Shown one piece after another: positions 1 through 64,000 of a DNA stretch of 64,000 nucleotides (positions within the stretch are counted from its first letter, which is position 1; each line of letters begins with the position of its first letter). The DNA lies in the IMG/VR virus record IMGVR_UViG_3300023235_000008, positions 124,001-188,000 of that record; one strand, given 5' to 3'. The translations under genes and the position numbers were made by a program. The notes beneath the pieces were generated by a model. It had not been told where the DNA came from. It made no database searches and saw only the letters and a list, made by a program, of their open reading frames with translations.

Positions 1-74
1 TGTTGGACTGCTTTGACGAGTTGTATGAAAAGTTGGGCAAGTCAGTCGCCAAGGCGATGCGTCTGGAAAAGTAA
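1..74 (+). CDS. 3' end of a gene entering the window (…LDCFDELYEKLGKSVAKAMRLEK*), possibly the MoxR-like AAA ATPase partner of the vWA protein
   Basis: Frame open from nt 3 to TAA at 72-74 and followed by a terminator. Identity is inferred only from the C-terminal pattern and the vWA gene 2.3 kb downstream. Confidence 0.3.
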   Translation, partial: LDCFDELYEKLGKSVAKAMRLEK

Positions 75-92
75 TCAACAGCGACAAACTGG

Positions 93-120
93 GGCGGGGG
101 AAATCCCCCCGTCACTTTTT
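93..120 (+). terminator. Rho-independent terminator
   Basis: GGCGGGGG-AAAT-CCCCCCGTC hairpin followed by a T tract. Confidence 0.75.
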
Positions 121-131
121 CAAATGGAACC

Positions 132-160
132 TTGACAATGAATGATAAACCTCTTAATAT
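132..160 (+). promoter_or_regulatory. sigma70-type early promoter
   Basis: TTGACA-N17-TAATAT. Confidence 0.7.
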
Positions 161-174
161 AAACGAACTGATTA

Positions 175-846
175 ATGGCTACGGTTTTATCGAACTTGAT
201 ACCGATAGCTTTTGGAATACAACCGAAGAGGATGAAGACTATGAGCAAGACTAAATCAACCGAAGAAGTTGCCGATGATATCCGCAACAAAGTCAAAGAT
301 CACGTGACGCAAGCAACGCAATCAAATGACGAAGACGAGCGTGAGCCTCGTTTCAAAATCGCAATCACGGTATTAAATCCAGAAATGCTTCAAGAAGGTG
401 CCGAAACGGAAATGACCCAAACCGCACCAGACGAAGAAGGTGTCAAAAGTCTTTTACAGTCACTGAATAGTTATCGTGCCCGTGGTATTGATATTGAAAC
501 CGATATCGAAGATATGGAAGGCAATAAGTTTGAGCCTTGGGATTTTGGAATGCCAAAGCCAAGTGCATATCAGCGCCGTATCGCCAAAGCAATCGGCAAA
601 GCAATGGATAACCCAAGCCGTGATACATTCGAAACCCTATGCGAGATTATGGCTTCTAAGCAGTGGCAGACGTGGGATATCATCGAGTCGCTAGACGAAG
701 TGTTTGGTGAATGGAATGCCGATACTGGCACAATGGATAAGGCCGTTTATGATTTCAGCGACGAGAAAGTTGAAACGGCAATGACCAAAGACAAACTTTC
801 CAAAGAAGAGTTCTTGGAAGGTCTTTCGCAGAAGGTGAACAACTAA
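175..846 (+). CDS. Hypothetical acidic protein (start may be 232 or 241); ends in LSKEEFLEGL, resembling the FW tag
   Basis: 223-aa ORF coupled to the next gene by TAATG. Confidence 0.75.
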   Translation: MATVLSNLIPIAFGIQPKRMKTMSKTKSTEEVADDIRNKVKDHVTQATQSNDEDEREPRFKIAITVLNPEMLQEGAETEMTQTAPDEEGVKSLLQSLNSYRARGIDIETDIEDMEGNKFEPWDFGMPKPSAYQRRIAKAIGKAMDNPSRDTFETLCEIMASKQWQTWDIIESLDEVFGEWNADTGTMDKAVYDFSDEKVETAMTKDKLSKEEFLEGLSQKVNN

Positions 847-1043
847 TGGCAAGTTCTATTATGTTACATTGGCAAGAACGACTTGACCGTGATTTGGTTG
901 GTCGTGCTGAAGAGATTATGAACGATCTTGAACACGGCGTCATTGATGAAGACGAAGCATATGAAGAACTTATGTGCAACGAACTCACATGTGACGAAGC
1001 CGAAGACGCCGTTAATCAAGCTGTTTCTTGGAGGGATTCCTGA
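846..1043 (+). CDS. Hypothetical acidic microprotein
   Basis: Coupled stop/start at both ends. Confidence 0.65.
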   Translation: MASSIMLHWQERLDRDLVGRAEEIMNDLEHGVIDEDEAYEELMCNELTCDEAEDAVNQAVSWRDS

Positions 1044-1363
1044 TGCGAGAGAATCGTCGTAAAGTAACAATCCGTGAAGATGCCACTGGCATTTACTTTA
1101 ACGCCATGGGAGTTACGTGGCGTCCTGATCCTTGGTTCAAAAAGGATAGTGCATTTTGCAATGAAGCAAGAGAGTTTCGGAAAAGCCATGGCGGTATAGT
1201 CGAAGGGTCATATACCCCTGACTATCCAAATACGGGCGACAAAATCTTTGCTGAACCCGATCCAGCCAAAGGCTCTTCGATGGTCGAAGTTCCAATATTG
1301 ATCAATGGTGATGAAGGTTATAGCACCAATAACTGGTCAGATGAAACACTAAAGGATATTTGA
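1043..1363 (+). CDS. Hypothetical protein
   Basis: TGATG overlap with the upstream gene. Confidence 0.65.
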   Translation: MRENRRKVTIREDATGIYFNAMGVTWRPDPWFKKDSAFCNEAREFRKSHGGIVEGSYTPDYPNTGDKIFAEPDPAKGSSMVEVPILINGDEGYSTNNWSDETLKDI

Positions 1364-1635
1364 ATATGTTGATGCCGTATGAAGAGTTTGTCCAGTTGAT
1401 GGTGGACCGTGGCTTTGGCTACTCGTTTACCGATCACGATGGTAAACTACAGCTTGAGTTGGAATACCTGATGGTGTTGGCGCACGAAGATCACTACGAG
1501 TTATTCGTAACCCAAACCGCTGGTGACACCTATCTCATTAAAAAGTTGACGCAATCACTGAACGATATTGACGGTGTTGTAATTAACCAAACCCCTGCGG
1601 AACCTTTCACTCTTGAAGACGAATGGACTTTATGA
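1360..1635 (+). CDS. Hypothetical protein
   Basis: ORF within a coupled run. Confidence 0.6.
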   Translation: MNMLMPYEEFVQLMVDRGFGYSFTDHDGKLQLELEYLMVLAHEDHYELFVTQTAGDTYLIKKLTQSLNDIDGVVINQTPAEPFTLEDEWTL

Positions 1636-1999
1636 TGGACTTATCACTTTTTGACGTTTACCTGATTATGCAAGCCGATACTTTCAATGAGGGTATCACT
1701 GTATTATTGGTAATATTTGCCGCAGGAACGGTTGGTTCATTAATGCTTATGGGATTAGCGTCGTTCGATACAGATAATCCAGTTAAAAACCCGTGGGGTA
1801 CGCGACCAGCGTGGTTGATTGCAGTGGGGGTTTTCATTCTATTGAATATTACCTTCCCATCAACCAAAACATCCAGATTTCCAAAGACCTTGCCAATAAC
1901 GAGAACGTGCAAGAAATCGGCGGACTTGCTAACGACGCCCTTAAAAAGCTTCTGAAAGAATACATTGAAGAAGATAAATCAAACGAAGGAAACAAATAA
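1623..1999 (+). pseudogene. Two-TM membrane protein gene, frameshifted near 1870
   Basis: Frame 1 gives TM helices up to FPSTKT. The plausible helical C-terminus (LANNENVQEIGGLANDALKKLLKEY) is in another frame that ends in TAATG coupled to the gene at 1999. Confidence 0.6.
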
Positions 2000-2271
2000 T
2001 GCAAACGCTTAACGAAGATTTCGAAACGTGGTGGAAAATGGCTAAGTATCGTAAACGGGATATTGAAGCACGTGACAAATATGGCGAACTTGAAGTTATC
2101 GAACGGATTGCCGATAGTCGGTGTCGTGACTGGCCCGGAACAGAAACTGATGTCAAATACTTTGTTCGTCTTGAAAATCAGGTGTATGTAGGCTTTCGCG
2201 AGCCACGAACAGAAACAGGCCGTCGTGCAAAATATTGCGAGTTTCCGGTATTCGTTAAAGAAAACACTTGA
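1999..2271 (+). CDS. Hypothetical protein
   Basis: 90-aa ORF with AAGGA SD. Confidence 0.65.
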   Translation: MQTLNEDFETWWKMAKYRKRDIEARDKYGELEVIERIADSRCRDWPGTETDVKYFVRLENQVYVGFREPRTETGRRAKYCEFPVFVKENT

Positions 2272-2295
2272 CTTATACACCGACTAGTATATAAT
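2268..2295 (+). promoter_or_regulatory. sigma70-type promoter
   Basis: TTGACT-N16-TATAAT; AGGAG SD before 2324. Confidence 0.65.
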
Positions 2296-2323
2296 CAAAG
2301 AATAAATCAATAGGAGTTACCAA

Positions 2324-3655
2324 ATGTCAAACACAACTACCCAAGCCGATAAGAAAGATAAGCGTGTCGGTCTAGAAATCGATCCAGTGATTGATGCAGA
2401 CTCACGTGAACGACTTGTCGATGCAAAAGTAATGCTGCTTTTCAAATCGCCGTTTTTCGGTCAGCTTTGCTCACGTCTTGCGATTGTCAACGCCGATGCT
2501 TGGTGCCCGACAGCCGCCACCGATGGAAAGCATTTCTATTACAATAGCCGCTTTATCAAACTATTGACCGACGAAGAACTGGTGTTCTTGTTTGGTCACG
2601 AAGTGTTACACTGCGTCTATGATCACATGGGACGGACGAAAGATAACCAGTCTGATCCGCAACTTTCAAACATTGCACAGGATTATATCATTAATAGTGA
2701 TTTGATTGATCAGCGAGTTGGCGATAAAATCACAACCGTTCCTGTCTTGTATGATCCAAAGTTCAAGGGTTGGTCGTCGGAAGAAGTTTATGACTATCTT
2801 TACGAAAACGCCGATAAGATTGATATGCAGTCACTTATTGATCAGTTGCTTGATGAACACATGGATGGCGACGAAGACGACGGCGATGGCGATGGCGATA
2901 TGGAAACTGATGCCGATGGCAACAAAACTTCCAAGTCCAAGCCTAAAATGTCAGATGACGAACGCCAGAAAATCCGTGACGAAATCAAGAAAGCGGTTAT
3001 CAACGGTGCGAAAGCCGAAGGTTCAGCCGGTAACTTGCCAGCGGGTGTCCAGCGTATTCTCAAAGACCTGACCGAGCCTAAGTTGAACTGGCGTGAACTG
3101 ATCCAGCAGCAGATTCAAAGCACGATCAAGTCAGATTTTAGCTTTATGAAGCCTTCACGGAAAGCTTGGCACACAGGCGCTTGCTTGCCGGGTATGATCG
3201 TAGATACCACAATCGACGTGGTTGTTGCGATTGATTTGTCGGGTTCAATCGGCGAAGATCAAATGCGGGATTTCATCAGCGAAATCAAAGGCATCATGGA
3301 CTTGTATCCTTCATTCAAGTTGAAGTTGTTCACGTTTGATACAAACGTATATAACGATGAAGACTTTGACGAAATGAATGCCGATGACCTTTTCGAGTAT
3401 CCGTTTAAAGGTGGTGGCGGTACAGACTTTATGTGTTGCTGGGATCATATGAAAGAAACCGATTGTCAGCCTAAGAAGTTCATCATGTTCACGGATGGTT
3501 ATCCGTGCGGTTCTTGGGGCGATGAAATGTATTGCGATACAGTATTCGTTATCCATAACAACGGATACGGCGACAATCCAGTAGCACCTTGGGGCATTTC
3601 TTGCGACTATGATGAAATGACCAAGAGGCAGCATAAAAAAGATGGTGGGTGTTAG
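2324..3655 (+). CDS. Metallopeptidase-like (HExxH) plus vWA domain protein (DUF2201-type)
   Basis: TAATDG, GHEVLHC, acidic linker, MIDAS DLSGS, GGGGTDF, MFTDGY. Confidence 0.85.
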   Translation: MSNTTTQADKKDKRVGLEIDPVIDADSRERLVDAKVMLLFKSPFFGQLCSRLAIVNADAWCPTAATDGKHFYYNSRFIKLLTDEELVFLFGHEVLHCVYDHMGRTKDNQSDPQLSNIAQDYIINSDLIDQRVGDKITTVPVLYDPKFKGWSSEEVYDYLYENADKIDMQSLIDQLLDEHMDGDEDDGDGDGDMETDADGNKTSKSKPKMSDDERQKIRDEIKKAVINGAKAEGSAGNLPAGVQRILKDLTEPKLNWRELIQQQIQSTIKSDFSFMKPSRKAWHTGACLPGMIVDTTIDVVVAIDLSGSIGEDQMRDFISEIKGIMDLYPSFKLKLFTFDTNVYNDEDFDEMNADDLFEYPFKGGGGTDFMCCWDHMKETDCQPKKFIMFTDGYPCGSWGDEMYCDTVFVIHNNGYGDNPVAPWGISCDYDEMTKRQHKKDGGC

Positions 3656-3687
3656 CGCACTCACCATTTACTTTTAAGGAAAGTATA

Positions 3688-3957
3688 ATGGAAAAACCAA
3701 AACTTACAGTAACAGTAAAGCCTCGTCCACGTAACGATGTTGACGAACTTGAAAAGAAAGTAAATGATTATATCGGCGAGACAACGATGCAAAGCGATGA
3801 ACTTATTGTATTGCTTAGTGACTTCCTTTCAGATTATAATGCGATGAAGGAAGAAAATGTCAAAGTGAAAGAACTCCTACTTGGTATGCTTTCGAATCCG
3901 CTGATGGGCAGTGTTGTAGATAACGTGAAACAAAAATTGAAAGACCAGTTGAAATGA
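3688..3957 (+). CDS. Hypothetical coiled-coil protein
   Basis: AAGGA SD, ATG at 3688. Confidence 0.6.
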   Translation: MEKPKLTVTVKPRPRNDVDELEKKVNDYIGETTMQSDELIVLLSDFLSDYNAMKEENVKVKELLLGMLSNPLMGSVVDNVKQKLKDQLK

Positions 3958-4091
3958 TTTCAAAAGAGAAGATTCGGTCAGCAGCCGCTGATATGAAAAT
4001 GGCTGTAACTTCAATGGAGTTTTGGTTTATGATGTCGTTGGCTGGATTGTATTTCAGCCTGTGTATGTTGAAAGTAGCAGGGGCATTCTGA
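3954..4091 (+). CDS. Small membrane protein (45 aa, not in ORF track)
   Basis: ATGA overlap; hydrophobic C-terminal half FWFMMSLAGLYFSLCML. Confidence 0.5.
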   Translation: MISKEKIRSAAADMKMAVTSMEFWFMMSLAGLYFSLCMLKVAGAF

Positions 4092-4270
4092 TGACACAAC
4101 CTTGCCCGAAGATTTTGACGAAAGAAGAATGGATTGCTACACGATTAAAAGCATTTCCGAATGAAACCCGTTTTGAAGCAGAAAATCTTCATAACGATAT
4201 CCACCAGTTGATTCATAATCAAAGTAGTAGGCAGCAACTTCGTAAAATGATTAAAGATGGAGATTACTAA
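4091..4270 (+). CDS. Hypothetical microprotein (MTQPCPKILTKEEW…)
   Basis: TGATG and TAATG coupling. Confidence 0.55.
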   Translation: MTQPCPKILTKEEWIATRLKAFPNETRFEAENLHNDIHQLIHNQSSRQQLRKMIKDGDY

Positions 4271-4392
4271 TGGAAGTATATTGGGTAGTTGGGTTCGGGC
4301 TATTTGGACTTGCCGCTTTTGCGTGGGCTATCAAATGCACAGGCGACCAAGCGGTTGCTGAAATCAAAGAAATGAAAGAAGAAGATAAATGA
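4270..4392 (+). CDS. Small membrane protein (40 aa, not in ORF track)
   Basis: MEVYWVVGFGLFGLAAFAWAI…; GGAG SD; coupled at both ends. Confidence 0.55.
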   Translation: MEVYWVVGFGLFGLAAFAWAIKCTGDQAVAEIKEMKEEDK

Positions 4393-4607
4393 ATACAGTT
4401 TTATATATTGCCGGGATGATTATTTTGATTATACTCGTCCTTGCTGGATCGTTTTGGATGAGTAAGAACAACGTAGGTGCGTGGACAGCCGTTAATCCAT
4501 CGCAGTTGATTTATTCAAAAGATATTCGGACGGATATTTGTTATGCACAGGGTTCCAAACTGTTGGCAACGGTGCCGTGCGAAAAAGTTGAAAAATATTT
4601 AGAATAG
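4389..4607 (+). CDS. Small membrane-anchored protein with two Cys
   Basis: N-terminal TM helix; DIRTDICY…VPCEKV. Confidence 0.65.
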   Translation: MNTVLYIAGMIILIILVLAGSFWMSKNNVGAWTAVNPSQLIYSKDIRTDICYAQGSKLLATVPCEKVEKYLE

Positions 4608-4672
4608 CATTTACATACCCCTTCAACTATGATAGGGTTCACTTACTTAATATTAACAATGGAGAAAATACA

Positions 4673-5104
4673 ATGAAACGATTTATTACCGCTATCGCAG
4701 CCGTCGCAATGGTTGGATCACTGAGTGCTTGTTTCGACCAAGCCGCAGACGTGGCTTCAAAGAACCTATCCAAAGCTGCTGACAACTTCGAAGTGCCACG
4801 TCGCATTTCAGTCGTAAATGGTATCACGGACAAAATCGTGATGAAGATGGAAGGTTTCTGTTCCCTACAACAAAGTACAACGGCGGGACGTATCGCAGTT
4901 GTATGTAAGGAAGATGGTAAGTTTATCAAAAACTTCCTTGATAAAAGCGACAACGTATTTGTACTAACCGAACAGTTGGCGGCGGTTGACGTATCAACAT
5001 TCCATTATCGTGTTATGTTCCGTCCACAATCGCTTATTCCTGATATTGACTTTTCGGGCGATGCTGGCGAAGTTCTTCAAAACAGTAACACTGATTCAAA
5101 ATAA
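4673..5104 (+). CDS. Phage lipoprotein
   Basis: Signal peptide with lipobox LSAC; GGAG SD; upstream TTTACA-N17-TAGGGT. Confidence 0.75.
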   Translation: MKRFITAIAAVAMVGSLSACFDQAADVASKNLSKAADNFEVPRRISVVNGITDKIVMKMEGFCSLQQSTTAGRIAVVCKEDGKFIKNFLDKSDNVFVLTEQLAAVDVSTFHYRVMFRPQSLIPDIDFSGDAGEVLQNSNTDSK

Positions 5105-5373
5105 TGCAAACTATTAAAACAGTGTTTGCAGTCACGGCATTGTTCGCAGTGACTGCGTGTTCCAATACAATGCATGGTTTTATTGACGACTTTGCTGACA
5201 ACGGGCATAAGACGATTGAGTTTACCGGCGATGCTGTCATAAAGATTGTTGATTGGTCGGGAAATGCCGTAAGCACCATTGGCGAAGATGCAGTGAAATC
5301 AGGTTACGAGATTGGCAAAGATACTAAGCTACCCGATGTTCCAAATACGTCCAAAGGCAAGTCTACTTTATAA
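5104..5373 (+). CDS. Small lipoprotein (entericidin-like N-terminus)
   Basis: Lipobox VTAC followed by SNTMHG. Confidence 0.6.
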   Translation: MQTIKTVFAVTALFAVTACSNTMHGFIDDFADNGHKTIEFTGDAVIKIVDWSGNAVSTIGEDAVKSGYEIGKDTKLPDVPNTSKGKSTL

Positions 5374-5848
5374 AAGACTCAATAAGCCAGTCAGCTTTGT
5401 CAACGCATTGATTGACGAAACCAAATATAACATCAACATACTGCCCCCTCTTTTGACGGGGCAGTTTTTGTATTTCATCCCTATATCTATTTTTCCACAT
5501 AGCAAACATCATAGCTTCGTTCTGCATTATATTTGATTCGGACAATCCATTGTCACTAAAGAACTTCCGTACCACTGGCATTTTCGCTTCAATGGTTTCG
5601 AAATCTGCTTTCAACTTATTAATAATCATTACAATATCGGGGTCAGGCTTCTTCATCATAATGATTTGAATGTCAAGCGCATAAGCAAACTGACCGTGTA
5701 AAAAACTCAATGCCGCCTGACATTGATTCAAACTTCCCGTAATCACGGAATGTGTGTAAGCAGTTTTTCTTTCTTCGTCAGATAAAATATTTGCATGGGC
5801 TTGTGACATAATAAATAATGACAGAAAGAGGGATACTAATAGTTTCAT
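5363..5848 (-). CDS. Secreted hypothetical protein
   Basis: Signal peptide ending AHA; AAGGA SD. Confidence 0.7.
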   Translation of the reverse strand: MKLLVSLFLSLFIMSQAHANILSDEERKTAYTHSVITGSLNQCQAALSFLHGQFAYALDIQIIMMKKPDPDIVMIINKLKADFETIEAKMPVVRKFFSDNGLSESNIMQNEAMMFAMWKNRYRDEIQKLPRQKRGQYVDVIFGFVNQCVDKADWLIESFIK

Positions 5849-5877
5849 TTGTTTTCCTTAAAAATATTATATACACA

Positions 5878-5894
5878 TATTTATACTATAAATA
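5878..5894. promoter_or_regulatory. Back-to-back T4-type late promoters
   Basis: TATAAATA on the - strand (5885-5878) and + strand (5887-5894), between divergent genes. Confidence 0.7.
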
Positions 5895-5912
5895 TTAGTC
5901 AGGAGATTAGTA

Positions 5913-6149
5913 ATGACCGAAGAAGTTACACAAGAAGTAGAAGCACTAAACGTAGGTGACCTACAAGTTATGGTTCAAGTTATCGCAGCTGGTTCACAGC
6001 GTGGTGCATTTAAACCAGAAGAAATGGCAGTTGTTGGTGCAACATACAATAAACTAACCAATATCCTACAGGCACAAGGGGTAGAAACACCCGAGCAAAA
6101 GGCTCAAGCCGAAAAAGCACCAAAAGAAGAAGAAAAAGGTAAAAAATAA
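5913..6149 (+). CDS. Phage hypothetical protein (RGAFKPEEM motif)
   Basis: AGGAG SD, late promoter. Confidence 0.75.
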   Translation: MTEEVTQEVEALNVGDLQVMVQVIAAGSQRGAFKPEEMAVVGATYNKLTNILQAQGVETPEQKAQAEKAPKEEEKGKK

Positions 6150-6835
6150 TGATTAAACACATTGGACGACACAATAACGATAAGGTAATCTTGGTATTTC
6201 GCCAACTTCCTTCCCCACAAGAACATATGGCGTTGGTTCTGTATACAGGACGACTAGGCGCAGCCTATCACGATTCAATGATGAAGGTGCTAGAAAGTAA
6301 TGCTGGTCAAACGTCAAACGATTTCGCAGATGTTCTACACCGCAATCTATTCCCCGATGGTCGCAATATGCTTAATGCTTTGCACCACGAAGGATGGTTG
6401 AAAAAGGTTCCTACAAGCCAAGTGATTGTTGAAGCAAATGCTAAATCACACATTCGTTTGGATGAACTGAATAACATCATTAATGAAATGGCGACAGGCG
6501 CAGAGGCGCAAAAGCGTCTGGAAGACCTTGATACAAGTTCTGGTCTACAAACAGCACCACAGAAGAATATTCCACAAGAGCGTATTAGCGCAATGGATAT
6601 GGCAGCTGCTGCCGACCTTGGTATCGCAGATCAAAACCCTGTCGATGAGGTAGTTGTCGATGAGGCTATGGCTGGAGATGGCGTTCTAAGTGATGTTGAT
6701 ATTGCACAAAACACCATTAACCAAGCGGCGCAAATGGAAGCGGAAGCAACCCGACTCCGCGAAGAAGCATATGCAATGGCACCTTCACTGAAGCCTACCA
6801 CAAAAACAGCCGCAAAAAGGAAAAAAGTTGCATAA
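6149..6835 (+). CDS. Phage hypothetical protein
   Basis: 228-aa coupled ORF. Confidence 0.75.
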   Translation: MIKHIGRHNNDKVILVFRQLPSPQEHMALVLYTGRLGAAYHDSMMKVLESNAGQTSNDFADVLHRNLFPDGRNMLNALHHEGWLKKVPTSQVIVEANAKSHIRLDELNNIINEMATGAEAQKRLEDLDTSSGLQTAPQKNIPQERISAMDMAAAADLGIADQNPVDEVVVDEAMAGDGVLSDVDIAQNTINQAAQMEAEATRLREEAYAMAPSLKPTTKTAAKRKKVA

Positions 6836-7139
6836 TAAAAAATTCAGTAAAGAGTTCATTGAAAAATGGAGTCATTTAATTGAAGATATTGATATGGATG
6901 ATGTGCCGATTCAGTTCGTTGATCGTTTAGAGTTATACTTTAACAACGGACAGAATCCGGCGTTCATCGATATCACACTATTACTAGAAGATGAAAAGCC
7001 GCGGAAAGTTGAAAAGAGAATCACGATGGAGTTAGATGCCATCGATGATATTCTGGATCGGGTTGACTTTCATCTCAACTTAGAAAAAGTAGTCGAAACC
7101 GTAGACATAGCAACTAAAGATACCCTTAAAAAACTATAA
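6828..7139 (+). CDS. Hypothetical protein
   Basis: Coupled ORF, TTG start. Confidence 0.7.
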   Translation: MHNKKFSKEFIEKWSHLIEDIDMDDVPIQFVDRLELYFNNGQNPAFIDITLLLEDEKPRKVEKRITMELDAIDDILDRVDFHLNLEKVVETVDIATKDTLKKL

Positions 7140-7567
7140 TGGAAAATCGTTTTTATATATACATAGGGGATGGAAATACGGTAAAATATACTATACCAGC
7201 TTACGTATGGAAAGAACTATGTTATGTAAATGGATGTATAATGAACCAAAATACTGATTACACGGTTACGGGGAATACAGTAACCTTCGATACGGCACCC
7301 GCCGATGGCATGGAAGTGAGACTTGATATTTACGGATACGATGAAAAAGAACTGCACGGCATCGGATACGATGTAAGGCACGAATACGAAGTTCCAATAA
7401 ATAAGCACGGTGTCCCATTTTTTTACGTTACATGGTGCAGTGAAAACTGCAAAGAACCTTGGGGCTGGTATTTTAAAGACAATGATGACGATTTACCTAT
7501 TATGACATTCAAAAATGAAAAAGACGCATTTATGTTTTCAATCACACACGGAGTAGCACCAACTTGA
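7139..7567 (+). CDS. Chimeric protein: baseplate-type GDG-x-T beta module plus an FKNEKDAFMF C-terminal module
   Basis: N-terminal half resembles repeats in the 4367-aa protein of this window. Confidence 0.65.
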   Translation: MENRFYIYIGDGNTVKYTIPAYVWKELCYVNGCIMNQNTDYTVTGNTVTFDTAPADGMEVRLDIYGYDEKELHGIGYDVRHEYEVPINKHGVPFFYVTWCSENCKEPWGWYFKDNDDDLPIMTFKNEKDAFMFSITHGVAPT

Positions 7568-8013
7568 AGATTTTGATTATGGGTCTTGCTGGAACAGGCA
7601 AGACAACACTAGGACGCCGCCTACAAGAAAAACTAAAGGCAGCATATTTTAACGCAGACGAAGTTCGCACAATGTTTAACGATTGGGAGTTCAGCCCAAA
7701 GGCACGGGATCGCCAAGCAACACGCATGGCTGCATTAGCCACCATTGCAGAGAATGATTATGTGATTGCAGACTTTATTTGTCCTACTAAAAACACACGT
7801 GATCTTTTTGATCCTGATTATATCGTGTGGATGAATACTGAAAAAGAATCCAACTCAGCAAATGGTCCAGCAGCCGCAGGATCAACATTTAAACAAACAG
7901 ATAAAATGTTTGAAGCACCTACCGATTATGACGTAATGGTTACCGAAAAAGATGTTGACAAATGGACAGAGATTGTCTATACTGATGTATTGAATCAACT
8001 ACCGAGGTTCTAA
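7564..8013 (+). CDS. Adenylyl-sulfate kinase-like P-loop kinase
   Basis: GLAGTGKTT, NADEVR, ADFICP, FEAP. Confidence 0.8.
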   Translation: MKILIMGLAGTGKTTLGRRLQEKLKAAYFNADEVRTMFNDWEFSPKARDRQATRMAALATIAENDYVIADFICPTKNTRDLFDPDYIVWMNTEKESNSANGPAAAGSTFKQTDKMFEAPTDYDVMVTEKDVDKWTEIVYTDVLNQLPRF

Positions 8014-8930
8014 TGAAGATATTAATCGTAGGTATGGGCTTTATTGGTCAATATCTCGCCGTACATTTTTTAAAAGAAAATCATACAGTTGATGGTATTG
8101 ATAAAGATAATCGTGACCATAACTTTATTCATCCCTTAAAAGACTATCATAACTTCACTTTCAAAAGGACTTTCAAAAATGATGAAAATATATTTCTCGA
8201 TGAGAATAATCAGCGATATGACGTTATCATTTACACGGCAGCAATGTCGAATGCTCGGGAGTTTGCTATCAACTATTGTCCCGAATATGTATATACTATG
8301 ATGAACGGTCCAAGCGATATCATCGGTTCTCTATATACTGACGAAAAACCACACTTCATTTACCTAAGTTCAAGTATGGTATACGGAAACTTTGGCGAAT
8401 CCAATCCAAATGAAGAAACGTATTGTGCGCCGATTGAACCATACGGCATTACCAAGTTGGCTTCCGAAGGTATTTTAAAACACAAAGCGAAAAGTTATAA
8501 TATTCCACTGTCAATCGTTCGCCCAAGTGCAGTATATGGATTTGGCGATGGCATTGCAGGAATACAGCGGGTAATCGAAACATTTGTTAGCACGGCAAAA
8601 GATGGCGGTGTTTTGACTGTTAAGGGCAACAATAGGCTGGACTTCACATACATTGATGATATAGTAGATGGCATTGATCTTATCGTTAAAAATAAAGAAG
8701 CAGCAACCGATCAAACGTTTAATATAACTGGCGGAAACCCACGTTCATTGCTGGATGCGGCAGCTATCGCAGTTCGTACATATGGCGGCGAGATTGACAT
8801 TCAAGACCACGATGAACTATATCCAGTGCGGGGTGGATTAGATATAACCAAGGCACGTGACCTACTTGGGTATAATCCAAGATTTACACTTGAAAAAGGG
8901 ATTGAAGCGTATGCCAAAAGCATTGATTGA
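8013..8930 (+). CDS. NAD-dependent epimerase/dehydratase
   Basis: GMGFIG, SSSMVYG, YGITK, DFTYIDD. Confidence 0.9.
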   Translation: MKILIVGMGFIGQYLAVHFLKENHTVDGIDKDNRDHNFIHPLKDYHNFTFKRTFKNDENIFLDENNQRYDVIIYTAAMSNAREFAINYCPEYVYTMMNGPSDIIGSLYTDEKPHFIYLSSSMVYGNFGESNPNEETYCAPIEPYGITKLASEGILKHKAKSYNIPLSIVRPSAVYGFGDGIAGIQRVIETFVSTAKDGGVLTVKGNNRLDFTYIDDIVDGIDLIVKNKEAATDQTFNITGGNPRSLLDAAAIAVRTYGGEIDIQDHDELYPVRGGLDITKARDLLGYNPRFTLEKGIEAYAKSID

Positions 8931-10023
8931 TGTTCCATTCACTGGAAACAAAATACATTGGGATACACATAAAAACGAGTATCTTCAAGTATTTGATGAA
9001 GTGTTGTCTACAGGCAAGTGGCAAGGCAATGACACCAGCGAAGCCCTTGAGAGTGCCCTAGTATCGATCACAGGGCGTAACCACGCTATCTTAGTAGGTA
9101 GTGGCACCGAAGCATTATATTTGGCTACGAGGGCGCTTGACGATGGTAAACCAGACGTTATCCTTCCAGCATATAGTTTTTCAGCAACAGCATCGGCGGT
9201 AGTTAGGGCTGGTAAGAATCCTGTGTTTATTGACGTGAACTTGTACGGGTTGATGACTCCGCCACGTCCATCACAAATCAATAGCGACACCAGTATTATT
9301 ATGCCAGTACATATGTATGGTAGAAATACACAAGGAAACACTTATAATATCAACACGATTATTGATAATGCCCAAGGGTTTCGTCGCAATCAATACGCAT
9401 TTAAAAATGGCACCATACAATGCCTGAGTTTTGATCCAATGAAAACGCTGCCCGCATTTGGTAGTGCGGGTGCTATACTTTGTGACGATCCTGTGCTGGC
9501 ATTTTTGATTAAAGGTCTGCGAAACAATAGTCCGTATTCACCGTTGCCAAGCCAAAACAGCCAAGTTCCCGCAATCATTTCAGCAGGATTATTAGTATCC
9601 CTTAACAAATATTTCAATGAATGGAATGCACGTAGAGGAACTATTTCAAAAATGTATATTGATCATATTCCCCTTGCGTATCAAGATATGTATCCTGACT
9701 TAACATCATATCACAAGTTTCCTATCTATTCTTCTAATCGTGATGAAATGGCAGAATATTTAAAAGAACGTGGTATTGAAACAAAAGTCCATTACTCCTA
9801 TACCTTGCCAGAACTCGATCAGTTTGGCGGGATGCCAGCAGAAGAAGCGAAAGAAAAGTTTCCTAATGCGTATTTGTTATCACGTAACGAGTTGTCATTG
9901 CCGATTTATCCGCAAATGACGAATGAACAAGTATGGTATGTTATTGAATGCGTCAATGACTTTATGCGGCTAACGATTTCCGAAGATGTTCATCAACCCA
10001 ATCCCATTCGTAACTTAGTTTAA
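8911..10023 (+). CDS. DegT/DnrJ/EryC1/StrS sugar aminotransferase
   Basis: SGTEAL, PVHMYG, DNAQG, SFDPMKTL (PLP lysine), LSLPIYP. Confidence 0.9.
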   Translation: MPKALIDVPFTGNKIHWDTHKNEYLQVFDEVLSTGKWQGNDTSEALESALVSITGRNHAILVGSGTEALYLATRALDDGKPDVILPAYSFSATASAVVRAGKNPVFIDVNLYGLMTPPRPSQINSDTSIIMPVHMYGRNTQGNTYNINTIIDNAQGFRRNQYAFKNGTIQCLSFDPMKTLPAFGSAGAILCDDPVLAFLIKGLRNNSPYSPLPSQNSQVPAIISAGLLVSLNKYFNEWNARRGTISKMYIDHIPLAYQDMYPDLTSYHKFPIYSSNRDEMAEYLKERGIETKVHYSYTLPELDQFGGMPAEEAKEKFPNAYLLSRNELSLPIYPQMTNEQVWYVIECVNDFMRLTISEDVHQPNPIRNLV

Positions 10024-11290
10024 GCATTTCGGGGTCACCGTTTACTTCATTGTAAAAACGCACGGCTTCCTTTGCACCACTAACACTCATTTCACCGTTT
10101 TCCCCATTGCCAATCGTTGTCCAACAATGCAAACGATATTCTGTTTCTACAGTGTAGTTTGTATCCATTGCTTGCCGTAGTTTCAATGCTTCTCGGAATG
10201 CAGTACGCCAAGTTACTTCAGGTTCGGTATCGAAACGTGCTACACAACTTAACTCTGGAATCACCGCATGTGGGGCGGAAAGGGTAAAGTCAATACCAAT
10301 GGGATTAGGTGGATTCAGAACAAGATCACGATTATAGGCAATAACGCCCATATGCCCGTATTCAAGACCGTTAACTGGATTCTTTGCGTGAAAGATATAA
10401 TGCTTCGGCGCTTGCATATAATCAGGTTGCCAATCAAAATCAAAATCATCATCGATTTCACACTTAGCAAACACCGCAAAAAACCATGCGGTCGATGCAA
10501 GCGAAGCAGCACGTTGATATGCTTCTGTCCGTCCTTTTATTCCATCTATTCGCTGCAATGAGTTTCCACGAACCAATGCCTCTATGCGTAGCTTCTCGTA
10601 GTTTTCATCAGCAATCTTTTCGCCATTAGAAATAAAAACGATATCCAGCATTTCATCGCACTGTATGTTACTGTAACGATAATCGATATGGGGATAATCA
10701 TATATCTGTTCTTTGATTTTACCACGACATTGGCGGGGAACCAATAATACTGACCCGGATTTATTTAATGGATAAACATATTTCGCATCCCATAAAGTAG
10801 GCATTCCTTCGCCAAATCGGTGCGGCATTTCAGTAATAGAACTCACAACTGAATAGTAATCCGTGACTTCGTTGGCTACTGTAACAGGGTCACTCGTGTC
10901 AATACTACTCAATGGAAAACGTGACACGCCGGGATAATGATAATGAACGTCTTTAAACCATTCTAGCTTTTCTAATGGAACATCTTGTGCCAAAAACTCT
11001 CTCACTGGAATAAGAAATGTATCACCTTGTTGTTGTTCGCCCGATGCCCAGCAATGTATTTGGGAAGCTTCCCAAGGTGCGGAACGATAGTTAAAGTCAA
11101 AGAAAGAATAATCACACACAGACGAAACAATCCATACGTAGTCAGTTGTCGCCTTACTCACACAACGACGAATAGTTTCTAAATGTGTTCCAAAATATCG
11201 GGTGTGTGTCGAGTGCATAGGCACACCGTAGTTAAACATATCATTTCGCTGTTCTTGATTGCCAAAATCCATTACGAAAACGTCATACAT
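9962..11290 (-). CDS. Glycosyltransferase-like protein (two GT-A-like halves)
   Basis: DIVFISNGE…NPVNGLEYGH…WRTAFRE; paralogous to 24139..25053. Confidence 0.65.
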   Translation of the reverse strand: MYDVFVMDFGNQEQRNDMFNYGVPMHSTHTRYFGTHLETIRRCVSKATTDYVWIVSSVCDYSFFDFNYRSAPWEASQIHCWASGEQQQGDTFLIPVREFLAQDVPLEKLEWFKDVHYHYPGVSRFPLSSIDTSDPVTVANEVTDYYSVVSSITEMPHRFGEGMPTLWDAKYVYPLNKSGSVLLVPRQCRGKIKEQIYDYPHIDYRYSNIQCDEMLDIVFISNGEKIADENYEKLRIEALVRGNSLQRIDGIKGRTEAYQRAASLASTAWFFAVFAKCEIDDDFDFDWQPDYMQAPKHYIFHAKNPVNGLEYGHMGVIAYNRDLVLNPPNPIGIDFTLSAPHAVIPELSCVARFDTEPEVTWRTAFREALKLRQAMDTNYTVETEYRLHCWTTIGNGENGEMSVSGAKEAVRFYNEVNGDPEMLKLSYEWDWVDEHLRKSLAA

Positions 11291-12912
11291 TATAATACTC
11301 TTACACCATATTCTTTTTCAAAGCGGTCTGCATCATTTCGATCATTGACCATCGGTTCGCCTCTTATGTTCAATGAAGTATTTAGAAGCATAGGGCATCC
11401 ACCGCTATAAAAATACCATTGCTCTAATAACTGTCTGATACCAGACTTACAATCCTTCGGAACAGTTTGAACTCGTGCAGTGTTATCAACGTGCTGAATG
11501 GCAGGATAATCTGCATAATATTTAGGTTTAAGTTTAGATACGTATTGCATATACTCCGAACTACCGTATGCCATTTCAAAATACTCTTCTGCATATTCTT
11601 CAAGTATGACAGGGGCAAAAGGACGGAACTTCTGTCTGCGTTTGATTTCGTTTACTTTGTCTTTAATATCGATTCCACGTGGGTCTGCAAGCAATGAACG
11701 GTTACCAAGCGCACGTGGTCCGAACTCGGCTCGTCCATTAGCAATGCCCACTATTTTAGTTGACATCAACTCTTTTATAAGGTTAGCCACTGGATATTCA
11801 CCGGGGATATCTGTTCCTAAGAATGGGCTTTCCCATTTAAGCTTTTTACCAAGTGACAATGCAGCTGCGCCCAAACTGGAACCAGCATCGCCGGGATTTG
11901 GCATAATCCACAGATAGTCACACTCACGCTTCTCACCGTTATAAAAAGATCGCAGTTCAATGTCAAGAATGGAAGGATATATACGATTGTTGGCAACACA
12001 GTTTAGCGCAACGCCGCCCATATAAACAAAGTTGGCAGTTTTATACTTGGTAGCTAATACAACAGCATAATCGAATACTCGTCTAATAACACGTTCCACC
12101 ACATACTGACCAGCAGCAGCAATATCTTCAGATGCCATTGCATTTTTAACAATACCATCGGGCATCCCGATGTGAAAGTTATGTTCCGATTTGAAATGAA
12201 AATCATGACCGTGTATGGAAATATCTACCAACTCATCACTGAAAGTTTTATTCCAGTTACTGGGATTTCCGTATGCAGCCATTCCCATCGTAATGTATTC
12301 TTCTTCGTTAGGCTTTAACCCACACGCTTTAGTAATGGCTGAATAATATAATCCTAATGAATGTGGATATTTAACTGAATCAAGTTTAGTATATTTGATT
12401 TCCTGTCTTCCCATATGAAAACGGTCACACTCTGCCAACCAGAATGAAAAACAATCCCATTCGCCAATGGCATCAATCACTACACATATAGCACGGTCAA
12501 ATCCGCTTGTTTGGAAACCTGCGGCGGCATGTGATTTATGATGTGAATAAGTTTTAATTGGAATTTTATCAAAGTCGTTGCCTACATAATCACGTAAGTA
12601 TTTACGTGGACTGAAAGGCATACTGAATAAACTCTTTTCACCCGAATAGATTTGGCGGGTATGTTTAAGCAATGGCTTTTCATACCACGCAATCTCGGTA
12701 ATAGGTTCGTCGGTATACGAACATGCTTCGGCAAGCAACTCCATATTCAAATCGGGGTCGTTCTTTTTGCGTGAATATCGTTCTGCATGTCCTGCAAACA
12801 CGATTTCACCATCTTTGTTTACTACTGATGCAGATGCATCATGATATCCAGCACTAAGCCCTAAAATAGAAATATTTTTCTTCCCATTCTGGTATGTAAT
12901 CTCTGCGATCAA
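11290..12912 (-). CDS. O-carbamoyltransferase (NodU/CmcH family)
   Basis: YHDAS, ERYSRKKND, HHKSHAA, DAIGE, GGVALNC, EFGPRALGNRS, FRPFAP, LLNTSLN. Confidence 0.95.
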   Translation of the reverse strand: MIAEITYQNGKKNISILGLSAGYHDASASVVNKDGEIVFAGHAERYSRKKNDPDLNMELLAEACSYTDEPITEIAWYEKPLLKHTRQIYSGEKSLFSMPFSPRKYLRDYVGNDFDKIPIKTYSHHKSHAAAGFQTSGFDRAICVVIDAIGEWDCFSFWLAECDRFHMGRQEIKYTKLDSVKYPHSLGLYYSAITKACGLKPNEEEYITMGMAAYGNPSNWNKTFSDELVDISIHGHDFHFKSEHNFHIGMPDGIVKNAMASEDIAAAGQYVVERVIRRVFDYAVVLATKYKTANFVYMGGVALNCVANNRIYPSILDIELRSFYNGEKRECDYLWIMPNPGDAGSSLGAAALSLGKKLKWESPFLGTDIPGEYPVANLIKELMSTKIVGIANGRAEFGPRALGNRSLLADPRGIDIKDKVNEIKRRQKFRPFAPVILEEYAEEYFEMAYGSSEYMQYVSKLKPKYYADYPAIQHVDNTARVQTVPKDCKSGIRQLLEQWYFYSGGCPMLLNTSLNIRGEPMVNDRNDADRFEKEYGVRVL

Positions 12913-13012
12913 TACCTTTTAATTTATCTTGAAAATCAAGCTGATTGATTGTTTCGGCGGTAACTTCCCGCCCGTACCAAGGCTGTACACAAAATGTGTC
13001 AGAGTTTTTCAT
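12854..13012 (-). pseudogene. Internally deleted radical SAM gene remnant (52 aa)
   Basis: MKNSDTFCVQPW joined to QDKLKGIDRRDYIPEW, matching the N- and C-termini of the neighbouring rSAM paralogs with the core missing. Confidence 0.7.
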
Positions 13013-13628
13013 ACAGTTTCTCCGCTACCTTTAAATGTCCTTCTGGTCCGGGATGACCTTTCGGCATAAGCGGGGTTCCATATATCCACTCTACCATGCC
13101 TTCATCTGGCCACCCTAGAAATCGTGTAGTATTAATGTATTCATATTCAGGCAAATCGTATTTCTTTATAAGTTCCTGATTACCGAACCCATTTATCATA
13201 ATATACGGCATATTATAGTTTTCAAGAAAGCTTTGCAATGATATTACTTGCCATATCCATTTAGTAAAAGCAAACTGCTCATCCCACCATACCTTATAAT
13301 ATTCATCTATGAACTTTACACCCTGATTTGTCCAGCGTATGTTGGTCTGCAAAGGACCAGTGTAGTTTTTATAACCGGGCGTATTTACTGGTAAATTCGC
13401 ATGAAGTTCAAGTCTATTTGTCTCCGACCATTGGACAACTACCATATCTGGCTTATATATCAAACATTGTTCCATTGTCGTGCGTTGAATATAATCATTG
13501 CTCGCTCCCATCATTCCAGCATTGATGACTGCTTGTTTCATCATTAGACCAAGCTGCGATGGATAAGATTGGTGGCGATATTCAAGTTCTTCACCATACG
13601 TGAAGCTACATCCTGTGCATAAAATCAT
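12999..13628 (-). CDS. SGNH/GDSL-like hydrolase or acyltransferase
   Basis: GCSFTYG, GASND, QWS, HPGPEGH. Confidence 0.8.
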   Translation of the reverse strand: MILCTGCSFTYGEELEYRHQSYPSQLGLMMKQAVINAGMMGASNDYIQRTTMEQCLIYKPDMVVVQWSETNRLELHANLPVNTPGYKNYTGPLQTNIRWTNQGVKFIDEYYKVWWDEQFAFTKWIWQVISLQSFLENYNMPYIMINGFGNQELIKKYDLPEYEYINTTRFLGWPDEGMVEWIYGTPLMPKGHPGPEGHLKVAEKLYEKL

Positions 13629-13729
13629 TTATACAGGAAAGGATCACGACGTTTAAGCTCTTTTAAACGTTTACGATATCTGATTTCAAGCTTGATTTTA
13701 TTCCAAAGGTTTTTAAAAATGTTCATCAT
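13625..13729 (-). CDS. Basic 34-aa microprotein MMNIFKNLWNKIKLEIRYRKRLKELKRRDPFLYK (not in ORF track)
   Basis: ATGA overlap with the SGNH gene; ATAAATA immediately upstream. Confidence 0.7.
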   Translation of the reverse strand: MMNIFKNLWNKIKLEIRYRKRLKELKRRDPFLYK

Positions 13730-13733
13730 ATAT

Positions 13734-14756
13734 TTATTCCCAAGTATAATCGTATATATATTCTTTATCATCTACCGCAATCTTGTATACATCAAAATGA
13801 TTACCAATAGTATTCCATAAATCTTCAGGAGTTCCGCTATAATCTATTTTAGCGATAGGAAGATATCCTAAACTTAGTTTTGGGTCAGTATAAGATAAAT
13901 TGTTTTGTAGTATCCAAGATTTAAATCTATCAATTTCGCCAGTATGCCATTCGTGTTGTCCATAACGTACGTCACGACCAAATTCAATATCAAATTCACC
14001 TGAATAATATTCCAGTTGCGTGATAGCATCACATACCGTTTTGGTAAGTTCGGGGGCTTCTTCATCACGCCATACTTCAAATAATGTCTTGCCAATTTGT
14101 GCCCAATGCATATAAACATATCCAAATTTACGGTCGTAACCATTTTGAACAAATAACTTTCGGTGTTCATCGGTTAATTTATATCTTGGTGCATTTTTAA
14201 ACGATGTAATTTGGCTTGGTCTTATCCATTCGGGGCTTCTAATAGCTTTGCGTTGCGACAATACCAGACTTTCTACTTCATGACATAATAAATTTAATTG
14301 CTGTATAGCCCGTTTTGTTTTTTCTTGTGCTTCATTATATAACGGACTTATTTTACCCACTGTTCCTTGTAGGATTTCAAAATGATTATGTAAGCGATTC
14401 ATAATAAGATGTTTAATCGTAAGACCGAGCATCCATTCGCCCAACGGATACCCGTCATTAAAACGCACGGTGTCGGGCGTAAAGTAATCTTCGATTACAT
14501 AATCAATTGGATCGTTATTGATTGTTTGTATATGTGTGTTAAGCTCGTTACATAGATAATCCAAATCACGTGGCGTATTTGGGAATCCATGAAAACAAAA
14601 CCCTTTTTCAATACGATTCTTGTTTATCAATAGTTCTTTTAATGCGTGTTTCCAATCATGTGCCAATGGATTGTCCAATATAACAATAGGGAATGTTACT
14701 GTATTGCCATTGGATATATTCCTGTATGTTATTTCAATCATTTCTTCCATATCCAT
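13734..14756 (-). CDS. Hypothetical protein of the glycan-modification operon
   Basis: 340-aa ORF; LNLLCHEVE, YMHWAQIGKT. Confidence 0.75.
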   Translation of the reverse strand: MDMEEMIEITYRNISNGNTVTFPIVILDNPLAHDWKHALKELLINKNRIEKGFCFHGFPNTPRDLDYLCNELNTHIQTINNDPIDYVIEDYFTPDTVRFNDGYPLGEWMLGLTIKHLIMNRLHNHFEILQGTVGKISPLYNEAQEKTKRAIQQLNLLCHEVESLVLSQRKAIRSPEWIRPSQITSFKNAPRYKLTDEHRKLFVQNGYDRKFGYVYMHWAQIGKTLFEVWRDEEAPELTKTVCDAITQLEYYSGEFDIEFGRDVRYGQHEWHTGEIDRFKSWILQNNLSYTDPKLSLGYLPIAKIDYSGTPEDLWNTIGNHFDVYKIAVDDKEYIYDYTWE

Positions 14757-15049
14757 TTATCAGGTATTTCAGTTGCGCCATCTATCGGCGCTGGTTTATG
14801 GACTTTGCCAAACAATATCGGCGGCATAGCTGGATATTCTGCACCCCGCACCATTCCTGCGCAACGATAACCAAAACTTATGATATGTGGGCCTGCGTTT
14901 AACCCAACGCTTGAACCGTAGTAGTTATAATCTATCTTCGCAAATCGACAAGTTCGCTGCATATCGTCACGGGCACAGTTTTCGCACGTCCGATCCTTCA
15001 ACTCTGGTTGGGATAACATATCCCAAAACTCTTTTTTATTCTTTTTCAT
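14738..15049 (-). CDS. FW-tag microprotein, CxxC/WxW class
   Basis: NKKEFWDMLSQP…CENC…WIWKK. Confidence 0.75.
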   Translation of the reverse strand: MKKNKKEFWDMLSQPELKDRTCENCARDDMQRTCRFAKIDYNYYGSSVGLNAGPHIISFGYRCAGMVRGAEYPAMPPILFGKVHKPAPIDGATEIPDKWIWKK

Positions 15050-15611
15050 TAATCATATTAATACCTAAGATGGCTTGACCTCTTGCATCAGTTAATGCAG
15101 TGTGATCGTGTGGAAACTTTTCAAACCAATTCTTTGGGTAATTCCTCTTTGCACTTTTTCTATAATCTAGACCTAATTTACCCGCTGCATAGCTTTTTAG
15201 ATCAAGTCCAGAAAAACCACACGGGTCTTCGCCAGCATACTTTATCAAATACCAATGATGAAACATAAAATCAAAACACGCTGGATACCCCATAAAAATA
15301 GGACGCTTTGGTAATACTTTTAAAAACTCCAAATACAGCTTCATACCACCTTCTGGCGATACGATGTTATGTCGGTGATGCGCCCACGCCTCTGGTTGTG
15401 TATCATTCAAGAACCACTCAAATGTTCCATCTTCACTTTCAATAGCAGGACCATCTTCTCTATGTCGTTCGCCATTCAAGTACCAAACTTTGGTGCCAGA
15501 TGTATATTCAATAGCAGGACCATCTTCTCTATGTAGTTCGCCATTCAAGAACCATTGTTTGTTACCATTTGCATCGGTATGAATTCCATTTTTCATGATT
15601 TTAACTTCCAC
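15036..15611 (-). CDS. Fusion of HREDGPA repeats to an N-truncated DEDDh 3'-5' exonuclease-like domain
   Basis: Two NGE(L/R)HREDGPAIE repeats, then GYPACFDFMF, LDLKSY, HTALTDA; the N-terminal DxE motif is absent. Confidence 0.7.
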   Translation of the reverse strand: MEVKIMKNGIHTDANGNKQWFLNGELHREDGPAIEYTSGTKVWYLNGERHREDGPAIESEDGTFEWFLNDTQPEAWAHHRHNIVSPEGGMKLYLEFLKVLPKRPIFMGYPACFDFMFHHWYLIKYAGEDPCGFSGLDLKSYAAGKLGLDYRKSAKRNYPKNWFEKFPHDHTALTDARGQAILGINMINEKE

Positions 15612-15802
15612 CAGAACTGTTGTTCTTTAGTTAGCACATCTTCCATTTTTACTTTATTGTCATTCAAGTACCAATATTTGTCGCCATCTGCATATTCAAT
15701 CGCAGGACCATCTTCGCGATGTCGTTCGCCATTCATGTACCAATGTTTGTCGCCATCTGCATCGGTATGCATCCCATCTGTTCTCATGATTTCAAATCTC
15801 AT
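15593..15802 (-). CDS. HREDGPA-repeat microprotein with a C-terminal FW tag
   Basis: NGERHREDGPAIEY; ends LTKEQQFWWKLKS. Confidence 0.75.
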   Translation of the reverse strand: MRFEIMRTDGMHTDADGDKHWYMNGERHREDGPAIEYADGDKYWYLNDNKVKMEDVLTKEQQFWWKLKS

Positions 15803-16024
15803 CTATTGGTTTCCACATGGGTAGTGATAATCCCGCTCGGTTCGCATATAGAGGATCGTGTCCGGGATTTTCTATACGAAAATAGCAAGTAGCAGTTCTT
15901 TTATTACTCACATGATAGGGTTCACCACATAGCGCGGCATGATACATGCGCAATTATCACAAGTTCTATCCAATACAGGAATAGACTTTAATGCTTCCCA
16001 AAACTGTTCTTTATTTAATGTCAT
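15792..16024 (-). pseudogene. FW-tag CxxC microgene with a 2-bp frameshift
   Basis: MTLNKEQFWEALKSIPVLDRTCDNC; removing one GC at ~15948-15951 continues MYHAALC…C…MWKPIDEI*, coupled to the start at 15802. Confidence 0.7.
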
Positions 16025-17360
16025 TCCAAAAATCCAAGGCGGCATCGTTATGTTTACCGAATATTTCAATCATAGTGATGGGTTGCATGCGAATACTTTC
16101 AAGATACTCAATACGCTTCTTACCTTTTCTACGACCTTCTTCAAAATCGTCTGGATACTTATTTTCCATAGTATCACGAGCAAGGAGATTTGTCAACACG
16201 TCAATGAGTGGTTTTTGATTACGGTCGGCTAATGGGGTCAACTCGTCTATCAACTCGTGGAGTATAGGATGCAGAACATCTTTTGGCAACCATAATGGAC
16301 ACATTGCCACACTGCTATCAAACTCAAAACAGACTTTAGACAAGATTTGGGTGTTATATTTTTTGGATAGGTGAAACATATTACGAACCTCGAATAAGCC
16401 GGGTGTTGTTAATGTGAAATCCAGTCTCATTTGGTTTGGTTTTTGTTGTGAAGTCAATCCTTCTTCAAAGTGTTTAATGAACTTTTGGTAGTCAAGTCCT
16501 GTTCGTATATATTCACCAATGACTCCTGTACCATCAATGCTCGCACACACTTGCCAATCCCTAAATGATTTCAACACGGTGAACAATGAAGCGTTTTTCG
16601 ATATACCGTGTCCTGACTTATTATAAATCTCACTTAGATTAGTGTTATAACGGGCATACACCTTTGACGAATGACCTGTGCGGACAAGAATCTCCATTGT
16701 TTCCCAATGCTCTTTGAACATAAGCGGTTCGCCACCAACCCAGTATATTTCTTCTAATGATTTATTAACTATGGCGTCACGTAACTCACCATACATATCA
16801 GATTGATTGTTTGCTAACTCTTTTTTATATTTCATCCAAGGGTGAAACTGGCCAGCATACTCGTCATTTTTTTTAACTTCTGATTCCCAAGATGAACTAA
16901 GCATCGGTCCACACATACGACATTTGAAGTTGCATAAGTTGCTGAACCGATAGTCAAAGCTTACAGGCTGGCCGTTGTAGTGCCCGTCTGGGTCCGTGTT
17001 TGCAATAACCTCATCCCACTTATCACCAAACAGGTGCTCAAAGTAATCGCGGTATACACTTGTGTTTAGAAGCTTACCAGTGCACACTTCACACTCAGGC
17101 AGAACTTCGTTGTTCATCATACGAAGCCTCACGCTTTTCATATGATCACTATTCCAATGTTCTTTGAGACTAGGTATAGAGAAAGTTTGCTGCTTTTCAA
17201 AAAAAGCCATTACTTCTTCTTTGGATTTGTTCTCCATGCTATCGTTAGTATCTATGTATTGTTTAAAGTTAGTAGATGGTTCGCGACTAGCACAACAGAG
17301 TCTGCGTTCACCTTGCGGTGAACAATAGCTGTGTACCCACGGGGCAATGCATTTGGTCAT
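16011..17360 (-). CDS. Radical SAM enzyme with N-terminal twitch/SPASM-like Cys domain
   Basis: CIAPW…CC…CEVC; CNFKCRMC; GGEPL; SIDG; EYIR. Confidence 0.9.
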   Translation of the reverse strand: MTKCIAPWVHSYCSPQGERRLCCASREPSTNFKQYIDTNDSMENKSKEEVMAFFEKQQTFSIPSLKEHWNSDHMKSVRLRMMNNEVLPECEVCTGKLLNTSVYRDYFEHLFGDKWDEVIANTDPDGHYNGQPVSFDYRFSNLCNFKCRMCGPMLSSSWESEVKKNDEYAGQFHPWMKYKKELANNQSDMYGELRDAIVNKSLEEIYWVGGEPLMFKEHWETMEILVRTGHSSKVYARYNTNLSEIYNKSGHGISKNASLFTVLKSFRDWQVCASIDGTGVIGEYIRTGLDYQKFIKHFEEGLTSQQKPNQMRLDFTLTTPGLFEVRNMFHLSKKYNTQILSKVCFEFDSSVAMCPLWLPKDVLHPILHELIDELTPLADRNQKPLIDVLTNLLARDTMENKYPDDFEEGRRKGKKRIEYLESIRMQPITMIEIFGKHNDAALDFWNDIK

Positions 17361-17716
17361 AGATTTGCGACAATCCTTTTCAATTCTGCAATTTTAGGCT
17401 TATTCTTCTCTATCATGAAGTCGTGAAACCCATTATGAAACCACTTATAATTATTATAACATACATCGGTTACATTTTCCATACAAAGTTTTTGTATGCT
17501 ATCCAATATACCAATAAATCTTAAATCATCTTCGGTTTCTGATCGCAACTTACTTTCAAGGTCGCGGATTGGTACTATAAAATCGCCATCATAATCTGAT
17601 AACAGAATGCTTTCCCATCCCATCGCATACAGCATATTGCGGGTGGCGGTCGATGCAGATTTAGCTATCGGGACAACGCCAAGGTCTTTTTTCGGAGACA
17701 CTATTACTTCAATCAT
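17357..17716 (-). CDS. Sulfotransferase-family-like short protein (possibly truncated)
   Basis: PIAKSAST (5'-PSB-like) and IRDLESKLRS (3'-PB-like). Confidence 0.45.
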   Translation of the reverse strand: MIEVIVSPKKDLGVVPIAKSASTATRNMLYAMGWESILLSDYDGDFIVPIRDLESKLRSETEDDLRFIGILDSIQKLCMENVTDVCYNNYKWFHNGFHDFMIEKNKPKIAELKRIVANL

Positions 17717-17925
17717 ATCGGTTTTCTACTTGTGATTTTTTTCGCTATCAAAATGACCTCGTAATCTTCTGCTTCTTTTCTTCTTTTGAAATCTGCTGGG
17801 TCTTCACACAAACTATCAAAGAAATCTTTTTTATCACGGCATTCTATTTCTTCGGGGGTTATTTCTACCGCCGCTTCATCAATGCGTGTTAATAAATCTT
17901 TAAAAAAATCGCTATCGTCAGTCAT
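17713..17925 (-). CDS. Microprotein with two FF variants of the tag
   Basis: DSDFFKDLL and DKKDFFDSLCEDP. Confidence 0.55.
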   Translation of the reverse strand: MTDDSDFFKDLLTRIDEAAVEITPEEIECRDKKDFFDSLCEDPADFKRRKEAEDYEVILIAKKITSRKPI

Positions 17926-18121
17926 TATATTTCCATTCCCATTTACTTCCAAGTTGTTGAAGTTGAAGTTTACACATAGTTCTTGCGTATTTGTTATCCG
18001 TTATCGGAAAGTCACAGTGCGACAAGTCATATGGATTGCCGTCCTCGGGCAAATACTTGCAACTTTCGCAAGACTTTACGCCATCCCATTCCAAGGCTTT
18101 CCAAAACTTATCTTTATTCAT
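17918..18121 (-). CDS. FW-tag microprotein, CxxC/WxW class
   Basis: MNKDKFWKAL…CESC…C…C…WEWKYND. Confidence 0.8.
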   Translation of the reverse strand: MNKDKFWKALEWDGVKSCESCKYLPEDGNPYDLSHCDFPITDNKYARTMCKLQLQQLGSKWEWKYND

Positions 18122-19298
18122 ATCCCATCGCTTTTGCTATGTGTGGATAAATGTCCGCAAAATCTTGCTTGCGTAATCTATCAGTTGCCTTCATATAGTT
18201 ACAAAATACTTTACCATCGCTGCCCGAACCTGCCTCAATGAAGTTAATAAGTTGTTGCCAGTTTTCATTGTATTGTGGCATGATATGCATACAATGATAC
18301 TTAATGTTATCAACCACTAGCCGTTTGCATTCCGGTGTCATATACTGGACATTCATATGCCATGGGTCGTGCAAATAGTTCCAATGGATTGAATCAAACT
18401 TACCCTCTTCTTCTGCCCACATCAATAACTGGTCAAGATAGAATACGTTTTGTATATTTATAGTGAAACAAAGTTGTCTGGTAAAAGTTGTGCTGTTAAT
18501 CCATGCTTTTTTAATAATAAATGAACGCACTTCATCCCATTTGGCACCATACCGTTCGTATTCAAATCGCTCACCAATATTATCAACAGAATATGCAAAC
18601 TCTACACTCTTAAAATCATATAGAAAATCATAATGGTGGACTTGTGTGCCATTAGTATTATAGTGCAACTCAATCGTATTTTTTACTTCGGTAGGAATAT
18701 TTGACAAGAAATCAATATGTTCTTTAATCATAAATGGTTCACCGCCAGTGAACTCAATGTACTTGATTTGTTCTACCTCAGTCATATTAATAAGGTTATC
18801 CCAAAAATGATGATTATCTTCTGGCCAGCGTCCTAGCTGAAGTTGCTTATATGCTAGATGTTCTTTGCCGCCGCCGTCACGTTCCATTTCTTCTTTAGCC
18901 CATTTCGAACTTGACCAAGAACCACAAATACGACATTTTAGATTACATTTGTTTCCAAGTTTCAAATCAAGAAACCACAAGCTATCGGGTTCAATGTCAG
19001 TGTAATCAATCTTATCCATAAGATGTTTTAGGCGAAATTGGGTATTCATACGCTTAGACATTTTGCCAGCAGATTCTTCTTCCCAACATCTCGAACACGT
19101 TTCGGGTTTCTCGCCATTCAAAAACTGTTGGCGTAGGTCTTTCATATAATCAGATTTATATGCGTCTTCGATAGTGTGTTTACGTAGGTCAATCCCCGGC
19201 ACTTCGTCACGAGCAAGACAGCACGGACGGCATCCGCCCATCGGCGTTGTTTCCATACTAATCCACGGTAACGGGCAAATATTTGGTAGTTTATTCAT
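18114..19298 (-). CDS. Radical SAM enzyme with N-terminal twitch/SPASM-like domain
   Basis: CPLPW…PCC…CSRC; CNLKCRIC; GGEPF. Confidence 0.9.
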   Translation of the reverse strand: MNKLPNICPLPWISMETTPMGGCRPCCLARDEVPGIDLRKHTIEDAYKSDYMKDLRQQFLNGEKPETCSRCWEEESAGKMSKRMNTQFRLKHLMDKIDYTDIEPDSLWFLDLKLGNKCNLKCRICGSWSSSKWAKEEMERDGGGKEHLAYKQLQLGRWPEDNHHFWDNLINMTEVEQIKYIEFTGGEPFMIKEHIDFLSNIPTEVKNTIELHYNTNGTQVHHYDFLYDFKSVEFAYSVDNIGERFEYERYGAKWDEVRSFIIKKAWINSTTFTRQLCFTINIQNVFYLDQLLMWAEEEGKFDSIHWNYLHDPWHMNVQYMTPECKRLVVDNIKYHCMHIMPQYNENWQQLINFIEAGSGSDGKVFCNYMKATDRLRKQDFADIYPHIAKAMGYE

Positions 19299-19531
19299 TT
19301 ATTAAGGTATCCCAAAACGCTGCCTTCTTTGATTTCTTCTTGCGGTCTATGTATATTTTTTTCATAAAAAATCTTCCTGCATTCACAACACGCTATTTCT
19401 TGTTCAATAATCATATATGGTTCTGAATCTTTGATTTTGACTTCTTTGGTTTCTCGGTTTACAACGAAACCGGCACCGCACCCACATCGCAACGGATTAC
19501 TTAAAGCATTCCAAAACTCGTCTTTATTTAT
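19295..19531 (-). CDS. FW-tag zinc-ribbon microprotein with ATA at the expected start
   Basis: ATA-NKDEFWNALSNPLRCGCG…CCEC. Confidence 0.65.
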   Translation of the reverse strand: MNKDEFWNALSNPLRCGCGAGFVVNRETKEVKIKDSEPYMIIEQEIACCECRKIFYEKNIHRPQEEIKEGSVLGYLNK

Positions 19532-20838
19532 TTCCAGTCTTTTAATCTCATTAACTCAGGAAACACATCATAAAAGTGTTCATTTCTTAGTGTATCTAGT
19601 TTACCAATCGTTTCGTTAAACTTGGGGATTAAATATGTATTATCTGTCCCATTCATAAAGTTCAATGCCGATTTAAAACCATTTGTCGCACGATGAAAAT
19701 CATCGCTCGGCTCAATGAATGCGATATGTTCATTGTATATTTCTTCGACTTCCTTCTTCATATCCTGTGGCAAAATATCCATACGGTATTCGTCTGGACC
19801 TTGTAGTATATTGACGTTCCAATCCTTGCCACGTACCAATCCAAGTTTAATCCACTCTCGATGAAAATCAGGAATATGATATGCGTTCATAACACTCATT
19901 GTCGAACTAACATAAAAATCCACATCAGGACAAACCCGCATCATTTCCTCACGATTAAGAACAACCTGTTTCCATTTTGTACCATACCGCATAAGCTCGC
20001 CTCGTTCATACGAAGCATCAAGACTTGCTCCAATACTCACACTGTCAAACTCTTTCCACATTTCAAGAACGTTTTCGCTCTTGTATTTCAACTCAGTAAA
20101 GTTAGTATTATATGATAGTTTAACATCATTTCGCCCTTGGCGCAATAGTTCTTTTAACACCTTATAATGTTCTTCCATCATTAGGGGTTCGCCACCAGCA
20201 AAATATACCTCCTGAATATACGGAATATGTGGCAATAGTTGTTCCCACGCATCGGTTTGATATCGACCAGCGTAAGTAACATTTTCCGCATCCTTTGGCA
20301 ACCAGTTATATTTCTTCTTTTCTTTAACCCATTTCGAACTAAAGATATCACCACACGAACGACATGCTAAGTTACATAGATTTGAAAATCGTATGTCATA
20401 ATAGCGTAGTTTAAAATCACCCGTCGTCCCATCGTTATTAATATCAACGTCTTTAATATTATGACCGAATGACTGATTGGCTGTATTGCGCATACTAAAG
20501 AAACCATTGCGTTCTTGTTCGTAGCATTTAGTGCATTCGTCGCATGATTTTTCATTTACCATATTGCTCCGAATGGTATTCATTTTATCATTATGGAAAA
20601 TCTCTTCCATTGTATTATCTCGCATTGAACCAACAGGGTTTTCGTATGTTGCTAGACAACAAGGATAAGCCTTACCATCTGGATATGCGTGTAGGTGTAC
20701 CCATGGCAACATACAAAACGTCTTACTATCCATAAGTAGCTCACGCTCGGTATCGGTTAACTCTTCTATTTTTATGTTAATAGGGGCACGATTACCATAA
20801 TCGTATTTTGTGTAATAATCGTCCTCGTCTTTACTCAT
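19528..20838 (-). CDS. Radical SAM enzyme with N-terminal twitch/SPASM-like domain
   Basis: FCMLPW…PCC…CTKC; CNLACRSC; GGEPL. Confidence 0.9.
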   Translation of the reverse strand: MSKDEDDYYTKYDYGNRAPINIKIEELTDTERELLMDSKTFCMLPWVHLHAYPDGKAYPCCLATYENPVGSMRDNTMEEIFHNDKMNTIRSNMVNEKSCDECTKCYEQERNGFFSMRNTANQSFGHNIKDVDINNDGTTGDFKLRYYDIRFSNLCNLACRSCGDIFSSKWVKEKKKYNWLPKDAENVTYAGRYQTDAWEQLLPHIPYIQEVYFAGGEPLMMEEHYKVLKELLRQGRNDVKLSYNTNFTELKYKSENVLEMWKEFDSVSIGASLDASYERGELMRYGTKWKQVVLNREEMMRVCPDVDFYVSSTMSVMNAYHIPDFHREWIKLGLVRGKDWNVNILQGPDEYRMDILPQDMKKEVEEIYNEHIAFIEPSDDFHRATNGFKSALNFMNGTDNTYLIPKFNETIGKLDTLRNEHFYDVFPELMRLKDWK

Positions 20839-21113
20839 CTAAACTTTCCATTTATTCTAAACTTATAATCATTATACCATTTACTCCCACACCGCTCACA
20901 TGTTGGCTGAAGGGTGCCCATGTCAGGTTGTTTTTGATGCCACGTCCAATCATTCGGGTATTTTGGTTGTGCTTTGTATACAGTATACGGAAAAGTAAAT
21001 ATCGGATGACCGTTTTCGCACTCAGCCGTTTCACCACCATACGCATATACCTTACTATGGTCTATTGACAATGCTTCAATAAAAGATTCTTTGCTTATAG
21101 CGTTTTGTACCAC
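20835..21113 (-). CDS. Tag-variant zinc-ribbon microprotein (start GTG 21113 or ATA 21098)
   Basis: SKESFIEAL…CENGH…CERCG. Confidence 0.65.
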   Translation of the reverse strand: MVQNAISKESFIEALSIDHSKVYAYGGETAECENGHPIFTFPYTVYKAQPKYPNDWTWHQKQPDMGTLQPTCERCGSKWYNDYKFRINGKFR

Positions 21114-22432
21114 GTGACAAGTTCCTCTGGAAATGTTTCTTCAAATAGTTTACCGCGGCGAATGTCATACTGTGTATAAAACTGTTTGAAATCGTGCTGC
21201 CTTGCTTCTACATCAATGGGGGCTGGTTCTCGTAGATAATCAATCAATCGTTCAATGTGATCTATTTCATGTGCGTGTAATAGTTTTGGGTCTTGTTTCA
21301 TTAACCATCCACCAAGGGCTGCACGGCGGGTTGAACGGATTTCTTCGGGAAGAACCAAGCAAGATTGAAAGCTCGGGAATCTAAGTATATTTAGTGTAAA
21401 ACTAGGTTGTTTACCCACAATCCAATGCTTTTGTCTTAACATAATAAGATGGTCAAGCATATCAGTTAGTGTCCACAAACACAATGCATTAACCGTGCAC
21501 ATAACACTGACATCATTGAATGTGCCATCGGCAAGAAGCGCATCCAAGCGTGATGTCCACTGATCGTAATCCAATCCATCACGAATATATTCGGCGTGTG
21601 CGTCTGTCGCTTCGCAACTAGTATACAATGTGCCGAAGTTAATAACATAATCATTGATAAGTCTATTAAATAATACGTCCGAACATCCAAGGTTTGAGTT
21701 CATTGAAATAGGTGGATACTTGAAAACGCTATCAGCACTATTTTTATAATCAGCATAAATCATATCAAGCAGTTTCCAAAAGTCCTGCGACATGGTTGGT
21801 TCACCGCCCGTAATACGCAACTCCTGCAACGATCCCTTTAAGTCGCTTTCCCACCACTTAAAGAACGCATCGACATATTGATTTGGTTCACCTACCTTGA
21901 AAGGTTGTGAAGCAGCATGTGTATGCGTAAAGTGATTGCGTCCGTCAGTTACTAAGCCTTCGTATGGACCGTTTTCTTTGATATCTTTTGCCCACGTTGT
22001 AGAAAACGCAGGGTTACAATACGAACAAGCAAAGTTACAAGTACGATCAAATGATATCTCTAGCGTCTTTAAGTCAACGTCTTGTTGTGGATTTGTTTTG
22101 TATGCAGTAAGGTTTTCCGACCAATCATAAATCTTTGATTTGTATACACGGTCAGGAACAGCATCAGTTTCCATATCCATCACTTTCCAACAGTAGTCGC
22201 AACCTTTAGGACGTTCACCACGCACCATTAACTCACGGTCGTGTTTCTTTTCCTTGGTGTTATGTAATAGCTTTGGATTGTTTACAACATCGTCAGATAT
22301 TTGATGTGCAGGGGGATGGTGACACGATGTAGTTTGACCGCTGCCTAACCATATAGTAGCGTTATACCATTTCGCCGAACAAAAGCTTGGCGATAGTTTA
22401 TCCAATACTTTTTTGTAATCTTTATCGTTCAC
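21095..22432 (-). CDS. Radical SAM enzyme with N-terminal twitch/SPASM-like domain
   Basis: FCSAKW…SCHHP…CDYCW; CNFACSYC; GGEPT. Confidence 0.9.
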   Translation of the reverse strand: MNDKDYKKVLDKLSPSFCSAKWYNATIWLGSGQTTSCHHPPAHQISDDVVNNPKLLHNTKEKKHDRELMVRGERPKGCDYCWKVMDMETDAVPDRVYKSKIYDWSENLTAYKTNPQQDVDLKTLEISFDRTCNFACSYCNPAFSTTWAKDIKENGPYEGLVTDGRNHFTHTHAASQPFKVGEPNQYVDAFFKWWESDLKGSLQELRITGGEPTMSQDFWKLLDMIYADYKNSADSVFKYPPISMNSNLGCSDVLFNRLINDYVINFGTLYTSCEATDAHAEYIRDGLDYDQWTSRLDALLADGTFNDVSVMCTVNALCLWTLTDMLDHLIMLRQKHWIVGKQPSFTLNILRFPSFQSCLVLPEEIRSTRRAALGGWLMKQDPKLLHAHEIDHIERLIDYLREPAPIDVEARQHDFKQFYTQYDIRRGKLFEETFPEELVTWYKTL

Positions 22433-22679
22433 TGAACATTATTCCAATCCGTTTCTGTTCTTTTTTGTATTGTAGAACGCTATGAAAATGGCTTTTCCAC
22501 GATTCTTGTTTTTCAGGATCGCTTACAATCTCGTCACAATCCTTACAAACTTCACATAACTTATAAATCATATACAGCTTTTTTTGTTTGCCTACCGTAA
22601 CTGTTGTGTTGGCGGCTTTGATGAGGATTGTAGGATGAATGCATTTAGTCAAACCATTCCAAAACTGTTCCTTATCCAT
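22422..22679 (-). CDS. FW-tag Cys-containing microprotein
   Basis: MDKEQFWNGLTKCIH…CEVCKDC. Confidence 0.75.
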   Translation of the reverse strand: MDKEQFWNGLTKCIHPTILIKAANTTVTVGKQKKLYMIYKLCEVCKDCDEIVSDPEKQESWKSHFHSVLQYKKEQKRIGIMFSER

Positions 22680-22788
22680 AAGGTTCCCATTCTTCACCAG
22701 TGAAAATCAACAATCCTTTTTCTTCGTCGTGGATTATTTCACCTTCAAATGGCACTACTGGCGGTGGCGAGGGCGTATCATCTGTCAT
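22672..22788 (-). CDS. 38-aa microprotein consisting of one tail-fibre-type motif (not in ORF track)
   Basis: MTDDTPSPPPVVPFEGEIIHDEEKGLLIFTGEEWEPYG; overlaps both neighbours. Confidence 0.65.
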   Translation of the reverse strand: MTDDTPSPPPVVPFEGEIIHDEEKGLLIFTGEEWEPYG

Positions 22789-24142
22789 ATTTGTTGCTCC
22801 TATACATACAATCATCCCAGAACTCAATCATCTCTGGAAACGTTTCTAAGAAGTTAGTGCCCCTACGGTTATCGTGTTCATTGAAGAATCGATAGAAGTT
22901 AACACGTGCTTCATTTAAATCTTTCTCGCCCATAGGAGTTTTCATATGGTCAAGGTTTCTCACCATCTTGGCAGCTTCGTAATCCTTGAATCCATCATAA
23001 CAAGTAGGACAAGACTCTGGACTATTACCTAAGTATTTTACCATATTTTCAAGCTGAAATCTATATGATTCGGGCAATATTTGAATCGATTGCCATACTG
23101 GATCAGTAAGAACTGGGATGTCAAACCACACACGCTGATAATCGTTGCTGTAAATCTTACGAAGACCAAGGATAGCGGTAAACAACTCAGGGAGACTAGT
23201 GATACTAAGGTTATTTAGGGTAATAATAAATGTAACACTATTCCTATGTGGAATGTCGTGTAAGAATGTATTGACGTTATCCCATAAACGATTGAAGTCA
23301 AGCCCGTGTCGAATATACTCAGCCTTTGAACCAAATGCATCCAATGAAACAAACTGCATAAAATGTTCTACATTCTCGCCGTCGCAAATACGTTTCGTAT
23401 AATCCATATACTTGTCAAAGATTTTAGGCTCTACACTAAAGTTGCTCGTTACGTTTAAGTGAAGGTCTGGTTTTGGATTTTCTAAAACATAGTCAAATAC
23501 TTTATAGGTGTTCGGGTCCATTAATGGTTCACCTCCTGTCATTCTGAAATGACGCAATGTTGGATACATTGCTGCCCAATCTTCCCAAAACTTTTCTACA
23601 TATGGATTATGTTCACGTTGTGGGATTGGGCGACGGTCACCAGCAAAATGCGCAGGATGGTTGTGCGGGGTAATGGTTGGCCACGCACCTTGTGATTTTG
23701 TTTCTGCCATCCATGATGAACTATATTGTGGCGAACAATAGCTACACTTTAAGTTACAGGCGTTATTAAAGTTCACCTCAACATACGATGGATTGACAAC
23801 GCCGCCCGCAACAACCTTATCAAAGTTATCCATTGCCCAAGGCTCACCACTACGATAGTGACGGTCTGACAGATTTCCTTGGTCTTCCATCTTCCAGCAA
23901 TAATCACAACCAGTAGGTCGCTTACCCGCAACCATCATTTGCTTTTGGATATCTTTTTCGGATGTTTCGTTTAACGTTTCACGTTTCAAATCCATCTTGT
24001 GCGGTGGCGGATGATAACATGAGTTAGTATGACCTGTTGTTAGGTGAAGGCTGGTTTGTAACCATTTAGCCAAGCAGAATGTTTCGGAAACATCGTCCAG
24101 TTTCTTCTTGGCGTGTAATGCATCGTCGTTATAGTTACTCAC
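22778..24142 (-). CDS. Radical SAM enzyme with N-terminal twitch/SPASM-like domain
   Basis: FCLAKW…SCYHP…CDYCW; CNLKCSYC; GGEPL. Confidence 0.9.
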   Translation of the reverse strand: MSNYNDDALHAKKKLDDVSETFCLAKWLQTSLHLTTGHTNSCYHPPPHKMDLKRETLNETSEKDIQKQMMVAGKRPTGCDYCWKMEDQGNLSDRHYRSGEPWAMDNFDKVVAGGVVNPSYVEVNFNNACNLKCSYCSPQYSSSWMAETKSQGAWPTITPHNHPAHFAGDRRPIPQREHNPYVEKFWEDWAAMYPTLRHFRMTGGEPLMDPNTYKVFDYVLENPKPDLHLNVTSNFSVEPKIFDKYMDYTKRICDGENVEHFMQFVSLDAFGSKAEYIRHGLDFNRLWDNVNTFLHDIPHRNSVTFIITLNNLSITSLPELFTAILGLRKIYSNDYQRVWFDIPVLTDPVWQSIQILPESYRFQLENMVKYLGNSPESCPTCYDGFKDYEAAKMVRNLDHMKTPMGEKDLNEARVNFYRFFNEHDNRRGTNFLETFPEMIEFWDDCMYRSNKYDR

Positions 24143-25053
24143 CAGTTCTCCCGCTTTCTGATTATATCAATCTCGGTTGTCATAAAGTCTTCCTGTACGT
24201 GATTCTTTTTATAGAAGTGTTTAAAAAACTTTGATTGGTCACTATCATATCGCACCAATGGGATATTCAATCGTGACTTAACAATATCAATGGTTGCTTT
24301 GATATATCTATCATCGTTATTATTCGCATAACCATCGTATTGCATTTTCAATACGTCGAAGTCTTGAACGCCCGTATAATCCCAATCGGTTAGCATAACG
24401 GCGTGTAATCCGAATAAAGCACCATCCATTGCTGAAACACCAAACTCGGCGTCGGCTCCTGTATTCAACCATACCATAAGATTATCAAGGTTCTTATCGT
24501 GAACCATTTGCTCAAACTCTGGTAGTGTAGGACGAACACCTTTATTCAGACACATCTTTACGCCTTCACGAAACCCTGCTCTCCAAGCATTGAACTCACT
24601 TTGATTGGGATGCGTAGTTCCGTAAACATTCCACATAGCGTGATAGTTAGGGTCATAGCAAAACTCTACGTTGTTTTCATCTGACCCATCACTATTTTCG
24701 TGCGTTCGCATATTCATAATGAAATCACGATGCCAAATACTAATACCGCCGTTGCCGTATCTCAATCCATTTATTGCATTGATTGCCTTCCAACGATATG
24801 CACTTGGTACATCAGGTGCTTCAAATGTTTGATTAAAGAAGTTTGGATCAGGCATATGGTCACCATCAATCAACACAAACCATTCGGTTTCACTGATTTC
24901 AGCTGCCGCTTTGTGTGCGGAATCACTGCCTTTTACACCATCGACACGATTTGCCCATGGCACCATATTCTGGATTTCTACCCAAAACTCTTCTTTTTTT
25001 GGTTCGTCAAATGTTAGATAGACCACATCAAGGTCTGCAACATCAATCTTCAT
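24139..25053 (-). CDS. GT-A fold glycosyltransferase-like protein
   Basis: GVKGSDSAHKAAA, DxD motif IDGD, NGLRYGNGG, AWRAGFREGVKM. Confidence 0.7.
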   Translation of the reverse strand: MKIDVADLDVVYLTFDEPKKEEFWVEIQNMVPWANRVDGVKGSDSAHKAAAEISETEWFVLIDGDHMPDPNFFNQTFEAPDVPSAYRWKAINAINGLRYGNGGISIWHRDFIMNMRTHENSDGSDENNVEFCYDPNYHAMWNVYGTTHPNQSEFNAWRAGFREGVKMCLNKGVRPTLPEFEQMVHDKNLDNLMVWLNTGADAEFGVSAMDGALFGLHAVMLTDWDYTGVQDFDVLKMQYDGYANNNDDRYIKATIDIVKSRLNIPLVRYDSDQSKFFKHFYKKNHVQEDFMTTEIDIIRKRENW

Positions 25054-25222
25054 ATTCTACCCAAAAGTCTTTTTCAAAATCAAACGTATATTGAATGTCG
25101 GTAGTAGTATCTCGGTATACGTGAATACCAATGCCGATATTCTTGTCTGCCTGTAAATAACTCTTATTAGGCTGCGGTGGCATTTGTAATACTTGCCAAA
25201 ACTTATCTCTGCTTATGTTCAA
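25043..25222 (-). CDS. FW-tag microprotein (PPQP class)
   Basis: SRDKFWQVLQMPPQP…FEKDFWVE; TTG start assumed. Confidence 0.7.
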   Translation of the reverse strand: MNISRDKFWQVLQMPPQPNKSYLQADKNIGIGIHVYRDTTTDIQYTFDFEKDFWVEYED

Positions 25223-25400
25223 TCCATTTATCCTTTTCATAATTAAAAACCCATTTTAAACCCGTCTGTATATCTACCCAAATAGTAACCATAGGAAGTT
25301 CTTTATTATATATACCGAGCTGATATACCGTCAACATACTTTCTTCGCTCGGCTGTGGGGGTTCGCCTAACCCTTCCCAAAAATCTTCTTTACTTAACAC
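25203..25400 (-). CDS. FW-tag microprotein (PPQP class)
   Basis: GTG-LSKEDFWEGLGEPPQP…YEKDKWIE. Confidence 0.7.
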   Translation of the reverse strand: MLSKEDFWEGLGEPPQPSEESMLTVYQLGIYNKELPMVTIWVDIQTGLKWVFNYEKDKWIEHKQR

Positions 25401-25539
25401 AAATCCATTCTTTTCCATTCCAAATCTCCAATCCACCTGTGTCGTTGTTATAAAATACGGAACCCACTGGGCGGGTCGGCGGTGGTGCCTTCAATGCTTC
25501 CCAAAAATCTTCTTTATTCAAAGTCTTTTCGGTATTCAT
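25390..25539 (-). CDS. FW-tag microprotein carrying a tail-fibre-type motif
   Basis: LNKEDFWEALKAPPPTRPVGSVFYNNDTGGLEIWNGKEW. Confidence 0.75.
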   Translation of the reverse strand: MNTEKTLNKEDFWEALKAPPPTRPVGSVFYNNDTGGLEIWNGKEWICVK

Positions 25540-25861
25540 AGAAGTCTTCGGTGCCGATGAAGTATGGGTTATTTTTTCTAGTGCCATACATTCCAGTCTC
25601 CGATTTGACAAGGTTGTATGTTTGTGGCTTAGATGGCGTTTTAATCTCGCCATCAATGATTTTATTATCACTTCTTATACTTTCCCATACGCTGCGCTCA
25701 ACGATAATGAAATCACCTTCGGGTGGTTCAACATTGTATTCAATAGCGACTTGTTTAAGGATATCGCCAGTTTCCTTGTTATAGTATAACCTATATTCAG
25801 GCGTAAAGTCAATAACTGGTTCAGCATCAAATAGAACTAATCCTTCTAAAAAGTTACTCAA
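25514..25861 (-). CDS. Hypothetical protein (EYRLYYNKETG motif)
   Basis: ORF in operon; TTG start at 25861 assumed from overlap. Confidence 0.65.
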   Translation of the reverse strand: MSNFLEGLVLFDAEPVIDFTPEYRLYYNKETGDILKQVAIEYNVEPPEGDFIIVERSVWESIRSDNKIIDGEIKTPSKPQTYNLVKSETGMYGTRKNNPYFIGTEDFYEYRKDFE

Positions 25862-25997
25862 AATCTTCCTCTCTATATTCTTCTCCAAATATCTCTTTTA
25901 ATCCCGGCATTAACTGTCGCAATACAGCAGCACGGCGAATAGCCTCTTTACTTTTCACTGGATTTTTTAAAGTTTTCCAAAACTCATGTTTATTCAT
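25854..25997 (-). CDS. FW-tag microprotein carrying a capsid-N-terminus-like peptide (47 aa, not in ORF track)
   Basis: MNKHEFWKTLKNPVKSKEAIRRAAVLRQLMPGLKEIFGEEYREEDFE. Confidence 0.75.
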   Translation of the reverse strand: MNKHEFWKTLKNPVKSKEAIRRAAVLRQLMPGLKEIFGEEYREEDFE

Positions 25998-26185
25998 TTC
26001 TTGTTCCATTCCCAGTGCTTACGATCTCCCGTTGCACTCACTAATATACTCACACAATCCACGTGTCCCGGCGCTGTTGCGTGTTTACAACTAAAACACG
26101 TTTTATCGTTTCCTAATAGAAACCAAAACTAGTTATCGTTTCCTAATAGAAACCAAAACTCTTCTTTACTACAATCGTTGTTCGT
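25994..26185 (-). pseudogene. Inactivated FW-tag CxxC/WxW microgene
   Basis: ACG-NNDCSKEEFWFLLGNDN*FWFLLGNDKTCFSCKH…C…WEWNKK; ACG at the start position and a TAG created by a duplication. Confidence 0.75.
26103..26160. repeat. 28-bp exact tandem duplication (period 30)
   Basis: ttatcgtttcctaatagaaaccaaaact at 26103-26130 and 26133-26160. Confidence 0.95.
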
Positions 26186-27020
26186 ATCGTCTGATGAGTT
26201 CGTCACTGCAAAAATCCTTCTGTTGATAATGGAATGGAAACATTTGATAGTATCCTCCCACAATAAAATCCATATCTTCCGTCAACGCCCAACTCACCAT
26301 ATCCGTCCACTGATTGGAATGAAAGCCCTGTAGTTCTGGCTTCATATGAACAAAGGTCGGTTGAACACCCGGCATATAACAACGTTCTTCACCAATCATC
26401 AATGCAGCTAACGCATATACTTCATCGGTTGTTGGGCGTTCAATACGGCAGTTCTTTAAAATATTATCCCGATACATTGACCAGTTCTCAAATATTTCTT
26501 TAGCCGCCATAAAAAAGTCAGCCATTGTCTTTGAATATCTGAAATAACTAAAACCATTATATGTATTTAGAAGGCTGTTATCATCGAATACTTTTCGGAA
26601 TCGGCGGTCAGTAATAAGGTTGCCACGATAATCAACTACGTCCGTAGTTATACAAATATCCTTGGCTCTCATATGATCCCACCAATGTGAAACATCACGT
26701 GTGAAAATCATATCAACATCAAGGTTAACTGTCTCTTTAAATGGCGTAGCGTGGTACAGTTTCCAAGCATTAGCCAACTTCCATTCATCGCCAGCAGCGG
26801 CGTCACCGAAAGGTATATCAACAATGTAATCAAATACTTTGCGATGTTTATCGGTGATTTGCGCTTTAGTCTTTTCATCAACGGCGATAGCATACTTGTT
26901 AATGCGTTGTGTTGCCTTGATAGAAAGGGCTTGTAAATATGCTATACGCAAGTAATCAACATCGCTGTTCTGAACAAAAGCAAAATATCCTTGCTGGTCT
27001 TTGAACTGTTCTTTATTCAT
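26169..27020 (-). CDS. GT8-like glycosyltransferase
   Basis: TPFKETVNLDVDMIF (DxD), TTDEVYALA, FVHMK, FHYQQK. Confidence 0.75.
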   Translation of the reverse strand: MNKEQFKDQQGYFAFVQNSDVDYLRIAYLQALSIKATQRINKYAIAVDEKTKAQITDKHRKVFDYIVDIPFGDAAAGDEWKLANAWKLYHATPFKETVNLDVDMIFTRDVSHWWDHMRAKDICITTDVVDYRGNLITDRRFRKVFDDNSLLNTYNGFSYFRYSKTMADFFMAAKEIFENWSMYRDNILKNCRIERPTTDEVYALAALMIGEERCYMPGVQPTFVHMKPELQGFHSNQWTDMVSWALTEDMDFIVGGYYQMFPFHYQQKDFCSDELIRRYEQRL

Positions 27021-27216
27021 TGTTCCATTCCCATTTATCATTGCCGCCAGCTTGACGTTGATCTACCATACCGCATCTAGTGCATCTATCGCACACGTCA
27101 AGATCATTGTAGTCCGCATCCCTCCCGATAATATGCAAAGTATCTTCCCATTTACAGTTGCCGCATACTCTTTCAGCAGGTTCACATAAAGTTTTCCAAA
27201 ACTCCTGTTTATTCAT
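27013..27216 (-). CDS. FW-tag microprotein, CxxC/WxW class
   Basis: MNKQEFWKTLCEP…CGNC…CDRCTRC…WEWNNE. Confidence 0.8.
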   Translation of the reverse strand: MNKQEFWKTLCEPAERVCGNCKWEDTLHIIGRDADYNDLDVCDRCTRCGMVDQRQAGGNDKWEWNNE

Positions 27217-27424
27217 TTTCACCATCCCAATGCCAATGGTCAGCTGCTCGTCTGATTTCCCGCGGGGGTATACCCGATATAGCACGAACGCAAGTATACT
27301 TAACGTGTAGACTACATTCCATGCCAAGGCTAGGTCCAGCGTCCATCATATGCGAACAGTTATTACACGTATGTGTCGATGGTTCACGCAGTGTGTCCCA
27401 AAACTTTTCTTTATCTTTATTCAT
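27209..27424 (-). CDS. FW-tag microprotein, CxxC/WxW class
   Basis: MNKDKEKFWDTLREP…CNNC…C…C…WHWDGENE. Confidence 0.8.
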   Translation of the reverse strand: MNKDKEKFWDTLREPSTHTCNNCSHMMDAGPSLGMECSLHVKYTCVRAISGIPPREIRRAADHWHWDGENE

Positions 27425-27632
27425 ATTTTCCATTCCATTCATATATACTATAATGACGGACGTATGTGTAATCGCCGTTTTCTTTTTCTCGTTTTAACGC
27501 CATCATAGCATCATTAAAGTTACAGGAAAAACAAGGTGACGGTGCATTTTTTGATTTTCCTTCATGAATACAAGTGTTACAACTCGGCTTTGGGCTTTTT
27601 AATGTTTCCCAAAACTTTTCTTTATCGTTCAT
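27417..27632 (-). CDS. FW-tag microprotein, CxxC/WxW class
   Basis: MNDKEKFWETLKSP…CNTC…CFSC…YEWNGKYE. Confidence 0.8.
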   Translation of the reverse strand: MNDKEKFWETLKSPKPSCNTCIHEGKSKNAPSPCFSCNFNDAMMALKREKENGDYTYVRHYSIYEWNGKYE

Positions 27633-27819
27633 CGACACCATTCCATTCCCAATAATCTTCAGTAATAAAGAAACCTTCAGTAAAGAAACGAAACCTACGA
27701 TGCTTAATACAATCTGCGTCCAGTGAACACCCTTGGTCTACCAAATGAATACAGTTTCGGCAGTTATGGTGTGTTGGTTCACGCAATGCTTTCCAAAACT
27801 TTTCTTTATCTTTATTCAT
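27622..27819 (-). CDS. FW-tag microprotein, CxxC/WxW class
   Basis: MNKDKEKFWKALREP…CRNC…C…C…WEWNGVDER. Confidence 0.8.
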   Translation of the reverse strand: MNKDKEKFWKALREPTHHNCRNCIHLVDQGCSLDADCIKHRRFRFFTEGFFITEDYWEWNGVDER

Positions 27820-27825
27820 ATAAGA

Positions 27826-28086
27826 TTATGGAAAGACAGGCAGGGGTTCATCGTCGTCGGTGTCGTCTTTGCCATTCCATTTCCAATAACTGTATTCGCC
27901 GTGCTGTTCACTCACGTGTGCGCTTTTACAACGACCACAAAATGCACTACCATTCACATTACCAAAATCGTGATACGAATATCTTTCGGGAGAATAGAAA
28001 CCGGGACGTGTACAAGTACCACATGATTTTGCAGGTGTTTTTAAATCTTGCCAGAACTTTTCTTTATCATCGAGGTTTTTATACAT
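27826..28086 (-). CDS. FW-tag microprotein, CxxC/WxW class
   Basis: DDKEKFWQDLKTP…CGTC…CGRC…WKWNGK. Confidence 0.8.
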   Translation of the reverse strand: MYKNLDDKEKFWQDLKTPAKSCGTCTRPGFYSPERYSYHDFGNVNGSAFCGRCKSAHVSEQHGEYSYWKWNGKDDTDDDEPLPVFP

Positions 28087-28088
28087 TA

Positions 28089-28970
28089 TTATTTTTTCTT
28101 TCCGGTGCCTGATAACTGCGTCGGTATATATGGACAGTAATAAAATCCTTCATCCATCACTTCCGTTTTACCACGTAACCCATCCCAAAACAGTTTCTTT
28201 CTATTAAGAATATCAATCTGTTTTATAAGCGAAGGTTTATTCATAACGTGTAAATCAAGACCATTTACTTTGGTTTGATATTCCTTGCCATTATTATCAT
28301 ATTCAATGACGACCGTGCCATCCTGCCTAATATCTACCACTTCTTCTTGTGTTCCGACCGAAGCCAATGGAAACGTGAAATGGTTTTCTGTATCATTATA
28401 TCCCGAAAGCAACTGTAATGCAATACTTAATGCAAAATCATTTCGATATGGGGTGGGTCTGAAGTTGAATAAATGCCCGTAATAATGATAGTTTTGGCGA
28501 ACTTCTTGCATCATATCAAATACCGACTTGGAAAACTCAGTCTTTTTAAAATAGATACACGTTGCCCAACGCATAGGAAAACTTGTCTTGCTCATCATTC
28601 TATCAGATGCAAATGTATTTGTGCCCGTAACGTCATATACCTTATCGGCGCATTGAAACTCATGCGCTGAACCGAAATATTTCTTCAAGTTATCTGACAT
28701 AATCAAATAGTCAGCATCAAGTAATAATGTTTCATCATACGGCGAAAGGGAATATGCGGTCATGCGATCCGTATTATGCCAATCCACTTGTTCATACGTA
28801 TTATCACGCCATATAAATGTTCGACTGTTAGCGTTTGTCGGATTTCCAGTGATAATCGTGGTCGGAATATTCAAATGATGAAGTATTAGCTGGCGATTAA
28901 ACTCGGCAATCTTTTCATAATCAATCTGATCATTATTGTAAGCGAAGATTAATGCGCCCTTTGTTGTCAT
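28089..28970 (-). CDS. GT8-like glycosyltransferase with a fused FW-tag/capsid-like C-terminal tail
   Basis: SPYDETLLLDADY (DxD), YRNDFALSIA, DLHVMNK; tail RKKLFWDGLRGKTEVMDEGFYYCPYIPTQL. Confidence 0.75.
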   Translation of the reverse strand: MTTKGALIFAYNNDQIDYEKIAEFNRQLILHHLNIPTTIITGNPTNANSRTFIWRDNTYEQVDWHNTDRMTAYSLSPYDETLLLDADYLIMSDNLKKYFGSAHEFQCADKVYDVTGTNTFASDRMMSKTSFPMRWATCIYFKKTEFSKSVFDMMQEVRQNYHYYGHLFNFRPTPYRNDFALSIALQLLSGYNDTENHFTFPLASVGTQEEVVDIRQDGTVVIEYDNNGKEYQTKVNGLDLHVMNKPSLIKQIDILNRKKLFWDGLRGKTEVMDEGFYYCPYIPTQLSGTGKKK

Positions 28971-29191
28971 TGTTTATGCTCAATCATAGATTTATGATAT
29001 TTGTGAGACATATTGAAAAAGAATAAATCCTTTTCACTCTTGAACTTTAAATAATACATTCCGCCCCAATGACCTTCAATATCAAATGACCATTTAAAAC
29101 GATCAAACGTTTGAAGGTTCACAAGCGTTATGTGCCACTCGTCTATATCGTTAAGGGCTGAAAAGAACTCAAGTTTATGCCATTTGCTCAT
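28967..29191 (-). CDS. Microprotein with C-terminal FKSEKDLFFF module
   Basis: ATGA-coupled at both ends. Confidence 0.65.
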   Translation of the reverse strand: MSKWHKLEFFSALNDIDEWHITLVNLQTFDRFKWSFDIEGHWGGMYYLKFKSEKDLFFFNMSHKYHKSMIEHKQ

Positions 29192-29490
29192 TTAGGAAAG
29201 TTCCTTAAAATGTTCGCCATATCTTTAATCGTGTCGTGTTTTTCTTTTGCCTCTACTTCTTCGGGACGAATGATACGATAGGTTTCAAGCTGAATACGAT
29301 AATATTCTAAGACTTCACTGTTTGAATATCGCCCCGAATAGTCGTAACCATCGGGGTCCAGCTTTTCAAGTTCGGCAATATGCTTTAGAATATTTTCTTT
29401 TGCTCGTTCTTCAATCAACGAATAAGGCGGTGGCAATGGACACTGTAATGCATTCCAGAACTCTTCTTTAGATAAATCATCTTCAATCAT
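29188..29490 (-). CDS. FW-tag microprotein, helical payload
   Basis: LSKEEFWNALQCP. Confidence 0.7.
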   Translation of the reverse strand: MIEDDLSKEEFWNALQCPLPPPYSLIEERAKENILKHIAELEKLDPDGYDYSGRYSNSEVLEYYRIQLETYRIIRPEEVEAKEKHDTIKDMANILRNFPK

Positions 29491-29822
29491 AGTTGGTCAG
29501 TCTTTCGAATCTTACGTAGTTGTTCGTATTCGTTATGCCAATCGTTCATTACTTCATTGTATTTTGTGATTAAACCATGAAGAAAATGGTGGACATCATC
29601 TATTTTGATTGGGTTGTTGTACGAATCTTTTAGAAAATATTCATCTGGGTAGGTTCCAGTATATTCATCAAACCGCATTAATGTCTCAGCGAATGATATC
29701 AACTCAGGGGTGACTTTGAATAAGCCGCCATTATACGCAAGCGTAAGAGCTTGTTCTGCTCTTTCCGCTGCGGTTTGTTTTAATACTTTATGATCTAGAT
29801 GTTTCTTAGCAATACTTTCCAT
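29487..29822 (-). CDS. Hypothetical protein, first gene after a consensus promoter
   Basis: YNGGLFKVTPELISF, DSYNNPIKI. Confidence 0.75.
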   Translation of the reverse strand: MESIAKKHLDHKVLKQTAAERAEQALTLAYNGGLFKVTPELISFAETLMRFDEYTGTYPDEYFLKDSYNNPIKIDDVHHFLHGLITKYNEVMNDWHNEYEQLRKIRKTDQL

Positions 29823-29827
29823 AGGTG

Positions 29828-29856
29828 ATTATATCACGTATTGGAATATATGTCAA
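29828..29856 (-). promoter_or_regulatory. Perfect sigma70 promoter
   Basis: TTGACA-N17-TATAAT with extended TG; ATG only 5 nt downstream. Confidence 0.85.
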
Positions 29857-29858
29857 TA

Positions 29859-30812
29859 TTAAATACCAGATGTTTGTGCAGCACCGACTGGTGTTACTAC
29901 TGCGGTTCCCCAAACAGGAGTTCCCCAAGTATTTGTAAGATATGTGGTTTCCGGTGGATAATACGAGAATGTGGTGGTTGTTGTTCCAGTCACGTTATCT
30001 TCAAGCGTGTATACCTGTTTATTGAAGGCTTGGTCGGCTGCATCATCCTGAAGCAAAACGGTAATGGTAATAACCGTTCCGTTGTTTCCAAGACCATCGG
30101 TAGCGTCATCCGTGTTTGATTGCATACTAACACGGTAATAGTTTGCTGTATATGGTGCGGTATCCGCAGCTTGCTGGAACATTATCGTATCCGAGTTATC
30201 TAATAAATCATAATAACCAGTGGCAGTAAGGTTGGTTACAGGTGTACCGGTTCCGCCAGACTTTCCGCCAGATTGTGCGTTCAATAGATAGTTTGCTGCC
30301 TTCGTGCAAAGGTCGTTCCATTCGTTGTCTTTTGCATTACCAGCACCATGAACCGTCGAAATATCGATATATCCACCAGCGTTGAAGAAATAACGAGCTT
30401 CGTTTCCGCCAGCAAATGTAAGAGTATTTGAGATTGTAAGTGATGTAATCCAATCGGTGGTATTGGCACCAGTTGAGCTAGATACAGTGCCATTCGATAC
30501 TTTATTAAGACGACTAGCACCGATAGATGTAATGTTACCCGACAGTGCGGCATAAGCAGCGATAGGGTCAGTTGCAACAGGACTAGTAATAGCAGTAATA
30601 CCAGTGGCTTGATGACTAGCAGAACTTGATATTCTTGCTAATAATGTTGACCATTGCGTAGCGGTAACCGTATTTCCAGCCGTGACAGATGATAAAGTCG
30701 TTGATTGACCATAACCAGTGTCGCCAGTTCCTGTTCCCCATACGCTATTAACATCGGTTGCAAACCCATTATAATGAGTGTCTAGAATAACGTCGCCTGA
30801 AGTATATGCCAT
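29859..30812 (-). CDS. Virion structural protein (Thr/Gly-rich, tail-associated)
   Basis: MAYTSG…GYGQ…ARYFFNAGG; located in the structural module. Confidence 0.7.
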   Translation of the reverse strand: MAYTSGDVILDTHYNGFATDVNSVWGTGTGDTGYGQSTTLSSVTAGNTVTATQWSTLLARISSSASHQATGITAITSPVATDPIAAYAALSGNITSIGASRLNKVSNGTVSSSTGANTTDWITSLTISNTLTFAGGNEARYFFNAGGYIDISTVHGAGNAKDNEWNDLCTKAANYLLNAQSGGKSGGTGTPVTNLTATGYYDLLDNSDTIMFQQAADTAPYTANYYRVSMQSNTDDATDGLGNNGTVITITVLLQDDAADQAFNKQVYTLEDNVTGTTTTTFSYYPPETTYLTNTWGTPVWGTAVVTPVGAAQTSGI

Positions 30813-30837
30813 GTTTAGTAAGTTCCTTTTCTTTTAT

Positions 30838-32169
30838 TTAGTTTACAGTAACGAAGGCTTCAATATTTCCATCAGCGCCATCTTCTAGTGCACGTCCAAC
30901 CACATTGAATGCAGTTGCTTCACCCGCCTGTGCGGCACGTGCAACGCCATTACCAGCAGAAACCAAACGGTCACCTTTACGAACTTGTCCAACTACACAT
31001 ACTGGGCAACGTCCTGTTAACGCTACGGCTGTTCCGCCTTCTAATCCAGCGTTCATAAGGTGGGCTGGGTTTGTTGAAACAACACCAAATACCGTATCTG
31101 AAAGTTCTTCATTCGCTAATGTAATCTCGTCAATGCCGCCGAGAGCAACCAATGTTCCCGGAGCATATACTGAATCAGCGGCGAAGTTTTCCGCAACGTC
31201 GGCGTATTGTGCCTGTGTTGATGTTCCGTTAAATGTCGTCGCATAAATCGTAGCGAATACATTACCAGAAGCACCAATGTTATGTGTATTTGTTGTTCCC
31301 GGCAAGATTGCCGAGGTAGCACCGTCAATAAGTGCAACAGTAGTGTTAACACCGCCGTCATTAATATTGAACTTGAGGTCACCATCTAGTGTCGTGTTAC
31401 GAACTGTTACATCCGATCCAGCAACACCAATCGTTAAATCACTGTCTGCGCCGATAGTAATACCGCTATCATTTAGAACACCAAATGTGCCCGATGTGGT
31501 ATCAGCTTCGTCAGAACGTAAAAACTGCGTTGAGTTGATTGTGTCTAATGTGTCTGCGTTTGATACGGTTCCGATGAACTGTGCACCAGCAACTGTCGTG
31601 CTTAGATTGTAACCCGGCTTAACCGTAGCAAATCCTGAGATAGCAACCTGTGGAGTGAATTCGCTATCTTTAGAAATGATTGCTACAATAGCATCAGATA
31701 CAAACATCTTAACAACAACGTGGTCCGATGCAAGGGAGTCGGTAATAGTATCAATGACTGGTCCAGACTGACCCGTGCCTGTTGTAAACGCTGGTCCAAT
31801 AAGTGTGAATGACGTGCCGTTATAAACTTTCAACTGGCTGTTCGTCGTATCCCACCAAAGGTCACCAGTAACAACTGGCGTTGGCTCAGTTGCAGATGAT
31901 GTTGAACTTGAAATCGTTTTCCAAGCCGTTCCGGTGTAAACTTGCATCAAACTTGATGTAGTATTCCAGAATAACTGACCCGCAATAGGTGCACTTGGTG
32001 CTGATGTATTCGCAAAGTTTTCAAGAAGCTTAACGAAATCTTCGTTTAGAATCTCCCCATAACCTGCGTAGTTCTTACCGATAAGTGTAATATCAGTCGT
32101 TGTATCAATAGTACCGTCTGCGACTGTAGTTAGCACGGCACCTGTTGTTTTATTTATTGTGTAGGCGAT
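30838..32169 (-). CDS. Tail fibre/baseplate-associated protein with apparent ATC start
   Basis: GGAGA SD 6 nt before ATC-AYTINKTTG; LIGKNYAGYGE, LLENFA, GQLFWN/GDLWWD repeats, AQYADVAE, VALTGRCPV. Confidence 0.8.
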   Translation of the reverse strand: MAYTINKTTGAVLTTVADGTIDTTTDITLIGKNYAGYGEILNEDFVKLLENFANTSAPSAPIAGQLFWNTTSSLMQVYTGTAWKTISSSTSSATEPTPVVTGDLWWDTTNSQLKVYNGTSFTLIGPAFTTGTGQSGPVIDTITDSLASDHVVVKMFVSDAIVAIISKDSEFTPQVAISGFATVKPGYNLSTTVAGAQFIGTVSNADTLDTINSTQFLRSDEADTTSGTFGVLNDSGITIGADSDLTIGVAGSDVTVRNTTLDGDLKFNINDGGVNTTVALIDGATSAILPGTTNTHNIGASGNVFATIYATTFNGTSTQAQYADVAENFAADSVYAPGTLVALGGIDEITLANEELSDTVFGVVSTNPAHLMNAGLEGGTAVALTGRCPVCVVGQVRKGDRLVSAGNGVARAAQAGEATAFNVVGRALEDGADGNIEAFVTVN

Positions 32170-32250
32170 TGTTTTTCTCCACTATGCATATACACCTCTC
32201 AGCACATACGACTTATCATTTCTTATATATGTATTTATGCTTGTTGATTA

Positions 32251-32258
32251 TATTTATA
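32251..32258 (-). promoter_or_regulatory. T4-type late promoter
   Basis: TATAAATA in intergenic space; related TAAATA boxes precede starts at 32937, 49550 and 49987. Confidence 0.65.
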
Positions 32259-32268
32259 CATAATGTTT

Positions 32269-32937
32269 TTATATACTCGTTAATGCTGTCAAAGTTTGAA
32301 CACGAATCGTGTAATCGATACGAATCAATCTGTTCAATGATTTTTGAACTGGGTGAAACACAACGTGGGTAAGTAGTTTTCCCGTATTAACTGTTCCATT
32401 CCAAGCTTTCAAACCTAGTTCATCAAAAACATATGTTCCATCAAAGTTCTCAGTGTTATCAAATGCTTGCTGTCCACTTGGTTCACCATAATCAAGTAAG
32501 CATGAAATAACGATATCCGTGTATACTTGTCCAGTCGTATGTCTAATCTCCATATCATTTCGGGTAGAATCCGTATTCAATGATGAGTTGTCATCTACCA
32601 CTTTATAATATGTCTGGTTGTACAATGCTGCGTTAACGCCACTGCTGTTTGCTGGCAAATAAGTGATAACACCAGTCGGGTCAACGGATGTTCCGCCGTT
32701 TCCAAAAGCCATTTCGTGAATAAAACCTGTCGTCTTATTACCAACACTAAGTGCTAATGCTTCACTGAAATTTTCGAAATGGATAGCATTACGCTTGTTA
32801 ACGTAATCTTCGCCCGTTTCTGGGTCATATATACGAATGTGCCCTTCAAGCATAAGACGCCCCTCGTCTTTAATAGCGGATTCTCGTCTTTCTTCAACAG
32901 GTTTTTGATCGTCGTTCATTGGTTGATCCTTATTCAT
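32269..32937 (-). CDS. Virion structural (baseplate/tail-associated) protein
   Basis: NAIHFENFS, FGNGGT, FDELGL, THVVFHPVQKSLNR. Confidence 0.7.
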   Translation of the reverse strand: MNKDQPMNDDQKPVEERRESAIKDEGRLMLEGHIRIYDPETGEDYVNKRNAIHFENFSEALALSVGNKTTGFIHEMAFGNGGTSVDPTGVITYLPANSSGVNAALYNQTYYKVVDDNSSLNTDSTRNDMEIRHTTGQVYTDIVISCLLDYGEPSGQQAFDNTENFDGTYVFDELGLKAWNGTVNTGKLLTHVVFHPVQKSLNRLIRIDYTIRVQTLTALTSI

Positions 32938-32955
32938 TTGTAGTATTTATCATTC

Positions 32956-35900
32956 TTATTCCGCTAACAAAGTTCTTTTAGCAACAAGATATTGTGCCTG
33001 AAGCGTGCTGCTATTCTGTAATCCCTGACCGTCAGCTGCTGTGCCGTCACCACTTGTATACCATACTTGGGTATGGGTATTGCCGGGGATTTGCTGTCCA
33101 CTTACGTCAAAAACATTGCTACCTAATGCGTGAACGCTTTTAGCACCAGTTCCTTGTGTTCCACGACGAAGGCGACTGACTGTATTCGCATCAGTATCTC
33201 TTTCCCAATACGTAATACGCTCACCCGCAATCATTAAGAAACCGGGAACGCCAGAATCAGTATCAGGTGGTGCAAGACTTGTGGCATTTTCCACATAAAT
33301 CACATCATCTTCAAGTGTAAACTCTTGAACAAGGGTAGTTGTATTGTCTTGTGTGATACGATAATATTCAGTGTTACCAAGCATATCGTTGAAAATACGG
33401 AAGCCTGTTGACGGCTGTGATATTTTTTCACTAAATCCAGACACTACGATAATACTACTTGCGGTTAACGTTGTTGAATCGGCGATGATAATCTCACTAC
33501 CAAGAACACTGTAATCTACCGCACTATGCAGCTTTGTCCCGTCCACTGTAACCCATAGGTAATCGGTGTTAGTAACTGGACGGTCTAGAGTAAAGCGTTG
33601 TTCTGTGCCGACACCCTTAAACACATTGGTTTGAATACGCTGTGGATCGTGATTTGCAAACTGAACAATACGAATAATATCATCTGCCGCAAGTGTAACG
33701 CCAGCATCAATAGTAAGGGTTGTTCCATCACTGCTTACAGTATATTCTGCATCGGTAGTAATGCCGATAACAACCGTATCCTGCGTGGTTGGTGTTCTAG
33801 CCGCAGAATCATCGCCGATAAAGGTTATTGAACGAATAGAACTGCCATCATATGCATTGGTTGTATAATCCTGCCCAGCCACCAAGTTTCTATATTGATC
33901 TACAGATTGGTCATATATGCCAACAATGATATCACTATTTTGAACCAAAGCTTGAGTTTCTTGTGCGGATGTAGGAACATTAAACGTAATGGTGTTACCA
34001 TCGCCGCTATAATAAACCGCATTTGCTGGCCGCAATCTCGAACCATTTACTTCAACAATCATATTTGCTTCAAATGGTTTTGCATACAGTGAAGTATTAT
34101 CAAGAGTAATAACTCGGGTTGAACCGTCGCTTGTTTCAAGCTGTTCAGTAACTTCGGAGAATGCCTGACGTACATCAGGATCAACATCATATAGAACAAT
34201 ATGAACGTGCTGACCTGCTGTCGGGGTAGATGAAAGAACAACGTCAATAAAGTTTCCATTGACAACGATATTCGGGTTAAGACTTCTAACGCCATCTACC
34301 AGAACATATCCCTGTTCTACAACATCGGGATCAATAGGAACCGTAAAGGTATCCGTTATGCCATCTGCGGTAAAGCTTTTTTCAGCTACTGGATTTTCAC
34401 CCGTGTTACTAAACGAATATATATAAATAGTGTCATTTGATACGGGCACTGACACGAAGGTAACAATGCCGTTCGTGTAATCCACCGTAAAGTCGATGTC
34501 TTGGTATTGAACGCCACCAAGCGCAGTCCACACAAATATATTATCAACATCTTCAACCGATGAGCTGCCTTTGTAACCAAATGAGGCTGTTGAACCGTCA
34601 CTCACGTGAAATTCTGTATATATACGGGCTGCATTGCCGTCAAATTCTTGATCTTGCCCCGGTAACGTAAACACTTTAAGGTCGAGCGTATCGAACATTA
34701 TGCCCGGAACAAATTCCTCTGGAGAGTGTGAGTTATATACATCGATGTATTTTCCACCAACAATATCAATATCTTCTGGCGCAACACCCAATGCTGCATC
34801 GGAATAAGTTGAACGGATAATACTATCAATTGAACTTGCGCCACTGATAACGGCAATACCATTCTCGTCAATTTCAAATGCGTCAAATTCCTCAACATCA
34901 AATGCCCCCACATCAAAACCGGGATTTGCATTGAAATCTGGACCATATACTCGGACACCGGGGTAGTCTGTTCCGATTTGTAGCTGGGTTATATCGTTGC
35001 CGATCATTCCTTCAGTCGGTGTGTAATAAGCGGCTATTCTATCTGCTGCGCTAGTAAAGTCGCCATCTGCATAAACCGTGAGATTAGATGCATCGAAAGT
35101 GGCACTACTTGTGTAATCAGCAACAACTTCATACGCTTCACCAAGATAAGAAATAATCTGTGCGGCAGTATAAGCAGTATTTGCTTCCCATTCGACGATA
35201 TCGGATGAATATGCAATTCGATCAAACTTCAATATTGAATCAAATTCACGTACTTTGCCGTTAGTTAGTTGCAGATATATTTCAAGCCCTGTGCCCACGC
35301 CATCTATTTCAACGGTAGGAGTAGTTGTATACCCATTACCCTCATTGATAACTGTTAGCTGCGTAATCACACTGCCGTTGGTTTTTGCTTCAATTATAGC
35401 ACCTGAACCGCCGCCGCCAGTAACTGTTAATACGGGCGGAATTGTATACCCAATACCACTATTAAGAAGGATTGTAGACCCGACTGAATACCCATAGTTA
35501 TCGCCCCAAGGAACATTAAGACCTTGTTCCCAAAGTGCAAAATCGCTTGCTTTTTCACCAGATGGTTTGCGATAATAACCAAGGTCTGAATCGAAATAAC
35601 TGTGTACGTCGAAATCTGTCACATCACCATTCCACGGATCATCCTTGGTATATTCTAAAATATATTCACGAACATTTGTACGATACGGTTTGGCTTCGGC
35701 AATATAATCACTGATGTAATCTTGGTTATCACGCTGATAACTAGGATATTGATCAAGACCACGCAGTTTTTGCACAACCTTGATAAACGATGTCTTGATT
35801 AACCAGTCAGCATAAGGCTGTTCGGTTAGTAGATATTCAACCATAGTGAACCACAGACGATTCCATTCAACACGAATGTCTTCAACGAAGATATCGTTTT

Positions 35901-38900
35901 TAACTGCCTCAACTATTTGTCTAATCTCAGTGGTAGGTAGTTTATCAAACAATGAATTATCGAACGCCGAATTGTCAAAACCGATAACTTCAACCGTATT
36001 ATCATATAGTGAAGGAAGAAATTCAATAGTTCCATCTTCAACGACAACTTCTTCAAAACTTCCGTCTTCGTTAAATTGCACGATGCTTTCAACGCCCAGA
36101 TCGTTACTCTTAATCTTTACTAGCTCTCCCGCACTTAAAGTATCGGAAATAGCATTTAAGTCTTGTTCAGTCTCGACCGCAAATGTTACCACGGTGTTTT
36201 CATTAAATCCATCTGCATACCAAGTCGTTTTCTGCCAATAATTGTTGGTATCATATGCCTGAATGCGAGTTAAAATCCATGTATTATCGCTTTGTTTTTC
36301 ATATATTGACCATAAGTTATCATAATTTTCATCGCCCAAGACGAGAACCTTATATCCATTTGCGTAAATTGCAGGATTTAAATATGATAACTCAGCAAAA
36401 GTATCAACGCTTTCTGCCCAAGCACCACTGCGTTCACCGGGAATAGGGTCAGCCGATTCAATTCGGGATAGATCAAATTGATTAGCAATCTGATATTTTC
36501 CGAATACTTCATTACAGAATGTAACAAATAATTCCAATGCAGTGGTTCTATCAACAAACATTGTTTGGCGTGGACGATATAGAACACCATAGCGTTCAGC
36601 CACACTCAAGCCTCGCTGCGGCACTGAATCGCCATTGGAGTTCGTTGCTGCAAGACTGTCAACAAATTTGTTATAAATTTTATCAGCGATAACACTGGTC
36701 GAATCGCCTTCAGCCACTAACTGATATTCACTATGCAGAACGTTGCTGTTCTTAATAACATCATAATTTATATGGAGAACAGTGTTATTGTCTTCAATAT
36801 TTTCAGCGAGGTTATATGCAATAATTGAATTGCTTTTAATAACTGAAAGGAATTTTAACCCGTAAGTTTTTGGATTATCAATAATACGTGCGACTGTAGA
36901 AGAATCCAACTTGCGGAACCCAACATTAGGCGCACTTGTTTTATCTTTTACCCAGAAATAATATTTAGTTGTAGCAATTCCCGTGTTATTATTAAATGAC
37001 ACTCTTTCAGTATAACTAGAGTCATCTGCAAATTTAGGTGTTCCGTCGCCCGAATACACGCTCGGTAATGTGTTACTTTCTACCCATTCATAAACATCGG
37101 TCGATGAGCCGGGGAATTTAGCGGCCCATTGAGATGCACGATAGTCTAACTCACCTTGCTCATAATCTACGTATCGAACAGTAGATACATCCCACCATAG
37201 CTTACCAACGTGATTAATGCCCCAAGGTGAACGAGTATTAAGAATATTAGTCGTGATTGTATTAACATTATATGATGCGGGATCACGCTCGGTAGTATAT
37301 GCTAATTCTTGTTGAGCCAATCCAGATACCTTACCCTTTGCAGGATCAATCCAGTCAAGATACTCAATAATTTCGTTGTTTCGGCGACTATAAATGAATG
37401 CTTTGTTAAACAAACTTACATCAATCTTATCATCCTCGCCTCGAATATCTACCCATCCCTTATTAAGTGTTGGGTTTTCATACTCGTAAAATATACCAGA
37501 GTTTGTTAAGGTTGCTGTGTCATATTTCGGCGAACCGACAATAATCTTAGTATCACGTATATGAACAGAAGTGCCGAACTCATCGAACGATTCAATCGTT
37601 TCAGATTGTAACTGTTGCGTAAATCCAAACTGCGATGGATTATCGATGGTTTCATTCCAACTTGCCAATAAGTCATAAACATAAACCGCACCGCTTTGAA
37701 GTTCACGATCAAAGAAATACGTGCTATTATTATCAAACACTGTTGTCGCCAAATCATCAGCATCAACATCGAAACGTAATGTATTAATAGTAGATGCAAT
37801 CTTTGACCCAACAACAAGTGTATCACCAGCAGCATTTAAGTCTATTGCTAAACCAAAAGTTTCATTTTCTGCATTACGTGGATGTGAAATCTCCTGAATC
37901 TTAGTATAAGGCTCGATGCCAAGAGTTCCATACGTATTTCCCGTAAGTGGCATAACACGTAGTTTGTTATTTTCTATTTTACTTTCGGATACAATGGTTA
38001 ACCCATTGGTATCGGCAGCGGTAATGCCAGAAATACCTGCGTTATTAATATCAGAAACCAATGTGGTTAAGGTTGTTCCGGTCGTAGTAACCACAATGTC
38101 ATTGATTCTAATCTTGTCACCCGACGATATTGTTGGGCTTGATGTGCCTGTTACTGTTCCAAACTTCTTAGAACGATCCAAATACACAAAAACTGATCCC
38201 GTATTTGTCGTCACTCGGTCTTCGCCGGGGGAACCAATGGCAATCCAGTTGCCAGTAGTGTCGCTATTTATAACAACACTCGAACCATACAAATCAGAGT
38301 CGGTAGGATCGGTGCTTTGTAGTCGCTGAACTTGGACAAAGTTATTAACATCTATTTTCACAATAACATTTTCACTCGGTGCATTTCTAAACTCTACCGT
38401 ATTTCCAGTCAATGTATATTGACCGAACTGGGAATCATCCGATGTTAACGTCAAATCCACAGTATACGTTTGTATTTCATTATCAATATACACGCTTAAT
38501 GTGTTAACAGGCGGCAATGTTCCGCTAGGCGTAAATGTATCAGTCGTTCCGTCGCCGATGAAACTTTCTTTTGTTCTTTCGAATATATATGCAGCACCAG
38601 CGTTTGATAACACTGCGCTATCTGTGCCAAAGTATCTGCGATTAGGTGCGCCCGTCACTATAATAGTTCCGTCGCCATTCGTATCAATATTAGTTCCCAT
38701 AGCATCAGCCGCACGATCTTCGACATCAGCATTTCGTTCAATCGTTGAAATGTGGCGATACATTGGTATACGGCGCATAACATAATCGACACTATTTGTT
38801 AGTGTGAATGTGAAGTTTACTGTATTGCCAGAAACTGTAAAGTCTACATACGGAACAAGAATGCGTCCGTTACTATCAATAATTTGTAGATTGTCTTCGC

Positions 38901-41900
38901 TTTCTGGGAACCAGAATATAGACGCACTAGTTTTAATACCATCTCCGGCTTCAGTCTGAACAACTTCGTTTGATGATATAACGTCTTGCAGATTGTAAGC
39001 ATATATTTCACTACTGCCAGAAGCTCCGATATAAATCCATTTTTCGTCATTGCTAATAGCAACTGACTGACCGAACTTATCACCAGATGTTATGTTACTC
39101 GGACGCAATACCTGATTGATACTGAAAACGTTTCCAGTGCCTTTCTTATAGATAACCGCCATGCCTGTTTCAGAACTGGACAATGGCGCACCAACAACAA
39201 TATATTGCTCATCGCCAACATCCACACTTGTTCCAAAGCCATTAATACCAGTGACATCACTTGGATCAAATAATGCATTTTCAGTGAGGTCGTCGGTCGC
39301 TGTCTTAACGCAGTTTATTGCTTTACCTGTGCCGCTATTCGGAAGTCCTGCTACCGCCCATAGATTTTTTTCAGACGATGCAAAGCTTGTGCCGAGATTG
39401 TCATTACCAGATACGCCACCGTATGTAATATTATTACTGAAATCCCACGGAGATTGCTTCTCTAAGACTTGCCATTTACCATCGGCGTCATTTTCAAGCC
39501 ACACTTTTTCTTTAGTCTGCCATCCGTATATTGGATTAAATGATGCGATATCTTTCGGCTCATCATATTTAATAGATTCAAGCGTGAACAATAGTCCATC
39601 AATATTTTCTAAGTCTATTCCGCTTGCATCTACCGTAACAACAAATTCCACATTCGATACAATACTGTCTACACGATAGAATCCATCTACCGAAGAAGTA
39701 TTACGCATTACAACAAAATCATTCGTTGTTAAGTTGTGTGATTTTGATGTTGTTACTTTAATCTGGTTATCCAGAATATCGATCACATTAGTAACCCTAT
39801 TAGCTGTTTCGGAAACACGATAAACATCCCATACACCAGCGGTATTTCGGGCGGTCCATATCGTATATCCAGAACCGACAAACTCCGCATTCAAATCAGC
39901 AACATTGGCGATATCGAAAATGGTTACATCAATGTCTGAAAGACGAGGGAATCCAGCATACGTTATATCTTTCTTAGTATCAGTGCTGCCTGAACGGGTC
40001 GTAAACATATCCTTCGAATATTCATTAGGGGTTTTGTATAAGTCGTCTTCAATATAACTAATGTGCTGCGGGCGTGTATCACCATTGTCTAAAAATTCAA
40101 TAAGTTCTGGGTTAGAAACAAACTCATTCTCGTTAAGTTCAATTTCAATAACTTGGTTGGCATCAATCGCACCATATTCACCAACACGAAATCCCCATTC
40201 TTCGAAGAAATTAATATCGGAATCTTGGTTGTCAAGCTGGGCACGAATTAGTTTATCGATAGATGACGCCGTTCCTTTTTGTTTAATCATTCCCTGATAA
40301 AACTTAACCTGTGAAACATCATCGAGTTCTAGATTTTCAAGATAGTCTCGTTTTTGGTATCCGATAAGACCCTTACCGTATCTATCAAAGATTCCTTCGT
40401 TGTTAACGGAATCCATATTATAAAAATCACCAAAAATAGATGCAGCCGTATCAAGGTTAGGTCTTAACCCAGTCTTTATATTATCAGCAATGCGCCAAAA
40501 CTCTTGTTCAAATGTCTGTCTAGCATCTTGTGCCTTGATAGCAACCCACGTTTTCTTACGGAAGATTGCGAAATCGCCTCGCTTATAATCAACGCCCGGT
40601 GACCACGTTTTAGTAACAGGTTGATTGAAAATATATCCCGGTGCCTGAAATGATCCATCCCAGTTACTCGTCTTTGTACCGATAAGCTTTAAACGGAATT
40701 GACGTGAACCCAACTCTGGAAGATAGATAATGTCATTGAATACTGTGCGATTATTGAAAACAATCGTGTGTTCATATTGGACAGGATTAACTTCAAGTAA
40801 GTAAATAGGTCCAGCCGTATCGGTTGCTTGAACTGTAAATAAGTTATCAATACGCGATACTTTAAGTTGGGTGAATCGAATAGGCTTCAAGTTTTGATTC
40901 AATACTTTATACTGAAGTCCATCGCCGGCAAGATCATCAGGAACTGTTCCGAATAAATTAAACGTCACTTTATCGGATACGGGGTTAAGCGTAATAGTTG
41001 CACCGTTTTCCCAACCCTGCGATTGCCAGAAAAGGTATTCTTTTGCAGACAAAATCCAGTCTTTGGATAATGCACCATTCGTTTCTTCTAGTTGTTCATT
41101 AAATACAAACCCACGTAATTCTAAATATCGCTGATACGATACAAAGAAATCAACTACCTGCTGTGTGTTAGTAAATTCTGTGTTGTACGGTACACGAATT
41201 ACTTCATTGCGGAAATCGTTATAAACGATGGCTCGCACACCGCCGGTATTAATCTGATAGTTATTATCGGTAATGCTACTCGGAATAATATCAAAGTATG
41301 GATTCTCGATATCGTAGCCACGAACTGCCCAACCGTTATTTGTTTTTTCAATGATAACACCGCTCAATGATACCCTCGCTATCGGGGCAGATTTTGTCAG
41401 TTCAATATCGAAGTCATCGTCTGGCACAAATATGCCTTTGTTTGTTGAAGTCGGCGAAACCTGTTCAGCCAGAACTTTCAAGAAACGCTTGTCAGTATAT
41501 CCACCCACTCGATAAACAAGCTGAAGTTCAAGTGCACGAATAACTTTAATAATGTTATCTAACGAAACGTTTTTATGTCTTGCCCAATCTGATACAAACT
41601 GCGAAATACCATTCACTCGATTGACAGTTCCATTAGTTTCTGTTCCGTGAAGAACGATATCTGAACTAGTAATGCGCTTCAATGTATGACGATCAACAAT
41701 CTGATCAAGCGATTTATCACGAACAATATTACCAGAATCGAAACGGGTGGCTGCAAATTTACTTGGTCGTGTCAATGCAGATAGTTTCATTATCGCATAT
41801 GGATACTCACTTGATCTTCTCCAAGCCGCTTCGGCTGGACCAACATCGCCAAATACAAAGCTTTCCTCGACATAGGTGGTATTGTATGCACCTACGACTG

Positions 41901-44900
41901 ATTGTAACGGATCGGCAAGATTACCAGTGGCATCTACGGGTATAAAGCTTTTCAAATCAGGTCGGACGAAATCTGCTAAAATAGTAAAGTCGGTGCCCGC
42001 AACATCTTGATATAGCTTTCCATCACGTAGGTCTTCCCACATAACTTCGTTGCCCTTTGTGTAAGGCGCAATACCGTAACGATCATCCCACCAAGTAGGC
42101 TTTTCGCTTTGCCCCAGCATTTCCCAAGGGTGACTATGTGGGCGGTCAGTATCGTAGAAATAACGATAAATTCCACGCCAGTGACCCGGTAACAAATCAC
42201 CATCTATTTTATCTTGAAAATTAGACCAATTCCACGTAAACTTGTCAGCAACGTCAAATCCAATTTGTGCCGAGTAATCAACCTTATTGACAATCGCCCA
42301 ATTTAAGAAACCAAGACTTAAAATACTATCAACTTCTTCACGAGTATAATCACTGTCACGGAATTTACCGGGAAGAAGTTCATTGACATCGAATACATCT
42401 GTGGTATAAGTTGTCTTAATATTGTTATAAATTCTTTTTTCAAATTCAAGTATAATGTCGTCGCGACTATCGTTGAATGCCACAAAAATACTACCATCGT
42501 GTCCTTGGATAACTGTCTTCGGCGTGCGGTATGTATCGTCAGTGTAAATCTCTGGTCTAAACTTCGGATATAACCCCATTTTTGTAGGCGTAGGCGGAAT
42601 AAAACTTCCGTCCGTATTTGAATAATCAATAATCTCAATGATATCGTCTACTGCCAACACAAATCCATCATCAAAGGTAATATTTGCGCCAACGGTATCA
42701 AATACAAAATCCGTGCCAACATAAATCTGAACACCGTTATGATATACTAATACAGAGCGATTGCTGATATCATTGATATCAAAGAATAGTCCGTAGTCAT
42801 ATGTTCTAATATCTGGGTTCTCGATTGCATATATAGCAGTCGCGGCATCTTCACCATATCCAAGCATATCACTATAAAAGAACGGGAATGTTTCCGATTT
42901 GCCAATTTTTAGTTCATTGATAACTGCATCCAGTGCGGCGGGGATATCATCAAAATTTAAATCCATCGTGCTAATAGCATCATATAATTTTTGTTTATAC
43001 TTACTATATTCACGGCGGGAATAATCAATTGATCTGATTATACTCGAATCATGAACGTGGGTATTGTTATCCTTATTAATACTGCCGTTGTTTAGCAGAA
43101 ATGCGCCTAAATGTGCGCCCGCACTATGCTGAAGAATATTACCAGCATAACTTTTTAAATTAGTAACATCACGCAGATTACTATTACCCGGCGAATTACC
43201 AAAGAATGTAGTTGAGTTATTACTAGCGATGGTAATGTGATTGCGGATTTGTCCAAGTGTAAGCGTAGTAAACTCGGTGTTTGTTGCGTTATTTTCCAAG
43301 TTTGATGGAATTTCATAGTAACCGAAATCAGGCTGAACATCAGAATATGCACGAATAACAATGTAATCATCCACGTCAGCCGGTGCAGCTAATACAACAA
43401 AAAAGTTCCCATCCTGCTCCAACGTAGTATATTCAGGTTCAATAAAGTTAGTGACATTTTGTGTAGTATCACGTTTCAGTAGTTTGCTATTTTTATATAC
43501 GAATAGATTAACCACATCGTTCTCATTCTTAGGAATGGTGGGTGATTGAAATACCTGTGTCTCATCGGCAGTTACGAGGTATTCCTGAATAGAGAACTGG
43601 CGGGTATTTCTATTAACTTTCGTCCAGTCGTTCTTGATTTCATCCGTATCTCTGTCAATAATTTTATGAACAAAGCCATCATTAATCTTGGTTGTTTCAA
43701 TAATATTGCTTGGTGAATAAGTGAACGCATCACGAACGTAGTTGTTTTCAAAAATTATATCGCCGACATTTTCGAAGTTTTTGTAGCTTAATCCAAATCC
43801 AAGAACAGGGTCTTCCACTGCGGCTGGCTGTTGCTGATAGCTAAACAATCTAGTTCCAGTGAAACCTGTTCCAAAATATACGCTTTCATCACCAAAACTA
43901 TTTCCAGACGTATCGAAAATATCGAAATATGGGGTTTGATTAATATTGGTTTTTTGCTGGGATTCTAACCACACATCATCATTATAATAAAACACAATAC
44001 CCTGTCTTGTGGCACCATTGGAAATAAGAATAACATCGTCGTTGGTGGCATCACCAACTTCTGTCAAATGAAGTTGAAATTCATCGTCTGAATCAGTATC
44101 AATAAAGGATACCTCATATATTTTACTACGCACCAATGGATCACGGTCAGCACCAAAGATAACGGTTGTTCCACCTAATAACGGAATACCATCCACGAAG
44201 TAACCTGACTGACCTTCAACATTTGACAATGCATCAATCTGCGTTTCGTCAAATACATTAACAACTCGATTAAAAATCTTACCATAGTTGAATAGTTGTA
44301 AATCTGGTTCAAATTCAATGATAGGACGATTAGCTCGTTTGTCTTGATCGACAATAAAATTAAAGTCATTATATGCAGCTGTTTTTTCAATCACATCAAT
44401 GTGGAACCAACGGTTTGAACGTGACCAAGCATTGCGGTCAACGGATGAACGATTTATTGTGAAATAATCAACCTCTAGTGGCGCATTAGCAGAGCCAGCC
44501 CAACCAGCACTGTCAAACGTTTCTGTATCAAATCCTTCTTCTTCGGTGGTCGTAAACGGCTCTGGAACAACCAAATCATCCACTGATACTAATCGAATGC
44601 CTCCTGTTTGACCGACTCCTTCTACGTAATATTCGTTACCCGCATATGAAACTGGGGTGACATCACTATTAAAATCAATCTTCATTCCATTCGTAAGTTC
44701 TACAGCATTTGGTGAAATATACTCGTTGCGTCCAATGATATCTTCGTCCACATTAATCGCAGGGACTTCATCCTGCTCAACCACATCAATAATACCGAAA
44801 CGCAACGGGTCAATGCCATCAGCATAAAAGAAGCGGGTTAATGGCGCAGTGATTACGGGAACAAGTTCAAGTTGCTGAACTGCATTTTTCCAAAGTTCTT

Positions 44901-46059
44901 TATTGCCAAATTCGCTACCTTTAAGAATAAAAATCTTTTCATCCTGCGGTATATTCAGAACACGAACAACAGTCATAATATCATTGGCATCAATGCTTAT
45001 TCTGTAAACGTCGTGTCGGTCTTCTAGGGAAATCGTATTTGTAGGATCAAAGGTACTTCCGTTAGCATCAAAGCCAACACCCTGCGTATCAAATAGTCCG
45101 CCCGCTTCCCAAATCTCTTCGTTTTGGTTTTCGTCAACATTATAAAAAACGATAGTAGCATTTTCAATTTCACGCTGATCAGTAATACCGTCAATACCAT
45201 CAGGATTATTAGCAATGAACGTAGTGAATACTTGGTTATGTATTTCTGTATAAGAAAAGCGAGTTGCAAAATCAACGTCATCGGTTTTTGTCATTCCAAT
45301 CCATTTATTTTGCGCATTTGCTGCTGGTACATTAAACGTTACTACGCCCACATCCTCGCCATTATTTTCAATACCTAGAATGTCACGGGTCGAAATGTTA
45401 TCTTGGATGTCTTTAAGACCATCTAATCCCGGCTCAGTCTGAATATAAAATGGAAACCCAAGTTGATCTACTGTGAACGTATATGAACCACCACGTGCAA
45501 TCTTAATAGTAGGGTTATTAACCGAGTTGCGATCATTTATAAAATACGAAGGTTCAATATCCACACGAGTTATGTCAAAATTTTCTTCGGAATCAATAAC
45601 GGAACTGAATACAGGAATAGAATCGGGTCCATTTGGTAACCAATAATATTGTGAAAAGTTAACAAACTTATCAAAATCAAAGAATGAAGACCAAGAATAA
45701 TATTCATTTTCAAATAGACGGTCGTGATTATTAGTATCACCGCCTTCTGCCTCAATGGCGTTGACCATATCAACATAATTTGTCAAAAACTCAACACGAT
45801 CACCACTCGTACCAGTTTCTGGAATTTCTTTAAATACTACACCCGGCTCAAGTTGATAATTCTGACGAGTATCAGATACTTCATTTACGTATTGGTCACC
45901 CGCAGAGAAAGACGGTGCAAATTTTCTACCGACAAAGGCATTAATCTTTTCTTGAACACTAGGTGTTACAAGTTGGTCAATGGTTGCATTAAGAAATTTC
46001 TCGTTTTTTTCAGTTCTGAAAATCTCAGGTAATAATCCGATGGTTTTACGCAAAGCCAT
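32956..46059 (-). CDS. Giant (4367 aa) baseplate wedge/tail-associated structural protein
   Basis: RQNYQLEP, DKFVNFSQYYW, FG-x-SV propeller-like repeats, GDG-x-T-x-x-F repeats, KPYRT, LRRGTQGT; follows the gp6-like gene. Confidence 0.8.
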   Translation of the reverse strand: MALRKTIGLLPEIFRTEKNEKFLNATIDQLVTPSVQEKINAFVGRKFAPSFSAGDQYVNEVSDTRQNYQLEPGVVFKEIPETGTSGDRVEFLTNYVDMVNAIEAEGGDTNNHDRLFENEYYSWSSFFDFDKFVNFSQYYWLPNGPDSIPVFSSVIDSEENFDITRVDIEPSYFINDRNSVNNPTIKIARGGSYTFTVDQLGFPFYIQTEPGLDGLKDIQDNISTRDILGIENNGEDVGVVTFNVPAANAQNKWIGMTKTDDVDFATRFSYTEIHNQVFTTFIANNPDGIDGITDQREIENATIVFYNVDENQNEEIWEAGGLFDTQGVGFDANGSTFDPTNTISLEDRHDVYRISIDANDIMTVVRVLNIPQDEKIFILKGSEFGNKELWKNAVQQLELVPVITAPLTRFFYADGIDPLRFGIIDVVEQDEVPAINVDEDIIGRNEYISPNAVELTNGMKIDFNSDVTPVSYAGNEYYVEGVGQTGGIRLVSVDDLVVPEPFTTTEEEGFDTETFDSAGWAGSANAPLEVDYFTINRSSVDRNAWSRSNRWFHIDVIEKTAAYNDFNFIVDQDKRANRPIIEFEPDLQLFNYGKIFNRVVNVFDETQIDALSNVEGQSGYFVDGIPLLGGTTVIFGADRDPLVRSKIYEVSFIDTDSDDEFQLHLTEVGDATNDDVILISNGATRQGIVFYYNDDVWLESQQKTNINQTPYFDIFDTSGNSFGDESVYFGTGFTGTRLFSYQQQPAAVEDPVLGFGLSYKNFENVGDIIFENNYVRDAFTYSPSNIIETTKINDGFVHKIIDRDTDEIKNDWTKVNRNTRQFSIQEYLVTADETQVFQSPTIPKNENDVVNLFVYKNSKLLKRDTTQNVTNFIEPEYTTLEQDGNFFVVLAAPADVDDYIVIRAYSDVQPDFGYYEIPSNLENNATNTEFTTLTLGQIRNHITIASNNSTTFFGNSPGNSNLRDVTNLKSYAGNILQHSAGAHLGAFLLNNGSINKDNNTHVHDSSIIRSIDYSRREYSKYKQKLYDAISTMDLNFDDIPAALDAVINELKIGKSETFPFFYSDMLGYGEDAATAIYAIENPDIRTYDYGLFFDINDISNRSVLVYHNGVQIYVGTDFVFDTVGANITFDDGFVLAVDDIIEIIDYSNTDGSFIPPTPTKMGLYPKFRPEIYTDDTYRTPKTVIQGHDGSIFVAFNDSRDDIILEFEKRIYNNIKTTYTTDVFDVNELLPGKFRDSDYTREEVDSILSLGFLNWAIVNKVDYSAQIGFDVADKFTWNWSNFQDKIDGDLLPGHWRGIYRYFYDTDRPHSHPWEMLGQSEKPTWWDDRYGIAPYTKGNEVMWEDLRDGKLYQDVAGTDFTILADFVRPDLKSFIPVDATGNLADPLQSVVGAYNTTYVEESFVFGDVGPAEAAWRRSSEYPYAIMKLSALTRPSKFAATRFDSGNIVRDKSLDQIVDRHTLKRITSSDIVLHGTETNGTVNRVNGISQFVSDWARHKNVSLDNIIKVIRALELQLVYRVGGYTDKRFLKVLAEQVSPTSTNKGIFVPDDDFDIELTKSAPIARVSLSGVIIEKTNNGWAVRGYDIENPYFDIIPSSITDNNYQINTGGVRAIVYNDFRNEVIRVPYNTEFTNTQQVVDFFVSYQRYLELRGFVFNEQLEETNGALSKDWILSAKEYLFWQSQGWENGATITLNPVSDKVTFNLFGTVPDDLAGDGLQYKVLNQNLKPIRFTQLKVSRIDNLFTVQATDTAGPIYLLEVNPVQYEHTIVFNNRTVFNDIIYLPELGSRQFRLKLIGTKTSNWDGSFQAPGYIFNQPVTKTWSPGVDYKRGDFAIFRKKTWVAIKAQDARQTFEQEFWRIADNIKTGLRPNLDTAASIFGDFYNMDSVNNEGIFDRYGKGLIGYQKRDYLENLELDDVSQVKFYQGMIKQKGTASSIDKLIRAQLDNQDSDINFFEEWGFRVGEYGAIDANQVIEIELNENEFVSNPELIEFLDNGDTRPQHISYIEDDLYKTPNEYSKDMFTTRSGSTDTKKDITYAGFPRLSDIDVTIFDIANVADLNAEFVGSGYTIWTARNTAGVWDVYRVSETANRVTNVIDILDNQIKVTTSKSHNLTTNDFVVMRNTSSVDGFYRVDSIVSNVEFVVTVDASGIDLENIDGLLFTLESIKYDEPKDIASFNPIYGWQTKEKVWLENDADGKWQVLEKQSPWDFSNNITYGGVSGNDNLGTSFASSEKNLWAVAGLPNSGTGKAINCVKTATDDLTENALFDPSDVTGINGFGTSVDVGDEQYIVVGAPLSSSETGMAVIYKKGTGNVFSINQVLRPSNITSGDKFGQSVAISNDEKWIYIGASGSSEIYAYNLQDVISSNEVVQTEAGDGIKTSASIFWFPESEDNLQIIDSNGRILVPYVDFTVSGNTVNFTFTLTNSVDYVMRRIPMYRHISTIERNADVEDRAADAMGTNIDTNGDGTIIVTGAPNRRYFGTDSAVLSNAGAAYIFERTKESFIGDGTTDTFTPSGTLPPVNTLSVYIDNEIQTYTVDLTLTSDDSQFGQYTLTGNTVEFRNAPSENVIVKIDVNNFVQVQRLQSTDPTDSDLYGSSVVINSDTTGNWIAIGSPGEDRVTTNTGSVFVYLDRSKKFGTVTGTSSPTISSGDKIRINDIVVTTTGTTLTTLVSDINNAGISGITAADTNGLTIVSESKIENNKLRVMPLTGNTYGTLGIEPYTKIQEISHPRNAENETFGLAIDLNAAGDTLVVGSKIASTINTLRFDVDADDLATTVFDNNSTYFFDRELQSGAVYVYDLLASWNETIDNPSQFGFTQQLQSETIESFDEFGTSVHIRDTKIIVGSPKYDTATLTNSGIFYEYENPTLNKGWVDIRGEDDKIDVSLFNKAFIYSRRNNEIIEYLDWIDPAKGKVSGLAQQELAYTTERDPASYNVNTITTNILNTRSPWGINHVGKLWWDVSTVRYVDYEQGELDYRASQWAAKFPGSSTDVYEWVESNTLPSVYSGDGTPKFADDSSYTERVSFNNNTGIATTKYYFWVKDKTSAPNVGFRKLDSSTVARIIDNPKTYGLKFLSVIKSNSIIAYNLAENIEDNNTVLHINYDVIKNSNVLHSEYQLVAEGDSTSVIADKIYNKFVDSLAATNSNGDSVPQRGLSVAERYGVLYRPRQTMFVDRTTALELFVTFCNEVFGKYQIANQFDLSRIESADPIPGERSGAWAESVDTFAELSYLNPAIYANGYKVLVLGDENYDNLWSIYEKQSDNTWILTRIQAYDTNNYWQKTTWYADGFNENTVVTFAVETEQDLNAISDTLSAGELVKIKSNDLGVESIVQFNEDGSFEEVVVEDGTIEFLPSLYDNTVEVIGFDNSAFDNSLFDKLPTTEIRQIVEAVKNDIFVEDIRVEWNRLWFTMVEYLLTEQPYADWLIKTSFIKVVQKLRGLDQYPSYQRDNQDYISDYIAEAKPYRTNVREYILEYTKDDPWNGDVTDFDVHSYFDSDLGYYRKPSGEKASDFALWEQGLNVPWGDNYGYSVGSTILLNSGIGYTIPPVLTVTGGGGSGAIIEAKTNGSVITQLTVINEGNGYTTTPTVEIDGVGTGLEIYLQLTNGKVREFDSILKFDRIAYSSDIVEWEANTAYTAAQIISYLGEAYEVVADYTSSATFDASNLTVYADGDFTSAADRIAAYYTPTEGMIGNDITQLQIGTDYPGVRVYGPDFNANPGFDVGAFDVEEFDAFEIDENGIAVISGASSIDSIIRSTYSDAALGVAPEDIDIVGGKYIDVYNSHSPEEFVPGIMFDTLDLKVFTLPGQDQEFDGNAARIYTEFHVSDGSTASFGYKGSSSVEDVDNIFVWTALGGVQYQDIDFTVDYTNGIVTFVSVPVSNDTIYIYSFSNTGENPVAEKSFTADGITDTFTVPIDPDVVEQGYVLVDGVRSLNPNIVVNGNFIDVVLSSTPTAGQHVHIVLYDVDPDVRQAFSEVTEQLETSDGSTRVITLDNTSLYAKPFEANMIVEVNGSRLRPANAVYYSGDGNTITFNVPTSAQETQALVQNSDIIVGIYDQSVDQYRNLVAGQDYTTNAYDGSSIRSITFIGDDSAARTPTTQDTVVIGITTDAEYTVSSDGTTLTIDAGVTLAADDIIRIVQFANHDPQRIQTNVFKGVGTEQRFTLDRPVTNTDYLWVTVDGTKLHSAVDYSVLGSEIIIADSTTLTASSIIVVSGFSEKISQPSTGFRIFNDMLGNTEYYRITQDNTTTLVQEFTLEDDVIYVENATSLAPPDTDSGVPGFLMIAGERITYWERDTDANTVSRLRRGTQGTGAKSVHALGSNVFDVSGQQIPGNTHTQVWYTSGDGTAADGQGLQNSSTLQAQYLVAKRTLLAE

Positions 46060-49000
46060 TAACTTGTACTCCCTACATTAGTATTTTCGATAGTGGTAGT
46101 AGTGGCGAATGAACTAGTGATTGTATCGTCGGTGGAAGAGGACGATACTACATTGCCGCTTGCTTTTAGTCTACTTGCCGTAATTCCGTCAATAATATCA
46201 ACATCACTTACTGTTGCTGACGATATAAAGATTTCATCACGCTGGGCAGTGATTTGAAATAACGATCCAAATACTTGGTCGCCGCTATTAGGAACAATCA
46301 ATACCGTTTCGATATCAGGCACAAGCTCTTGGTGAATATATCCTGCAAGTTCACTGAAGAAGAATGTGTCACCAAAATCCCAGTTATCCACTGCAAAGAA
46401 TTCATTAATTGCATTAATAACACGAACGTTTATTTCACTATCAGTTTTTAGTGTTGCTGAATTTTTGATAACCTTGAAGGTTGACTGCAATGATGGATCG
46501 GATTTTTCACCAAATAATGGTCTATATTTGACACTGTTGAAAATAATCGTATCGCTGATTGCCTTAAATGCTTCCAGACCACCAAAACTATTACGTAATT
46601 CAAAACTGGTTGGCTTAGTCGGCTCAGTCAATGTGTTGGTAGTATCAGCAATATATGCACGATAATCCTCATCGTATGCACGTGTTAACAAGAACATATC
46701 AACGAAGTTCGAAGGCGATGGGTCAATACGGCGGCCGTTCGGACTGTTGTGCGTGTACTGGAAGTTAAGTAGGTCACGTCCAATACGAACACGATATTCT
46801 GTAGATTCGGCGACAGTACGTGTTCCTGCCGAACTAATGCTCATCACAAAGAATTTTTCTTCGGTCGTGGCATAAAATATCTGACCATCATTATACAATG
46901 ATAAATCTTGACTTATATCAATTTCTGCGGCATAATCAACATTAACAGTGGTGGATGAAATAGGACGATATCTTTCAAAGTTATCAACATCCAATACTTT
47001 TTCAAAAAATACCAATTTAGTTGTTACATTTGTTTCAGGGGCAACCACAATATCAAAAATCTCGGGGTTATCTGGAATACCGTCATCATCACGATCAGGA
47101 TAGGTCACTTTAATTTTAGTGCTATCAACATATCCATCACTTTCCTGAACATTCGCATACACAGAAAGATTATAGTTTGACGGGAAAGCCTCGTTTGCAT
47201 CAGGCTGGGCATTGATTTTTAAAATATTGATATTATCTTTGATTGTTTGTCCTGTACGTGGATCAAATATTTTCTGACCCGGCTCAAAGTAGAAGCGAGT
47301 TTGCAATGTGCTTTCAAAGAAATAATCCAATGAACGATACTTCACGGTATATGTTTCGCCATCTGTCTCAAACATAATAAACCAACTATTGTCTATGCCA
47401 GTTGAAGACGTGTCGCCCGCATTGCCAAGATTGAACGTTTCTGATTTATCCAAATCAACCCCATCGATAACAACCCATTCCTGCGTTTCTTGATCAAAGC
47501 GCAATCCAAACTCTTTAAATAGTTTAACACGTGAAATAATATCGCTTTCTACAACCGCAGGGAAATCATTCGTAAATGGAACAATAATCTCAGTGGGGAT
47601 TGCGGCACTTGGAAGTATATCATTCAATGATACCGGACCCGTGCCATCAGTCAATGCACCCGTTCCTTGATTCGAACCATCATCCACCACGTTAGTGACG
47701 GCGCTCCATATAAAATCACGGGTTCCCGGCGCACCACTTGTTCCTGCCTCAAGCGTTCCATTTTCACGGAAAAAGAAACCATCGGGGGCAACAAACTTAA
47801 CAAGCGAACTTGTTTTTAAAAACTTCAGGTTGGATGTTACAAAACTACCAATACTTAATGGATCACCGGATGCGTTAGCAAAATATCCAGTTGTTAGGTT
47901 GGTTCCTGTTGTTAACTGAATCCACTGAACGTCATTAACAGTAATATCATATGGTGAATAATTCTTAAAGTAGAAATGCAACGCTGGTTTATCAGCAATA
48001 ATAGGTTCCAATGTATTAATAACAACGTTCAAAATGTCGTTATCATTGATAAACTCAAAGGTAAAGGTTTCAATGCTTTCAAACTCATACAATAATCCGT
48101 CATCGGCAAAGATATTGGTTGAACTATACTTACCAGTGGTATCACGAACATCCAAGTATCGTGAAATACCAGAACTTGCTCGGTTCACACTCTTAACTTT
48201 CAAGATATCATTGTATTGCGTTAACGGAAATGCATTATAATCTTCACCATTTATCATTCTATTTTGCGAATAGTAACTCAATGGTGCATTTGCACGAACA
48301 CTGTTTATGCTTTCACGAGAAGACGCATTTGAAACCGTTGCTTCAAGGCTCAACTCAAGTGATACTGTCTCCAACTGATTGTTACGACTTAGATACGGAA
48401 TATCAACAACAATACCTTGCATATTATCTGGTGTTATTTTATAATCAAGCGCATTACCAGCACGGAAAATTACCCGAAAGTCGCCAACTGGAATATCTGA
48501 AAATACACCATCACCAAATGCAATATCAATCTGATCATTAGTACGACTATTCACCGAATAAAGTGTACGGGTGCTTGCCGCAAGATCGTTGTAAATAATG
48601 TTTGTACCTGAAATCGCAGGAACTTTAGTCCACTCGCTTTCCACATTGCCATCTGCATCCAATTTGTAAAGCCATACATCAGTATTATCAACATTCGAAA
48701 CATTAATAGATACAATGCGGTTTTCAATAGATTCATCAATAGTAAAATCAGCCTGTTGAACCACGCCCTGCTTAAAGTACGTAAAGAAACCAGTGTTATT
48801 TGAACCGTTACCACGTCCATCATTGCGATAGATTAGATTAAACCCACTGCCCGGAACAGGTGGTTGCTCATATACATAACTTTGTCCAGAAAATGAACCA
48901 TTCACCAATTCAAAGTTCATATCGATGCCGTTCACGTTATTACTGAAAGAATAGATAGGAACGGTGTTCGGCACCAAGTTCAATGTATATTCTTCAACCT

Positions 49001-49550
49001 TAATACCGTTTATGTCGCCCGCATACGCTGGCTTGCCAAATCGCTGCGAACGTTGTAATGACGCATTCATAACAATAGTAAACTGTTCTAAGAAATCGCT
49101 GTTGGTATTGTCGTCCCAAATAATAGGGGTATCAGCAAGATTAAAACCGTTGCTGTCAAAAATGTTTTCAGTAGTAGAAATAGATTGAATCTTTAAAAAA
49201 CCACGTGCAGTAGAACTACGCTTCGGATGATAGTTAAGCATACGTGCAAGTTGCAATACGCTGTCACGGCGTTCTGCTGTTTCAAGAAAGTTTTCACGTG
49301 CATTCATATCGGTGCGGAACGCAAGGCTCTGTCCCATAAACGCAATCAAATCAATAAGTGCAATATATTCGGAGGATTCAATGAAATCGTTGAAATCTTC
49401 AGGATAATAAATCCGAAGATAATCAATCATCGTCTTTCTTAATGTCTCGTAATCATATGACTGGAAGTCCGCTTCACGAAATGTTTCATAAACTTTCTTC
49501 CAATCCTCATTGATAAATAAATTAAACCCACGTGTTGATGTTGCTGTCAT
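46059..49550 (-). CDS. Baseplate wedge protein (T4 gp6-like)
   Basis: NARENFLETAERRDSV, FGDGVF, QNRMINGEDY. Confidence 0.85.
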   Translation of the reverse strand: MTATSTRGFNLFINEDWKKVYETFREADFQSYDYETLRKTMIDYLRIYYPEDFNDFIESSEYIALIDLIAFMGQSLAFRTDMNARENFLETAERRDSVLQLARMLNYHPKRSSTARGFLKIQSISTTENIFDSNGFNLADTPIIWDDNTNSDFLEQFTIVMNASLQRSQRFGKPAYAGDINGIKVEEYTLNLVPNTVPIYSFSNNVNGIDMNFELVNGSFSGQSYVYEQPPVPGSGFNLIYRNDGRGNGSNNTGFFTYFKQGVVQQADFTIDESIENRIVSINVSNVDNTDVWLYKLDADGNVESEWTKVPAISGTNIIYNDLAASTRTLYSVNSRTNDQIDIAFGDGVFSDIPVGDFRVIFRAGNALDYKITPDNMQGIVVDIPYLSRNNQLETVSLELSLEATVSNASSRESINSVRANAPLSYYSQNRMINGEDYNAFPLTQYNDILKVKSVNRASSGISRYLDVRDTTGKYSSTNIFADDGLLYEFESIETFTFEFINDNDILNVVINTLEPIIADKPALHFYFKNYSPYDITVNDVQWIQLTTGTNLTTGYFANASGDPLSIGSFVTSNLKFLKTSSLVKFVAPDGFFFRENGTLEAGTSGAPGTRDFIWSAVTNVVDDGSNQGTGALTDGTGPVSLNDILPSAAIPTEIIVPFTNDFPAVVESDIISRVKLFKEFGLRFDQETQEWVVIDGVDLDKSETFNLGNAGDTSSTGIDNSWFIMFETDGETYTVKYRSLDYFFESTLQTRFYFEPGQKIFDPRTGQTIKDNINILKINAQPDANEAFPSNYNLSVYANVQESDGYVDSTKIKVTYPDRDDDGIPDNPEIFDIVVAPETNVTTKLVFFEKVLDVDNFERYRPISSTTVNVDYAAEIDISQDLSLYNDGQIFYATTEEKFFVMSISSAGTRTVAESTEYRVRIGRDLLNFQYTHNSPNGRRIDPSPSNFVDMFLLTRAYDEDYRAYIADTTNTLTEPTKPTSFELRNSFGGLEAFKAISDTIIFNSVKYRPLFGEKSDPSLQSTFKVIKNSATLKTDSEINVRVINAINEFFAVDNWDFGDTFFFSELAGYIHQELVPDIETVLIVPNSGDQVFGSLFQITAQRDEIFISSATVSDVDIIDGITASRLKASGNVVSSSSTDDTITSSFATTTTIENTNVGSTS

Positions 49551-49603
49551 ACTATTTGAATCCTACTGTTAATGTATTTATGATTTATAATAAAGTGTGC
49601 ATA

Positions 49604-49987
49604 TTATAGTATTGACGTACTGATTTGCTGTGTTTCGCCGTTAAACTGCAATAATAACTCTTCAGAAAGGTCTAACTCACGATAAAATAACTCTACTTCT
49701 ACTTGTAACCCAAGCTCATATTCCGTTAGGATTACATTCGATACTTGTGTTCGTGGGTCGCTGTTGACAATAGTGGTTACATCGTCTACTATAGATTGCT
49801 TGACATCTTCGGTCATGGGATCGTATATATGATCCCAAATGATTGTGCCGAAATCAGGACGCATTAACTTCTCGCCTTTACGGATTTGAAAATGATTAAG
49901 TAAATCACGCTTGATTAACTCTTTATCTTCCAAACGGGTTGACCCAAAGACCGTATCGACCGTGTTATAACCTCTATAAAAACTCAT
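49604..49987 (-). CDS. Baseplate gp25-like protein
   Basis: RKGEKLMRPDFGT, DPR. Confidence 0.85.
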   Translation of the reverse strand: MSFYRGYNTVDTVFGSTRLEDKELIKRDLLNHFQIRKGEKLMRPDFGTIIWDHIYDPMTEDVKQSIVDDVTTIVNSDPRTQVSNVILTEYELGLQVEVELFYRELDLSEELLLQFNGETQQISTSIL

Positions 49988-50015
49988 ATTATTATCTCCT
50001 TGTGGTATTTAGTCG

Positions 50016-50044
50016 TTGACAATAGGCAATGCTTAATGTATATT
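50016..50044 (+). promoter_or_regulatory. sigma70-type early promoter
   Basis: TTGACA-N17-TATATT; GGAG SD before 50069. Confidence 0.7.
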
Positions 50045-50068
50045 GAACGAAATAGATGGAGAAATACG

Positions 50069-50230
50069 ATGGCTAAGAAAGTCTACAAGTTTGTAAATCA
50101 CGACGAGATTCCAGCAATCACCGCCGAATATGTATTAAGCGTTGCTGATGCTGATAGCATCTGGTCCATACCTATTGACGAAATCAATGAGTTCCTTAAC
50201 GACTTGGAAGAATATGATGGATTATCGTAA
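50069..50230 (+). CDS. Acidic microprotein MAKKVYKFVNHDEIP…
   Basis: Promoter plus GGAG SD. Confidence 0.65.
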   Translation: MAKKVYKFVNHDEIPAITAEYVLSVADADSIWSIPIDEINEFLNDLEEYDGLS

Positions 50231-50744
50231 AAGTGGGTCAACATGTACGCATTCCAATTGGGATGGTAAATGGTATAGTTCGTCACATACAGTAAGTATT
50301 GACAAACTGCGGAATCACCAAGGGGATACTCTACCAGATTGGGAACGCCTTATCATAATGAAAGAAGTTCTATCACCAGAACAATATGAGTTCAATAAAA
50401 ATTTCGACGGATTTGCCCATTTAACAGATACAGAAATGCGTAATATATCTATGCGTTCGTTCCCAACATTACGTTCTGAAGTATTTCAATGGTTGCGTGA
50501 AAATGTTGCGGATTCAACCGATATCAATCGCAAAGACCGACCAGAAGGATGGTGCATTGGTTCAGCCGAATATCGTGTAAGTGGCGCATCGGGTTACCTA
50601 ACCATCTGGTTTTTACGGCGTCTTGATGCAATGAAGTTTATCAAAAAGTGGAGTGTTTACAATCAGCCAGAAGAATACTCGAATGATGACGGTATGTGGA
50701 AACGTCTTATTGACGGCATACTTGTAGATGTAGAGCAAAACTGA
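50214..50744 (+). CDS. Hypothetical protein, paralog A
   Basis: WFLRRLDAMKFIKKWS; paralog of the next gene. Confidence 0.75.
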   Translation: MMDYRKSGSTCTHSNWDGKWYSSSHTVSIDKLRNHQGDTLPDWERLIIMKEVLSPEQYEFNKNFDGFAHLTDTEMRNISMRSFPTLRSEVFQWLRENVADSTDINRKDRPEGWCIGSAEYRVSGASGYLTIWFLRRLDAMKFIKKWSVYNQPEEYSNDDGMWKRLIDGILVDVEQN

Positions 50745-51081
50745 TGAGATATTTAAAAGGTTGGTATTTTTGTAGCGATTCGAATTGGGGCACTTCATTT
50801 GACTCAGGACATAGGGTGTCAGTTGAAACGCATGAAGATTTTAAGCATGGTTCAGTTGAGTGCGATGATTGGAAACGTCTAATCATTATGAAAAGCGCCA
50901 TTAATAAAGTAAGATATGATATGTATGCACGTTTGAACCCCGAATGGACCGATTCTGAGTTAATAAGGTTAGCAGTAGAAGAGTTCCCAACATTACGTTC
51001 TGAAGTATTTCAATGGTTGCGTGAAAATGTTGCGGATTCAACCGATATCAATCGCAAAGACCGACCAGAAGGATGGTGCAT
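50459..51081. repeat. 99-bp exact direct repeat between paralogs
   Basis: 50459-50557 is identical to 50983-51081. Confidence 0.9.
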
Positions 51082-51259
51082 CGGAGATACACAACGCCGC
51101 ATGAAAGAAATGGTTGAGTTAAATATATGGTTTTTACGGCGGCGGGACGCACTGAAGTTTATCAAAACGTGGAGTGTTCACAAACAACCAACCGAAACCT
51201 TCAGCGACGACATAAAGAAGGTGTTGATTGATGGAAAACTTGTAGAAATAGAACGATAG
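50744..51259 (+). CDS. Hypothetical protein, paralog B
   Basis: WFLRRRDALKFIKTWS. Confidence 0.75.
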   Translation: MRYLKGWYFCSDSNWGTSFDSGHRVSVETHEDFKHGSVECDDWKRLIIMKSAINKVRYDMYARLNPEWTDSELIRLAVEEFPTLRSEVFQWLRENVADSTDINRKDRPEGWCIGDTQRRMKEMVELNIWFLRRRDALKFIKTWSVHKQPTETFSDDIKKVLIDGKLVEIER

Positions 51260-51269
51260 GAAAAAGTTC

Positions 51270-51539
51270 ATGAATGAAGAAAAAGAGTATTACAGTCACT
51301 ATCCAGACCGTTACGTATGTAGTGTGATTGACGAAATGCGGAAGTGTCATGAAACCCGCAACTATGCCATTCTACCTAGTCTCATTGAAGAAATGCAGAC
51401 GATGGTTAATCGTATGGAAGCCGGTCTTAGTGAACAAAAAAGTATGAATAAACTTAGCGAAGATTTCAAGAAACTGCGTGTAGAATATAACGAACTTGTT
51501 ACCGAATACAACGACCTCAATGATAAAGGTAAGAAATAA
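51270..51539 (+). CDS. Coiled-coil hypothetical protein
   Basis: 89-aa ORF with AGGA SD. Confidence 0.7.
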   Translation: MNEEKEYYSHYPDRYVCSVIDEMRKCHETRNYAILPSLIEEMQTMVNRMEAGLSEQKSMNKLSEDFKKLRVEYNELVTEYNDLNDKGKK

Positions 51540-51871
51540 TGTTCGGATTTAAGAAAGTTATTGATGAAACTATTTCCCGTGAAGAGTTCTGGGAAACGTT
51601 ATCAACCGACCACGGCATCAAGGCGGGCGATATTGTCCAGACACGAGATATCAGCCGTGGAAGCAAGTTAGTTTCTGGTGGATGGTCGTATGATTGTGCG
51701 GTTGTAATGTCAGTAAATCCTTTTATTATGGTTTCTGAAGAAACTGATATGAAATGGTCGTGTGCAAAAGCAGAAGATTTTGAACCAGTCGGTGTTCGGG
51801 CTTCGCAACGGTGGTTCAAACACTGTTGGAAAAAACGTATGGACGGTAAACCCCCAAAATATAGGAGATAA
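51539..51871 (+). CDS. Hypothetical protein with FW tag near the N-terminus
   Basis: ISREEFWETL. Confidence 0.7.
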   Translation: MFGFKKVIDETISREEFWETLSTDHGIKAGDIVQTRDISRGSKLVSGGWSYDCAVVMSVNPFIMVSEETDMKWSCAKAEDFEPVGVRASQRWFKHCWKKRMDGKPPKYRR

Positions 51872-51872
51872 T

Positions 51873-52619
51873 ATGAGAATTCACAGTAAGTTTCAAGACT
51901 ATTACGACTCTGCACTCGGATTTGGTATTGACGAACAATGCCATTATTCCCGACAGACTGAATACATCAATGATAATCCGCTTAATGGATTGAAGCAGAT
52001 CGGGTTCTATGAAGAACTGTTCGAAAGTATACCCCACGAACATGGTACTTGGACAACTAGCTTTGATGGTGTGAAAACTCATATCTTTTTGTTCTGTGGT
52101 AAGATGTATATTTGTATTCAATTCACAATTGAAGAAGAACAGCAATACAAAGATATATGGTGTTACTCGCCCGATGATATTGCTGAAGTGATTAACGAAT
52201 ACGGTTCCGATAATGATAAAAGTCGTTGGAATAGGAAAAAATACGACAAGGAAAAGCGGCGCATCGGTTTCCGTTATAGTATAACCAATAAGCGGCACAT
52301 GGAAGAAATGTTCACAAAATATAGCGGCGTTGAGCGTGATGATATCGATGACTTCCATCACGAGACTGGCATTCCTGTTATAGTTATTAAGCCCTCTAGA
52401 ATGGCAAATGGCGATGTGTTGACTTACAATCCAGTCCTAAAGGATTATCAATTCTACAAAGTATTGGATGCCTTTACTGCCTTTCAAGAATTGAGCATGT
52501 ATATTTCTGGTGTGCTTGGTGGTCATTCACCAAAGATGATAGAAGTAAGTAACGAAGTCAAAATCCACAAAGCTGGGTTTGACAAGTTTTCATTCAGAAA
52601 AGATAAGGAAGAGAAATAA
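51873..52619 (+). CDS. Phage hypothetical protein (MRIHSKFQDYYD…)
   Basis: AGGAG SD; NPVLKDYQFYK, AFQELSMYI. Confidence 0.75.
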   Translation: MRIHSKFQDYYDSALGFGIDEQCHYSRQTEYINDNPLNGLKQIGFYEELFESIPHEHGTWTTSFDGVKTHIFLFCGKMYICIQFTIEEEQQYKDIWCYSPDDIAEVINEYGSDNDKSRWNRKKYDKEKRRIGFRYSITNKRHMEEMFTKYSGVERDDIDDFHHETGIPVIVIKPSRMANGDVLTYNPVLKDYQFYKVLDAFTAFQELSMYISGVLGGHSPKMIEVSNEVKIHKAGFDKFSFRKDKEEK

Positions 52620-52804
52620 TGGATAAAATCACGTTGATAGAAAAAGACTATTGTTCAGAAGAACTATGCGACCTTGACCGTGACGTGTCGGAATGTTTAG
52701 ACCCGTTATTCACGCCCGGTGCAAAACATATACCAGTCGATGAACATGGATTTCATCCCGGCGTATTCAAAGTGTCGATTACATGGGTGAATGATAATGG
52801 TTAA
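52619..52804 (+). CDS. Hypothetical microprotein
   Basis: TAATG coupling. Confidence 0.6.
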   Translation: MDKITLIEKDYCSEELCDLDRDVSECLDPLFTPGAKHIPVDEHGFHPGVFKVSITWVNDNG

Positions 52805-53033
52805 AAAACCCACACCTAAAAAAGCTGTGCCTAAAAAAGCTGCACCAGTAAAGAAAGCACCACCTAAAAAGGTCAAGAATACTGACCCATTCGAAATACC
52901 AAGGTTTTTGAATCGGTGGATTGGTAAGACTGAAATCGTAAAACTTATTAGCGATGACAAAGGCAATCTTATCAAAGTTGACAAAAAAGGTAATAAGTAT
53001 GATGCTGCAACCGATAAAGTAATAAAAAAATGA
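52791..53033 (+). CDS. Lys/Pro/Ala-rich basic protein (histone-H1-like N-terminus)
   Basis: KKPTPKKAVPKKAAPVKKAPPKK. Confidence 0.6.
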   Translation: MIMVKKPTPKKAVPKKAAPVKKAPPKKVKNTDPFEIPRFLNRWIGKTEIVKLISDDKGNLIKVDKKGNKYDAATDKVIKK

Positions 53034-53656
53034 TGCCGGATTTTAAATATAATATAAGCCGTGTGTGGTCCACCGCCGAAGCAAAGGCGAAGCCGTGGTC
53101 AACCGCAGGGTATATTGCGGTAATTATTGTTAGTTTTTTTGCGTACGTATTATTTGTTAATGTATGGTTATTTACACTCAGTGATATGATGTGGTACGGC
53201 GATGCATCTTTTGGTCCGCATCCTATGGACGAAAGGTTTCAGGTGTTCACTGCGATTTTGTCTACGGTGTCATTCGTGGTGTTCTGTGCAACATGGATGT
53301 TTACAACAGATAGAGCAAAATTCATCGTTAATCGATTTTCGGCATTTGCAGTCCATTACGGAAAACGGGCAATGAAAGATATCAAAAAGGAATGCACGGT
53401 GGGTTATGCTAATAACACATTTACATCTCATCATAATCCCCTTTTAGAAAAAATGGCAGGTATTACAAACATCAACTGCCACCTATTACTTACTCATAAT
53501 AATACATCACACATGACTATTTTTAAGAAAGATGCGGTTGACGATTATATGATATACGGATTTCCAATCGATGGTAAGCTAGAGTTTTGTGTAGAAGGTG
53601 AAAAAAATATGTTCTTTTTACAACTTTCCAGTGATATTTTCATTGACAATGGCTAA
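53030..53656 (+). CDS. Two-TM membrane protein with C-terminal EKNMFFLQL tag variant
   Basis: Two hydrophobic segments. Confidence 0.7.
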   Translation: MMPDFKYNISRVWSTAEAKAKPWSTAGYIAVIIVSFFAYVLFVNVWLFTLSDMMWYGDASFGPHPMDERFQVFTAILSTVSFVVFCATWMFTTDRAKFIVNRFSAFAVHYGKRAMKDIKKECTVGYANNTFTSHHNPLLEKMAGITNINCHLLLTHNNTSHMTIFKKDAVDDYMIYGFPIDGKLEFCVEGEKNMFFLQLSSDIFIDNG

Positions 53657-53677
53657 TATTATGATATTATATAAATA
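53643..53677 (+). promoter_or_regulatory. Overlapping sigma70-type and late promoters
   Basis: TTGACA-N16-TATTAT and TATAAATA (53670-53677). Confidence 0.7.
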
Positions 53678-53697
53678 TCAAACATTGGAGAAGAACT

Positions 53698-53868
53698 ATG
53701 GCAAAGAAAACAATCAAGTATGTATCGAAAGACGAAATCCCTACACTACGTAGCGGAATCAATCTTGGCTTGCCTATGTTCCGTAAACGTGTTGAAGCCA
53801 AAAAAACTGGCAAAGCAAGCTACACCCGCAATACTAAACATAAGGGTGATGGCAGAAATGGCGTTTGA
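53698..53868 (+). CDS. arfA: Alternative ribosome-rescue factor A homolog (56 aa, not in ORF track)
   Basis: PMFRKRVEAKKTGKASYTRNTKH matches the ArfA core as recalled for E. coli ([23 protein letters not shown]); GGAG SD and its own promoters. Confidence 0.85.
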   Translation: MAKKTIKYVSKDEIPTLRSGINLGLPMFRKRVEAKKTGKASYTRNTKHKGDGRNGV

Positions 53869-54034
53869 AAAAGAAGACTTTTGGAAAGCGTTATGCCAAC
53901 CCGAAAAACGAACGTGCTTTAACTGCATAAACAAAGAACAATATTCGGCACGTAGAGCGCCGTGTAATGGTTGTATGAAACAATACCCGAAAACCGTGTT
54001 GTGGGAATGGGATGGAAAAACCCATGACATTTAA
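53858..54034 (+). CDS. FW-tag microprotein, CxxC/WxW class
   Basis: MAFEKEDFWKALCQP…CFNC…CNGC…WEWDGK. Confidence 0.8.
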   Translation: MAFEKEDFWKALCQPEKRTCFNCINKEQYSARRAPCNGCMKQYPKTVLWEWDGKTHDI

Positions 54035-54359
54035 ACCATCAAAGGCAATAATCAAAAAAGAAGCAGCGTATATGAATACGGTGCTTTTTGCCGACGAAAT
54101 ACCCAAGTTCGATATTACAATAAAATACTTGACAGGCGCTTGGGCATATTGTATAAAGTATACAGATAATACATTCGAGATAGAAATGAATAACAGTTTT
54201 CCTACGAAAGAGTTATTCGCAAATGTTCTCGGACATGAAATGGTGCACATATATCAAATGACAAACGGCGATTCTGGTAATCACAATAGTTTGTTTTATT
54301 CGTTCCGTGATGCATTTTCTGAAAATGGATACCAACTGAAAAGAGTTTACAATGAGTAA
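54012..54359 (+). CDS. SprT-like zinc metalloprotease domain protein
   Basis: LGHEMVHIYQ…H…F. Confidence 0.75.
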   Translation: MEKPMTFKPSKAIIKKEAAYMNTVLFADEIPKFDITIKYLTGAWAYCIKYTDNTFEIEMNNSFPTKELFANVLGHEMVHIYQMTNGDSGNHNSLFYSFRDAFSENGYQLKRVYNE

Positions 54360-54750
54360 TACGTTTGGCGTCGATACAAAAGCTGTTATGTCCGGTATGC
54401 GCTTTGTTCGTGCATTGAATAGTGCATATGGTCCTGACCGTGGCATGGAAGTTTTTGATAAAATCCGTGAAGTGATGGGCGAAGATGTTGCCCGTGCCAT
54501 TTTCTTTGCACAACTTTCCTCAAATGTTGGCAACGATATTCGTATCACTAATCCCGGTCGAGAAAAAATCCAACTTATTAAAGAACTTCGCAACACACTC
54601 GGGTGTGGATTGAAAGATGCCAAAGATTATAGTGAAGGCACGAATCGTATCTTGGAATCATATTACGAAAAATATGTGGATATGGACAAAGTTATCAATA
54701 TTCTTGAAACAGCCGCCGACAGTTGGGGCGTCGAGTTCGAATACATATAA
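54352..54750 (+). CDS. Protein with ribosomal L7/L12 C-terminal-like domain
   Basis: KIQLIKELRNTLGCGLKDAKDYSE. Confidence 0.7.
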   Translation: MSNTFGVDTKAVMSGMRFVRALNSAYGPDRGMEVFDKIREVMGEDVARAIFFAQLSSNVGNDIRITNPGREKIQLIKELRNTLGCGLKDAKDYSEGTNRILESYYEKYVDMDKVINILETAADSWGVEFEYI

Positions 54751-54756
54751 TAAGCA

Positions 54757-54784
54757 TTGACAAACAAAATGATTGGTGTATAAT
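54757..54784 (+). promoter_or_regulatory. sigma70 promoter, probably leaderless transcript
   Basis: TTGACA-N16-TATAAT; ATG 6 nt later; no SD. Confidence 0.75.
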
Positions 54785-54790
54785 ACTCCT

Positions 54791-55504
54791 ATGATCAAGT
54801 TTACAGACATTCCAAATACAACGTTTAAAGGTTTCCGAGTATTCGGTGACGTGCATGGCGAGTTCGACGATATGGTTGAAATCGTTACAGGCGCACTTAA
54901 CGAAGACTTGTTTCCGATTGGACTAGGCGACTTTACTGATCGTGGTCCAGAATCAGACAAAGTTATGGCTTATGTATTGATGATGGCACGTAACGGTTTG
55001 TTCGCCAGCATCATTGGTAACCACGACGACAAGTTGTGGCGGGCTTTGAACGGCAACAATGTTAAAATCAACAACGGGTTGGAATTGACATTAGAGCAGT
55101 TGAACAACAACGATGACCGTGAAGGCATCGTTAATGAGTGGTTAACTGCAATGCCCAATATGCCATTGTTTGCTACATTTGACAAATATACTTTTGTTCA
55201 CGGTTCATTTCATCCTGCGATGTTGACGGCTGACGAGTTGGCATACAAAGATAAAAAAGGATGGGGCAAAGTTGTTTCCCGTGCAATGTATGGTCAAGTT
55301 GATGGATTTCAAGAAAACGGTTACCCTAATCGTATCCACGATTGGGTTGATACTATTCCCGCTGGACATACAGTGTTCGTCGGTCACGAGGTTGTAGGCG
55401 ATGTGCCAATAACCAAAACAGGTGCCTTGGGTGGCACGGCGCACTTCTTGGACACTGGTTCGGGCAAGGGCGGTTCAATCTCATTTATGGACGTGGAGTT
55501 TTAA
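54791..55504 (+). CDS. Calcineurin-like metallophosphoesterase (Pnkp-phosphatase-like)
   Basis: GDVHG, GDFTDRGP, GNHD, FVHG, GH, LDTG. Confidence 0.9.
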   Translation: MIKFTDIPNTTFKGFRVFGDVHGEFDDMVEIVTGALNEDLFPIGLGDFTDRGPESDKVMAYVLMMARNGLFASIIGNHDDKLWRALNGNNVKINNGLELTLEQLNNNDDREGIVNEWLTAMPNMPLFATFDKYTFVHGSFHPAMLTADELAYKDKKGWGKVVSRAMYGQVDGFQENGYPNRIHDWVDTIPAGHTVFVGHEVVGDVPITKTGALGGTAHFLDTGSGKGGSISFMDVEF

Positions 55505-55509
55505 AAACA

Positions 55510-55707
55510 ATGAAAGACAACTATAGCGGAGAACTTGCTTTCTTAGGATTGATTGCTTTCGCATTCGTAATCCTTGCAGTCGCTGGGTGGTTCACACACT
55601 TGTATGTGTGCTTTACCACGGCGGCTTGGGGCTTCCTTATCGCAGGGGCAATCTTCTTTCCAATCGGGGTATTCCACGGTTGGGGTAGTTGGTTCGGAAT
55701 CTGGTAA
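55510..55707 (+). CDS. Small membrane protein
   Basis: Two hydrophobic segments. Confidence 0.7.
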   Translation: MKDNYSGELAFLGLIAFAFVILAVAGWFTHLYVCFTTAAWGFLIAGAIFFPIGVFHGWGSWFGIW

Positions 55708-56111
55708 TGGCAATAATACATTTCTTTTTCGTATGGGGTATTCTATATGCCGCATCAAACAACTACTACGACAATCCCGAGAACTACTATATGTATGTAG
55801 CAGTATTGGGTGCGTATGCTATCTCAATGATCGGCATATATATATGGCGTATCATTAAGCCGCAGGATATAACCGAAATCAAAGAAAAGTTGGTTACGAT
55901 TACAATTGAGACAAATAATGATATGTTTATGCCCGAACTCTTTAAATGGATGACTACATTTATTACTGTTCATCACGCTGCGGTTATAATGGCGACGGTG
56001 TATTTGTTGCCCGAACCAAACGTAATCCTTGCCATGTTGTTTATGGCGGCATATACACTTTGTGGTATTATTACCGACAAAACATTAGACCGTCTTTACC
56101 AAAAAGGATAA
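55707..56111 (+). CDS. Multi-pass membrane protein
   Basis: Four hydrophobic segments; TAATG coupling. Confidence 0.65.
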   Translation: MAIIHFFFVWGILYAASNNYYDNPENYYMYVAVLGAYAISMIGIYIWRIIKPQDITEIKEKLVTITIETNNDMFMPELFKWMTTFITVHHAAVIMATVYLLPEPNVILAMLFMAAYTLCGIITDKTLDRLYQKG

Positions 56112-56120
56112 CCAATATAT

Positions 56121-56306
56121 ATGTTAATATCATCAGATTCCGACCAAACCCAAGAAACATCAGAAAAACTCGAAGGTTATATTCTCGGATATATACAGCT
56201 TGGGTTTGGCGAAGATGCAGCTGCGCAGTGGCGAGTCAGTCGCATAACATTCTGTACTAACGACGAGTTTGAAAAATATATGTTTTGGCAACAACTTTCT
56301 GCTTGA
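56121..56306 (+). CDS. Microprotein (or fragment) with C-terminal FW tag
   Basis: Ends FEKYMFWQQLSA. Confidence 0.55.
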   Translation: MLISSDSDQTQETSEKLEGYILGYIQLGFGEDAAAQWRVSRITFCTNDEFEKYMFWQQLSA

Positions 56307-56330
56307 CATTCATCTAACTTAGGGTATAAT
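56303..56330 (+). promoter_or_regulatory. sigma70 promoter, probably leaderless transcript
   Basis: TTGACA-N16-TATAAT; ATG 7 nt later; no SD. Confidence 0.75.
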
Positions 56331-56337
56331 ACTTATT

Positions 56338-57543
56338 ATGAAATATAACTTTCCACATATCAATCACATCAATGATGTCCTTCCACATATCGAAGGTCGT
56401 AAAGAGTTCGTTGTGGCAGAACGAGATGGATTTACGGTTATCAACTATGTCGTAATGACGCCTGACCTGTTCCCACCAGTTGTTACTGAAGCAGATGCAA
56501 TACTGCGTGAATGTCGTGGCATCACTTTCTGCAATGAAACGGGCAAAGTCGTAGCTCGAAAGTTTCACAAGTTCTTTAACGTTGGCGAACGCATGGAAAC
56601 CGAGTTCCGTAAACTGGATTTAAGTCAGCCACACGTTATTCTTGAAAAGCTTGATGGCTCAATGATTACGCCGTATCTGCGTGATGGTAAAGTTGAATGG
56701 CATACCAAAATGGGCAAGACTGATGTTGCCGATATGGTTATTCCTTTCGTTGAAGCAAATCCACAGTATGCTGAACTGGCAGATTTCATATTGCGTAATA
56801 ATAACGCTACGCCAATATTTGAGTTCTGTTCACGCAAGAATCGTGTTGTGATTGACCATCCAGAAGACCGTATGGTATTACTGGCGGTGCGTGATAACGT
56901 AACTGGAAAGTATTGGGAATACGAGCTTGGTCTTGAAATCCCAGCTGTAGAATTTAATGTCGAGTTGGTCGGACAGCATAAAGCAACGTTTGACAAGGAT
57001 TTCCTTGAATATGTTCGTGGCTTGGTCGGAACTGAAGGGTTCGTTGTGCGCTTTGATGATGGGCATATGTTGAAAATCAAAGCAGAGGATTACTTACAGT
57101 TACATCGTGCCAAAGAAGGTATCTCTCATGAGAAGAATGTTTGGTCAATGGTCCTCAATGAGTCAGTAGATGATTTGAAGTCATTCTTAGATGATGATGA
57201 CCGTATGCGTGTTGAAGATTTTGAAGTGAAGTTATGGCGTGAAGTTGATTACGCTGTTCAGCACTTGGAAATGTTCTTCGGATTTGCAATGGATGATTTG
57301 AACAAGCGTGACCTATCAATGTTTGAAGATGCTGACCGTGAACGTAAGAAGATGTTTGCCATGGAATACGCTAATAACTACCGTAAAGAGTTCAAAGGTG
57401 TCTTGTTCAGCATGTTTGATGGTGGCGATGTGCGTGACTTGGTTATACAGTTCATTAAGAGCAACGTATCAACTGGAACTAAGTTGGATGGAATACGTCC
57501 GTTGTTTAACAACATTCAGTTTGATGAAAGGGAGTATGAATAA
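56338..57543 (+). CDS. RNA ligase, T4 Rnl1 family
   Basis: ECRG, KFFNVGE, motif I EKLDGS, FEF, EGFVV, LKIK. Confidence 0.9.
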   Translation: MKYNFPHINHINDVLPHIEGRKEFVVAERDGFTVINYVVMTPDLFPPVVTEADAILRECRGITFCNETGKVVARKFHKFFNVGERMETEFRKLDLSQPHVILEKLDGSMITPYLRDGKVEWHTKMGKTDVADMVIPFVEANPQYAELADFILRNNNATPIFEFCSRKNRVVIDHPEDRMVLLAVRDNVTGKYWEYELGLEIPAVEFNVELVGQHKATFDKDFLEYVRGLVGTEGFVVRFDDGHMLKIKAEDYLQLHRAKEGISHEKNVWSMVLNESVDDLKSFLDDDDRMRVEDFEVKLWREVDYAVQHLEMFFGFAMDDLNKRDLSMFEDADRERKKMFAMEYANNYRKEFKGVLFSMFDGGDVRDLVIQFIKSNVSTGTKLDGIRPLFNNIQFDEREYE

Positions 57544-57749
57544 TGGCAATACTAATATGTAATGATTGTCGCTTTCATTTTGAAGATAAATGGTCCACAA
57601 ATCATAAGTGTTGTATTGAACCACAAACGACAGACAGGTTTCCTAGTATGACAGCGTGTCATAGGTTTGAACCAGAGTTTTGTTCAGACCCAGAACTGAA
57701 AAAACAATACGACAAGTTTATGTTTGGCATACACTTGCAAAAGGAGTAG
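57543..57749 (+). CDS. Cys-rich microprotein with C-terminal DKFMFGIHL
   Basis: CNDC…CC…C. Confidence 0.6.
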   Translation: MAILICNDCRFHFEDKWSTNHKCCIEPQTTDRFPSMTACHRFEPEFCSDPELKKQYDKFMFGIHLQKE

Positions 57750-57755
57750 AGACAG

Positions 57756-58055
57756 ATGTTTAAAATAATAGAAAAAGCCGAATCATATGGAAAACGGCTA
57801 GATGAGAAGATAGAAGCAAATAAGTTAACTAGCGAAAGTCAATCCCATTTCTGTCTTTACTATATCCTAAACCAGATTTCCTTTGAAATGTGTTTTAGCG
57901 TAGGAACGATGCTAGGATTCATATTCGCAGCGATTGTGCTAATCGGTTTGATTAGCTTCTTCCCATGGTTGCTTATCGTTATTGCGGTAGCACTAGGTTG
58001 GGCGATTAAACAACACTGTAATAAAAACTGGAAGAAACACAATGCCAAACAATGA
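57756..58055 (+). CDS. Membrane protein
   Basis: AAGGAG SD; hydrophobic C-terminal half. Confidence 0.65.
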   Translation: MFKIIEKAESYGKRLDEKIEANKLTSESQSHFCLYYILNQISFEMCFSVGTMLGFIFAAIVLIGLISFFPWLLIVIAVALGWAIKQHCNKNWKKHNAKQ

Positions 58056-58230
58056 AGATCGAGTTCCTACTACTGCACCCTATGGCGGGATAACTGACGG
58101 AAGTGTCTACTGTACTCGATGTGGCGAAGAGAGAACAGGGTGCAGTATGTGTGCTGGTGAACTCAGGAGTTTGAAAGCAGGGCGATCAACCGCCTACAGA
58201 TTTTGTATAGGAGATGAAAATGCTAAATAA
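58042..58230 (+). CDS. Zinc-finger-like microprotein
   Basis: CTRC…CSMC. Confidence 0.5.
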   Translation: MPNNEDRVPTTAPYGGITDGSVYCTRCGEERTGCSMCAGELRSLKAGRSTAYRFCIGDENAK

Positions 58231-58654
58231 ATTGAAAGATGATGCGTTACAAGCGAGGAAAGATCGTGATCTTTTTGCTAGTTCACTCAACACGCTTTTG
58301 TCTGAAGTAAAGATGAGAGCAAAGAACGATGGCAACCGTGAGCCTAACGACGAAGATGTGTATAAGATAGCACAGACTACAATGGCTTCGTTGCTCGGTA
58401 ATCGTGACCTATTGGACACTGCAGGACGTGACACGACTGAAGTAGAACAAGAGATGAAAGTGATTTCTGCTTACGTTCCTACTGTTATGCCGAAGGAAGA
58501 AGTCGAAGGTAAAGTTCAACTTGCTATGCATGAAATCAAACCAGAAGGCATGCAAGATATGGGCAAAGTGATGTCATGGCTTAAAGAAAAGTATGGAGCT
58601 CGTATTGATATGAAACTGGCCTCTCAGCTTTTCCGGGAGCGATTGAATGGATAA
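58214..58654 (+). CDS. GatB/YqeY domain protein
   Basis: LLSEVK, AYVP, QDMGKVMSWLK…DMKLASQ. Confidence 0.85.
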   Translation: MKMLNKLKDDALQARKDRDLFASSLNTLLSEVKMRAKNDGNREPNDEDVYKIAQTTMASLLGNRDLLDTAGRDTTEVEQEMKVISAYVPTVMPKEEVEGKVQLAMHEIKPEGMQDMGKVMSWLKEKYGARIDMKLASQLFRERLNG

Positions 58655-58916
58655 CATTGCCCAATCAGAGGATGAACTGATCGAAGACTTTGCTGGAATC
58701 ATCGGCAAAATCATTGTCGCCCGAAAAGCATGTGATGATTATCTGGAATCTGGAACAGCATCAACCTTCCGCGGTGATGTTGTGGTTGAAACCGACGCAA
58801 AGATTGCGGCACTATCACGTGAAGCCGATGTCATTATTGCAATGATTGATGATATTGCAGAAAACAAAGGCTTTGTGAACCGTATGAAAAAAATGTATAA
58901 GGAGTTAATGGAATGA
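58647..58916 (+). CDS. Hypothetical protein
   Basis: Coupled ORF. Confidence 0.6.
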   Translation: MDNIAQSEDELIEDFAGIIGKIIVARKACDDYLESGTASTFRGDVVVETDAKIAALSREADVIIAMIDDIAENKGFVNRMKKMYKELME

Positions 58917-59167
58917 CGAATGAAACGTGGAAAGAAGCTATTACCGACACATTAGGCGATCTTGGCGATACAATCGTGTTGGCTACATTGGTTGAAGCTT
59001 ACGTTGCAAATGAGCGTGACATTTACAATCTCGAAAGCAACGAAGAACTCGAAGATTATCAAACAGAGGATTTAGAATATAATAAGAAGCTTCGTGAATC
59101 TGTAAAGTTTGTAATCAAATATTATTCAACAGATTCTGAACGTGTAAGATTGGGATTGGATTTTTAA
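58913..59167 (+). CDS. Hypothetical protein
   Basis: AAGGAG SD, ATGA overlap. Confidence 0.65.
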   Translation: MTNETWKEAITDTLGDLGDTIVLATLVEAYVANERDIYNLESNEELEDYQTEDLEYNKKLRESVKFVIKYYSTDSERVRLGLDF

Positions 59168-59626
59168 ATGCCTATGTTATATATGCTAATCGGTGTTCCA
59201 GCAAGCGGCAAGTCAACTTGGCTTGAACAAAATGCTGATAGTGGTGTAGTTTTAAGCACGGACGCACATATTGACAATGTTGCCGCACAACAGGGCAAGT
59301 CATATAACGATGTGTTTGGCGATGCGATTAAAAAAGCCACTGTGAAAATGAATAACGATTTAAAGCAAGCGGTTAATCGTGGCGAAGATATCCATTGGGA
59401 TCAAACCAATCTTACGGTTAAATCTCGTCGTGGCAAGCTACAGAAGGTGCCTGATACGTATGAAAAGATTGCGGTAGTATTTCCAACACCCGATGCCGAC
59501 GAACATCAGCGGCGACTGGATTCACGCCCCGGCAAAACTATTCCACCACATATTTTGAAGAATATGATGGCAACTTTCCAAATGCCTACCACCGATGAAG
59601 GATTTGATAGGATAGTAGTAATATGA
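59168..59626 (+). CDS. Polynucleotide-kinase-like P-loop kinase
   Basis: GVPASGKST, LSTD, DQTN, R…R lid, EGFD. Confidence 0.85.
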   Translation: MPMLYMLIGVPASGKSTWLEQNADSGVVLSTDAHIDNVAAQQGKSYNDVFGDAIKKATVKMNNDLKQAVNRGEDIHWDQTNLTVKSRRGKLQKVPDTYEKIAVVFPTPDADEHQRRLDSRPGKTIPPHILKNMMATFQMPTTDEGFDRIVVI

Positions 59627-59943
59627 AAACACCAGACAACTGGGTTGTAATCTTCTTTAATAGTGATGATCCTCATTATCGTGTCTTGGCTGGTTGGTCC
59701 GGTGGATATACCACAGGCGATGGCTGGCAGATGAACAGTGGCATCACTCGCATCGAACAAGACGAAGATTATTATAACGTGCATGGTTCATCGGGCAGCG
59801 TTTATCGTTGTCACAAAGATTCATATTGCCTACGGATGAACAATGGGCATATATGGAACCAGTTGAAAGAACTCCATGGCGATAAAGTCCAAATGATGGA
59901 CGAAGACACAAACTGGTTAGAAATGGATTGGATAATTGAGTAG
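59623..59943 (+). CDS. Phage hypothetical protein (WSGGY…NSGIT)
   Basis: ATGA overlap. Confidence 0.75.
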   Translation: MKTPDNWVVIFFNSDDPHYRVLAGWSGGYTTGDGWQMNSGITRIEQDEDYYNVHGSSGSVYRCHKDSYCLRMNNGHIWNQLKELHGDKVQMMDEDTNWLEMDWIIE

Positions 59944-60310
59944 CAATATAGTTCAACTTGGGGCGGCGGCACGTTTAAAAACACCGATGTCTCAATCGGA
60001 ATATGAAGATTTTTCCGAAGAAGCCGATGATATGGGTTTCAATATCGGTGCGGGTTATATTAATGAAACCATTGATATGATTTTTATCAGGGAAGAAAGT
60101 TTTGATATTTTCGAACAGTTTCACGAACACGATATCACTGGTGTATTCGCATCAGCACGTGAAAGTCTAATCGAGATGGTTGAACATTTTAAACTTGATG
60201 CCGACCTTGACGATATCCGAGACTTTATGGATATGTATTATAATGGGGCAGACGATACCATGTCGTATGCCAGTTGGGAAAACTTCGGAACAGGAAAGGG
60301 CGCATTATGA
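59936..60310 (+). CDS. Hypothetical acidic protein
   Basis: Coupled ORF. Confidence 0.65.
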   Translation: MSSNIVQLGAAARLKTPMSQSEYEDFSEEADDMGFNIGAGYINETIDMIFIREESFDIFEQFHEHDITGVFASARESLIEMVEHFKLDADLDDIRDFMDMYYNGADDTMSYASWENFGTGKGAL

Positions 60311-60618
60311 ATGATAAAGATTATGTTGTGGTTACGTGTGTTTCGTCTTATCGTATGCGGTATGTTATGCATAAAGATGACCTACAAAAACTCAACACAG
60401 AAAAACCAGTTAATCCGATTGAGTGGGCTAACGACATCGTAACATTGGACCAATGCGAAGAGTTTTCACAAGAGCATATGGGTGAATATATCCTAGACAC
60501 GGTTGAAATGGCAGAAGATGATGTCATTGAACTATTCGATAAAGATAATGATTATCTTAGTTCATGGACGAAAGAGCAAAAGATTGAATCTATTAGAAAA
60601 TCATTAGATGATGAATGA
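60307..60618 (+). CDS. Phage hypothetical protein (EFSQEHMGE)
   Basis: ATGA overlap. Confidence 0.7.
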   Translation: MNDKDYVVVTCVSSYRMRYVMHKDDLQKLNTEKPVNPIEWANDIVTLDQCEEFSQEHMGEYILDTVEMAEDDVIELFDKDNDYLSSWTKEQKIESIRKSLDDE

Positions 60619-60754
60619 ACGTCTACAAAAGAGTATAATAAGGCTTATCAAATTTGCATCAACGTAGATACAAATGGACCAACGGATGTATACCTAAACG
60701 ATGCCGAGGTAAATGCAGTATTAAAAACTTTTTTATAAAAAATGCAAAAAAGGC

Positions 60755-60792
60755 TTGACTTATTAATATATATGTGATAGAATGTATAAATA
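60755..60792 (+). promoter_or_regulatory. Tandem sigma70 and late promoters
   Basis: TTGACT-N17-TAGAAT (extended TG), then TATAAATA at 60785-60792. Confidence 0.8.
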
Positions 60793-60839
60793 GAATAACA
60801 GCACAGAATACTTCAGTGCACAATATAGAAAGAGATACA

Positions 60840-61034
60840 ATGACTTCAACACTTTTAACACAACCAATAACACTCAGCTTATCAGATTATCGACCGATTA
60901 TCCGTGCGTGTATTGCCGTGCTTAAAGGTTGGGGTAGTATTCAATCAGAACATACAGCGCTACCCGTATATACACGATTTAATATGGATAAAAGCGCAAC
61001 GAGGGTTCAAGGAGATGGTGGAAGTTCATTCTAA
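60840..61034 (+). CDS. Putative leader peptide (64 aa) of the tRNA array
   Basis: Lies between promoters and a terminator; GAAAGAGA before the ATG; contains a complement of the terminator 5' arm. Confidence 0.55.
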   Translation: MTSTLLTQPITLSLSDYRPIIRACIAVLKGWGSIQSEHTALPVYTRFNMDKSATRVQGDGGSSF

Positions 61035-61063
61035 CACAAAATCTTAAAAACGAAAGTTTTACG

Positions 61064-61096
61064 AACCCTCTAAACCGCAAGTTTAGGGGGTTTTTT
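61064..61096 (+). terminator. Rho-independent terminator (candidate attenuator)
   Basis: AACCCTCTAAAC-CGCAA-GTTTAGGGGGTT followed by a T tract. Confidence 0.85.
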
Positions 61097-61115
61097 AATG
61101 AGCGTAAAAAAGATG

Positions 61116-61144
61116 TTGACAAAAAGATATAGGTAGAGTAATCT
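61116..61144 (+). promoter_or_regulatory. Possible sigma70 promoter
   Basis: TTGACA-N17-TAATCT. Confidence 0.5.
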
Positions 61145-61209
61145 ACTGAAGATAAGCAGTCAAGACCGGCGAACAACAAAGGTTGTTCAGATATATGGTA
61201 AGGCTGGCA

Positions 61210-61282
61210 CAGTAAAGAATAGCCCGTAAGGATACTAACTTTACTGCAGTAAAGAATAGCCCGTAAGGATACTAACTTTACT
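61210..61282. repeat. 36-bp exact tandem duplication of a hairpin
   Basis: cagtaaagaatagcccgtaaggatactaactttact at 61210-61245 and 61247-61282. Confidence 0.95.
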
Positions 61283-61341
61283 AAGCAGAGGTTCGAAGCG
61301 TTTACGTGGATTGCCAATCTAAAATGTTATGTGTGTTTTGT

Positions 61342-61416
61342 CAGGGTGTAGCTCAGTCTGGCCAGAGTGTCGGTCTTGGAGTCCGAAAGTCGCAGGTTCG
61401 AGTCCTGCCACCCTGA
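61342..61416 (+). tRNA. tRNA-Pro(TGG)
   Basis: Cloverleaf CAGGGTG/CACCCTG, TTCGAGT T-loop; no encoded CCA. Confidence 0.9.
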
Positions 61417-61435
61417 CAGAATACATATAGAGAGA

Positions 61436-61658
61436 ATATGGGCGGGTACGCAACACCGTAAGTCCCAGAGATTACGTGAGTTAACGGTCCACGCTGACAA
61501 TCGGGTTCACAGCATGAAATAGGGCAATCGGAATCAACCGTTATCGTCTTTATCTGTTATATTATAATAAATGTGAAGACCAATGGAAATCGGTATCACA
61601 GATAATATTGCAATAAACTTAATAGTTTCCCAATCGAAGGTGACGATAATATCCATAT
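61436..61658 (+). ncRNA. Unknown structured RNA, copy 1
   Basis: Closing stem ATATGGG/TCCATAT; 18-nt motif shared with copy 2. Confidence 0.45.
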
Positions 61659-61667
61659 AGATATTTA

Positions 61668-61833
61668 TACTAGGGGCAGCTTAAAGCGTAAGTCCCAGAG
61701 ATTAGTTACCCCGGTGGTCCTACGGTACGTTGTTTAACCGCTTCGTTATCATGGTCTAGCGTGGTCGCTAGGGTGAAACAGGCTGGGTAGTAAAATAGTG
61801 TGGTAACTATTTGAACCCCGTCCCTAGTAGCCA
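61668..61833 (+). ncRNA. Unknown structured RNA, copy 2, with GCCA 3' end
   Basis: Closing stem TACTAGGGG/TCCCTAGTA followed by GCCA. Confidence 0.55.
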
Positions 61834-61841
61834 AAAGTTTA

Positions 61842-61974
61842 GGATTGGTAGCTGAGAGGCACAGCGGCACCTTAATGGGTGTGTCGAAACATAAGCACGT
61901 AACAAACTCGCCGAGGACGCTCGAACGATAAGGTTACGCCTGTTACGTTGGTTCAAATCCAACCCAATCCACCA
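61842..61974 (+). ncRNA. tRNA-like RNA with ~64-nt variable region (Leu-TAA-like loop)
   Basis: GGATTGG/CCAATCC-ACCA, D arm, GTTGG-TTCAAAT-CCAAC T arm. Confidence 0.7.
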
Positions 61975-62058
61975 TTTCGCCAAGCGTATCTCGATACTGT
62001 CCGAATGCAGTACATAAGCAACGAATGTCGTTGATATTGGGACCGCTACTTTTTTTAA

Positions 62059-62134
62059 TCCCTACGGGCGAGCAAGCGAACGCACTGGTCTGTTAAACCA
62101 GCATTGCCTCGGGCGGTACGAGGGTAGGGAGCCA
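62059..62134 (+). tRNA. tRNA-Asn(GTT), atypical T-loop
   Basis: TCCCTAC/GTAGGGA-GCCA; CTGGT-CTGTTAA-ACCAG; T-loop GGCGGTA. Confidence 0.8.
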
Positions 62135-62344
62135 ATATATATTATCGTGGATGTCAGAAGCGTTTAAGCTTCGGGTATATTACAACTTTCGTCCCATGGG
62201 ATGGGTGCCGAAGTGATATATCTGCTGGTGTAAGCCCAGTGCCCACGCCTATTTAGTGACCGTTACAGACAGGTTTTGGCAACCTCTCATAAGCAATACT
62301 AGTAAAAGCTTTGGATGGGGAAACACCAAACGGCACTAATCCAG

Positions 62345-62476
62345 TTTGCGATAGCTTAATAACTCTTGGATAAGCGCACTAAGAGTAAAGCGTCTGGTAT
62401 TTCGCCAGAAGATGGTAAACGAAAGGAATAATGCATTATTCCAAGTAGTTGCGGCACTGACCACCTCGCAAAGCCA
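62345..62476 (+). ncRNA. tRNA-like RNA with hairpin insertions in the D- and T-loops
   Basis: TTTGCGA/TCGCAAA-GCCA; TCTGG-TATTTCG-CCAGA arm. Confidence 0.6.
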
Positions 62477-62641
62477 AACTTAGGGTAGAAGCAGCATTAT
62501 GCTCCCCTCCTTTATTAGCGTGAAAAACGGAGGTATTGCAGTTCGATTCTGCTGATCTTGTTCGTAAGAAAAATAGTGGTCTGTTGTGGGTAGCACCCAG
62601 CCTATGGTTTCGAATCCTTCACGCTATAGTAAATACCCACA

Positions 62642-62729
62642 CCAGAAGTTGGGCAGGTGGTGAGCCTCGGGGATTGTAAATCCCTCGCGTATGTATGCTT
62701 TAGAAGTTCGATTCTTCTCTTCTGGACCA
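62642..62729 (+). tRNA. tRNA-Tyr(GTA)
   Basis: CCAGAAG/CTTCTGG-ACCA; long variable arm. Confidence 0.9.
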
Positions 62730-62757
62730 ATTTTATTTAACAGACTAATTCAAATAA

Positions 62758-62835
62758 CTTCCCATCGTCTAGTCTGGTTTAGGACGCTGCCCTTTCAAGG
62801 CGGAAACACGAGTTCAAATCTCGTTGGGAAGACCA
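62758..62835 (+). tRNA. tRNA-Glu(TTC)
   Basis: CTTCCCA/TGGGAAG-ACCA; CTGCC-CTTTCAA-GGCGG. Confidence 0.9.
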
Positions 62836-62840
62836 ATTAA

Positions 62841-62920
62841 GGGGGCAGTGGTCTAAGTCAGGTTCAAGACGCCGGTATTCCATCATCGGAAACAGTGGTT
62901 CAAATCCACTCACCCCGCCA
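62841..62920 (+). tRNA. Degenerate or atypical tRNA (8-nt anticodon loop ATTCCATC, imperfect acceptor stem)
   Basis: D arm, AGTGG-TTCAAAT-CCACT T arm, GCCA end. Confidence 0.55.
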
Positions 62921-62996
62921 TATTTTGCGGAGCGTTTCCGTGTACCCGCTCCATTTTATATAGAGTTTCTTTGATTGTTTGTGATATAATCAAAGT

Positions 62997-63613
62997 ATGA
63001 ACACATGTAAAATATGCAATACACAGTTTATCAATAAACCTAAAACAACAGGTCTATACTGTTCAATCTCCTGTGGAAATCGCAGTAGAGGAAATAAACT
63101 AAGAGAACAAAATAAGACAATCTATGTTCCGTCATCTTGCAAACGCTGCGGTGATGACATTCCATATGAAAAAAGACGCAACACATTTTGCTCTAGTAAA
63201 TGTGCTGCTACAGGAAATACAAACAGAAGGTATCTTCATACATCATATGCAAAGAATGCAACGAGGCATACAAACCAAGACATTCGGTTTCATACTTTTG
63301 TAGCAAGGCATGTGAGATTGAGAATAGGCGAGGGGCTACTGAAAAGAAAATTAAAAAAGGGGCAGTCAGAGGTCGCCCGACATTAAAAAGATATCTTCTA
63401 CGAAAGAATGGACACTGCTGTGAAATGTGCAACGGGACGGAATGGATGGGCGAACCTATTCCACTCGAACTTGACCATATTAATGGCGATGCGGGTAACA
63501 ATATGCCCGACAACTTGCGATTATTATGCCCTAACTGCCATACTATAACACCATACTCAAATGGAAAAAATAGAGGCAATGGTAGAAAATCTCGTGGTGT
63601 CCCGCTAAACTAA
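62997..63613 (+). pseudogene. HNH homing-endonuclease-like gene split by a frameshift near 63220-63240
   Basis: CxxC/FCSxxC repeats in frame 1 continue in frame 2 into LELDHINGD…NLRLLCPNCH. Confidence 0.75.
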
Positions 63614-63617
63614 TAAA

Positions 63618-63692
63618 GCCTCGGTAGCTCAATGGTAGAGCGATGGTGTGAAGTACCATGCGTAGGGAGTTCGATTCTCTTTCGAGGCACCA
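63618..63692 (+). tRNA. tRNA-Phe(GAA)
   Basis: GCCTCGG/TCGAGGC-ACCA; loop GTGAAGT. Confidence 0.9.
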
Positions 63693-63714
63693 TTTCAAAA
63701 CTATGTTCTTAGGT

Positions 63715-63787
63715 GTGGTCGAAGGCAAACTGGTGAGCCGACAGATTGTGGTTCTGTTGTTATTGGATTCGAGTTCCAGCGGCCACC
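63715..63787 (+). tRNA. tRNA-His(GTG)
   Basis: GTGGTCG/CGGCCAC-C; ACAGA-TTGTGGT-TCTGT. Confidence 0.85.
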
Positions 63788-63802
63788 CCTAATAACATAT
63801 AT

Positions 63803-63879
63803 GCATAGGTGGCGGAAATAGGTACGCACAAGATTGCAAATCTTGACAGATGCTGGTGCAAGTCCAGTCCTATGCTCCA
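63803..63879 (+). tRNA. tRNA-Cys(GCA)
   Basis: GCATAGG/CCTATGC-TCCA; CAAGA-TTGCAAA-TCTTG. Confidence 0.9.
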
Positions 63880-63928
63880 AAAATTTATCTTGTTGCCGGA
63901 ACTGGTATACTTGGTATAATAATAATAA

Positions 63929-64000
63929 GGGTATGTAGCTCAAAGGAAGAGCGCCGCTCTGTCGAAGCGGAGGTTGGGATATCGTAATTCCTCATACTCG
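63929..64000 (+). tRNA. tRNA-Asp(GTC), at the window edge
   Basis: GGGTATG/CATACTC-G; CCGCT-CTGTCGA-AGCGG. Confidence 0.85.

What the first reader, a model, noticed from the sequence alone, without database searches (positions are those of the whole stretch)
25854..25997. FW tag fused to a peptide resembling another phage's major capsid N-terminus
Seen: the payload is AIRRAAVLRQLMPGLKEIFGEEY. Recalled, not searched: a widespread group of aquatic phage major capsid proteins (often annotated Mu gpT-like) begins roughly AISRAQLLKELLPGLNALFGLEY, which aligns without gaps at about half the positions. Inference: a captured capsid fragment from an unrelated phage, possibly poisoning a competitor's head assembly or titrating a capsid-sensing immune protein.
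Basis: partly seen in the sequence, partly recalled or inferred. Interest (0 to 1): 0.8.

Follow-up and report, generated by a model that had tools for sequence, protein, structure and literature searches.

The report
Tagged mimic of rival capsid N-arm
A 47-residue gene of a salt-lake jumbo phage joins the phage's own family tag to a close copy of the most conserved part (the N-terminal arm) of the head protein of unrelated small phages living in the same lake; it may be a decoy that disturbs their head assembly, but this is not proven.

Summary
The ORF at 25854-25997 (- strand, 47 aa) is the family's FW tag (residues 1-13), a 5-residue linker, then a payload (19-47). The payload aligns without gaps to residues 2-31 of the major capsid proteins of HTVC023P-type podophages.

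Statistics are intermediate. Pairwise database-wide searches stay at noise level (tblastn E 0.2-3; phmmer finds nothing in 1.84 billion proteins). Family profiles single the ORF out:
- full-length capsid profile: the only hit among 7,184 peptides, E 1e-4;
- N-arm profile: 30.8 bits, against a maximum of 17.7 in a million shuffles.

A second large capsid subfamily found here (N-terminus MAAISRANELKQLLPGLNALFGEEY) matches 17 of 29 payload residues.

Supporting context:
- codon usage is typical of this phage's genes;
- the tag is demonstrably portable;
- such a podophage is held in the same sequencing runs;
- another phage lineage carries a selected small ORF built on the same N-arm.

I put relatedness to the capsid N-arm at about 0.65. 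A decoy function against rival head assembly is inference, about 0.3-0.35. The immune-titration idea is unlikely. The ORF is an orphan with no polymorphism data.

The parts
25854..25997 (-). The ORF: 47 codons plus TAA stop (P0001). It consists of tag, linker and capsid-arm look-alike.
   Evidence: Codon usage is 0.39 bits/codon in frame, against 0.41+/-0.16 for true frames and -0.88+/-0.43 for wrong frames of this phage. The sequence is identical in contigs of two other runs.
25959..25997 (-). FW tag, residues 1-13 (MNKHEFWKTLKNP).
   Evidence: The motif is shared with more than 35 paralogs. The DNA is 31/32 identical to the tag of the paralog at 27187-27218. Predicted helix at residues 3-10.
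25944..25958 (-). Linker, residues 14-18 (VKSKE).
   Evidence: It lies outside both the tag consensus and the capsid alignment.
25857..25943 (-). Payload, residues 19-47. A gap-free look-alike of residues 2-31 of HTVC023P-type major capsid proteins (the N-arm).
   Evidence: No similarity to any other part or frame of the phage DNA held.
25998..26009 (-). Possible 4-codon N-terminal extension (MEQE) if translation starts at the first ATG.
   Evidence: The family consensus and the gene call in the public collection favour the start at 25997.
25994..26173 (-). Upstream neighbour: an FW-family gene broken by a perfect 30-bp tandem duplication (26103-26160) whose junction creates an in-frame TAG. 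Its last codons (..HWEWNKK, TGA) overlap the start of the ORF.
   Evidence: The duplication is also present in contigs of runs X6 and X8. The two pieces were read apart, never through the stop.
25514..25861 (-). Downstream neighbour (about 115 aa, no known family). Its likely TTG start at 25861 overlaps the ORF's TAA (TTGAGTAA), the same junction form as in the FW genes.
29828..29856 (-). Perfect sigma-70-type promoter match (TTGACA-17-TATAAT with TG) at the head of the - strand gene array that contains the ORF. Context only; no evidence of use.

Best explanation
The ORF is a real, translated, orphan member of a large phage-specific family of small proteins. These proteins share only a portable 13-residue N-terminal helix, the FW tag.

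In this member the usual zinc-ribbon-like body is replaced by a 29-residue peptide. That peptide descends from, or has been shaped to imitate, the N-terminal arm (residues 2-31) of the major capsid protein of HTVC023P-type podophages, which live in the same salt lake. The arm is the most conserved block of that capsid family, so it presumably docks onto a conserved partner during head assembly.

Made free in a co-infected cell, the look-alike would occupy that partner and lower the rival's yield of heads: a dominant-negative decoy used in competition between phages.

Shown: the ORF, the tag family, the gap-free resemblance and its statistics, coding-type codon usage, both phages in the same sequencing runs, and portability of the tag.

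Inferred: common origin or mimicry (about 0.65), any binding, a shared host, and the decoy effect (about 0.3-0.35 overall). What the tag itself does is unknown. It could be a packaging signal, a handle for the neighbouring radical SAM or glycosyltransferase-like enzymes, or something else.
For: Specific resemblance:
- 5 of 6 tblastn hits are capsid N-termini.
- hhalign aligns ORF 19-43 with capsid 2-26, probability 80%.
- N-arm HMM scores are 21.7 bits (common type), 30.8 (both subfamilies) and 36.6 (subfamily B). The next best of 2,367 window peptides scores about 5 bits.
- A million composition-matched shuffles stay at or below 17.7 bits (19.9 for the subfamily-B model), with the expected tail slope.
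- The full-length capsid HMM hits this ORF alone among 7,184 peptides, at HMM positions 2-27.
- The match covers the whole payload and starts at capsid residue 2.

The target block is special. Capsids that are only 55-62% identical overall keep the arm nearly invariant, even when they were fished with patterns from elsewhere in the protein.

A large second subfamily removes two mismatches (Q11 and E22), giving 17/29 identities.

Real gene: codon usage, overlapping start/stop junctions in a tight array, and identical sequence in independent runs.

Portable tag: the FW ORF at 51575-51868 carries a domain that stands untagged as ORF117 of Ralstonia phage RP13 (tblastn E 7e-7, phrog_17597 E 3e-8).

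Precedent: in another phage lineage (L234, L292, L298) a 110-aa ORF consists of the same capsid arm plus 85 unrelated residues.
- It lies between exonuclease/DNA polymerase and an SNF2 helicase.
- It is homologous to the HTVC023P capsid N-terminus (E 1e-4).
- It is under purifying selection (pN/pS 0.27).

Opportunity: an HTVC023P-type phage contig (L016) is held by the same salt-lake runs X1, X2 and X4-X9 as the jumbo phage.

General knowledge: in phage 80alpha the scaffold's C-terminal helix docks on the capsid N-arm helix, and the satellite protein CpmB competes there (PMC5644958).
Against: - Pairwise statistics are at noise level (E 0.2-3).
- No capsid reaches E<=1e-3 in the 1.84-billion-protein phmmer search.
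- Neither Pfam nor PHROGs links the ORF to capsids.
- With only the first, unbiased N-arm profile (P about 1e-8) and a generous count of possible conserved blocks, a chance match somewhere in the window is not excluded.
- Subfamily B was found with a pattern that required one payload feature (acidic residue at position 22).
- Three positions that are invariant or nearly so among the common-type capsids aligned differ: K10 is R, N17 is K, L19 is I.
- No DNA-level trace of capture (about 50% identity).
- No ortholog or polymorphism exists to test selection.
- The host of the jumbo phage is unknown, so co-infection is not shown.
- The partner of the arm is not identified. The gene just upstream of the capsid does not read like a helical scaffold by its consensus sequence (my reading, no structure prediction was run).
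- The upstream neighbour is freshly broken, so the locus may be decaying.
Confidence: 0.42

Rival explanations
1. Chance look-alike. The ORF is an ordinary orphan member of the fast-evolving FW family. Its short tail is a generic amphipathic helix-Pro-Gly-helix that happens to resemble the capsid arm. Whatever it does is what the family does, and has nothing to do with capsids.
For: - Database-wide pairwise E-values are 0.2-3, with one unrelated hit of equal score.
- phmmer, Pfam, PHROGs, PDB and the Atlas give nothing.
- The family shows many unrelated tails.
Against: - Profile scores lie 13-17 bits above the best of a million shuffles.
- It is the only hit of the full-length capsid profile among 7,184 peptides.
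- The alignment is anchored at capsid residue 2 and fills the entire payload.
- It improves in a second natural subfamily.
- An independent lineage reuses the same arm.
Confidence: 0.3
2. Truly capsid-derived but functionless. It would be a neutral chimera left by recombination in a decaying part of the array, translated or not, with no role.
For: - The gene just upstream was broken by a perfect, hence recent, 30-bp duplication.
- The ORF is an orphan found in one phage only.
- FW 5' ends are near-identical at the DNA level (31/32), which invites recombination.
Against: - Codon usage of the payload alone (0.445 bits/codon) is fully that of this phage's genes, which needs long residence in frame.
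- The frame is open to exactly the end of the arm-like stretch.
- The overlapping junctions with both neighbours are intact.
Confidence: 0.15
3. Substrate of the neighbouring enzymes. The FW tag is a leader recognised by the N-terminal-twitch radical SAM paralogs (or the glycosyltransferase-like proteins), as in ribosomal peptide natural products, and the payload is a core peptide to be modified. This does not exclude the capsid resemblance.
For: - Five N_Twi_rSAM paralogs (NF033640, E 1e-77 to 4e-117) each alternate with one tagged or tag-like small gene in the window.
- The same alternation is seen in an independent phage contig, L188.
- The pattern is a conserved short N-terminus with a hypervariable remainder.
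Against: - This ORF has no Cys and lacks the family's C-terminal WEW[DN]G.
- It is not next to a radical SAM gene; the nearest ends 1.7 kb downstream.
- No leader-binding domain or protease was looked for or found.
- Arrays of up to five FW genes occur without an enzyme between them.
Confidence: 0.1
4. Immune decoy or trigger. The peptide titrates, or sets off, a bacterial defence protein that senses this capsid type.
For: From general knowledge, capsid proteins or fragments of them are known triggers of some defences (T4 Gol peptide and Lit; CapRel). No tool result supports it here.
Against: - The jumbo phage belongs to the Rak2/Atu_ph07 group. If its own head is T4-like, as I assume from general knowledge (not tested here), masking a sensor of a foreign capsid gives it no protection.
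- Triggering an abortive system would kill its own infection.
- No defence gene is nearby. The PADLOC library was not searched, so this rests on the Pfam and PHROG results for the neighbours.
Confidence: 0.03

Closest known systems
T4 internal proteins with their capsid targeting sequence (CTS)
   Same: A set of otherwise unrelated, fast-evolving small phage proteins that share only a short N-terminal tag (PMC3012670). This is the closest known logic for 'one tag, many payloads', and it occurs in a phage group distantly related to this jumbo phage through T4-like baseplate genes.
   Different: No sequence relation to the T4 tag was tested. The L/I-x-E protease site that follows the T4 tag (from my own knowledge) is absent here (L-K-N-P) and present in only about a quarter of the FW tags. 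Packaging into the head is untested.
Satellite proteins that subvert helper capsid assembly (SaPI1 CpmB, SaPIbov5 Ccm, P4 Sid)
   Same: One mobile element interferes with another's head assembly through the capsid/scaffold interface. CpmB competes with the scaffold at the capsid N-arm (PMC5644958). Ccm is a homolog of the helper's capsid protein (PMC8569155, abstract).
   Different: Those elements redirect assembly for their own packaging and are encoded by satellites. Here a lytic jumbo phage with an unrelated head would carry only the 29-residue arm. It would imitate the capsid side rather than the scaffold side, and the presumed aim is exclusion, not piracy. No homology to these proteins.
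HTVC023P-type major capsid proteins (PF25209 Phage_capsid_4; weak PF10124 Mu gpT)
   Same: Residues 19-47 of the ORF align without gaps to residues 2-31: 13-15 of 23, or 17 of 29, identical, including A-I, R, L, PGL, FG and EY.
   Different: The ORF has 47 residues against about 305 and no HK97 fold. It is not a capsid protein. The arm sits behind a foreign tag instead of at the N-terminus.
N-arm fusion ORFs of the L234 phage lineage
   Same: A small non-structural ORF that reuses the arm of the same capsid family, is kept by selection, and sits in a phage with a different replication module.
   Different: There the arm is at the native N-terminal position, about 50 capsid-derived residues are kept, 60-85 unrelated residues follow, and a second ORF keeps the capsid C-terminus. 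There is no FW tag. Whether that phage's own capsid is of this type is unknown.
Leader-core precursor peptides of radical SAM natural-product pathways
   Same: A conserved short N-terminus and a variable remainder, with genes interleaved with radical SAM paralogs.
   Different: The bodies are 50-90 residues long and predicted to fold. The enzymes belong to an uncharacterised subfamily with the twitch domain at the N-terminus. This particular ORF lacks Cys and is not next to an enzyme of that kind.

Membership tests
HTVC023P-type major capsid protein (PF25209) | HK97-fold body of about 300 residues matching the family profile beyond the N-terminus | tested here: not met
   The ORF has 47 aa. 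The full-length capsid HMM matches only positions 2-27. No Pfam hit.
HTVC023P-type major capsid protein (PF25209) | N-arm block A-I-x-R-x-x-x-L-K-x-L-x-P-G-L-N-A-L-F-G-x-E-Y starting at residue 2 | tested here: met
   13-15 of 23 identical with no gap. HMM 21.7-36.6 bits and hhalign probability 80%. K10, N17 and L19 are replaced by R, K and I.
FW-tag family of this phage | N-terminal M-N-K-x-x-F-W-x-x-L-x-x-P, predicted helix | tested here: met
   MNKHEFWKTLKNP. The tag DNA is 31/32 identical to that of the paralog at 27187-27218.
FW-tag family of this phage | Start codon overlapping the stop of the upstream gene (NTGAATAA-type junction) | tested here: met
   The ATG at 25997 overlaps the TGA of the upstream frame (AAATGAATAAA), and the ORF's own TAA overlaps the next TTG.
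FW-tag family of this phage | Four conserved Cys (CxxC...C...C) and C-terminal W-E-W-[DN]-G, as in the majority type | tested here: not met
   No Cys and no WEW. The ORF belongs to the minority with other payloads.
T4-type internal proteins (CTS-tagged) | Short N-terminal tag shared by otherwise unrelated proteins of one phage | tested here: met
   At least six unrelated payload types lie behind the same tag. One of them is a homolog of an untagged protein of phage RP13.
T4-type internal proteins (CTS-tagged) | Prohead-protease site (L/I-x-E) at the end of the tag | tested here: not met
   The ORF has L-K-N-P. Glu stands at that place in only about 10 of 38 tags.
T4-type internal proteins (CTS-tagged) | Presence in the virion and injection with the DNA | not testable with these tools
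   Needs virion proteomics.
Radical SAM-modified precursor peptides | Precursor gene adjacent to its maturase | tested here: inconclusive
   True for five family members and in L188. This ORF is flanked instead by a broken FW gene, a 290-aa phrog_1903-like gene and a 115-aa ORF.
Radical SAM-modified precursor peptides | Modifiable residues (usually Cys) in the core, and a leader-binding domain in the enzyme | tested here: not met
   No Cys in the payload. A leader-binding domain was not searched for specifically; NCBIfam names only the N_Twi_rSAM subfamily.
Satellite capsid-size or capsid-shape redirectors (CpmB, Ccm, Sid) | Sequence or fold relation to those proteins, and encoded by a satellite that is packaged by the target phage | tested here: not met
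   No Pfam, PHROG or PDB hit. The ORF is encoded in a 230-kb jumbo phage with its own baseplate and tail genes.

The most novel reading that the evidence does not exclude
Free copies of a rival's capsid N-arm are a recurrent weapon between phages. On this reading, at least two unrelated lineages have independently turned the near-invariant arm of the very abundant HTVC023P-type capsids into small proteins that poison head assembly across that whole group: this jumbo phage and the L234-type phage. In the jumbo phage the FW tag would be a delivery or processing signal, for example packaging into the head and injection with the DNA. The decoy would then be one of some forty tagged effectors.
Probability: 0.17. 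Interest if true: 0.85.

Novelty: new variant of a known kind. Interest (0 to 1): 0.62.

Why it matters
Interference with another element's head assembly is known from satellites that pirate their helper phage. It is not known as a weapon of one lytic phage against unrelated phages, and not in the form of a bare capsid arm.

If real, it would show that the most conserved docking element of a capsid is also its weak point. [quoted passage not shown] It would also make competition between phages in natural waters testable with a 47-residue peptide.

The surrounding FW family is a separate open problem that this ORF helps to frame. It has more than 35 tagged small proteins interleaved with radical SAM paralogs.

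Tried and rejected
- phmmer of the ORF against 1.84 billion representatives found only the ORF itself and P0002, a translated tandem repeat whose 17 weak matches add up; this is an artefact.
- The word-indexed search of 5.8 billion proteins found only the ORF itself.
- Pfam, PHROGs, PDB sequences and the ESM Atlas gave nothing for the ORF. A weak phrog_12106 hit (E 0.13-0.26) is unrelated to capsids: capsid N-termini do not hit it.
- The payload is not a frameshifted or reversed remnant of a paralog. There is no blastn or tblastx match beyond the tag anywhere in the phage DNA held.
- DNA-level identity to capsid 5' ends is about 49-55%, so there is no trace of recent capture.
- Reads and contigs of four runs show the ORF identical in two of them. 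A relative diverged by about 16% does not reach the ORF, so there is no polymorphism and no dN/dS.
- An exact-peptide scan for a closer donor (PGL[KR..][ED][ILFM]FG[ED]EY) in IMG/VR found only the ORF itself.
- 116 loci from bacterial and archaeal genome bins with the arm motif all read as ordinary capsid genes, complete or cut. None is an arm-only ORF.
- The roughly 190-aa gene upstream of the capsid was examined as a candidate scaffold partner. Its consensus does not read as helical and its C-terminus is not especially conserved, so the partner stays unknown.
- The structure model of the Cys-rich FW family (pLDDT 75) has no PDB fold match.
- A prohead-protease site in the tag was considered and dropped, because Glu is not conserved there.

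Full report
WHAT IS THERE

The window is part of IMGVR_UViG_3300023235_000008, a 230-kb contig. It comes from a salt-lake metagenome. The phage is a jumbo phage distantly related to Atu_ph07, SCTP-2 and GAP32: its baseplate wedge protein is 36% identical to theirs.

On the - strand, 25854..26009 is open for 51 codons. The start that fits the gene family is the second ATG, at 25997. It gives a 47-residue product made of a tag (MNKHEFWKTLKNP), a linker (VKSKE) and a payload (AIRRAAVLRQLMPGLKEIFGEEYREEDFE). This is also how the gene is called in the public protein collection (P0001).

The ATG overlaps the TGA of the upstream reading frame. The ORF's own TAA overlaps a TTG that probably starts the next gene.

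Codon usage in frame is 0.39 bits per codon. True frames of this phage's long genes give 0.41+/-0.16 and wrong frames give -0.88+/-0.43. None of 6,000 wrong-frame windows reaches the ORF's value, and the payload alone scores 0.445.

Contigs assembled from two other runs carry the ORF without a single difference. It is therefore a real coding sequence of this phage and not an assembly chimera.

THE TAG

About 20 small ORFs in the window begin with M-N-K-[DE]-[KE]-F-W-x-[AT]-L-x-x-P. The count exceeds 35 when other parts of the contig are included.

Most members have four conserved Cys, hypervariable loops and a C-terminal W-E-W-[DN]-G. A model with pLDDT 75 shows the tag as a helix followed by a beta-hairpin, and it has no PDB fold match. 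The family is not in Pfam or PHROGs.

Single relatives occur on a few other phage contigs.

The tag is portable. The FW ORF at 51575-51868 (+) carries a domain that stands alone, untagged, as the 79-aa ORF117 of Ralstonia phage RP13 (tblastn E 7e-7; phrog_17597 E 3e-8).

At least six unrelated payload types follow the tag. The L codon of the tag varies among synonymous codons, so conservation acts on the protein.

THE CAPSID RESEMBLANCE

tblastn finds it at 65-96% identity at residues 2-24 of annotated major capsid proteins of Planktothrix phage Pag-Yong1, Pelagibacter phages HTVC023P and HTVC027P, DSL-LC04, 023Pt_psg01 and Roseobacter phages CRP-901/902. These proteins hit PF25209 and, weakly, PF10124.

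The family is very large. More than 8,000 clusters at 90% identity were scored, hundreds of IMG/VR contigs carry it, and it turns up in bins of many aquatic taxa. [quoted passage not shown]

The first 24 residues are the most conserved block of these proteins. They stay nearly invariant in capsids that are only 55-62% identical overall, including capsids fished with patterns taken from elsewhere in the protein.

HOW STRONG IS THE MATCH

Pairwise and database-wide it is weak.
- tblastn of the ORF against 2.3 Gb of phage DNA gives six hits at E<10. Five are these capsid N-termini, but at E 0.2-3.
- phmmer against 1.84 billion proteins lists no capsid at E<=1e-3.

With profiles it is much stronger, because the identities fall on the invariant columns.
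- An HMM of 83 distinct N-termini scores the ORF at 21.7 bits. The next best of all 2,367 stop-to-stop peptides of the window scores 4.5 bits.
- hhalign against 44 diverse full-length capsids aligns ORF 19-43 with capsid 2-26, at probability 80% and E 1.5e-5.
- A scan for PGLxxxFG[ED]EY uncovered a second large subfamily. Its N-terminus is MAAISRANELKQLLPGLNALFGEEY and it is 62% identical to the first over the full length. It matches the payload at 15 of 23 residues, or 17 of 29 to the ORF's last residue (37.7 bits by blastp).
- The HMM of both subfamilies gives 30.8 bits, and subfamily B alone gives 36.6.
- One million shuffles of the ORF reach at most 17.7 bits (19.9 for the B model). The tail slope is 0.70 per bit, as theory expects. 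Extrapolated P is 1e-8 (first model) to 3e-11 (combined).
- The full-length capsid HMM, run on 7,184 peptides from every part of this phage and its relatives that I hold, hits this ORF alone, at HMM positions 2-27, E 1.1e-4.

What these numbers mean depends on how many conserved blocks one counts as possible targets.
- As one profile in a library of about 40,000, the ORF would get E of about 6e-4.
- Subfamily B was found with a pattern conditioned on one payload residue. Only the match at Q11 is independent of that.

Three features are not in these numbers. The alignment starts at capsid residue 2, it fills the whole payload, and it targets the family's most conserved block. I put relatedness, by descent or mimicry, at about 0.65.

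INDEPENDENT SUPPORT

First, a precedent. Three IMG/VR contigs (L234, L292, L298; two diverged variants) carry a 110-aa ORF that begins MAISRQQIVKELLPGLNKLFGDEY and then continues with unrelated sequence.
- It is followed by a 111-aa ORF that begins with the capsid's C-terminal motif (KFKTTERYSFGWSDPRGIF).
- Both lie between exonuclease/DNA polymerase genes and an SNF2 helicase.
- The polymerase is closest (33%) to those of Rhizobium and Pseudomonas podophages. No HTVC023P-type phage appears among the 12 records listed of 30.
- The 110-aa ORF hits the HTVC023P capsid N-terminus at E 1e-4.
- It evolves under purifying selection between the two variants: pN/pS 0.27, with the arm part nearly identical even at silent sites.

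So the arm of this capsid family has been reused in a small non-structural protein at least once elsewhere.

Second, opportunity. An HTVC023P-type contig (L016) is held by the same salt-lake runs (X1, X2, X4-X9) that hold the jumbo phage. Local GC contents are similar, 38% against 39-40%. Neither fact shows a shared host.

CONTEXT OF THE LOCUS

The ORF lies in a long - strand array that runs from a perfect sigma-70-type promoter match at 29856-29828 down to about 14.7 kb.

The array holds FW genes, three proteins of about 290-305 aa (two hit phrog_1903, unknown function; they look glycosyltransferase-like to me), a carbamoyltransferase, and five paralogs of N-terminal-twitch radical SAM proteins (NF033640). 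Each radical SAM gene is followed by one tagged or tag-like small gene. The same alternation occurs in an independent phage contig (L188).

The FW gene just upstream of the ORF is broken. A perfect 30-bp tandem duplication (26103-26160) creates an in-frame TAG. The duplication is also present in other runs. I read its two pieces separately.

HOW IT MOST LIKELY WORKS

An arm kept this constant across an enormous family presumably docks on a conserved partner.

In other HK97-fold phages the N-arm helix is where the scaffold's C-terminal helix binds. A satellite protein (CpmB) competes at that very site (PMC5644958).

A free arm made by the jumbo phage in a co-infected cell would be the mirror image of that. 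It would take up the partner and starve the rival's capsid protein of it. This step is inference; nothing here tests binding or effect.

The model of the ORF is a tag helix at residues 3-10, a loop, and one long helix at 17-37 (pLDDT 70). It is compatible with this reading but says little.

If the jumbo phage's own head is of a different kind, as I assume from its Rak2/Atu_ph07 affinity (general knowledge, its capsid gene was not examined), it gains nothing from masking a sensor of a foreign capsid.

What the tag adds is open. [quoted passage not shown] However, the protease site expected after such a tag is not conserved here. The link with radical SAM genes suggests the alternative that the tag is a handle for modification.

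RIVALS

- Chance resemblance (0.30).
- Capsid-derived but functionless debris in a decaying locus (0.15). The codon usage and the intact junctions argue against it.
- Enzyme substrate (0.10, not exclusive of the capsid resemblance).
- Immune decoy or trigger (0.03).

NOVELTY

The ORF is not a capsid protein and not a member of any described family. It would work like the satellite proteins that subvert capsid assembly, but from the opposite side of the interface and for exclusion rather than piracy. I rate it a new variant of a known kind, unproven.

DEAD ENDS

These are listed under Tried and rejected.

Noticed in passing
window 14738-29496 (- strand); also 51533-51871 and 53675-54034 (+); L174, L179, L181 (other parts of the same contig): A multigene family of more than 35 small proteins with the shared N-terminus MNK..FW..L..P. 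Most have CxxC...C...C, hypervariable loops and a C-terminal WEW[DN]G. It is absent from Pfam and PHROGs and has no PDB fold match. Single relatives occur on a few other phage contigs.
   Followed up: partly
window 16011-24142 (- strand); L188 2098-12618: Five paralogs of N-terminal-twitch radical SAM proteins (NF033640), each followed by one tagged or tag-like small gene. The same alternation is seen in an independent phage contig (SRR29660417). It looks like enzyme-substrate pairs, a possible phage pathway for modified small proteins.
   Followed up: partly
window 26103-26160: A perfect 30-bp tandem duplication inside an FW gene. It repeats FWFLLGND and creates an in-frame TAG at the junction. 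It is present in contigs of other runs as well, so it is a real and recent gene break.
   Followed up: yes
window, all FW gene starts (e.g. 27403-27424, 25506-25530, 18106-18121): A recurrent junction: the start NTG-AAT-AAA of the FW gene contains the TAA stop of the gene before it (8-nt overlap). This holds behind other FW genes and behind radical SAM genes. The 115-aa gene after the ORF uses the same form (TTGAGTAA). It suggests coupled translation along the array.
   Followed up: partly
L234 1340-2004 (-), L292, L298: In another phage lineage two adjacent ORFs of about 110 aa keep the N-terminal (about 50 aa) and C-terminal (about 20 aa) ends of an HTVC023P-type capsid gene, each fused to unrelated sequence. 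They lie between replication genes. pN/pS is 0.27 and 0.60 between the two variants, and the arm part is almost identical even at silent sites.
   Followed up: partly
window 51575-51868 (+); L189 1525-1764: An FW-tagged ORF whose body is homologous to the untagged 79-aa ORF117 of Ralstonia phage RP13 and to positions 179-229 of phrog_17597. This is direct evidence that the tag is added to pre-existing domains.
   Followed up: yes
L190-L309 (IMG/VR): A large second subfamily of the capsid family, with N-terminus MAAISRANELKQLLPGLNALFGEEY. It was not picked up by the recalled-peptide search of cultured phages; the family was not searched for there systematically. Variants with NAIFGEEY also exist.
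   Followed up: partly
window 32956-46059 (- strand): A single ORF of 4,367 aa next to the baseplate wedge gene (46059-49550) and a tail-fibre-like gene (30838-32136). Not examined.
   Followed up: no
window 61342-63692 (+): A cluster of four tRNA genes (Pro-TGG, Tyr-GTA, Glu-TTC, Phe-GAA).
   Followed up: no
window 11290-12912 (- strand) and 24139-25053, 26169-27041, 28089-28970: A NodU/CmcH-like carbamoyltransferase (phrog_1601, E 1e-89) and three proteins of about 290-305 aa within the same array (two hit phrog_1903, unknown function; DxD-like motifs by eye). The 304-aa one has a clear homolog in L188.
   Followed up: no
L006-L085, gene just upstream of the capsid gene: A conserved protein of about 190 aa beginning MANSATPFGLRPVG.. 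It does not read like a helical scaffold and belongs to phrog_37556 (unknown function). Its role in the head module of HTVC023P-type phages is open.
   Followed up: partly

What the first reader, a model, noticed from the sequence alone, without database searches (positions are those of the whole stretch)
28089..28208. gp23-like capsid peptide behind an FW tag on a glycosyltransferase tail
Seen: after the GT's last conserved motif the ORF continues LNRKKLFWDGLRGKTEVMDEGFYYCPYIPTQL. Recalled: T4-superfamily major capsid proteins carry a C-terminal motif like KG-x-x-x-x-DAG-x-[FY]-Y-[AC]-PY-[VI]-PLQ. Inference: a former stand-alone tag-plus-capsid-fragment cassette now fused to the GT. It could be a capsid decoy or could tether the GT to assembling heads. 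It is the second capsid-like payload and comes from a different capsid lineage.
Basis: partly seen in the sequence, partly recalled or inferred. Interest (0 to 1): 0.78.

Follow-up and report, generated by a model that had tools for sequence, protein, structure and literature searches.

The report
Capsid-protein fragment fused to a glycosyltransferase
A salt-lake jumbo phage carries a sugar-transferase gene whose last ~30 amino acids are a genuine but old, diverged piece of a T4-type major capsid protein; relatives lack this tail, and whether it does anything is unproven, although its relatives carry other capsid pieces on neighbouring small proteins.

Summary
ORF 28089-28970 (-) is a 293-aa GT-A-fold enzyme. 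None of 118 aligned homologues has its last ~33 residues. The core of that tail (G264-K292) matches the gp23-family capsid protein at T4 gp23 434-466, a P-domain beta-sheet segment: Pfam Gp23 is the top hit (E 0.01); tblastn matched 1395 phage records, and the 30 listed lie in capsid genes; alignment score is 82 against 28±4 for shuffles. I found the phage's own capsid gene 39 kb past the window. The tail is not a copy of it (50% aa, 51% DNA, no shared word over 7 nt). AlphaFold leaves residues 270-293 disordered.

The "FW tag" is not demonstrable: 3.1 bits against 11-39 for true tags.

A relative has a stand-alone ORF with a canonical FW tag plus a capsid spine-helix peptide. The small gene upstream of the transferase carries another capsid piece (gp23 96-131) in relatives. 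The capsid gene was the only one of 78 genes tested to leave fragment matches.

Best reading: a lineage-specific in-frame fusion, probably a tolerated by-product. A docking or decoy role remains open. Interest is moderate.

The parts
28089..28970 (-). Whole ORF, 293 aa: GT-A-fold transferase plus a unique C-terminal extension. The stop TAA at 28089-28091 overlaps the next gene's ATG (TAATAATG).
28197..28970 (-). Residues 1-258: nucleotide-diphospho-sugar transferase (GT-A) domain with invariant D85-x-D87. This part is shared with more than 1900 mostly viral homologues.
   Evidence: 1902 hits. (invariant columns). (pLDDT above 89). (GlyE, alpha-1,3-GalT, UGGT, LgtC, glycogenin; probability 1.0, TM 0.3-0.45). 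(Atlas clusters named nucleotide-diphospho-sugar transferase; structural matches cover residues 1-255 only).
28170..28205 (-). Junction, residues 256-267 (NRKKLFWDGLRG). It is FW-tag-like only in its second half, and is modelled as a continuation of the last helix (260-267, pLDDT about 66).
   Evidence: 3.1 bits. (E 0.53). (not significantly gp23-like)..
28095..28181 (-). Residues 264-292 (GLRGKTEVMDEGFYYCPYIPTQLSGTGKK): the gp23-family capsid segment. It corresponds to T4 gp23 about 437-466, and to 326-350 of the phage's own capsid protein. Residues 270-293 are predicted disordered.
   Evidence: (pLDDT below 50)
28967..29191 (-). Upstream neighbour, 74 aa (here called the 'SKWH' family, after its MSKWH start). 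In relatives its orthologues (109 and 139 aa) end in a 36-43-aa capsid N-fragment (T4 gp23 96-131). The window copy is truncated and lacks it.
   Evidence: (hhalign probability 98%, E 4e-14)
27826..28086 (-). Downstream neighbour, 86 aa: a canonical FW-tagged Cys-rich small protein. It is the next unit of the FW array.

Best explanation
SHOWN. The last ~30 residues of this GT-A transferase are a real fragment of a gp23-type major capsid protein. They correspond to the P-domain beta-sheet segment around the YY(A/C)PY motif. The fragment is joined in frame to the enzyme in this phage lineage only. It is not a recent copy of the phage's own capsid gene, and no close donor was found in the collections searched.

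INFERRED ORIGIN. The transferase was fused to the short ORF that followed it. In relatives that position holds a small FW-tagged ORF whose start overlaps the transferase stop, so a small indel is enough to fuse them. Small ORFs carrying capsid-derived peptides exist in this clade.

INFERRED FUNCTION. The enzyme works like its tail-less orthologues. The tail is a flexible appendage that is tolerated rather than required, a by-product of modular shuffling in this fast-changing accessory gene array.
For: - Homology.
- Uniqueness of the tail: and no small homologue.
- Real in independent assemblies, but with no sequence variation, so there is no sign of selection.
- Own capsid gene found at L198:11745-12938. 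The tail is 13/26 aa and 38/75 nt identical to it, and the longest shared word is 7 nt.
- No other site in the phage's own contig shares a tail 8-mer, and none of the three non-motif 8-mers was confirmed in another contig.
- AlphaFold pLDDT is below 50 for residues 270-293, while the enzyme domain is above 89.
- The capsid pieces on the neighbouring SKWH family are present, truncated or absent among close relatives, so they appear dispensable.
- One population variant has the invariant GVQP motif destroyed.
- The overlapping stop/start arrangement of the transferase and the next FW ORF is seen in relatives.
- Precedent: the T4 RefSeq annotation describes alt.-1/alt.-2 as an old partial duplication of a head-protein gene kept as small ORFs.
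Against: - Capsid specificity is hard to explain by random capture. Among 78 ORFs of at least 120 aa from the 106 kb of this genome that I hold, only the capsid gene gives fragment matches in the accessory arrays.
- Three different P-domain pieces occur on accessory proteins of this clade.
- Unrelated phages also have small non-capsid ORFs with the same motif (L187, L190).
- The tail keeps most family-invariant residues (G, G, E, D, YYCPY-I-P, G) even though its DNA is only 51% identical to the resident gene.
- It stays in frame up to the next gene's start.
Confidence: 0.45

Rival explanations
1. Functional capsid-mimic docking tag. The tail imitates one strand segment of the capsid protein's P-domain sheet. 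By strand complementation it brings the transferase to assembling or unfolded capsid protein, or to whatever normally binds that segment, for example to modify or ride with the head. The N-fragment and spine-helix peptides in relatives would be members of the same tag class.
For: - Only capsid-gene pieces turn up.
- All three pieces are P-domain elements. The tail covers T4 A455 and the spine-helix piece covers G292/V306/V307, the gp31-bypass positions, which the paper places in the P-domain sheet and spine helix (PMC9546572).
- The pieces sit at exposed C-termini or in payload positions, and the tail is flexible.
- The N-fragments of two diverged relatives (45% identical to each other by my own residue count, not a tool result) each keep the capsid consensus.
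- The window also encodes sugar-nucleotide enzymes, so virion glycosylation is conceivable.
Against: - No conservation data for the tail itself, which occurs in a single lineage.
- The pieces are variably truncated in relatives.
- Detection bias: only the most conserved capsid segments would be recognisable as fragments.
- The mimicked strands are buried in the folded capsid protein.
- No binding data.
Confidence: 0.33
2. Decoy or modulator for a factor that recognises conserved capsid segments. The factor could be a host abortive-infection sensor of the capsid protein (as Lit senses the Gol peptide of T4 gp23), EF-Tu, or the chaperonin.
For: - The relatives' N-fragment aligns to T4 gp23 96-131. 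From memory, the Gol region is residues 93-122, so the two overlap.
- The tail and the spine-helix piece cover the gp31-bypass positions.
- A 6-nt change within 9 nt at the GVQP motif separates otherwise identical genomes. This could reflect selection on recognition.
Against: - A peptide that mimics a trigger would be expected to activate rather than block such sensors.
- No defence gene context is known, and the host is unknown.
- No known anti-defence family matched, though padloc and anti-defence libraries were not searched.
Confidence: 0.1
3. Remnants of one capsid-gene paralogue that was split by insertion of the transferase gene. The 5' piece would be left on the upstream gene (as in relatives) and the 3' piece on the transferase (as in this phage).
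For: In L014 the N-fragment ends exactly where the transferase starts. In the window the C-fragment starts where transferase homology ends.
Against: - The two pieces are never seen in one genome.
- In L021 a paralogue separates the fragment-bearing gene from the transferase.
- The N-domain of the upstream family does not align to the capsid N-terminus: only the 36-column fragment aligns.
Confidence: 0.1
4. FW leader plus core: the tail is a fused substrate peptide for the neighbouring radical-SAM/SPASM enzymes (RiPP-like).
For: Five radical-SAM genes lie at 16011-24142. Four are followed at once by a small FW ORF and the fifth (21095-22432) by an FW-like variant. The tail is rich in Tyr and Cys.
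Against: - The tail's FW scores 3.1 bits against at least 11 for members, and it is not N-terminal.
- The 'core' is plainly capsid-derived.
- Many FW proteins look like folded small Zn-ribbon proteins with a conserved WEWNG end.
Confidence: 0.04
5. Chance resemblance to gp23.
For: The Pfam score is below the gathering threshold (15.7 against 24.4).
Against: - 0 of 2000 shuffles reach even 47, against the observed 82.
- The alignment falls on the same column in five capsid proteins.
- All 30 listed hits among 1395 matching records are in capsid genes.
Confidence: 0.01

Closest known systems
gp23-family (T4-type, Pfam PF07068) major capsid protein, P-domain beta-sheet segment around YY(A/C)PY (T4 gp23 434-466)
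   Same: The tail core aligns collinearly to this segment in T4-type and Phosso/PA5oct-type capsid proteins at 44-55% identity. It keeps G..G..E.D.G.YYCPY(I/V)P...G.
   Different: Only about 30 of 400-520 residues are present. One residue is inserted (V271). The Pfam score is below threshold. The fragment is fused to an unrelated enzyme. It is not the phage's capsid gene, which lies at L198:11745-12938.
T4 alt.-1/alt.-2: small ORFs that the T4 RefSeq record annotates as an old partial duplication of the head-packaged Alt protein gene
   Same: A piece of a head-protein gene is retained as, or within, small accessory ORFs in a variable region (annotation).
   Different: In T4 the duplicate lies next to its parent gene and is recognisably its 5' part. 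Here the piece is an internal 30-aa segment, about 75 kb from the parent gene (by contig coordinates), fused to a transferase, and far diverged.
Targeting peptides for capsid-like shells: the T4 capsid targeting sequence on internal proteins, and encapsulin C-terminal cargo-loading peptides (from general knowledge, not tested here)
   Same: A short terminal peptide on otherwise unrelated proteins, which could direct them to an HK97-fold shell. The tail is C-terminal and flexible, like encapsulin cargo peptides.
   Different: Known targeting peptides are not copies of shell-protein segments. The T4 sequence is N-terminal and is cleaved by the prohead protease. No binding or packaging evidence exists here.
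Gol peptide of T4 gp23, trigger of the Lit protease (PMC12926258)
   Same: A short conserved gp23 segment that has biological activity on its own. The N-fragment on the relatives' upstream gene overlaps the equivalent region.
   Different: Gol acts from within the real capsid protein as a trigger of host suicide. The window's tail is a different segment (434-466, not about 93-122).
Retaining GT-A glycosyltransferases of families GT8/GT6 (GlyE, LgtC, glycogenin, UGGT catalytic domain, alpha-1,3-GalT)
   Same: The fold of residues 1-258 and a DxD motif.
   Different: Only remote similarity: 8-14% identity, TM 0.3-0.45, no Pfam hit. The substrate is unknown. None of these enzymes has a capsid-like tail.

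Membership tests
gp23-family major capsid protein (PF07068) | Full-length HK97-fold protein of about 400-520 aa that reaches the Pfam gathering score | tested here: not met
   Only residues 264-292 match. The score is 15.7 bits against a cut-off of 24.4. The real capsid gene is elsewhere.
gp23-family major capsid protein (PF07068) | Collinear homology to a defined segment of the family (the fragment-of-family claim) | tested here: met
FW-tagged small proteins of this phage | Tag directly after the start codon, consensus (N/S)K(D/E)xFW(D/E/K/N)xL(K/R/S/Q)xP | tested here: not met
   The site is internal (residues 256-267), with L at -1 and no Pro at +7. It scores 3.1 bits against 11-39 for members.
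FW-tagged small proteins of this phage | DNA-level match to the conserved 5' coding profile | tested here: not met
   nhmmer gives E 0.53 against 1e-5 to 1e-11 for members
GT-A nucleotide-diphospho-sugar transferases | GT-A Rossmann-like fold | tested here: met
   The AF2 model has pLDDT 89.7. Foldseek gives probability 1.0 to GT8/GT6 structures. Atlas cluster names agree.
GT-A nucleotide-diphospho-sugar transferases | DxD metal/nucleotide-sugar motif | tested here: met
   D85 and D87 are invariant in 119 sequences (LLLDADY)
GT-A nucleotide-diphospho-sugar transferases | Glycosyl transfer activity and substrate | not testable with these tools
   Needs an enzyme assay
Capsid/shell targeting peptides (T4 capsid targeting sequence, encapsulin cargo peptide) | The peptide is necessary and sufficient for packaging into the shell | not testable with these tools
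   No virion proteome or binding data. The location is C-terminal, unlike the T4 sequence.
Recent partial duplicate of the resident capsid gene | High DNA identity to the phage's own capsid gene | tested here: not met
   38/75 nt, longest shared word 7 nt. No other site in the phage's own contig shares a tail 8-mer.

The most novel reading that the evidence does not exclude
This clade of salt-lake jumbo phages, and a few unrelated phages, would use short peptides copied from the P-domain core of their HK97-fold capsid protein as portable modules on accessory proteins. The three pieces are the N strand (Gol-equivalent), the spine helix and the C strands. The modules would dock the carrier onto assembling or unfolded capsid protein, or onto host factors that recognise those segments (chaperonin, EF-Tu, capsid-sensing defences). 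The transferase tail would be one such module, and the FW tag plus spine-helix ORF another.
Probability: 0.25. Interest if true: 0.8.

Novelty: new variant of a known kind. Interest (0 to 1): 0.55.

Why it matters
If the tail is only a relic, it is a clean, datable example of how fast-changing phage gene arrays build chimeric proteins from pieces of core genes. It also warns annotators that a weak 'Gp23' hit on a small ORF is not a capsid gene.

If the capsid-derived peptides are functional, they would be a new kind of module: self-mimicry of the capsid protein, used to target, regulate or shield. That would bear on three things:
- how accessory enzymes such as glycosyltransferases reach the virion;
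- how capsid folding is controlled;
- how phages deal with host sensors of conserved capsid segments.

Each of these can be tested with a 30-residue peptide.

Tried and rejected
- Megablast of 27000-30000 against cultured phages found no match.
- Pfam gave nothing for the transferase or its neighbours. PHROGs gave only phrog_1903, of unknown function.
- A word-index search with the 40-aa tail for small stand-alone homologues found none. The same search with the relative's 109-aa protein found only itself.
- An exhaustive HMMER search with the upstream family's N-domain returned only 5 representatives, so the family is tiny and clade-restricted.
- Idea: the tail is a silent cassette for gene conversion of the capsid gene. 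Rejected: 51% DNA identity, longest shared word 7 nt.
- Idea: the FW tag imitates the capsid protein's N-terminus (...NKWKPLLEGEG in T4). Rejected: the FW score matrix gives negative scores on six capsid N-termini.
- Idea: the upstream family is a truncated capsid paralogue. Not supported: hhalign aligns only the 36-column fragment.
- DNA-level search of the tail against all held loci found only codon-level matches at YYCPY in capsid genes.
- The first attempt to find the phage's own capsid gene, from a Phosso/PA5oct alignment, returned 80 other contigs. One look-up on the HNH gene was wasted on a 1.2-kb contig. The gene was then reached by walking.
- A scan for GFYYCPY in IMG/VR gave 13 sites: 2 true capsid genes, the phage's own tail, L187's small ORF, and 9 in short or non-capsid frames with no flanking capsid match. 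The heptamer alone is therefore not diagnostic.
- A profile search of PDB sequences with the transferase family found nothing.

Full report
**What is there**

On the minus strand, ORF 28089..28970 encodes 293 aa. Pfam finds nothing in it, and PHROGs finds only a weak hit to an uncharacterised family. It has 1902 homologues in the 5.8-billion-protein collection; most are 250-290 aa, and related clusters are almost all viral.

An AlphaFold model built on a 119-sequence alignment is confident for residues 1-258 (pLDDT above 89). Foldseek places that part among retaining GT-A glycosyltransferases: GlyE, alpha-1,3-GalT, the UGGT catalytic domain, LgtC and glycogenin (probability 1.0, TM 0.3-0.45). 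D85-x-D87 is invariant in the family. The ESM Atlas names the nearest clusters nucleotide-diphospho-sugar transferases, and its structural matches cover residues 1-255 only.

**The tail is an add-on**

Every homologue aligned ends 8-14 residues after the invariant DLHxMNK motif. The query runs on for about 33 more residues.

The fusion is real:
- The identical protein sits on 7 contigs from JGI, ENA and Logan, and a 99% variant sits on an eighth.
- Contigs from four additional salt-lake metagenome runs span the junction with no difference.

That sameness also means there is no variation from which to read selection.

**The tail is capsid-derived**

- For the 39-aa tail, the best of 24,736 Pfam families is Gp23 (PF07068): E 0.01, profile positions 306-330. 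The score is below the gathering threshold.
- tblastn against 50,697 phage genomes gives matches in 1395 records. All 30 listed hits are in major capsid genes, one of them annotated only as hypothetical. The best E is 9e-3.
- Local alignment gives F261-K292 against Aeromonas phage 65 gp23 474-505 (18/33 identical), and G264-G288 against Phosso and PA5oct capsid proteins (44-48%).
- A shuffle test gives 82 against 28.1±3.9 (0 of 2000; maximum 47). All five alignments fall on the same column.
- In T4 numbering the tail equals gp23 434-466. [quoted passage not shown] There, A455V removes the need for the gp31 co-chaperonin (PMC9546572).

**The FW tag**

About 20 small ORFs in the window start with a conserved (N/S)K(D/E)xFWxxLxxP tag.
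- A score matrix from 18 of them gives the tail site 3.1 bits. Members score 11-39 leave-one-out. The site ranks 27th of 58,291 six-frame positions.
- A DNA profile of the tags finds all members at E 1e-5 to 1e-11, and the tail site at E 0.53.
- The stretch ILNRKKLFWDGLRG is not significantly gp23-like either.

The second half (FWDGLR) is identical at 5 of 7 positions to the true tag FWDTLRE at 27403. The first half is not tag-like. A degraded tag is possible, but it cannot be demonstrated.

**The phage and its own capsid gene**

The window is positions 124,001-188,000 of IMG/VR contig IMGVR_UViG_3300023235_000008 (230,059 bp). It comes from salt-lake metagenomes. The nearest cultured relatives are the jumbo phages Phosso and PA5oct (44% identity in a DUF2201 protein).

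No capsid gene lies in the window. I walked rightward along the contig and reached the head module: a T4-type portal carrying an intein, an S77 protease, a 364-aa protein, and then a 397-aa Gp23-family capsid protein at L198:11745-12938. That protein is 66-67% identical to those of Phosso and PA5oct.

The tail matches residues 326-350 of this capsid protein at 13/26 residues. Codon-aligned DNA identity is 38/75, and the longest shared word is 7 nt. No other site in the phage's own contig shares an 8-residue word with the tail. In other IMG/VR contigs only the FYYCPYIP motif itself was found.

So the tail is neither a recent copy of the resident gene nor a usable partner for gene conversion. 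I cannot assign it to a capsid lineage: it is about equally far from the phage's own type and from the T4 type.

**Context that changes the picture**

1. The small gene just upstream of the transferase (window 28967-29191, 74 aa) belongs to a tiny clade-restricted family, here called SKWH after its MSKWH start. It has 5 representatives among 1.84 billion proteins.
   - In relatives the orthologues are 109 and 139 aa, and they end in a 36-43-aa segment homologous to the capsid protein's N-terminal strand region (T4 gp23 96-131).
   - Support: hhalign probability 98%, E 4e-14; 56-70% identity to the Phosso capsid protein; precomputed Pfam Gp23 hits.
   - Other members carry a shortened version or none at all.
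2. A relative has a stand-alone ORF (L020:8163-8465) with a canonical FW tag followed by a peptide that matches the capsid spine helix (T4 285-308). The score is 63 against 32±4, with 0 of 1000 shuffles reaching it.
3. Unrelated phages have small non-capsid ORFs with the same YYCPYIPL motif: a 116-aa ORF between SbcD and Rad50 (L187), and a 167-aa 'mini capsid protein' (L190).
4. I took 78 ORFs of at least 120 aa from the 106 kb of this genome that I hold. The capsid gene was the only one to give fragment matches in the accessory arrays of this phage and its relatives.
5. Two population variants of one relative are identical over the 774-nt transferase gene. In the upstream gene they differ by 6 nt within 9 nt, which changes the capsid-invariant GVQPL into GGVPV.

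**Interpretation**

Shown:
- The fusion is real and lineage-specific.
- The fragment is old or of foreign origin, and derives from the capsid P-domain.
- The FW tag is not demonstrable.

Inferred origin:
- In three relatives (L014, L021, L024) the transferase stop overlaps or abuts the start of the next small FW ORF.
- FW ORFs with capsid-derived payloads exist (L020).
- A small indel fusing the enzyme to such an ORF is therefore the simplest route.
- An alternative is a capsid paralogue split by insertion of the transferase. It fits the flanking positions of the two fragments, but the two are never seen together, and the upstream family's N-domain is not capsid-like.

Function. I give the tolerated by-product reading 0.45:
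- The tail is unique to one lineage.
- It is predicted disordered.
- The sister fragments are dispensable among relatives.

I give the functional capsid-mimic tag reading 0.33:
- Only the capsid gene leaves such fragments.
- The three P-domain pieces are complementary.
- Invariant residues are retained.

One caveat applies to the functional reading: only the most conserved capsid segments would be recognisable as fragments at all. A decoy or modulator role (0.10) and a radical-SAM substrate role (0.04) are less likely. Chance similarity is excluded.

**Novelty**

I found no paper describing capsid-protein fragments on phage accessory proteins. The nearest documented precedent is partial duplicates of head-protein genes kept as small ORFs (T4 alt.-1/alt.-2, annotation).

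The tail alone is a modest curiosity. The set of capsid P-domain peptides in this clade is the part worth following up.

Noticed in passing
window 14800-29900 (- strand), plus 51587 and 53879 (+): About 20 small ORFs share an N-terminal tag (N/S)K(D/E)xFWxxLxxP, conserved at DNA level too. Their payloads vary: many are CxxC...CxxC Zn-ribbon-like proteins ending in WEWNG. Variants with FI, FL or FF in place of FW occur at 21083, 811 and 17823.
   Followed up: partly
window 16011-24142 (- strand): Five radical-SAM genes lie in a row; a SPASM domain was detected in two of them, and there it precedes the radical-SAM domain. Four are followed at once by a small Cys-rich FW ORF and the fifth (21095-22432) by the FI variant at 21083. 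This could be a RiPP-like or an enzyme-partner arrangement. Next to them lie a carbamoyltransferase (11290-12912), a DegT aminotransferase (8857-10023) and an epimerase/dehydratase (8013-8930).
   Followed up: partly
L014:7675-8004, L021:5245-5664 (relatives); window 28967-29191: The clade-restricted small-protein family upstream of the transferase carries a gp23 N-strand fragment (T4 96-131, the Gol-equivalent region) at its C-terminus in some phages. In others it is truncated or absent.
   Followed up: yes
L012/L013/L015 vs L014, codons 91-94 of the 109-aa gene: Six nucleotide changes within 9 nt turn the capsid-invariant GVQPL into GGVPV. The genomes are otherwise near-identical: the transferase gene matches at 774/774 nt.
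   Followed up: partly
L020:8163-8465: A stand-alone ORF with a canonical FW tag (LTKEEFWEALQ) followed by a peptide homologous to the capsid spine helix (T4 gp23 285-308).
   Followed up: yes
L187:2956-3306 and L190:2608-3111 (unrelated IMG/VR phages): L187 has a 116-aa ORF between the SbcD and Rad50 genes that starts with a capsid-like ...MNTGFYYCPYIPLQM. L190 has a 167-aa 'mini capsid protein' with E-loop/spine-helix and YYCPYIPL segments but no A domain.
   Followed up: partly
window 26100-26160 (- strand): A 26-nt direct repeat (ttttggtttctattaggaaacgataa, twice, separated by ctag) places a TAG stop inside an FW ORF. That ORF abuts the end of transferase paralogue 26169-27041 and has no start codon of its own near the tag. 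It is either a broken FW gene or a recoding site.
   Followed up: partly
L198:5761-8703 (own contig, outside the window): The T4-type portal gene (980 aa) carries an intein (Pfam Intein_splicing between two Portal_T4 halves). The head module order is portal, 76 aa, 296 aa, S77 protease, 364 aa, capsid protein.
   Followed up: no
window 61342-63692: tRNA genes (Pro-TGG, Tyr-GTA, Glu-TTC, Phe-GAA) are interspersed with an HNH endonuclease ORF (63200-63613).
   Followed up: partly
window 32956-46059 (- strand): A 4367-aa ORF whose orthologues in relatives carry precomputed FG-GAP and CBM_5_12 hits. It is followed by fibre-like genes with a peptidase-S74-type C-terminal region (30838-32136).
   Followed up: no
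window 24139-25053, 26169-27041, 9962-11290: Further transferase-like genes in the same array: 26169-27041 shares phrog_1903 with the target, and 9962-11290 resembles 24139-25053. The first (24139-25053) has an internal KKEEFWVEI near its N-terminus, which scores 5.5 bits on the FW matrix.
   Followed up: no

Follow-up and report, generated by a model that had tools for sequence, protein, structure and literature searches.

A candidate translation-sensing attenuator upstream of a tRNA gene array in a T4-like phage

Several leader elements couple translation of a short upstream reading frame to transcription of the genes that follow. In mycobacteria, the whiB7 5' leader is a uORF-mediated attenuator with a Rho-independent terminator (bioRxiv 10.1101/2023.06.02.543512). 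Efficient translation of the uORF leads to the terminator, whereas inefficient translation leads to the antiterminator and read-through. The whiB7 uORF varies in length and sequence between species while the architecture is kept, and the amino-acid shortages that are sensed depend on the residues it contains; the M. smegmatis uORF has every amino acid except Cys. The classical amino-acid operon leaders of Enterobacteria (trp, his, phe, leu, thr, ilv) comprise a promoter, a short translated ORF of 14-32 codons with a run of regulatory codons, and mutually exclusive antiterminator and terminator structures, the ribosome at the end of the ORF favoring the terminator. The toiL uORF of E. coli topAI-yjhQ (eLife 2025, PMC12121999), like other antibiotic-sensing leader ORFs, is a multipurpose uORF at which ribosome stalling at different positions remodels the downstream RNA structure, giving a general translation-stress sensor. 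In the pyrBI/pyrE-type coupling attenuators, a longer leader ORF or a whole upstream gene is translated, and the position of the ribosome relative to RNA polymerase sets termination at a downstream intrinsic terminator. Phage tRNAs are now seen as countermeasures to tRNA-cleaving host defences (eLife 2023, PMC10264068; Nature 2024, PMC11464382), but literature searches for a leader or attenuator upstream of phage tRNA arrays found no described example.

We analyzed a locus of about 350 nt directly upstream of the tRNA array of an uncultured T4-like phage. Positions refer to the window, which is the whole stretch of 64,000 nucleotides that was analyzed. A preliminary description, made from the sequence alone, had proposed that an ORF containing all 20 amino acids, an 8-bp antiterminator pairing and an intrinsic terminator together gate the tRNA array as a general tRNA-damage sensor. 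The individual features it had listed were all recovered, and its observation is confirmed. The locus contains the following features:

60755..60783 (+), sigma-70-type early promoter, TTGACT-17-TAGAAT with a TG extension, preceded by an A-rich tract
60785..60792 (+), T4-type late promoter motif TATAAATA, directly after the -10 element
60801..60819 (+), predicted 5'-UTR hairpin (GCAC...GUGC)
60840..61034 (+), leader ORF of 64 codons (ATG to TAA), with a weak-to-average Shine-Dalgarno, GAGA, at about 60832-60835
61001..61008 (+), antiterminator 5' strand (P1-5'), GAGGGUUC, in codons 54-57
61012..61045 (+), hairpin P2, which contains the stop codon (61032-61034); its 5' strand is the conserved SD-like AAGGAGA
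61047..61060 (+), hairpin P3, AAAAC-GAAA-GUUUU (GNRA tetraloop)
61063..61070 (+), antiterminator 3' strand (P1-3'), which is also the base of the terminator's 5' arm
61063..61096 (+), intrinsic terminator with a 13-bp stem (61063-61093; 10-bp G+C-rich core 61066-61090), a 5-nt loop and a U6 tract (61091-61096)
61116..61144 (+), second sigma-70-type promoter, TTGACA-17-TAATCT, which could bypass the switch
61150..61341 (+), conserved structured RNA of unknown family, the first product downstream of the switch
61342..61417 (+), tRNA-Pro(UGG), first gene of an array of at least 16 tRNA-like genes

The ORF reaches all 20 amino acids at codon 48 and uses 39 distinct codons, with ATA and CTA once each, CGA twice and AGG once. 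An 86-aa, GTG-started version of the ORF was considered and dropped, since its start lies inside the promoter. The tandem early and late promoter design also occurs at 53643-53677. The terminator core, CCCUCUAAAC/GUUUAGGGGG, has a hairpin energy of -12.9 kcal/mol, and the full stem -17.4 kcal/mol. A simple terminator scan did not list it, but RNAfold and our own scan did find it. The segment GAGGGTTC at 61001-61008 is the exact reverse complement of GAACCCTC at 61063-61070, with a duplex energy of -12.5 kcal/mol.

To test whether this pairing exceeds chance, we calculated the stability that the nascent RNA gains by engaging the terminator's 5' arm, which amounted to -11.0 kcal/mol. Dinucleotide shuffles gave -2.4 +/- 2.1 kcal/mol, with a fraction of 0.0025 being as strong, and codon-order shuffles reached the observed value in 0 of 400 cases. 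Natural 195-nt segments of the same genome reached it at a fraction of 0.0034. The value was the most extreme among 24 clean natural terminators in the window and related phage loci. The composition of the ORF is weaker evidence on its own. All 20 amino acids occur in 9.5% of the 64-residue windows of this phage's real genes and within 48 residues in about 2%, while at least 39 distinct codons occur in 4.8%.

Relatives of the module were sought by several routes. DNA similarity searches against GenBank phages, in near and distant modes, gave no match, and a tblastn of the ORF gave only noise. The ORF had no PHROG or Pfam hit. A word-indexed protein search with the single sequence returned only itself; its cluster members and 9 population copies are 100% identical over 651 nt and give no information on variation. 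A set of 77 loci carrying the upstream 103-aa gene had tRNAs nearby, but other cargo instead of the leader ORF, and the 124-aa neighbor had no useful relatives. A full HMMER scan gave one true relative and three repetitive false hits, which were rejected by inspection. A metagenome scan with the peptide alignment added only contigs of the lineage termed B below, while a DNA pattern scan with the switch motif found the lineage termed C. Pattern scans with the AGAGGGTTSAAGGAGA motif gave 12 chance hits, the motif of the unknown RNA, strict and relaxed, gave only the window's lineage and C plus chance hits, and a scan of genome contigs gave 3 chance hits inside coding regions of MAGs. No homologues of the ORF product were found outside the three lineages among 1.8 billion representatives.

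These searches yielded two further lineages in uncultured T4-like phages: B (about 20 metagenome contigs) and C (one IMG/VR contig); the window represents lineage A. In all three lineages, the order is early plus late promoter, 5' hairpin, an ORF of 55-74 codons, the antiterminator strand GAGGGTT(C/G) within the last 8-11 codons of the ORF, a hairpin holding the stop codon, the GAAA-tetraloop hairpin, the intrinsic terminator, a second promoter, the structured RNA, and then tRNA-Pro and the array. The -35 and -10 elements of the early promoter are conserved in B and C (TTGACT-17-TATAAT). The late motif is identical in C and reads GATAAATA in B. In the 5'-UTR hairpin, an A/A mismatch in the stem becomes a C-G pair in B. 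Counterparts of the second promoter are TTGACA-17-TAGTTT in B and TTAACA-16-TATACT in C, at the same position. The structured RNA shares sequence blocks among A, B and C, one of its hairpins changes in a compensatory way in C, and it has no Rfam match.

Conservation was concentrated on the switch elements, which are 87-100% identical. The 16-nt block GAGGGTTCAAGGAGAT, comprising the antiterminator strand and the P2 5' strand, is 100% identical in C and 88% in B, and the region from P3 through the terminator is 87-92% identical. In contrast, the ORF body is 58-69% and the rest of P2 is 52-58% identical. The codons AGG GTT CAA GGA GAT are identical at every third position in A and C, including the rare Arg codon AGG (RSCU 0.30), although the flanking peptide differs. 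A P2 hairpin is predicted at the same place in B and C, with a different 3' strand and length. The P3 sequence ACGAAAGTTTT is invariant in A, B and C, with one G-U change at the stem base in B. The terminator is conserved in B and C, with two one-sided changes that keep pairing (U-G to U-A, A-U to G-U) and a variable loop. The distance from the antiterminator strand to the stop codon is 23, 21 and 17 nt in A, B and C, and that from the stop codon to the terminator arm is 28, 33 and 27 nt. The stop codon is inside P2 in each case, next to the antiterminator strand. This geometry is conserved and is compatible with ribosome position deciding the fold.

The sequence comparisons indicate that the ORF is translated. 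ORF indels between and within lineages are all multiples of 3 (3, 12, 21, 21 and 27 nt), whereas UTR indels are 1, 2 or 5 nt. The dN/dS values are 0.41-0.44 between A and B and 0.1-0.3 within B. The coding score lies above every out-of-frame window, codon usage is typical, and the Shine-Dalgarno strength is average for this phage. A stop-free frame of this length arose in only 1-2.6% of shuffles.

Poor peptide conservation with retained codon diversity had been named beforehand as the expected signature, and this is what was found, every lineage encoding all 20 amino acids with near-maximal codon diversity. The C peptide shares only SIQxxHTAL and the C-terminal RVQGD with that of the window, yet it has all 20 amino acids in 55 residues and 39 distinct codons. 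All 20 are likewise present in A (64 aa) and in every B variant checked (67-74 aa, 45-47 distinct codons); the null rates are 10%, 11-18% and 5% for A, B and C. Cys and His in all three lineages, and Trp in C, sit at non-homologous positions. Against real genes, the distinct-codon counts gave p = 0.047 (A), <= 0.0002 (B) and 0.0019 (C). Against a random-sequence null, however, the codon diversity of A is ordinary (p = 0.51), and that of B and C is only moderately high (0.006-0.04). All 20 amino acids are reached at codons 48, 54 and 44 in A, B and C, while the last antiterminator-permissive A-site codon is about 50, 57 and 43; in C, Asp first appears one codon beyond the nominal permissive zone. 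The case shows that a compositional property, all 20 amino acids in a short leader, can be conserved while the peptide sequence is not.

Folding calculations gave the antiterminator as the minimum-energy fold of the nascent RNA. Forcing it in the full leader costs only 0.0-1.5 kcal/mol in A, 2.3 in C and 5.7 in B. The fraction of shuffles with a pairing as strong was 0.003-0.02 in B and 0 of 300 in C, compared with the values given above for A; the pairing is much stronger than chance in each lineage. RNAalifold yielded P1 and P3 for the nascent alignment, and P3 and the terminator for the full alignment. The antiterminator nevertheless covers only the basal 8 of the 13 stem pairs, and at equilibrium the terminator is favored (pair probability 0.96 against 0.04). 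Covariation of the 61001/61063 pairing is absent: 7 pairs are identical in all three lineages and the 8th is broken in B. The pairing rests on conservation and thermodynamics, from only three lineages. One natural variant (L103) carries a 21-nt in-frame deletion that weakens P1 to 5 bp.

With the above results in hand, we favor a ribosome-mediated transcription attenuator as the explanation, with a probability of roughly 0.55. In this view, transcripts from the promoters at 60755-60792 carry the translated leader ORF, and the nascent RNA can fold into a three-way junction whose closing helix P1 sequesters the base of the terminator's 5' arm. A ribosome translating the last 10 or so codons, or sitting on the stop codon inside P2, would occupy P2 and abut the P1 5' strand, so that the junction cannot close, the terminator forms and transcription stops at the U-tract. 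If the leading ribosome is missing, or stalls anywhere in about the first 50 codons, the junction would form first, and RNA polymerase would read through into the structured RNA and the tRNA array. Since that zone holds all 20 amino acids, shortage of any charged tRNA could be reported. No consistent upstream anti-antiterminator or pause hairpin was found: in the terminator-state folds, the partners of the antiterminator strand differ in A, B and C. An untranslated transcript would therefore read through by default, which could make the element leaky. The result would be a homeostatic input to phage tRNA supply, added to a constitutive promoter at 61116, and possibly the only route for late-promoter transcripts. 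The analysis itself establishes the two alternative folds, their near-equal energy, their conservation and the translation of the ORF, whereas the effect of the ribosome, including the steric argument, the response of read-through and its direction, and the physiological signal are inferred.

The interpretation in the preliminary description is thus supported in part. The attenuation layout holds and is conserved in two lineages it could not have seen, but the bypass promoter it had mentioned as a caveat is conserved in all three lineages, so the tRNAs are not gated solely by this element, and tRNA damage as the signal is pure inference. A further reading, which we regard as doubtful, is that the leader ORF is under selection to contain every amino acid, with near-maximal codon diversity, inside the stretch where a stalled ribosome still permits the antiterminator. 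The phage would then monitor the decoding capacity of the infected cell as a whole, and loss of any tRNA species, for example through host anticodon nucleases, would raise transcription of its own tRNA array and of the adjacent RNA, forming a virus-encoded feedback loop for the translation apparatus.

The locus might instead be an ordinary small phage gene with its own promoters and terminator, encoding a fast-evolving protein such as a small host-interaction factor, while the array is expressed from the promoter at 61116 and the complementarity serves something else, such as 3'-end stability, RNA processing or a fixed leakiness of the terminator, and does not report translation. The dN/dS values below 1 and the peptide blocks conserved between A and B (MTSTLL, LSDY, KGWGS, RFNMDKSA) suggest that the peptide may have a function of its own. 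The typical codon usage, the positive in-frame coding score, the conserved second promoter and the lack of covariation in P1 are also compatible with this view, and population-level in-frame indels in the middle of the ORF resemble diversifying surface loops. However, the C peptide is almost unrelated, while the 16 nt carrying the antiterminator strand are identical, including at synonymous sites. AlphaFold on the 7-sequence alignment predicted no confident fold (pLDDT 59, pTM 0.28), and homologues are confined to the three lineages in the search described above. If the ORF is translated, ribosomes must pass over P1 and P2, and translation-dependence of the fold is then hard to avoid. We consider this alternative unlikely, though it is the strongest of those examined.

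A ribosome-independent switch, in which the junction of P1, P2 and P3 binds a phage or host protein, a tRNA or a small molecule that stabilizes or melts the antiterminator and the overlap with the ORF is incidental, seems less likely still. P3 (ACGAAAGUUUU) and the AAGGAGA segment are invariant in sequence and not only in structure, as expected for a binding site, and the junction architecture is kept while the P2 3' strand and length vary. On the other hand, no Rfam family reaches threshold, no candidate ligand or protein can be named, and a factor-binding element would require neither the stop codon inside P2 nor a frame kept through every indel. The P1-P2-P3 region was also considered as a degenerate tRNA, but it has no ARAGORN or Rfam tRNA signal. 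Coincidence is very improbable. The feature was selected from a 64-kb window after it had been seen, all 20 amino acids occur in about 10% of 64-residue windows, and the codon diversity of A equals that of random sequence. Yet about 0.3% of shuffled or natural upstream sequences match the pairing in A, the pairing recurs in two lineages while the surrounding sequence has diverged, and the composition prediction held in lineages found only afterwards.

Compared with the described systems, the sensing principle is not new, since the whiB7 uORF attenuator already works as a many-amino-acid translation-stress sensor. The phage element shares with it a uORF of variable sequence within a conserved terminator/antiterminator architecture. 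It differs in that whiB7 is cellular, has an actinobacterial host and controls a transcription factor rather than tRNA or other RNA genes; its uORF is strongly Ala-enriched (25-40%), whereas the phage leader has near-uniform composition and all 20 residues. There is no sequence relationship, and the phage element is followed by a second promoter. The three best Rfam hits on 61010-61099 are amino-acid operon leaders, but they score far below the gathering thresholds (trp/his/phe-type models RF00513, RF00514 and RF01859; His_leader 24 bits against 49, Trp_leader 16.7 against 41, Phe_leader 17.5 against 55). The phage leader has no run of regulatory codons, is longer (55-74 codons), and lacks a conserved 1:2 protector or pause hairpin that restores termination when there is no translation. 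Its stop codon lies downstream of the antiterminator 5' strand, inside the junction, rather than upstream of it. A T-box riboswitch is not supported, with no hit even at E <= 10. The toiL uORF acts through ribosome-binding-site occlusion and Rho-dependent termination, not an intrinsic terminator, and is a cellular gene whose target is a toxin-antitoxin pair. In the pyrBI/pyrE type, the ribosome reaches the terminator hairpin itself (the leader ORF ends within about 15 nt of it, or inside it), so tight coupling suppresses termination; here, the stop codon is 27-33 nt before the hairpin in all lineages, the ribosome could act only through the antiterminator, and the predicted sign is the opposite. 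The regulation of phage tRNA arrays is largely unknown. A leader ORF and antiterminator that report translation failure and open the way into the array would be the first described sensing input for phage tRNA expression, and would extend the whiB7-type logic of a uORF as a general translation-stress sensor from bacteria to viruses.

The window belongs to a 230-kb uncultured viral contig, IMGVR_UViG_3300023235_000008. The phage uses sigma-70-type TTGACA/TATAAT promoters and T4-type TATAAATA late promoters. We first checked the elements listed in the preliminary description, and each of them was found to be correct:

60755-60783, promoter TTGACT-17-TAGAAT
60785-60792, late promoter motif TATAAATA
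60840-61034, ORF of 64 codons, with all 20 amino acids by codon 48 and 39 distinct codons, including ATA, CTA, CGA (twice) and AGG
61001-61008 and 61063-61070, exact 8-nt complementarity
61047-61060, hairpin AAAAC-GAAA-GUUUU
61063-61093, terminator, followed by U6, at -17.4 kcal/mol
61116-61144, promoter TTGACA-17-TAATCT

The observation is therefore confirmed. A simple terminator scan missed the terminator, but it was detected by RNA folding and by a scan of our own. The tandem promoter design has a second example at 53643-53677, where TTGACA-16-TATTAT is overlapped at its final T by TATAAATA in front of a gene. This suggests a recurrent early-plus-late promoter type in this phage.

To test whether the complementarity exceeds chance, we calculated the stability gained when the RNA engages the 5' arm of the terminator. 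The predicted 8-bp helix (P1) closes a three-way junction around two hairpins, P2 (61012-61045), which contains the stop codon, and P3 (61047-61060). In RNA transcribed only as far as the terminator loop, this junction is the minimum-energy fold. In the full leader, forcing it costs only 0.4-1.5 kcal/mol, and 0.0 in the local context. The stability gained was -11.0 kcal/mol, whereas dinucleotide shuffles of the ORF yielded -2.4 +/- 2.1 (fraction as strong: 0.0025). Codon-order shuffles reached this value in 0 of 400 cases, and natural 195-nt segments of the same genome gave a fraction of 0.0034. The value was the most extreme among 24 clean terminators in the window and related loci. At equilibrium the terminator still wins, with a pair probability of 0.96; any antitermination must therefore be kinetic.

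The in-frame codon score of the ORF (0.10) lies above every out-of-frame window, but in the lowest 5% of genuine in-frame windows. Its codon usage is typical and not enriched for rare codons, and its Shine-Dalgarno sequence is average for this phage. Searches against Pfam and PHROG returned no match, and structure prediction yielded no confident fold (pLDDT 59, one helix).

We then searched for relatives. Copies from the same population were identical over 651 nt. The conserved 103-aa upstream gene occurs in 77 viral loci, often next to tRNAs, but none of these loci carries the leader. A full HMMER scan of 1.8 billion representatives found one true homologue, P0005, at 53% identity. Starting from P0005, a profile search and cluster look-ups recovered lineage B, which comprises about 20 contigs from ENA and JGI metagenomes, some of them from the same samples as the window's phage population. 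A DNA pattern taken from P3 plus the terminator arm found lineage C, IMGVR_UViG_3300025818_000030. Further pattern scans of viral and genome collections gave only chance hits. Only three lineages (the window's own, A, together with B and C) exist in the collections searched.

The three lineages share the same order of parts:

A-rich tract
TTGACT-17-TA(G/T)AAT promoter
(T/G)ATAAATA late motif
5'-UTR hairpin
ORF of 55-74 codons
GAGGGTT(C/G)AAGGAGA
hairpin containing the stop codon
ACGAAAGTTTT hairpin
GAACCCTCT(A/G)AAC, variable loop, GTTTAG(G/A)GGG, T6
second sigma-70-type promoter
conserved unknown RNA
tRNA-Pro and further tRNAs

Conservation was uneven along this order.

Table. Block identities between lineages.
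Antiterminator strand plus P2 5' strand (16 nt): 88-100%
P3 through terminator: 87-92%
ORF body: 58-69%
Rest of P2: 52-58%

Synonymous divergence between A and B is 0.67, so this conservation is not simply recent ancestry. In B and C, the same three-way junction is the nascent minimum-energy fold, with a strength of -7.7 to -8.7 in B (shuffle fraction 0.003-0.02) and -11.2 in C (0 of 300). RNAalifold returned P1 and P3 on the nascent alignment, and P3 and the terminator on the full alignment. The terminator has two one-sided changes that keep pairing. P1 shows no compensatory change; seven pairs are invariant, and the eighth is lost in B. Within the lineage B population (contigs L090 and L092-L108), all polymorphism in the roughly 730-nt module falls in the leader ORF and its promoter/5' UTR region, and it consists of substitutions plus in-frame indels of 12, 21 and 21 nt. 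The 400 nt downstream (3' UTR, terminator, second promoter, unknown RNA and tRNA-Pro) are identical in every contig.

The RNA between the second promoter and tRNA-Pro (window 61150-61341; also L090:965-1122 and, on the minus strand, locus L114:5410-5251) is a conserved structured RNA of unknown family without an Rfam match. The blocks GTCAAGACCGG, CAGATATATGG, GAGGTTCGAAGCG and CGTGGATTGCCAAT are shared by all three lineages. One hairpin, GAACAAC/GTTGTTC in A and B, is replaced by GTGTAG/CTACAC in C. A 37-nt tandem duplication (about 61209-61283) is present only in the window.

Several lines of evidence bear on the role of ribosomes. Every indel inside the ORF is a multiple of three: 3, 12, 27 and 3 nt between A and B, and 12, 21 and 21 nt within B. 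Indels in the untranslated flanks are 1, 2 and 5 nt. The dN/dS values are 0.41-0.44 between A and B and 0.1-0.3 within B. The stop codon is always inside P2, 23, 21 or 17 nt after the antiterminator strand and 28, 33 or 27 nt before the terminator arm. A perfect Shine-Dalgarno-like AAGGAGA (61010-61016, and the same position in B and C) is conserved inside the ORF, 12-17 nt before the stop codon; it forms the 5' strand of P2 and might also hold or pause the ribosome near the end of the ORF. A ribosome protects roughly 12 nt on the 5' side and 15 nt on the 3' side of the first P-site nucleotide. While this footprint is established and the conserved spacing was found by our comparison, we infer the next step, namely that a terminating ribosome fills P2 and abuts P1 but cannot reach the terminator. 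Its only plausible effect would therefore be to prevent the junction and so favor termination, and a ribosome stalled earlier, or absent, would leave the junction free to form. This regulatory behavior is likewise inferred from sequence and predicted structure alone.

The preliminary description had proposed, as a test, that relatives would show poor peptide conservation but retained codon diversity, and the lineages found afterwards show this. The C peptide shares only SIQxxHTAL and RVQGD with that of A, yet it has all 20 amino acids in 55 residues and 39 distinct codons. All B variants checked have all 20 amino acids and 45-47 distinct codons in 67-74. In windows of real phage genes, all 20 amino acids occur at rates of 5% at 55 aa, 10-11% at 64 aa and 11-18% at 67-74 aa, and they are reached by residue 44, 48 or 54 in 1.4%, 2.5% and 4.9%, respectively. 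Cys and His in all three lineages, and Trp in C, sit at non-homologous positions. All 20 are reached at codons 48, 54 and 44, and the last A-site codon that still leaves the antiterminator strand free is about 50, 57 and 43; in C, only Asp falls one codon outside. The distinct-codon counts are extreme against real genes (p = 0.047 for A, <= 0.0002 for B and 0.0019 for C), but only moderately high against stop-free random sequence (0.51 for A, 0.006-0.04 for B and 0.043 for C). The leaders are therefore at least as diverse as random sequence, which fits selection for diversity, but also fits a peptide that is free of normal protein composition.

With the above results in hand, we weighed the possible explanations. 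The interpretation in the preliminary description, a leader-peptide attenuator sensing all amino acids and gating the tRNA array, is partly supported. The attenuator reading is the best-supported explanation (probability about 0.55). Pan-amino-acid sensing is plausible, but it remains tentative. An ordinary small gene with a coincidentally or otherwise structured 3' end is less likely than the attenuator, although it remains a serious rival. Several points limit the attenuator reading: the peptide is not evolving neutrally, there is no conserved protector hairpin, and variant L103 of lineage B has lost part of P1 through an in-frame 21-nt deletion. The second promoter is conserved in all lineages, so the array has an independent input. 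We infer that the attenuator may matter mainly for transcripts from the late promoter, because no plus-strand late motif follows the terminator.

The genomic context was also inspected. An RNA-repair-like neighborhood lies just upstream (56338-59626), with a T4-type RNA ligase 1 (56338-57543), a YqeY-like protein and an AAA_33/PNK-like P-loop kinase (59168-59626); a Metallophos phosphoesterase lies further upstream. This is consistent with a tRNA-damage theme but is not proof of it. Phage tRNAs as a counter to tRNA-targeting defense are documented in the literature. Within the array, the motif CGTAAGTCCCAGAGATTA occurs twice (61459-61476 and 61688-61705) inside roughly 200-nt non-tRNA spacers, and lineage C has a similar GTGTAAGTCGCAGAGATTTT just after its tRNA-Pro; these may be further small RNAs or processing signals. 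A tRNA-model match (40.8 bits) stretches over 130 nt at 61842-61971, so this is a tRNA gene with an insert of about 55 nt, which ARAGORN does not call. HNH endonuclease reading frames sit inside the array at 62997-63613. They are split into two pieces in the window and in locus L002, but are called as one 205-aa gene in the population copy L003, which looks like a frameshift polymorphism. On the minus strand (61534-61669), a 40-aa hydrophobic ORF (61656-61534) lies directly behind a TATAAATA motif (61669-61662); it is therefore antisense to the array and points toward the terminator. Elsewhere in the window, a single 4367-aa reading frame occupies 32956-46059 on the minus strand.

Finally, we compared the element with known systems. 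It is not a member of the trp, his or phe leader families: their Rfam scores are sub-threshold, although these three are the top hits, and the element has no codon runs and no 1:2 hairpin. It is not a T-box. It is not a pyrBI-type attenuator, because the stop codon is too far from the hairpin. E. coli toiL is another multipurpose sensory uORF, but it is Rho-dependent. Our literature search found no paper describing an attenuator before a phage tRNA array; the proposed mechanism is of a kind already known. In mechanism, the closest system is the mycobacterial whiB7 leader, in which efficient uORF translation gives a Rho-independent terminator and translation stress gives an antiterminator. The whiB7 uORF sequence varies between species, and its amino-acid content decides which starvations are sensed; the M. 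smegmatis uORF lacks only Cys.
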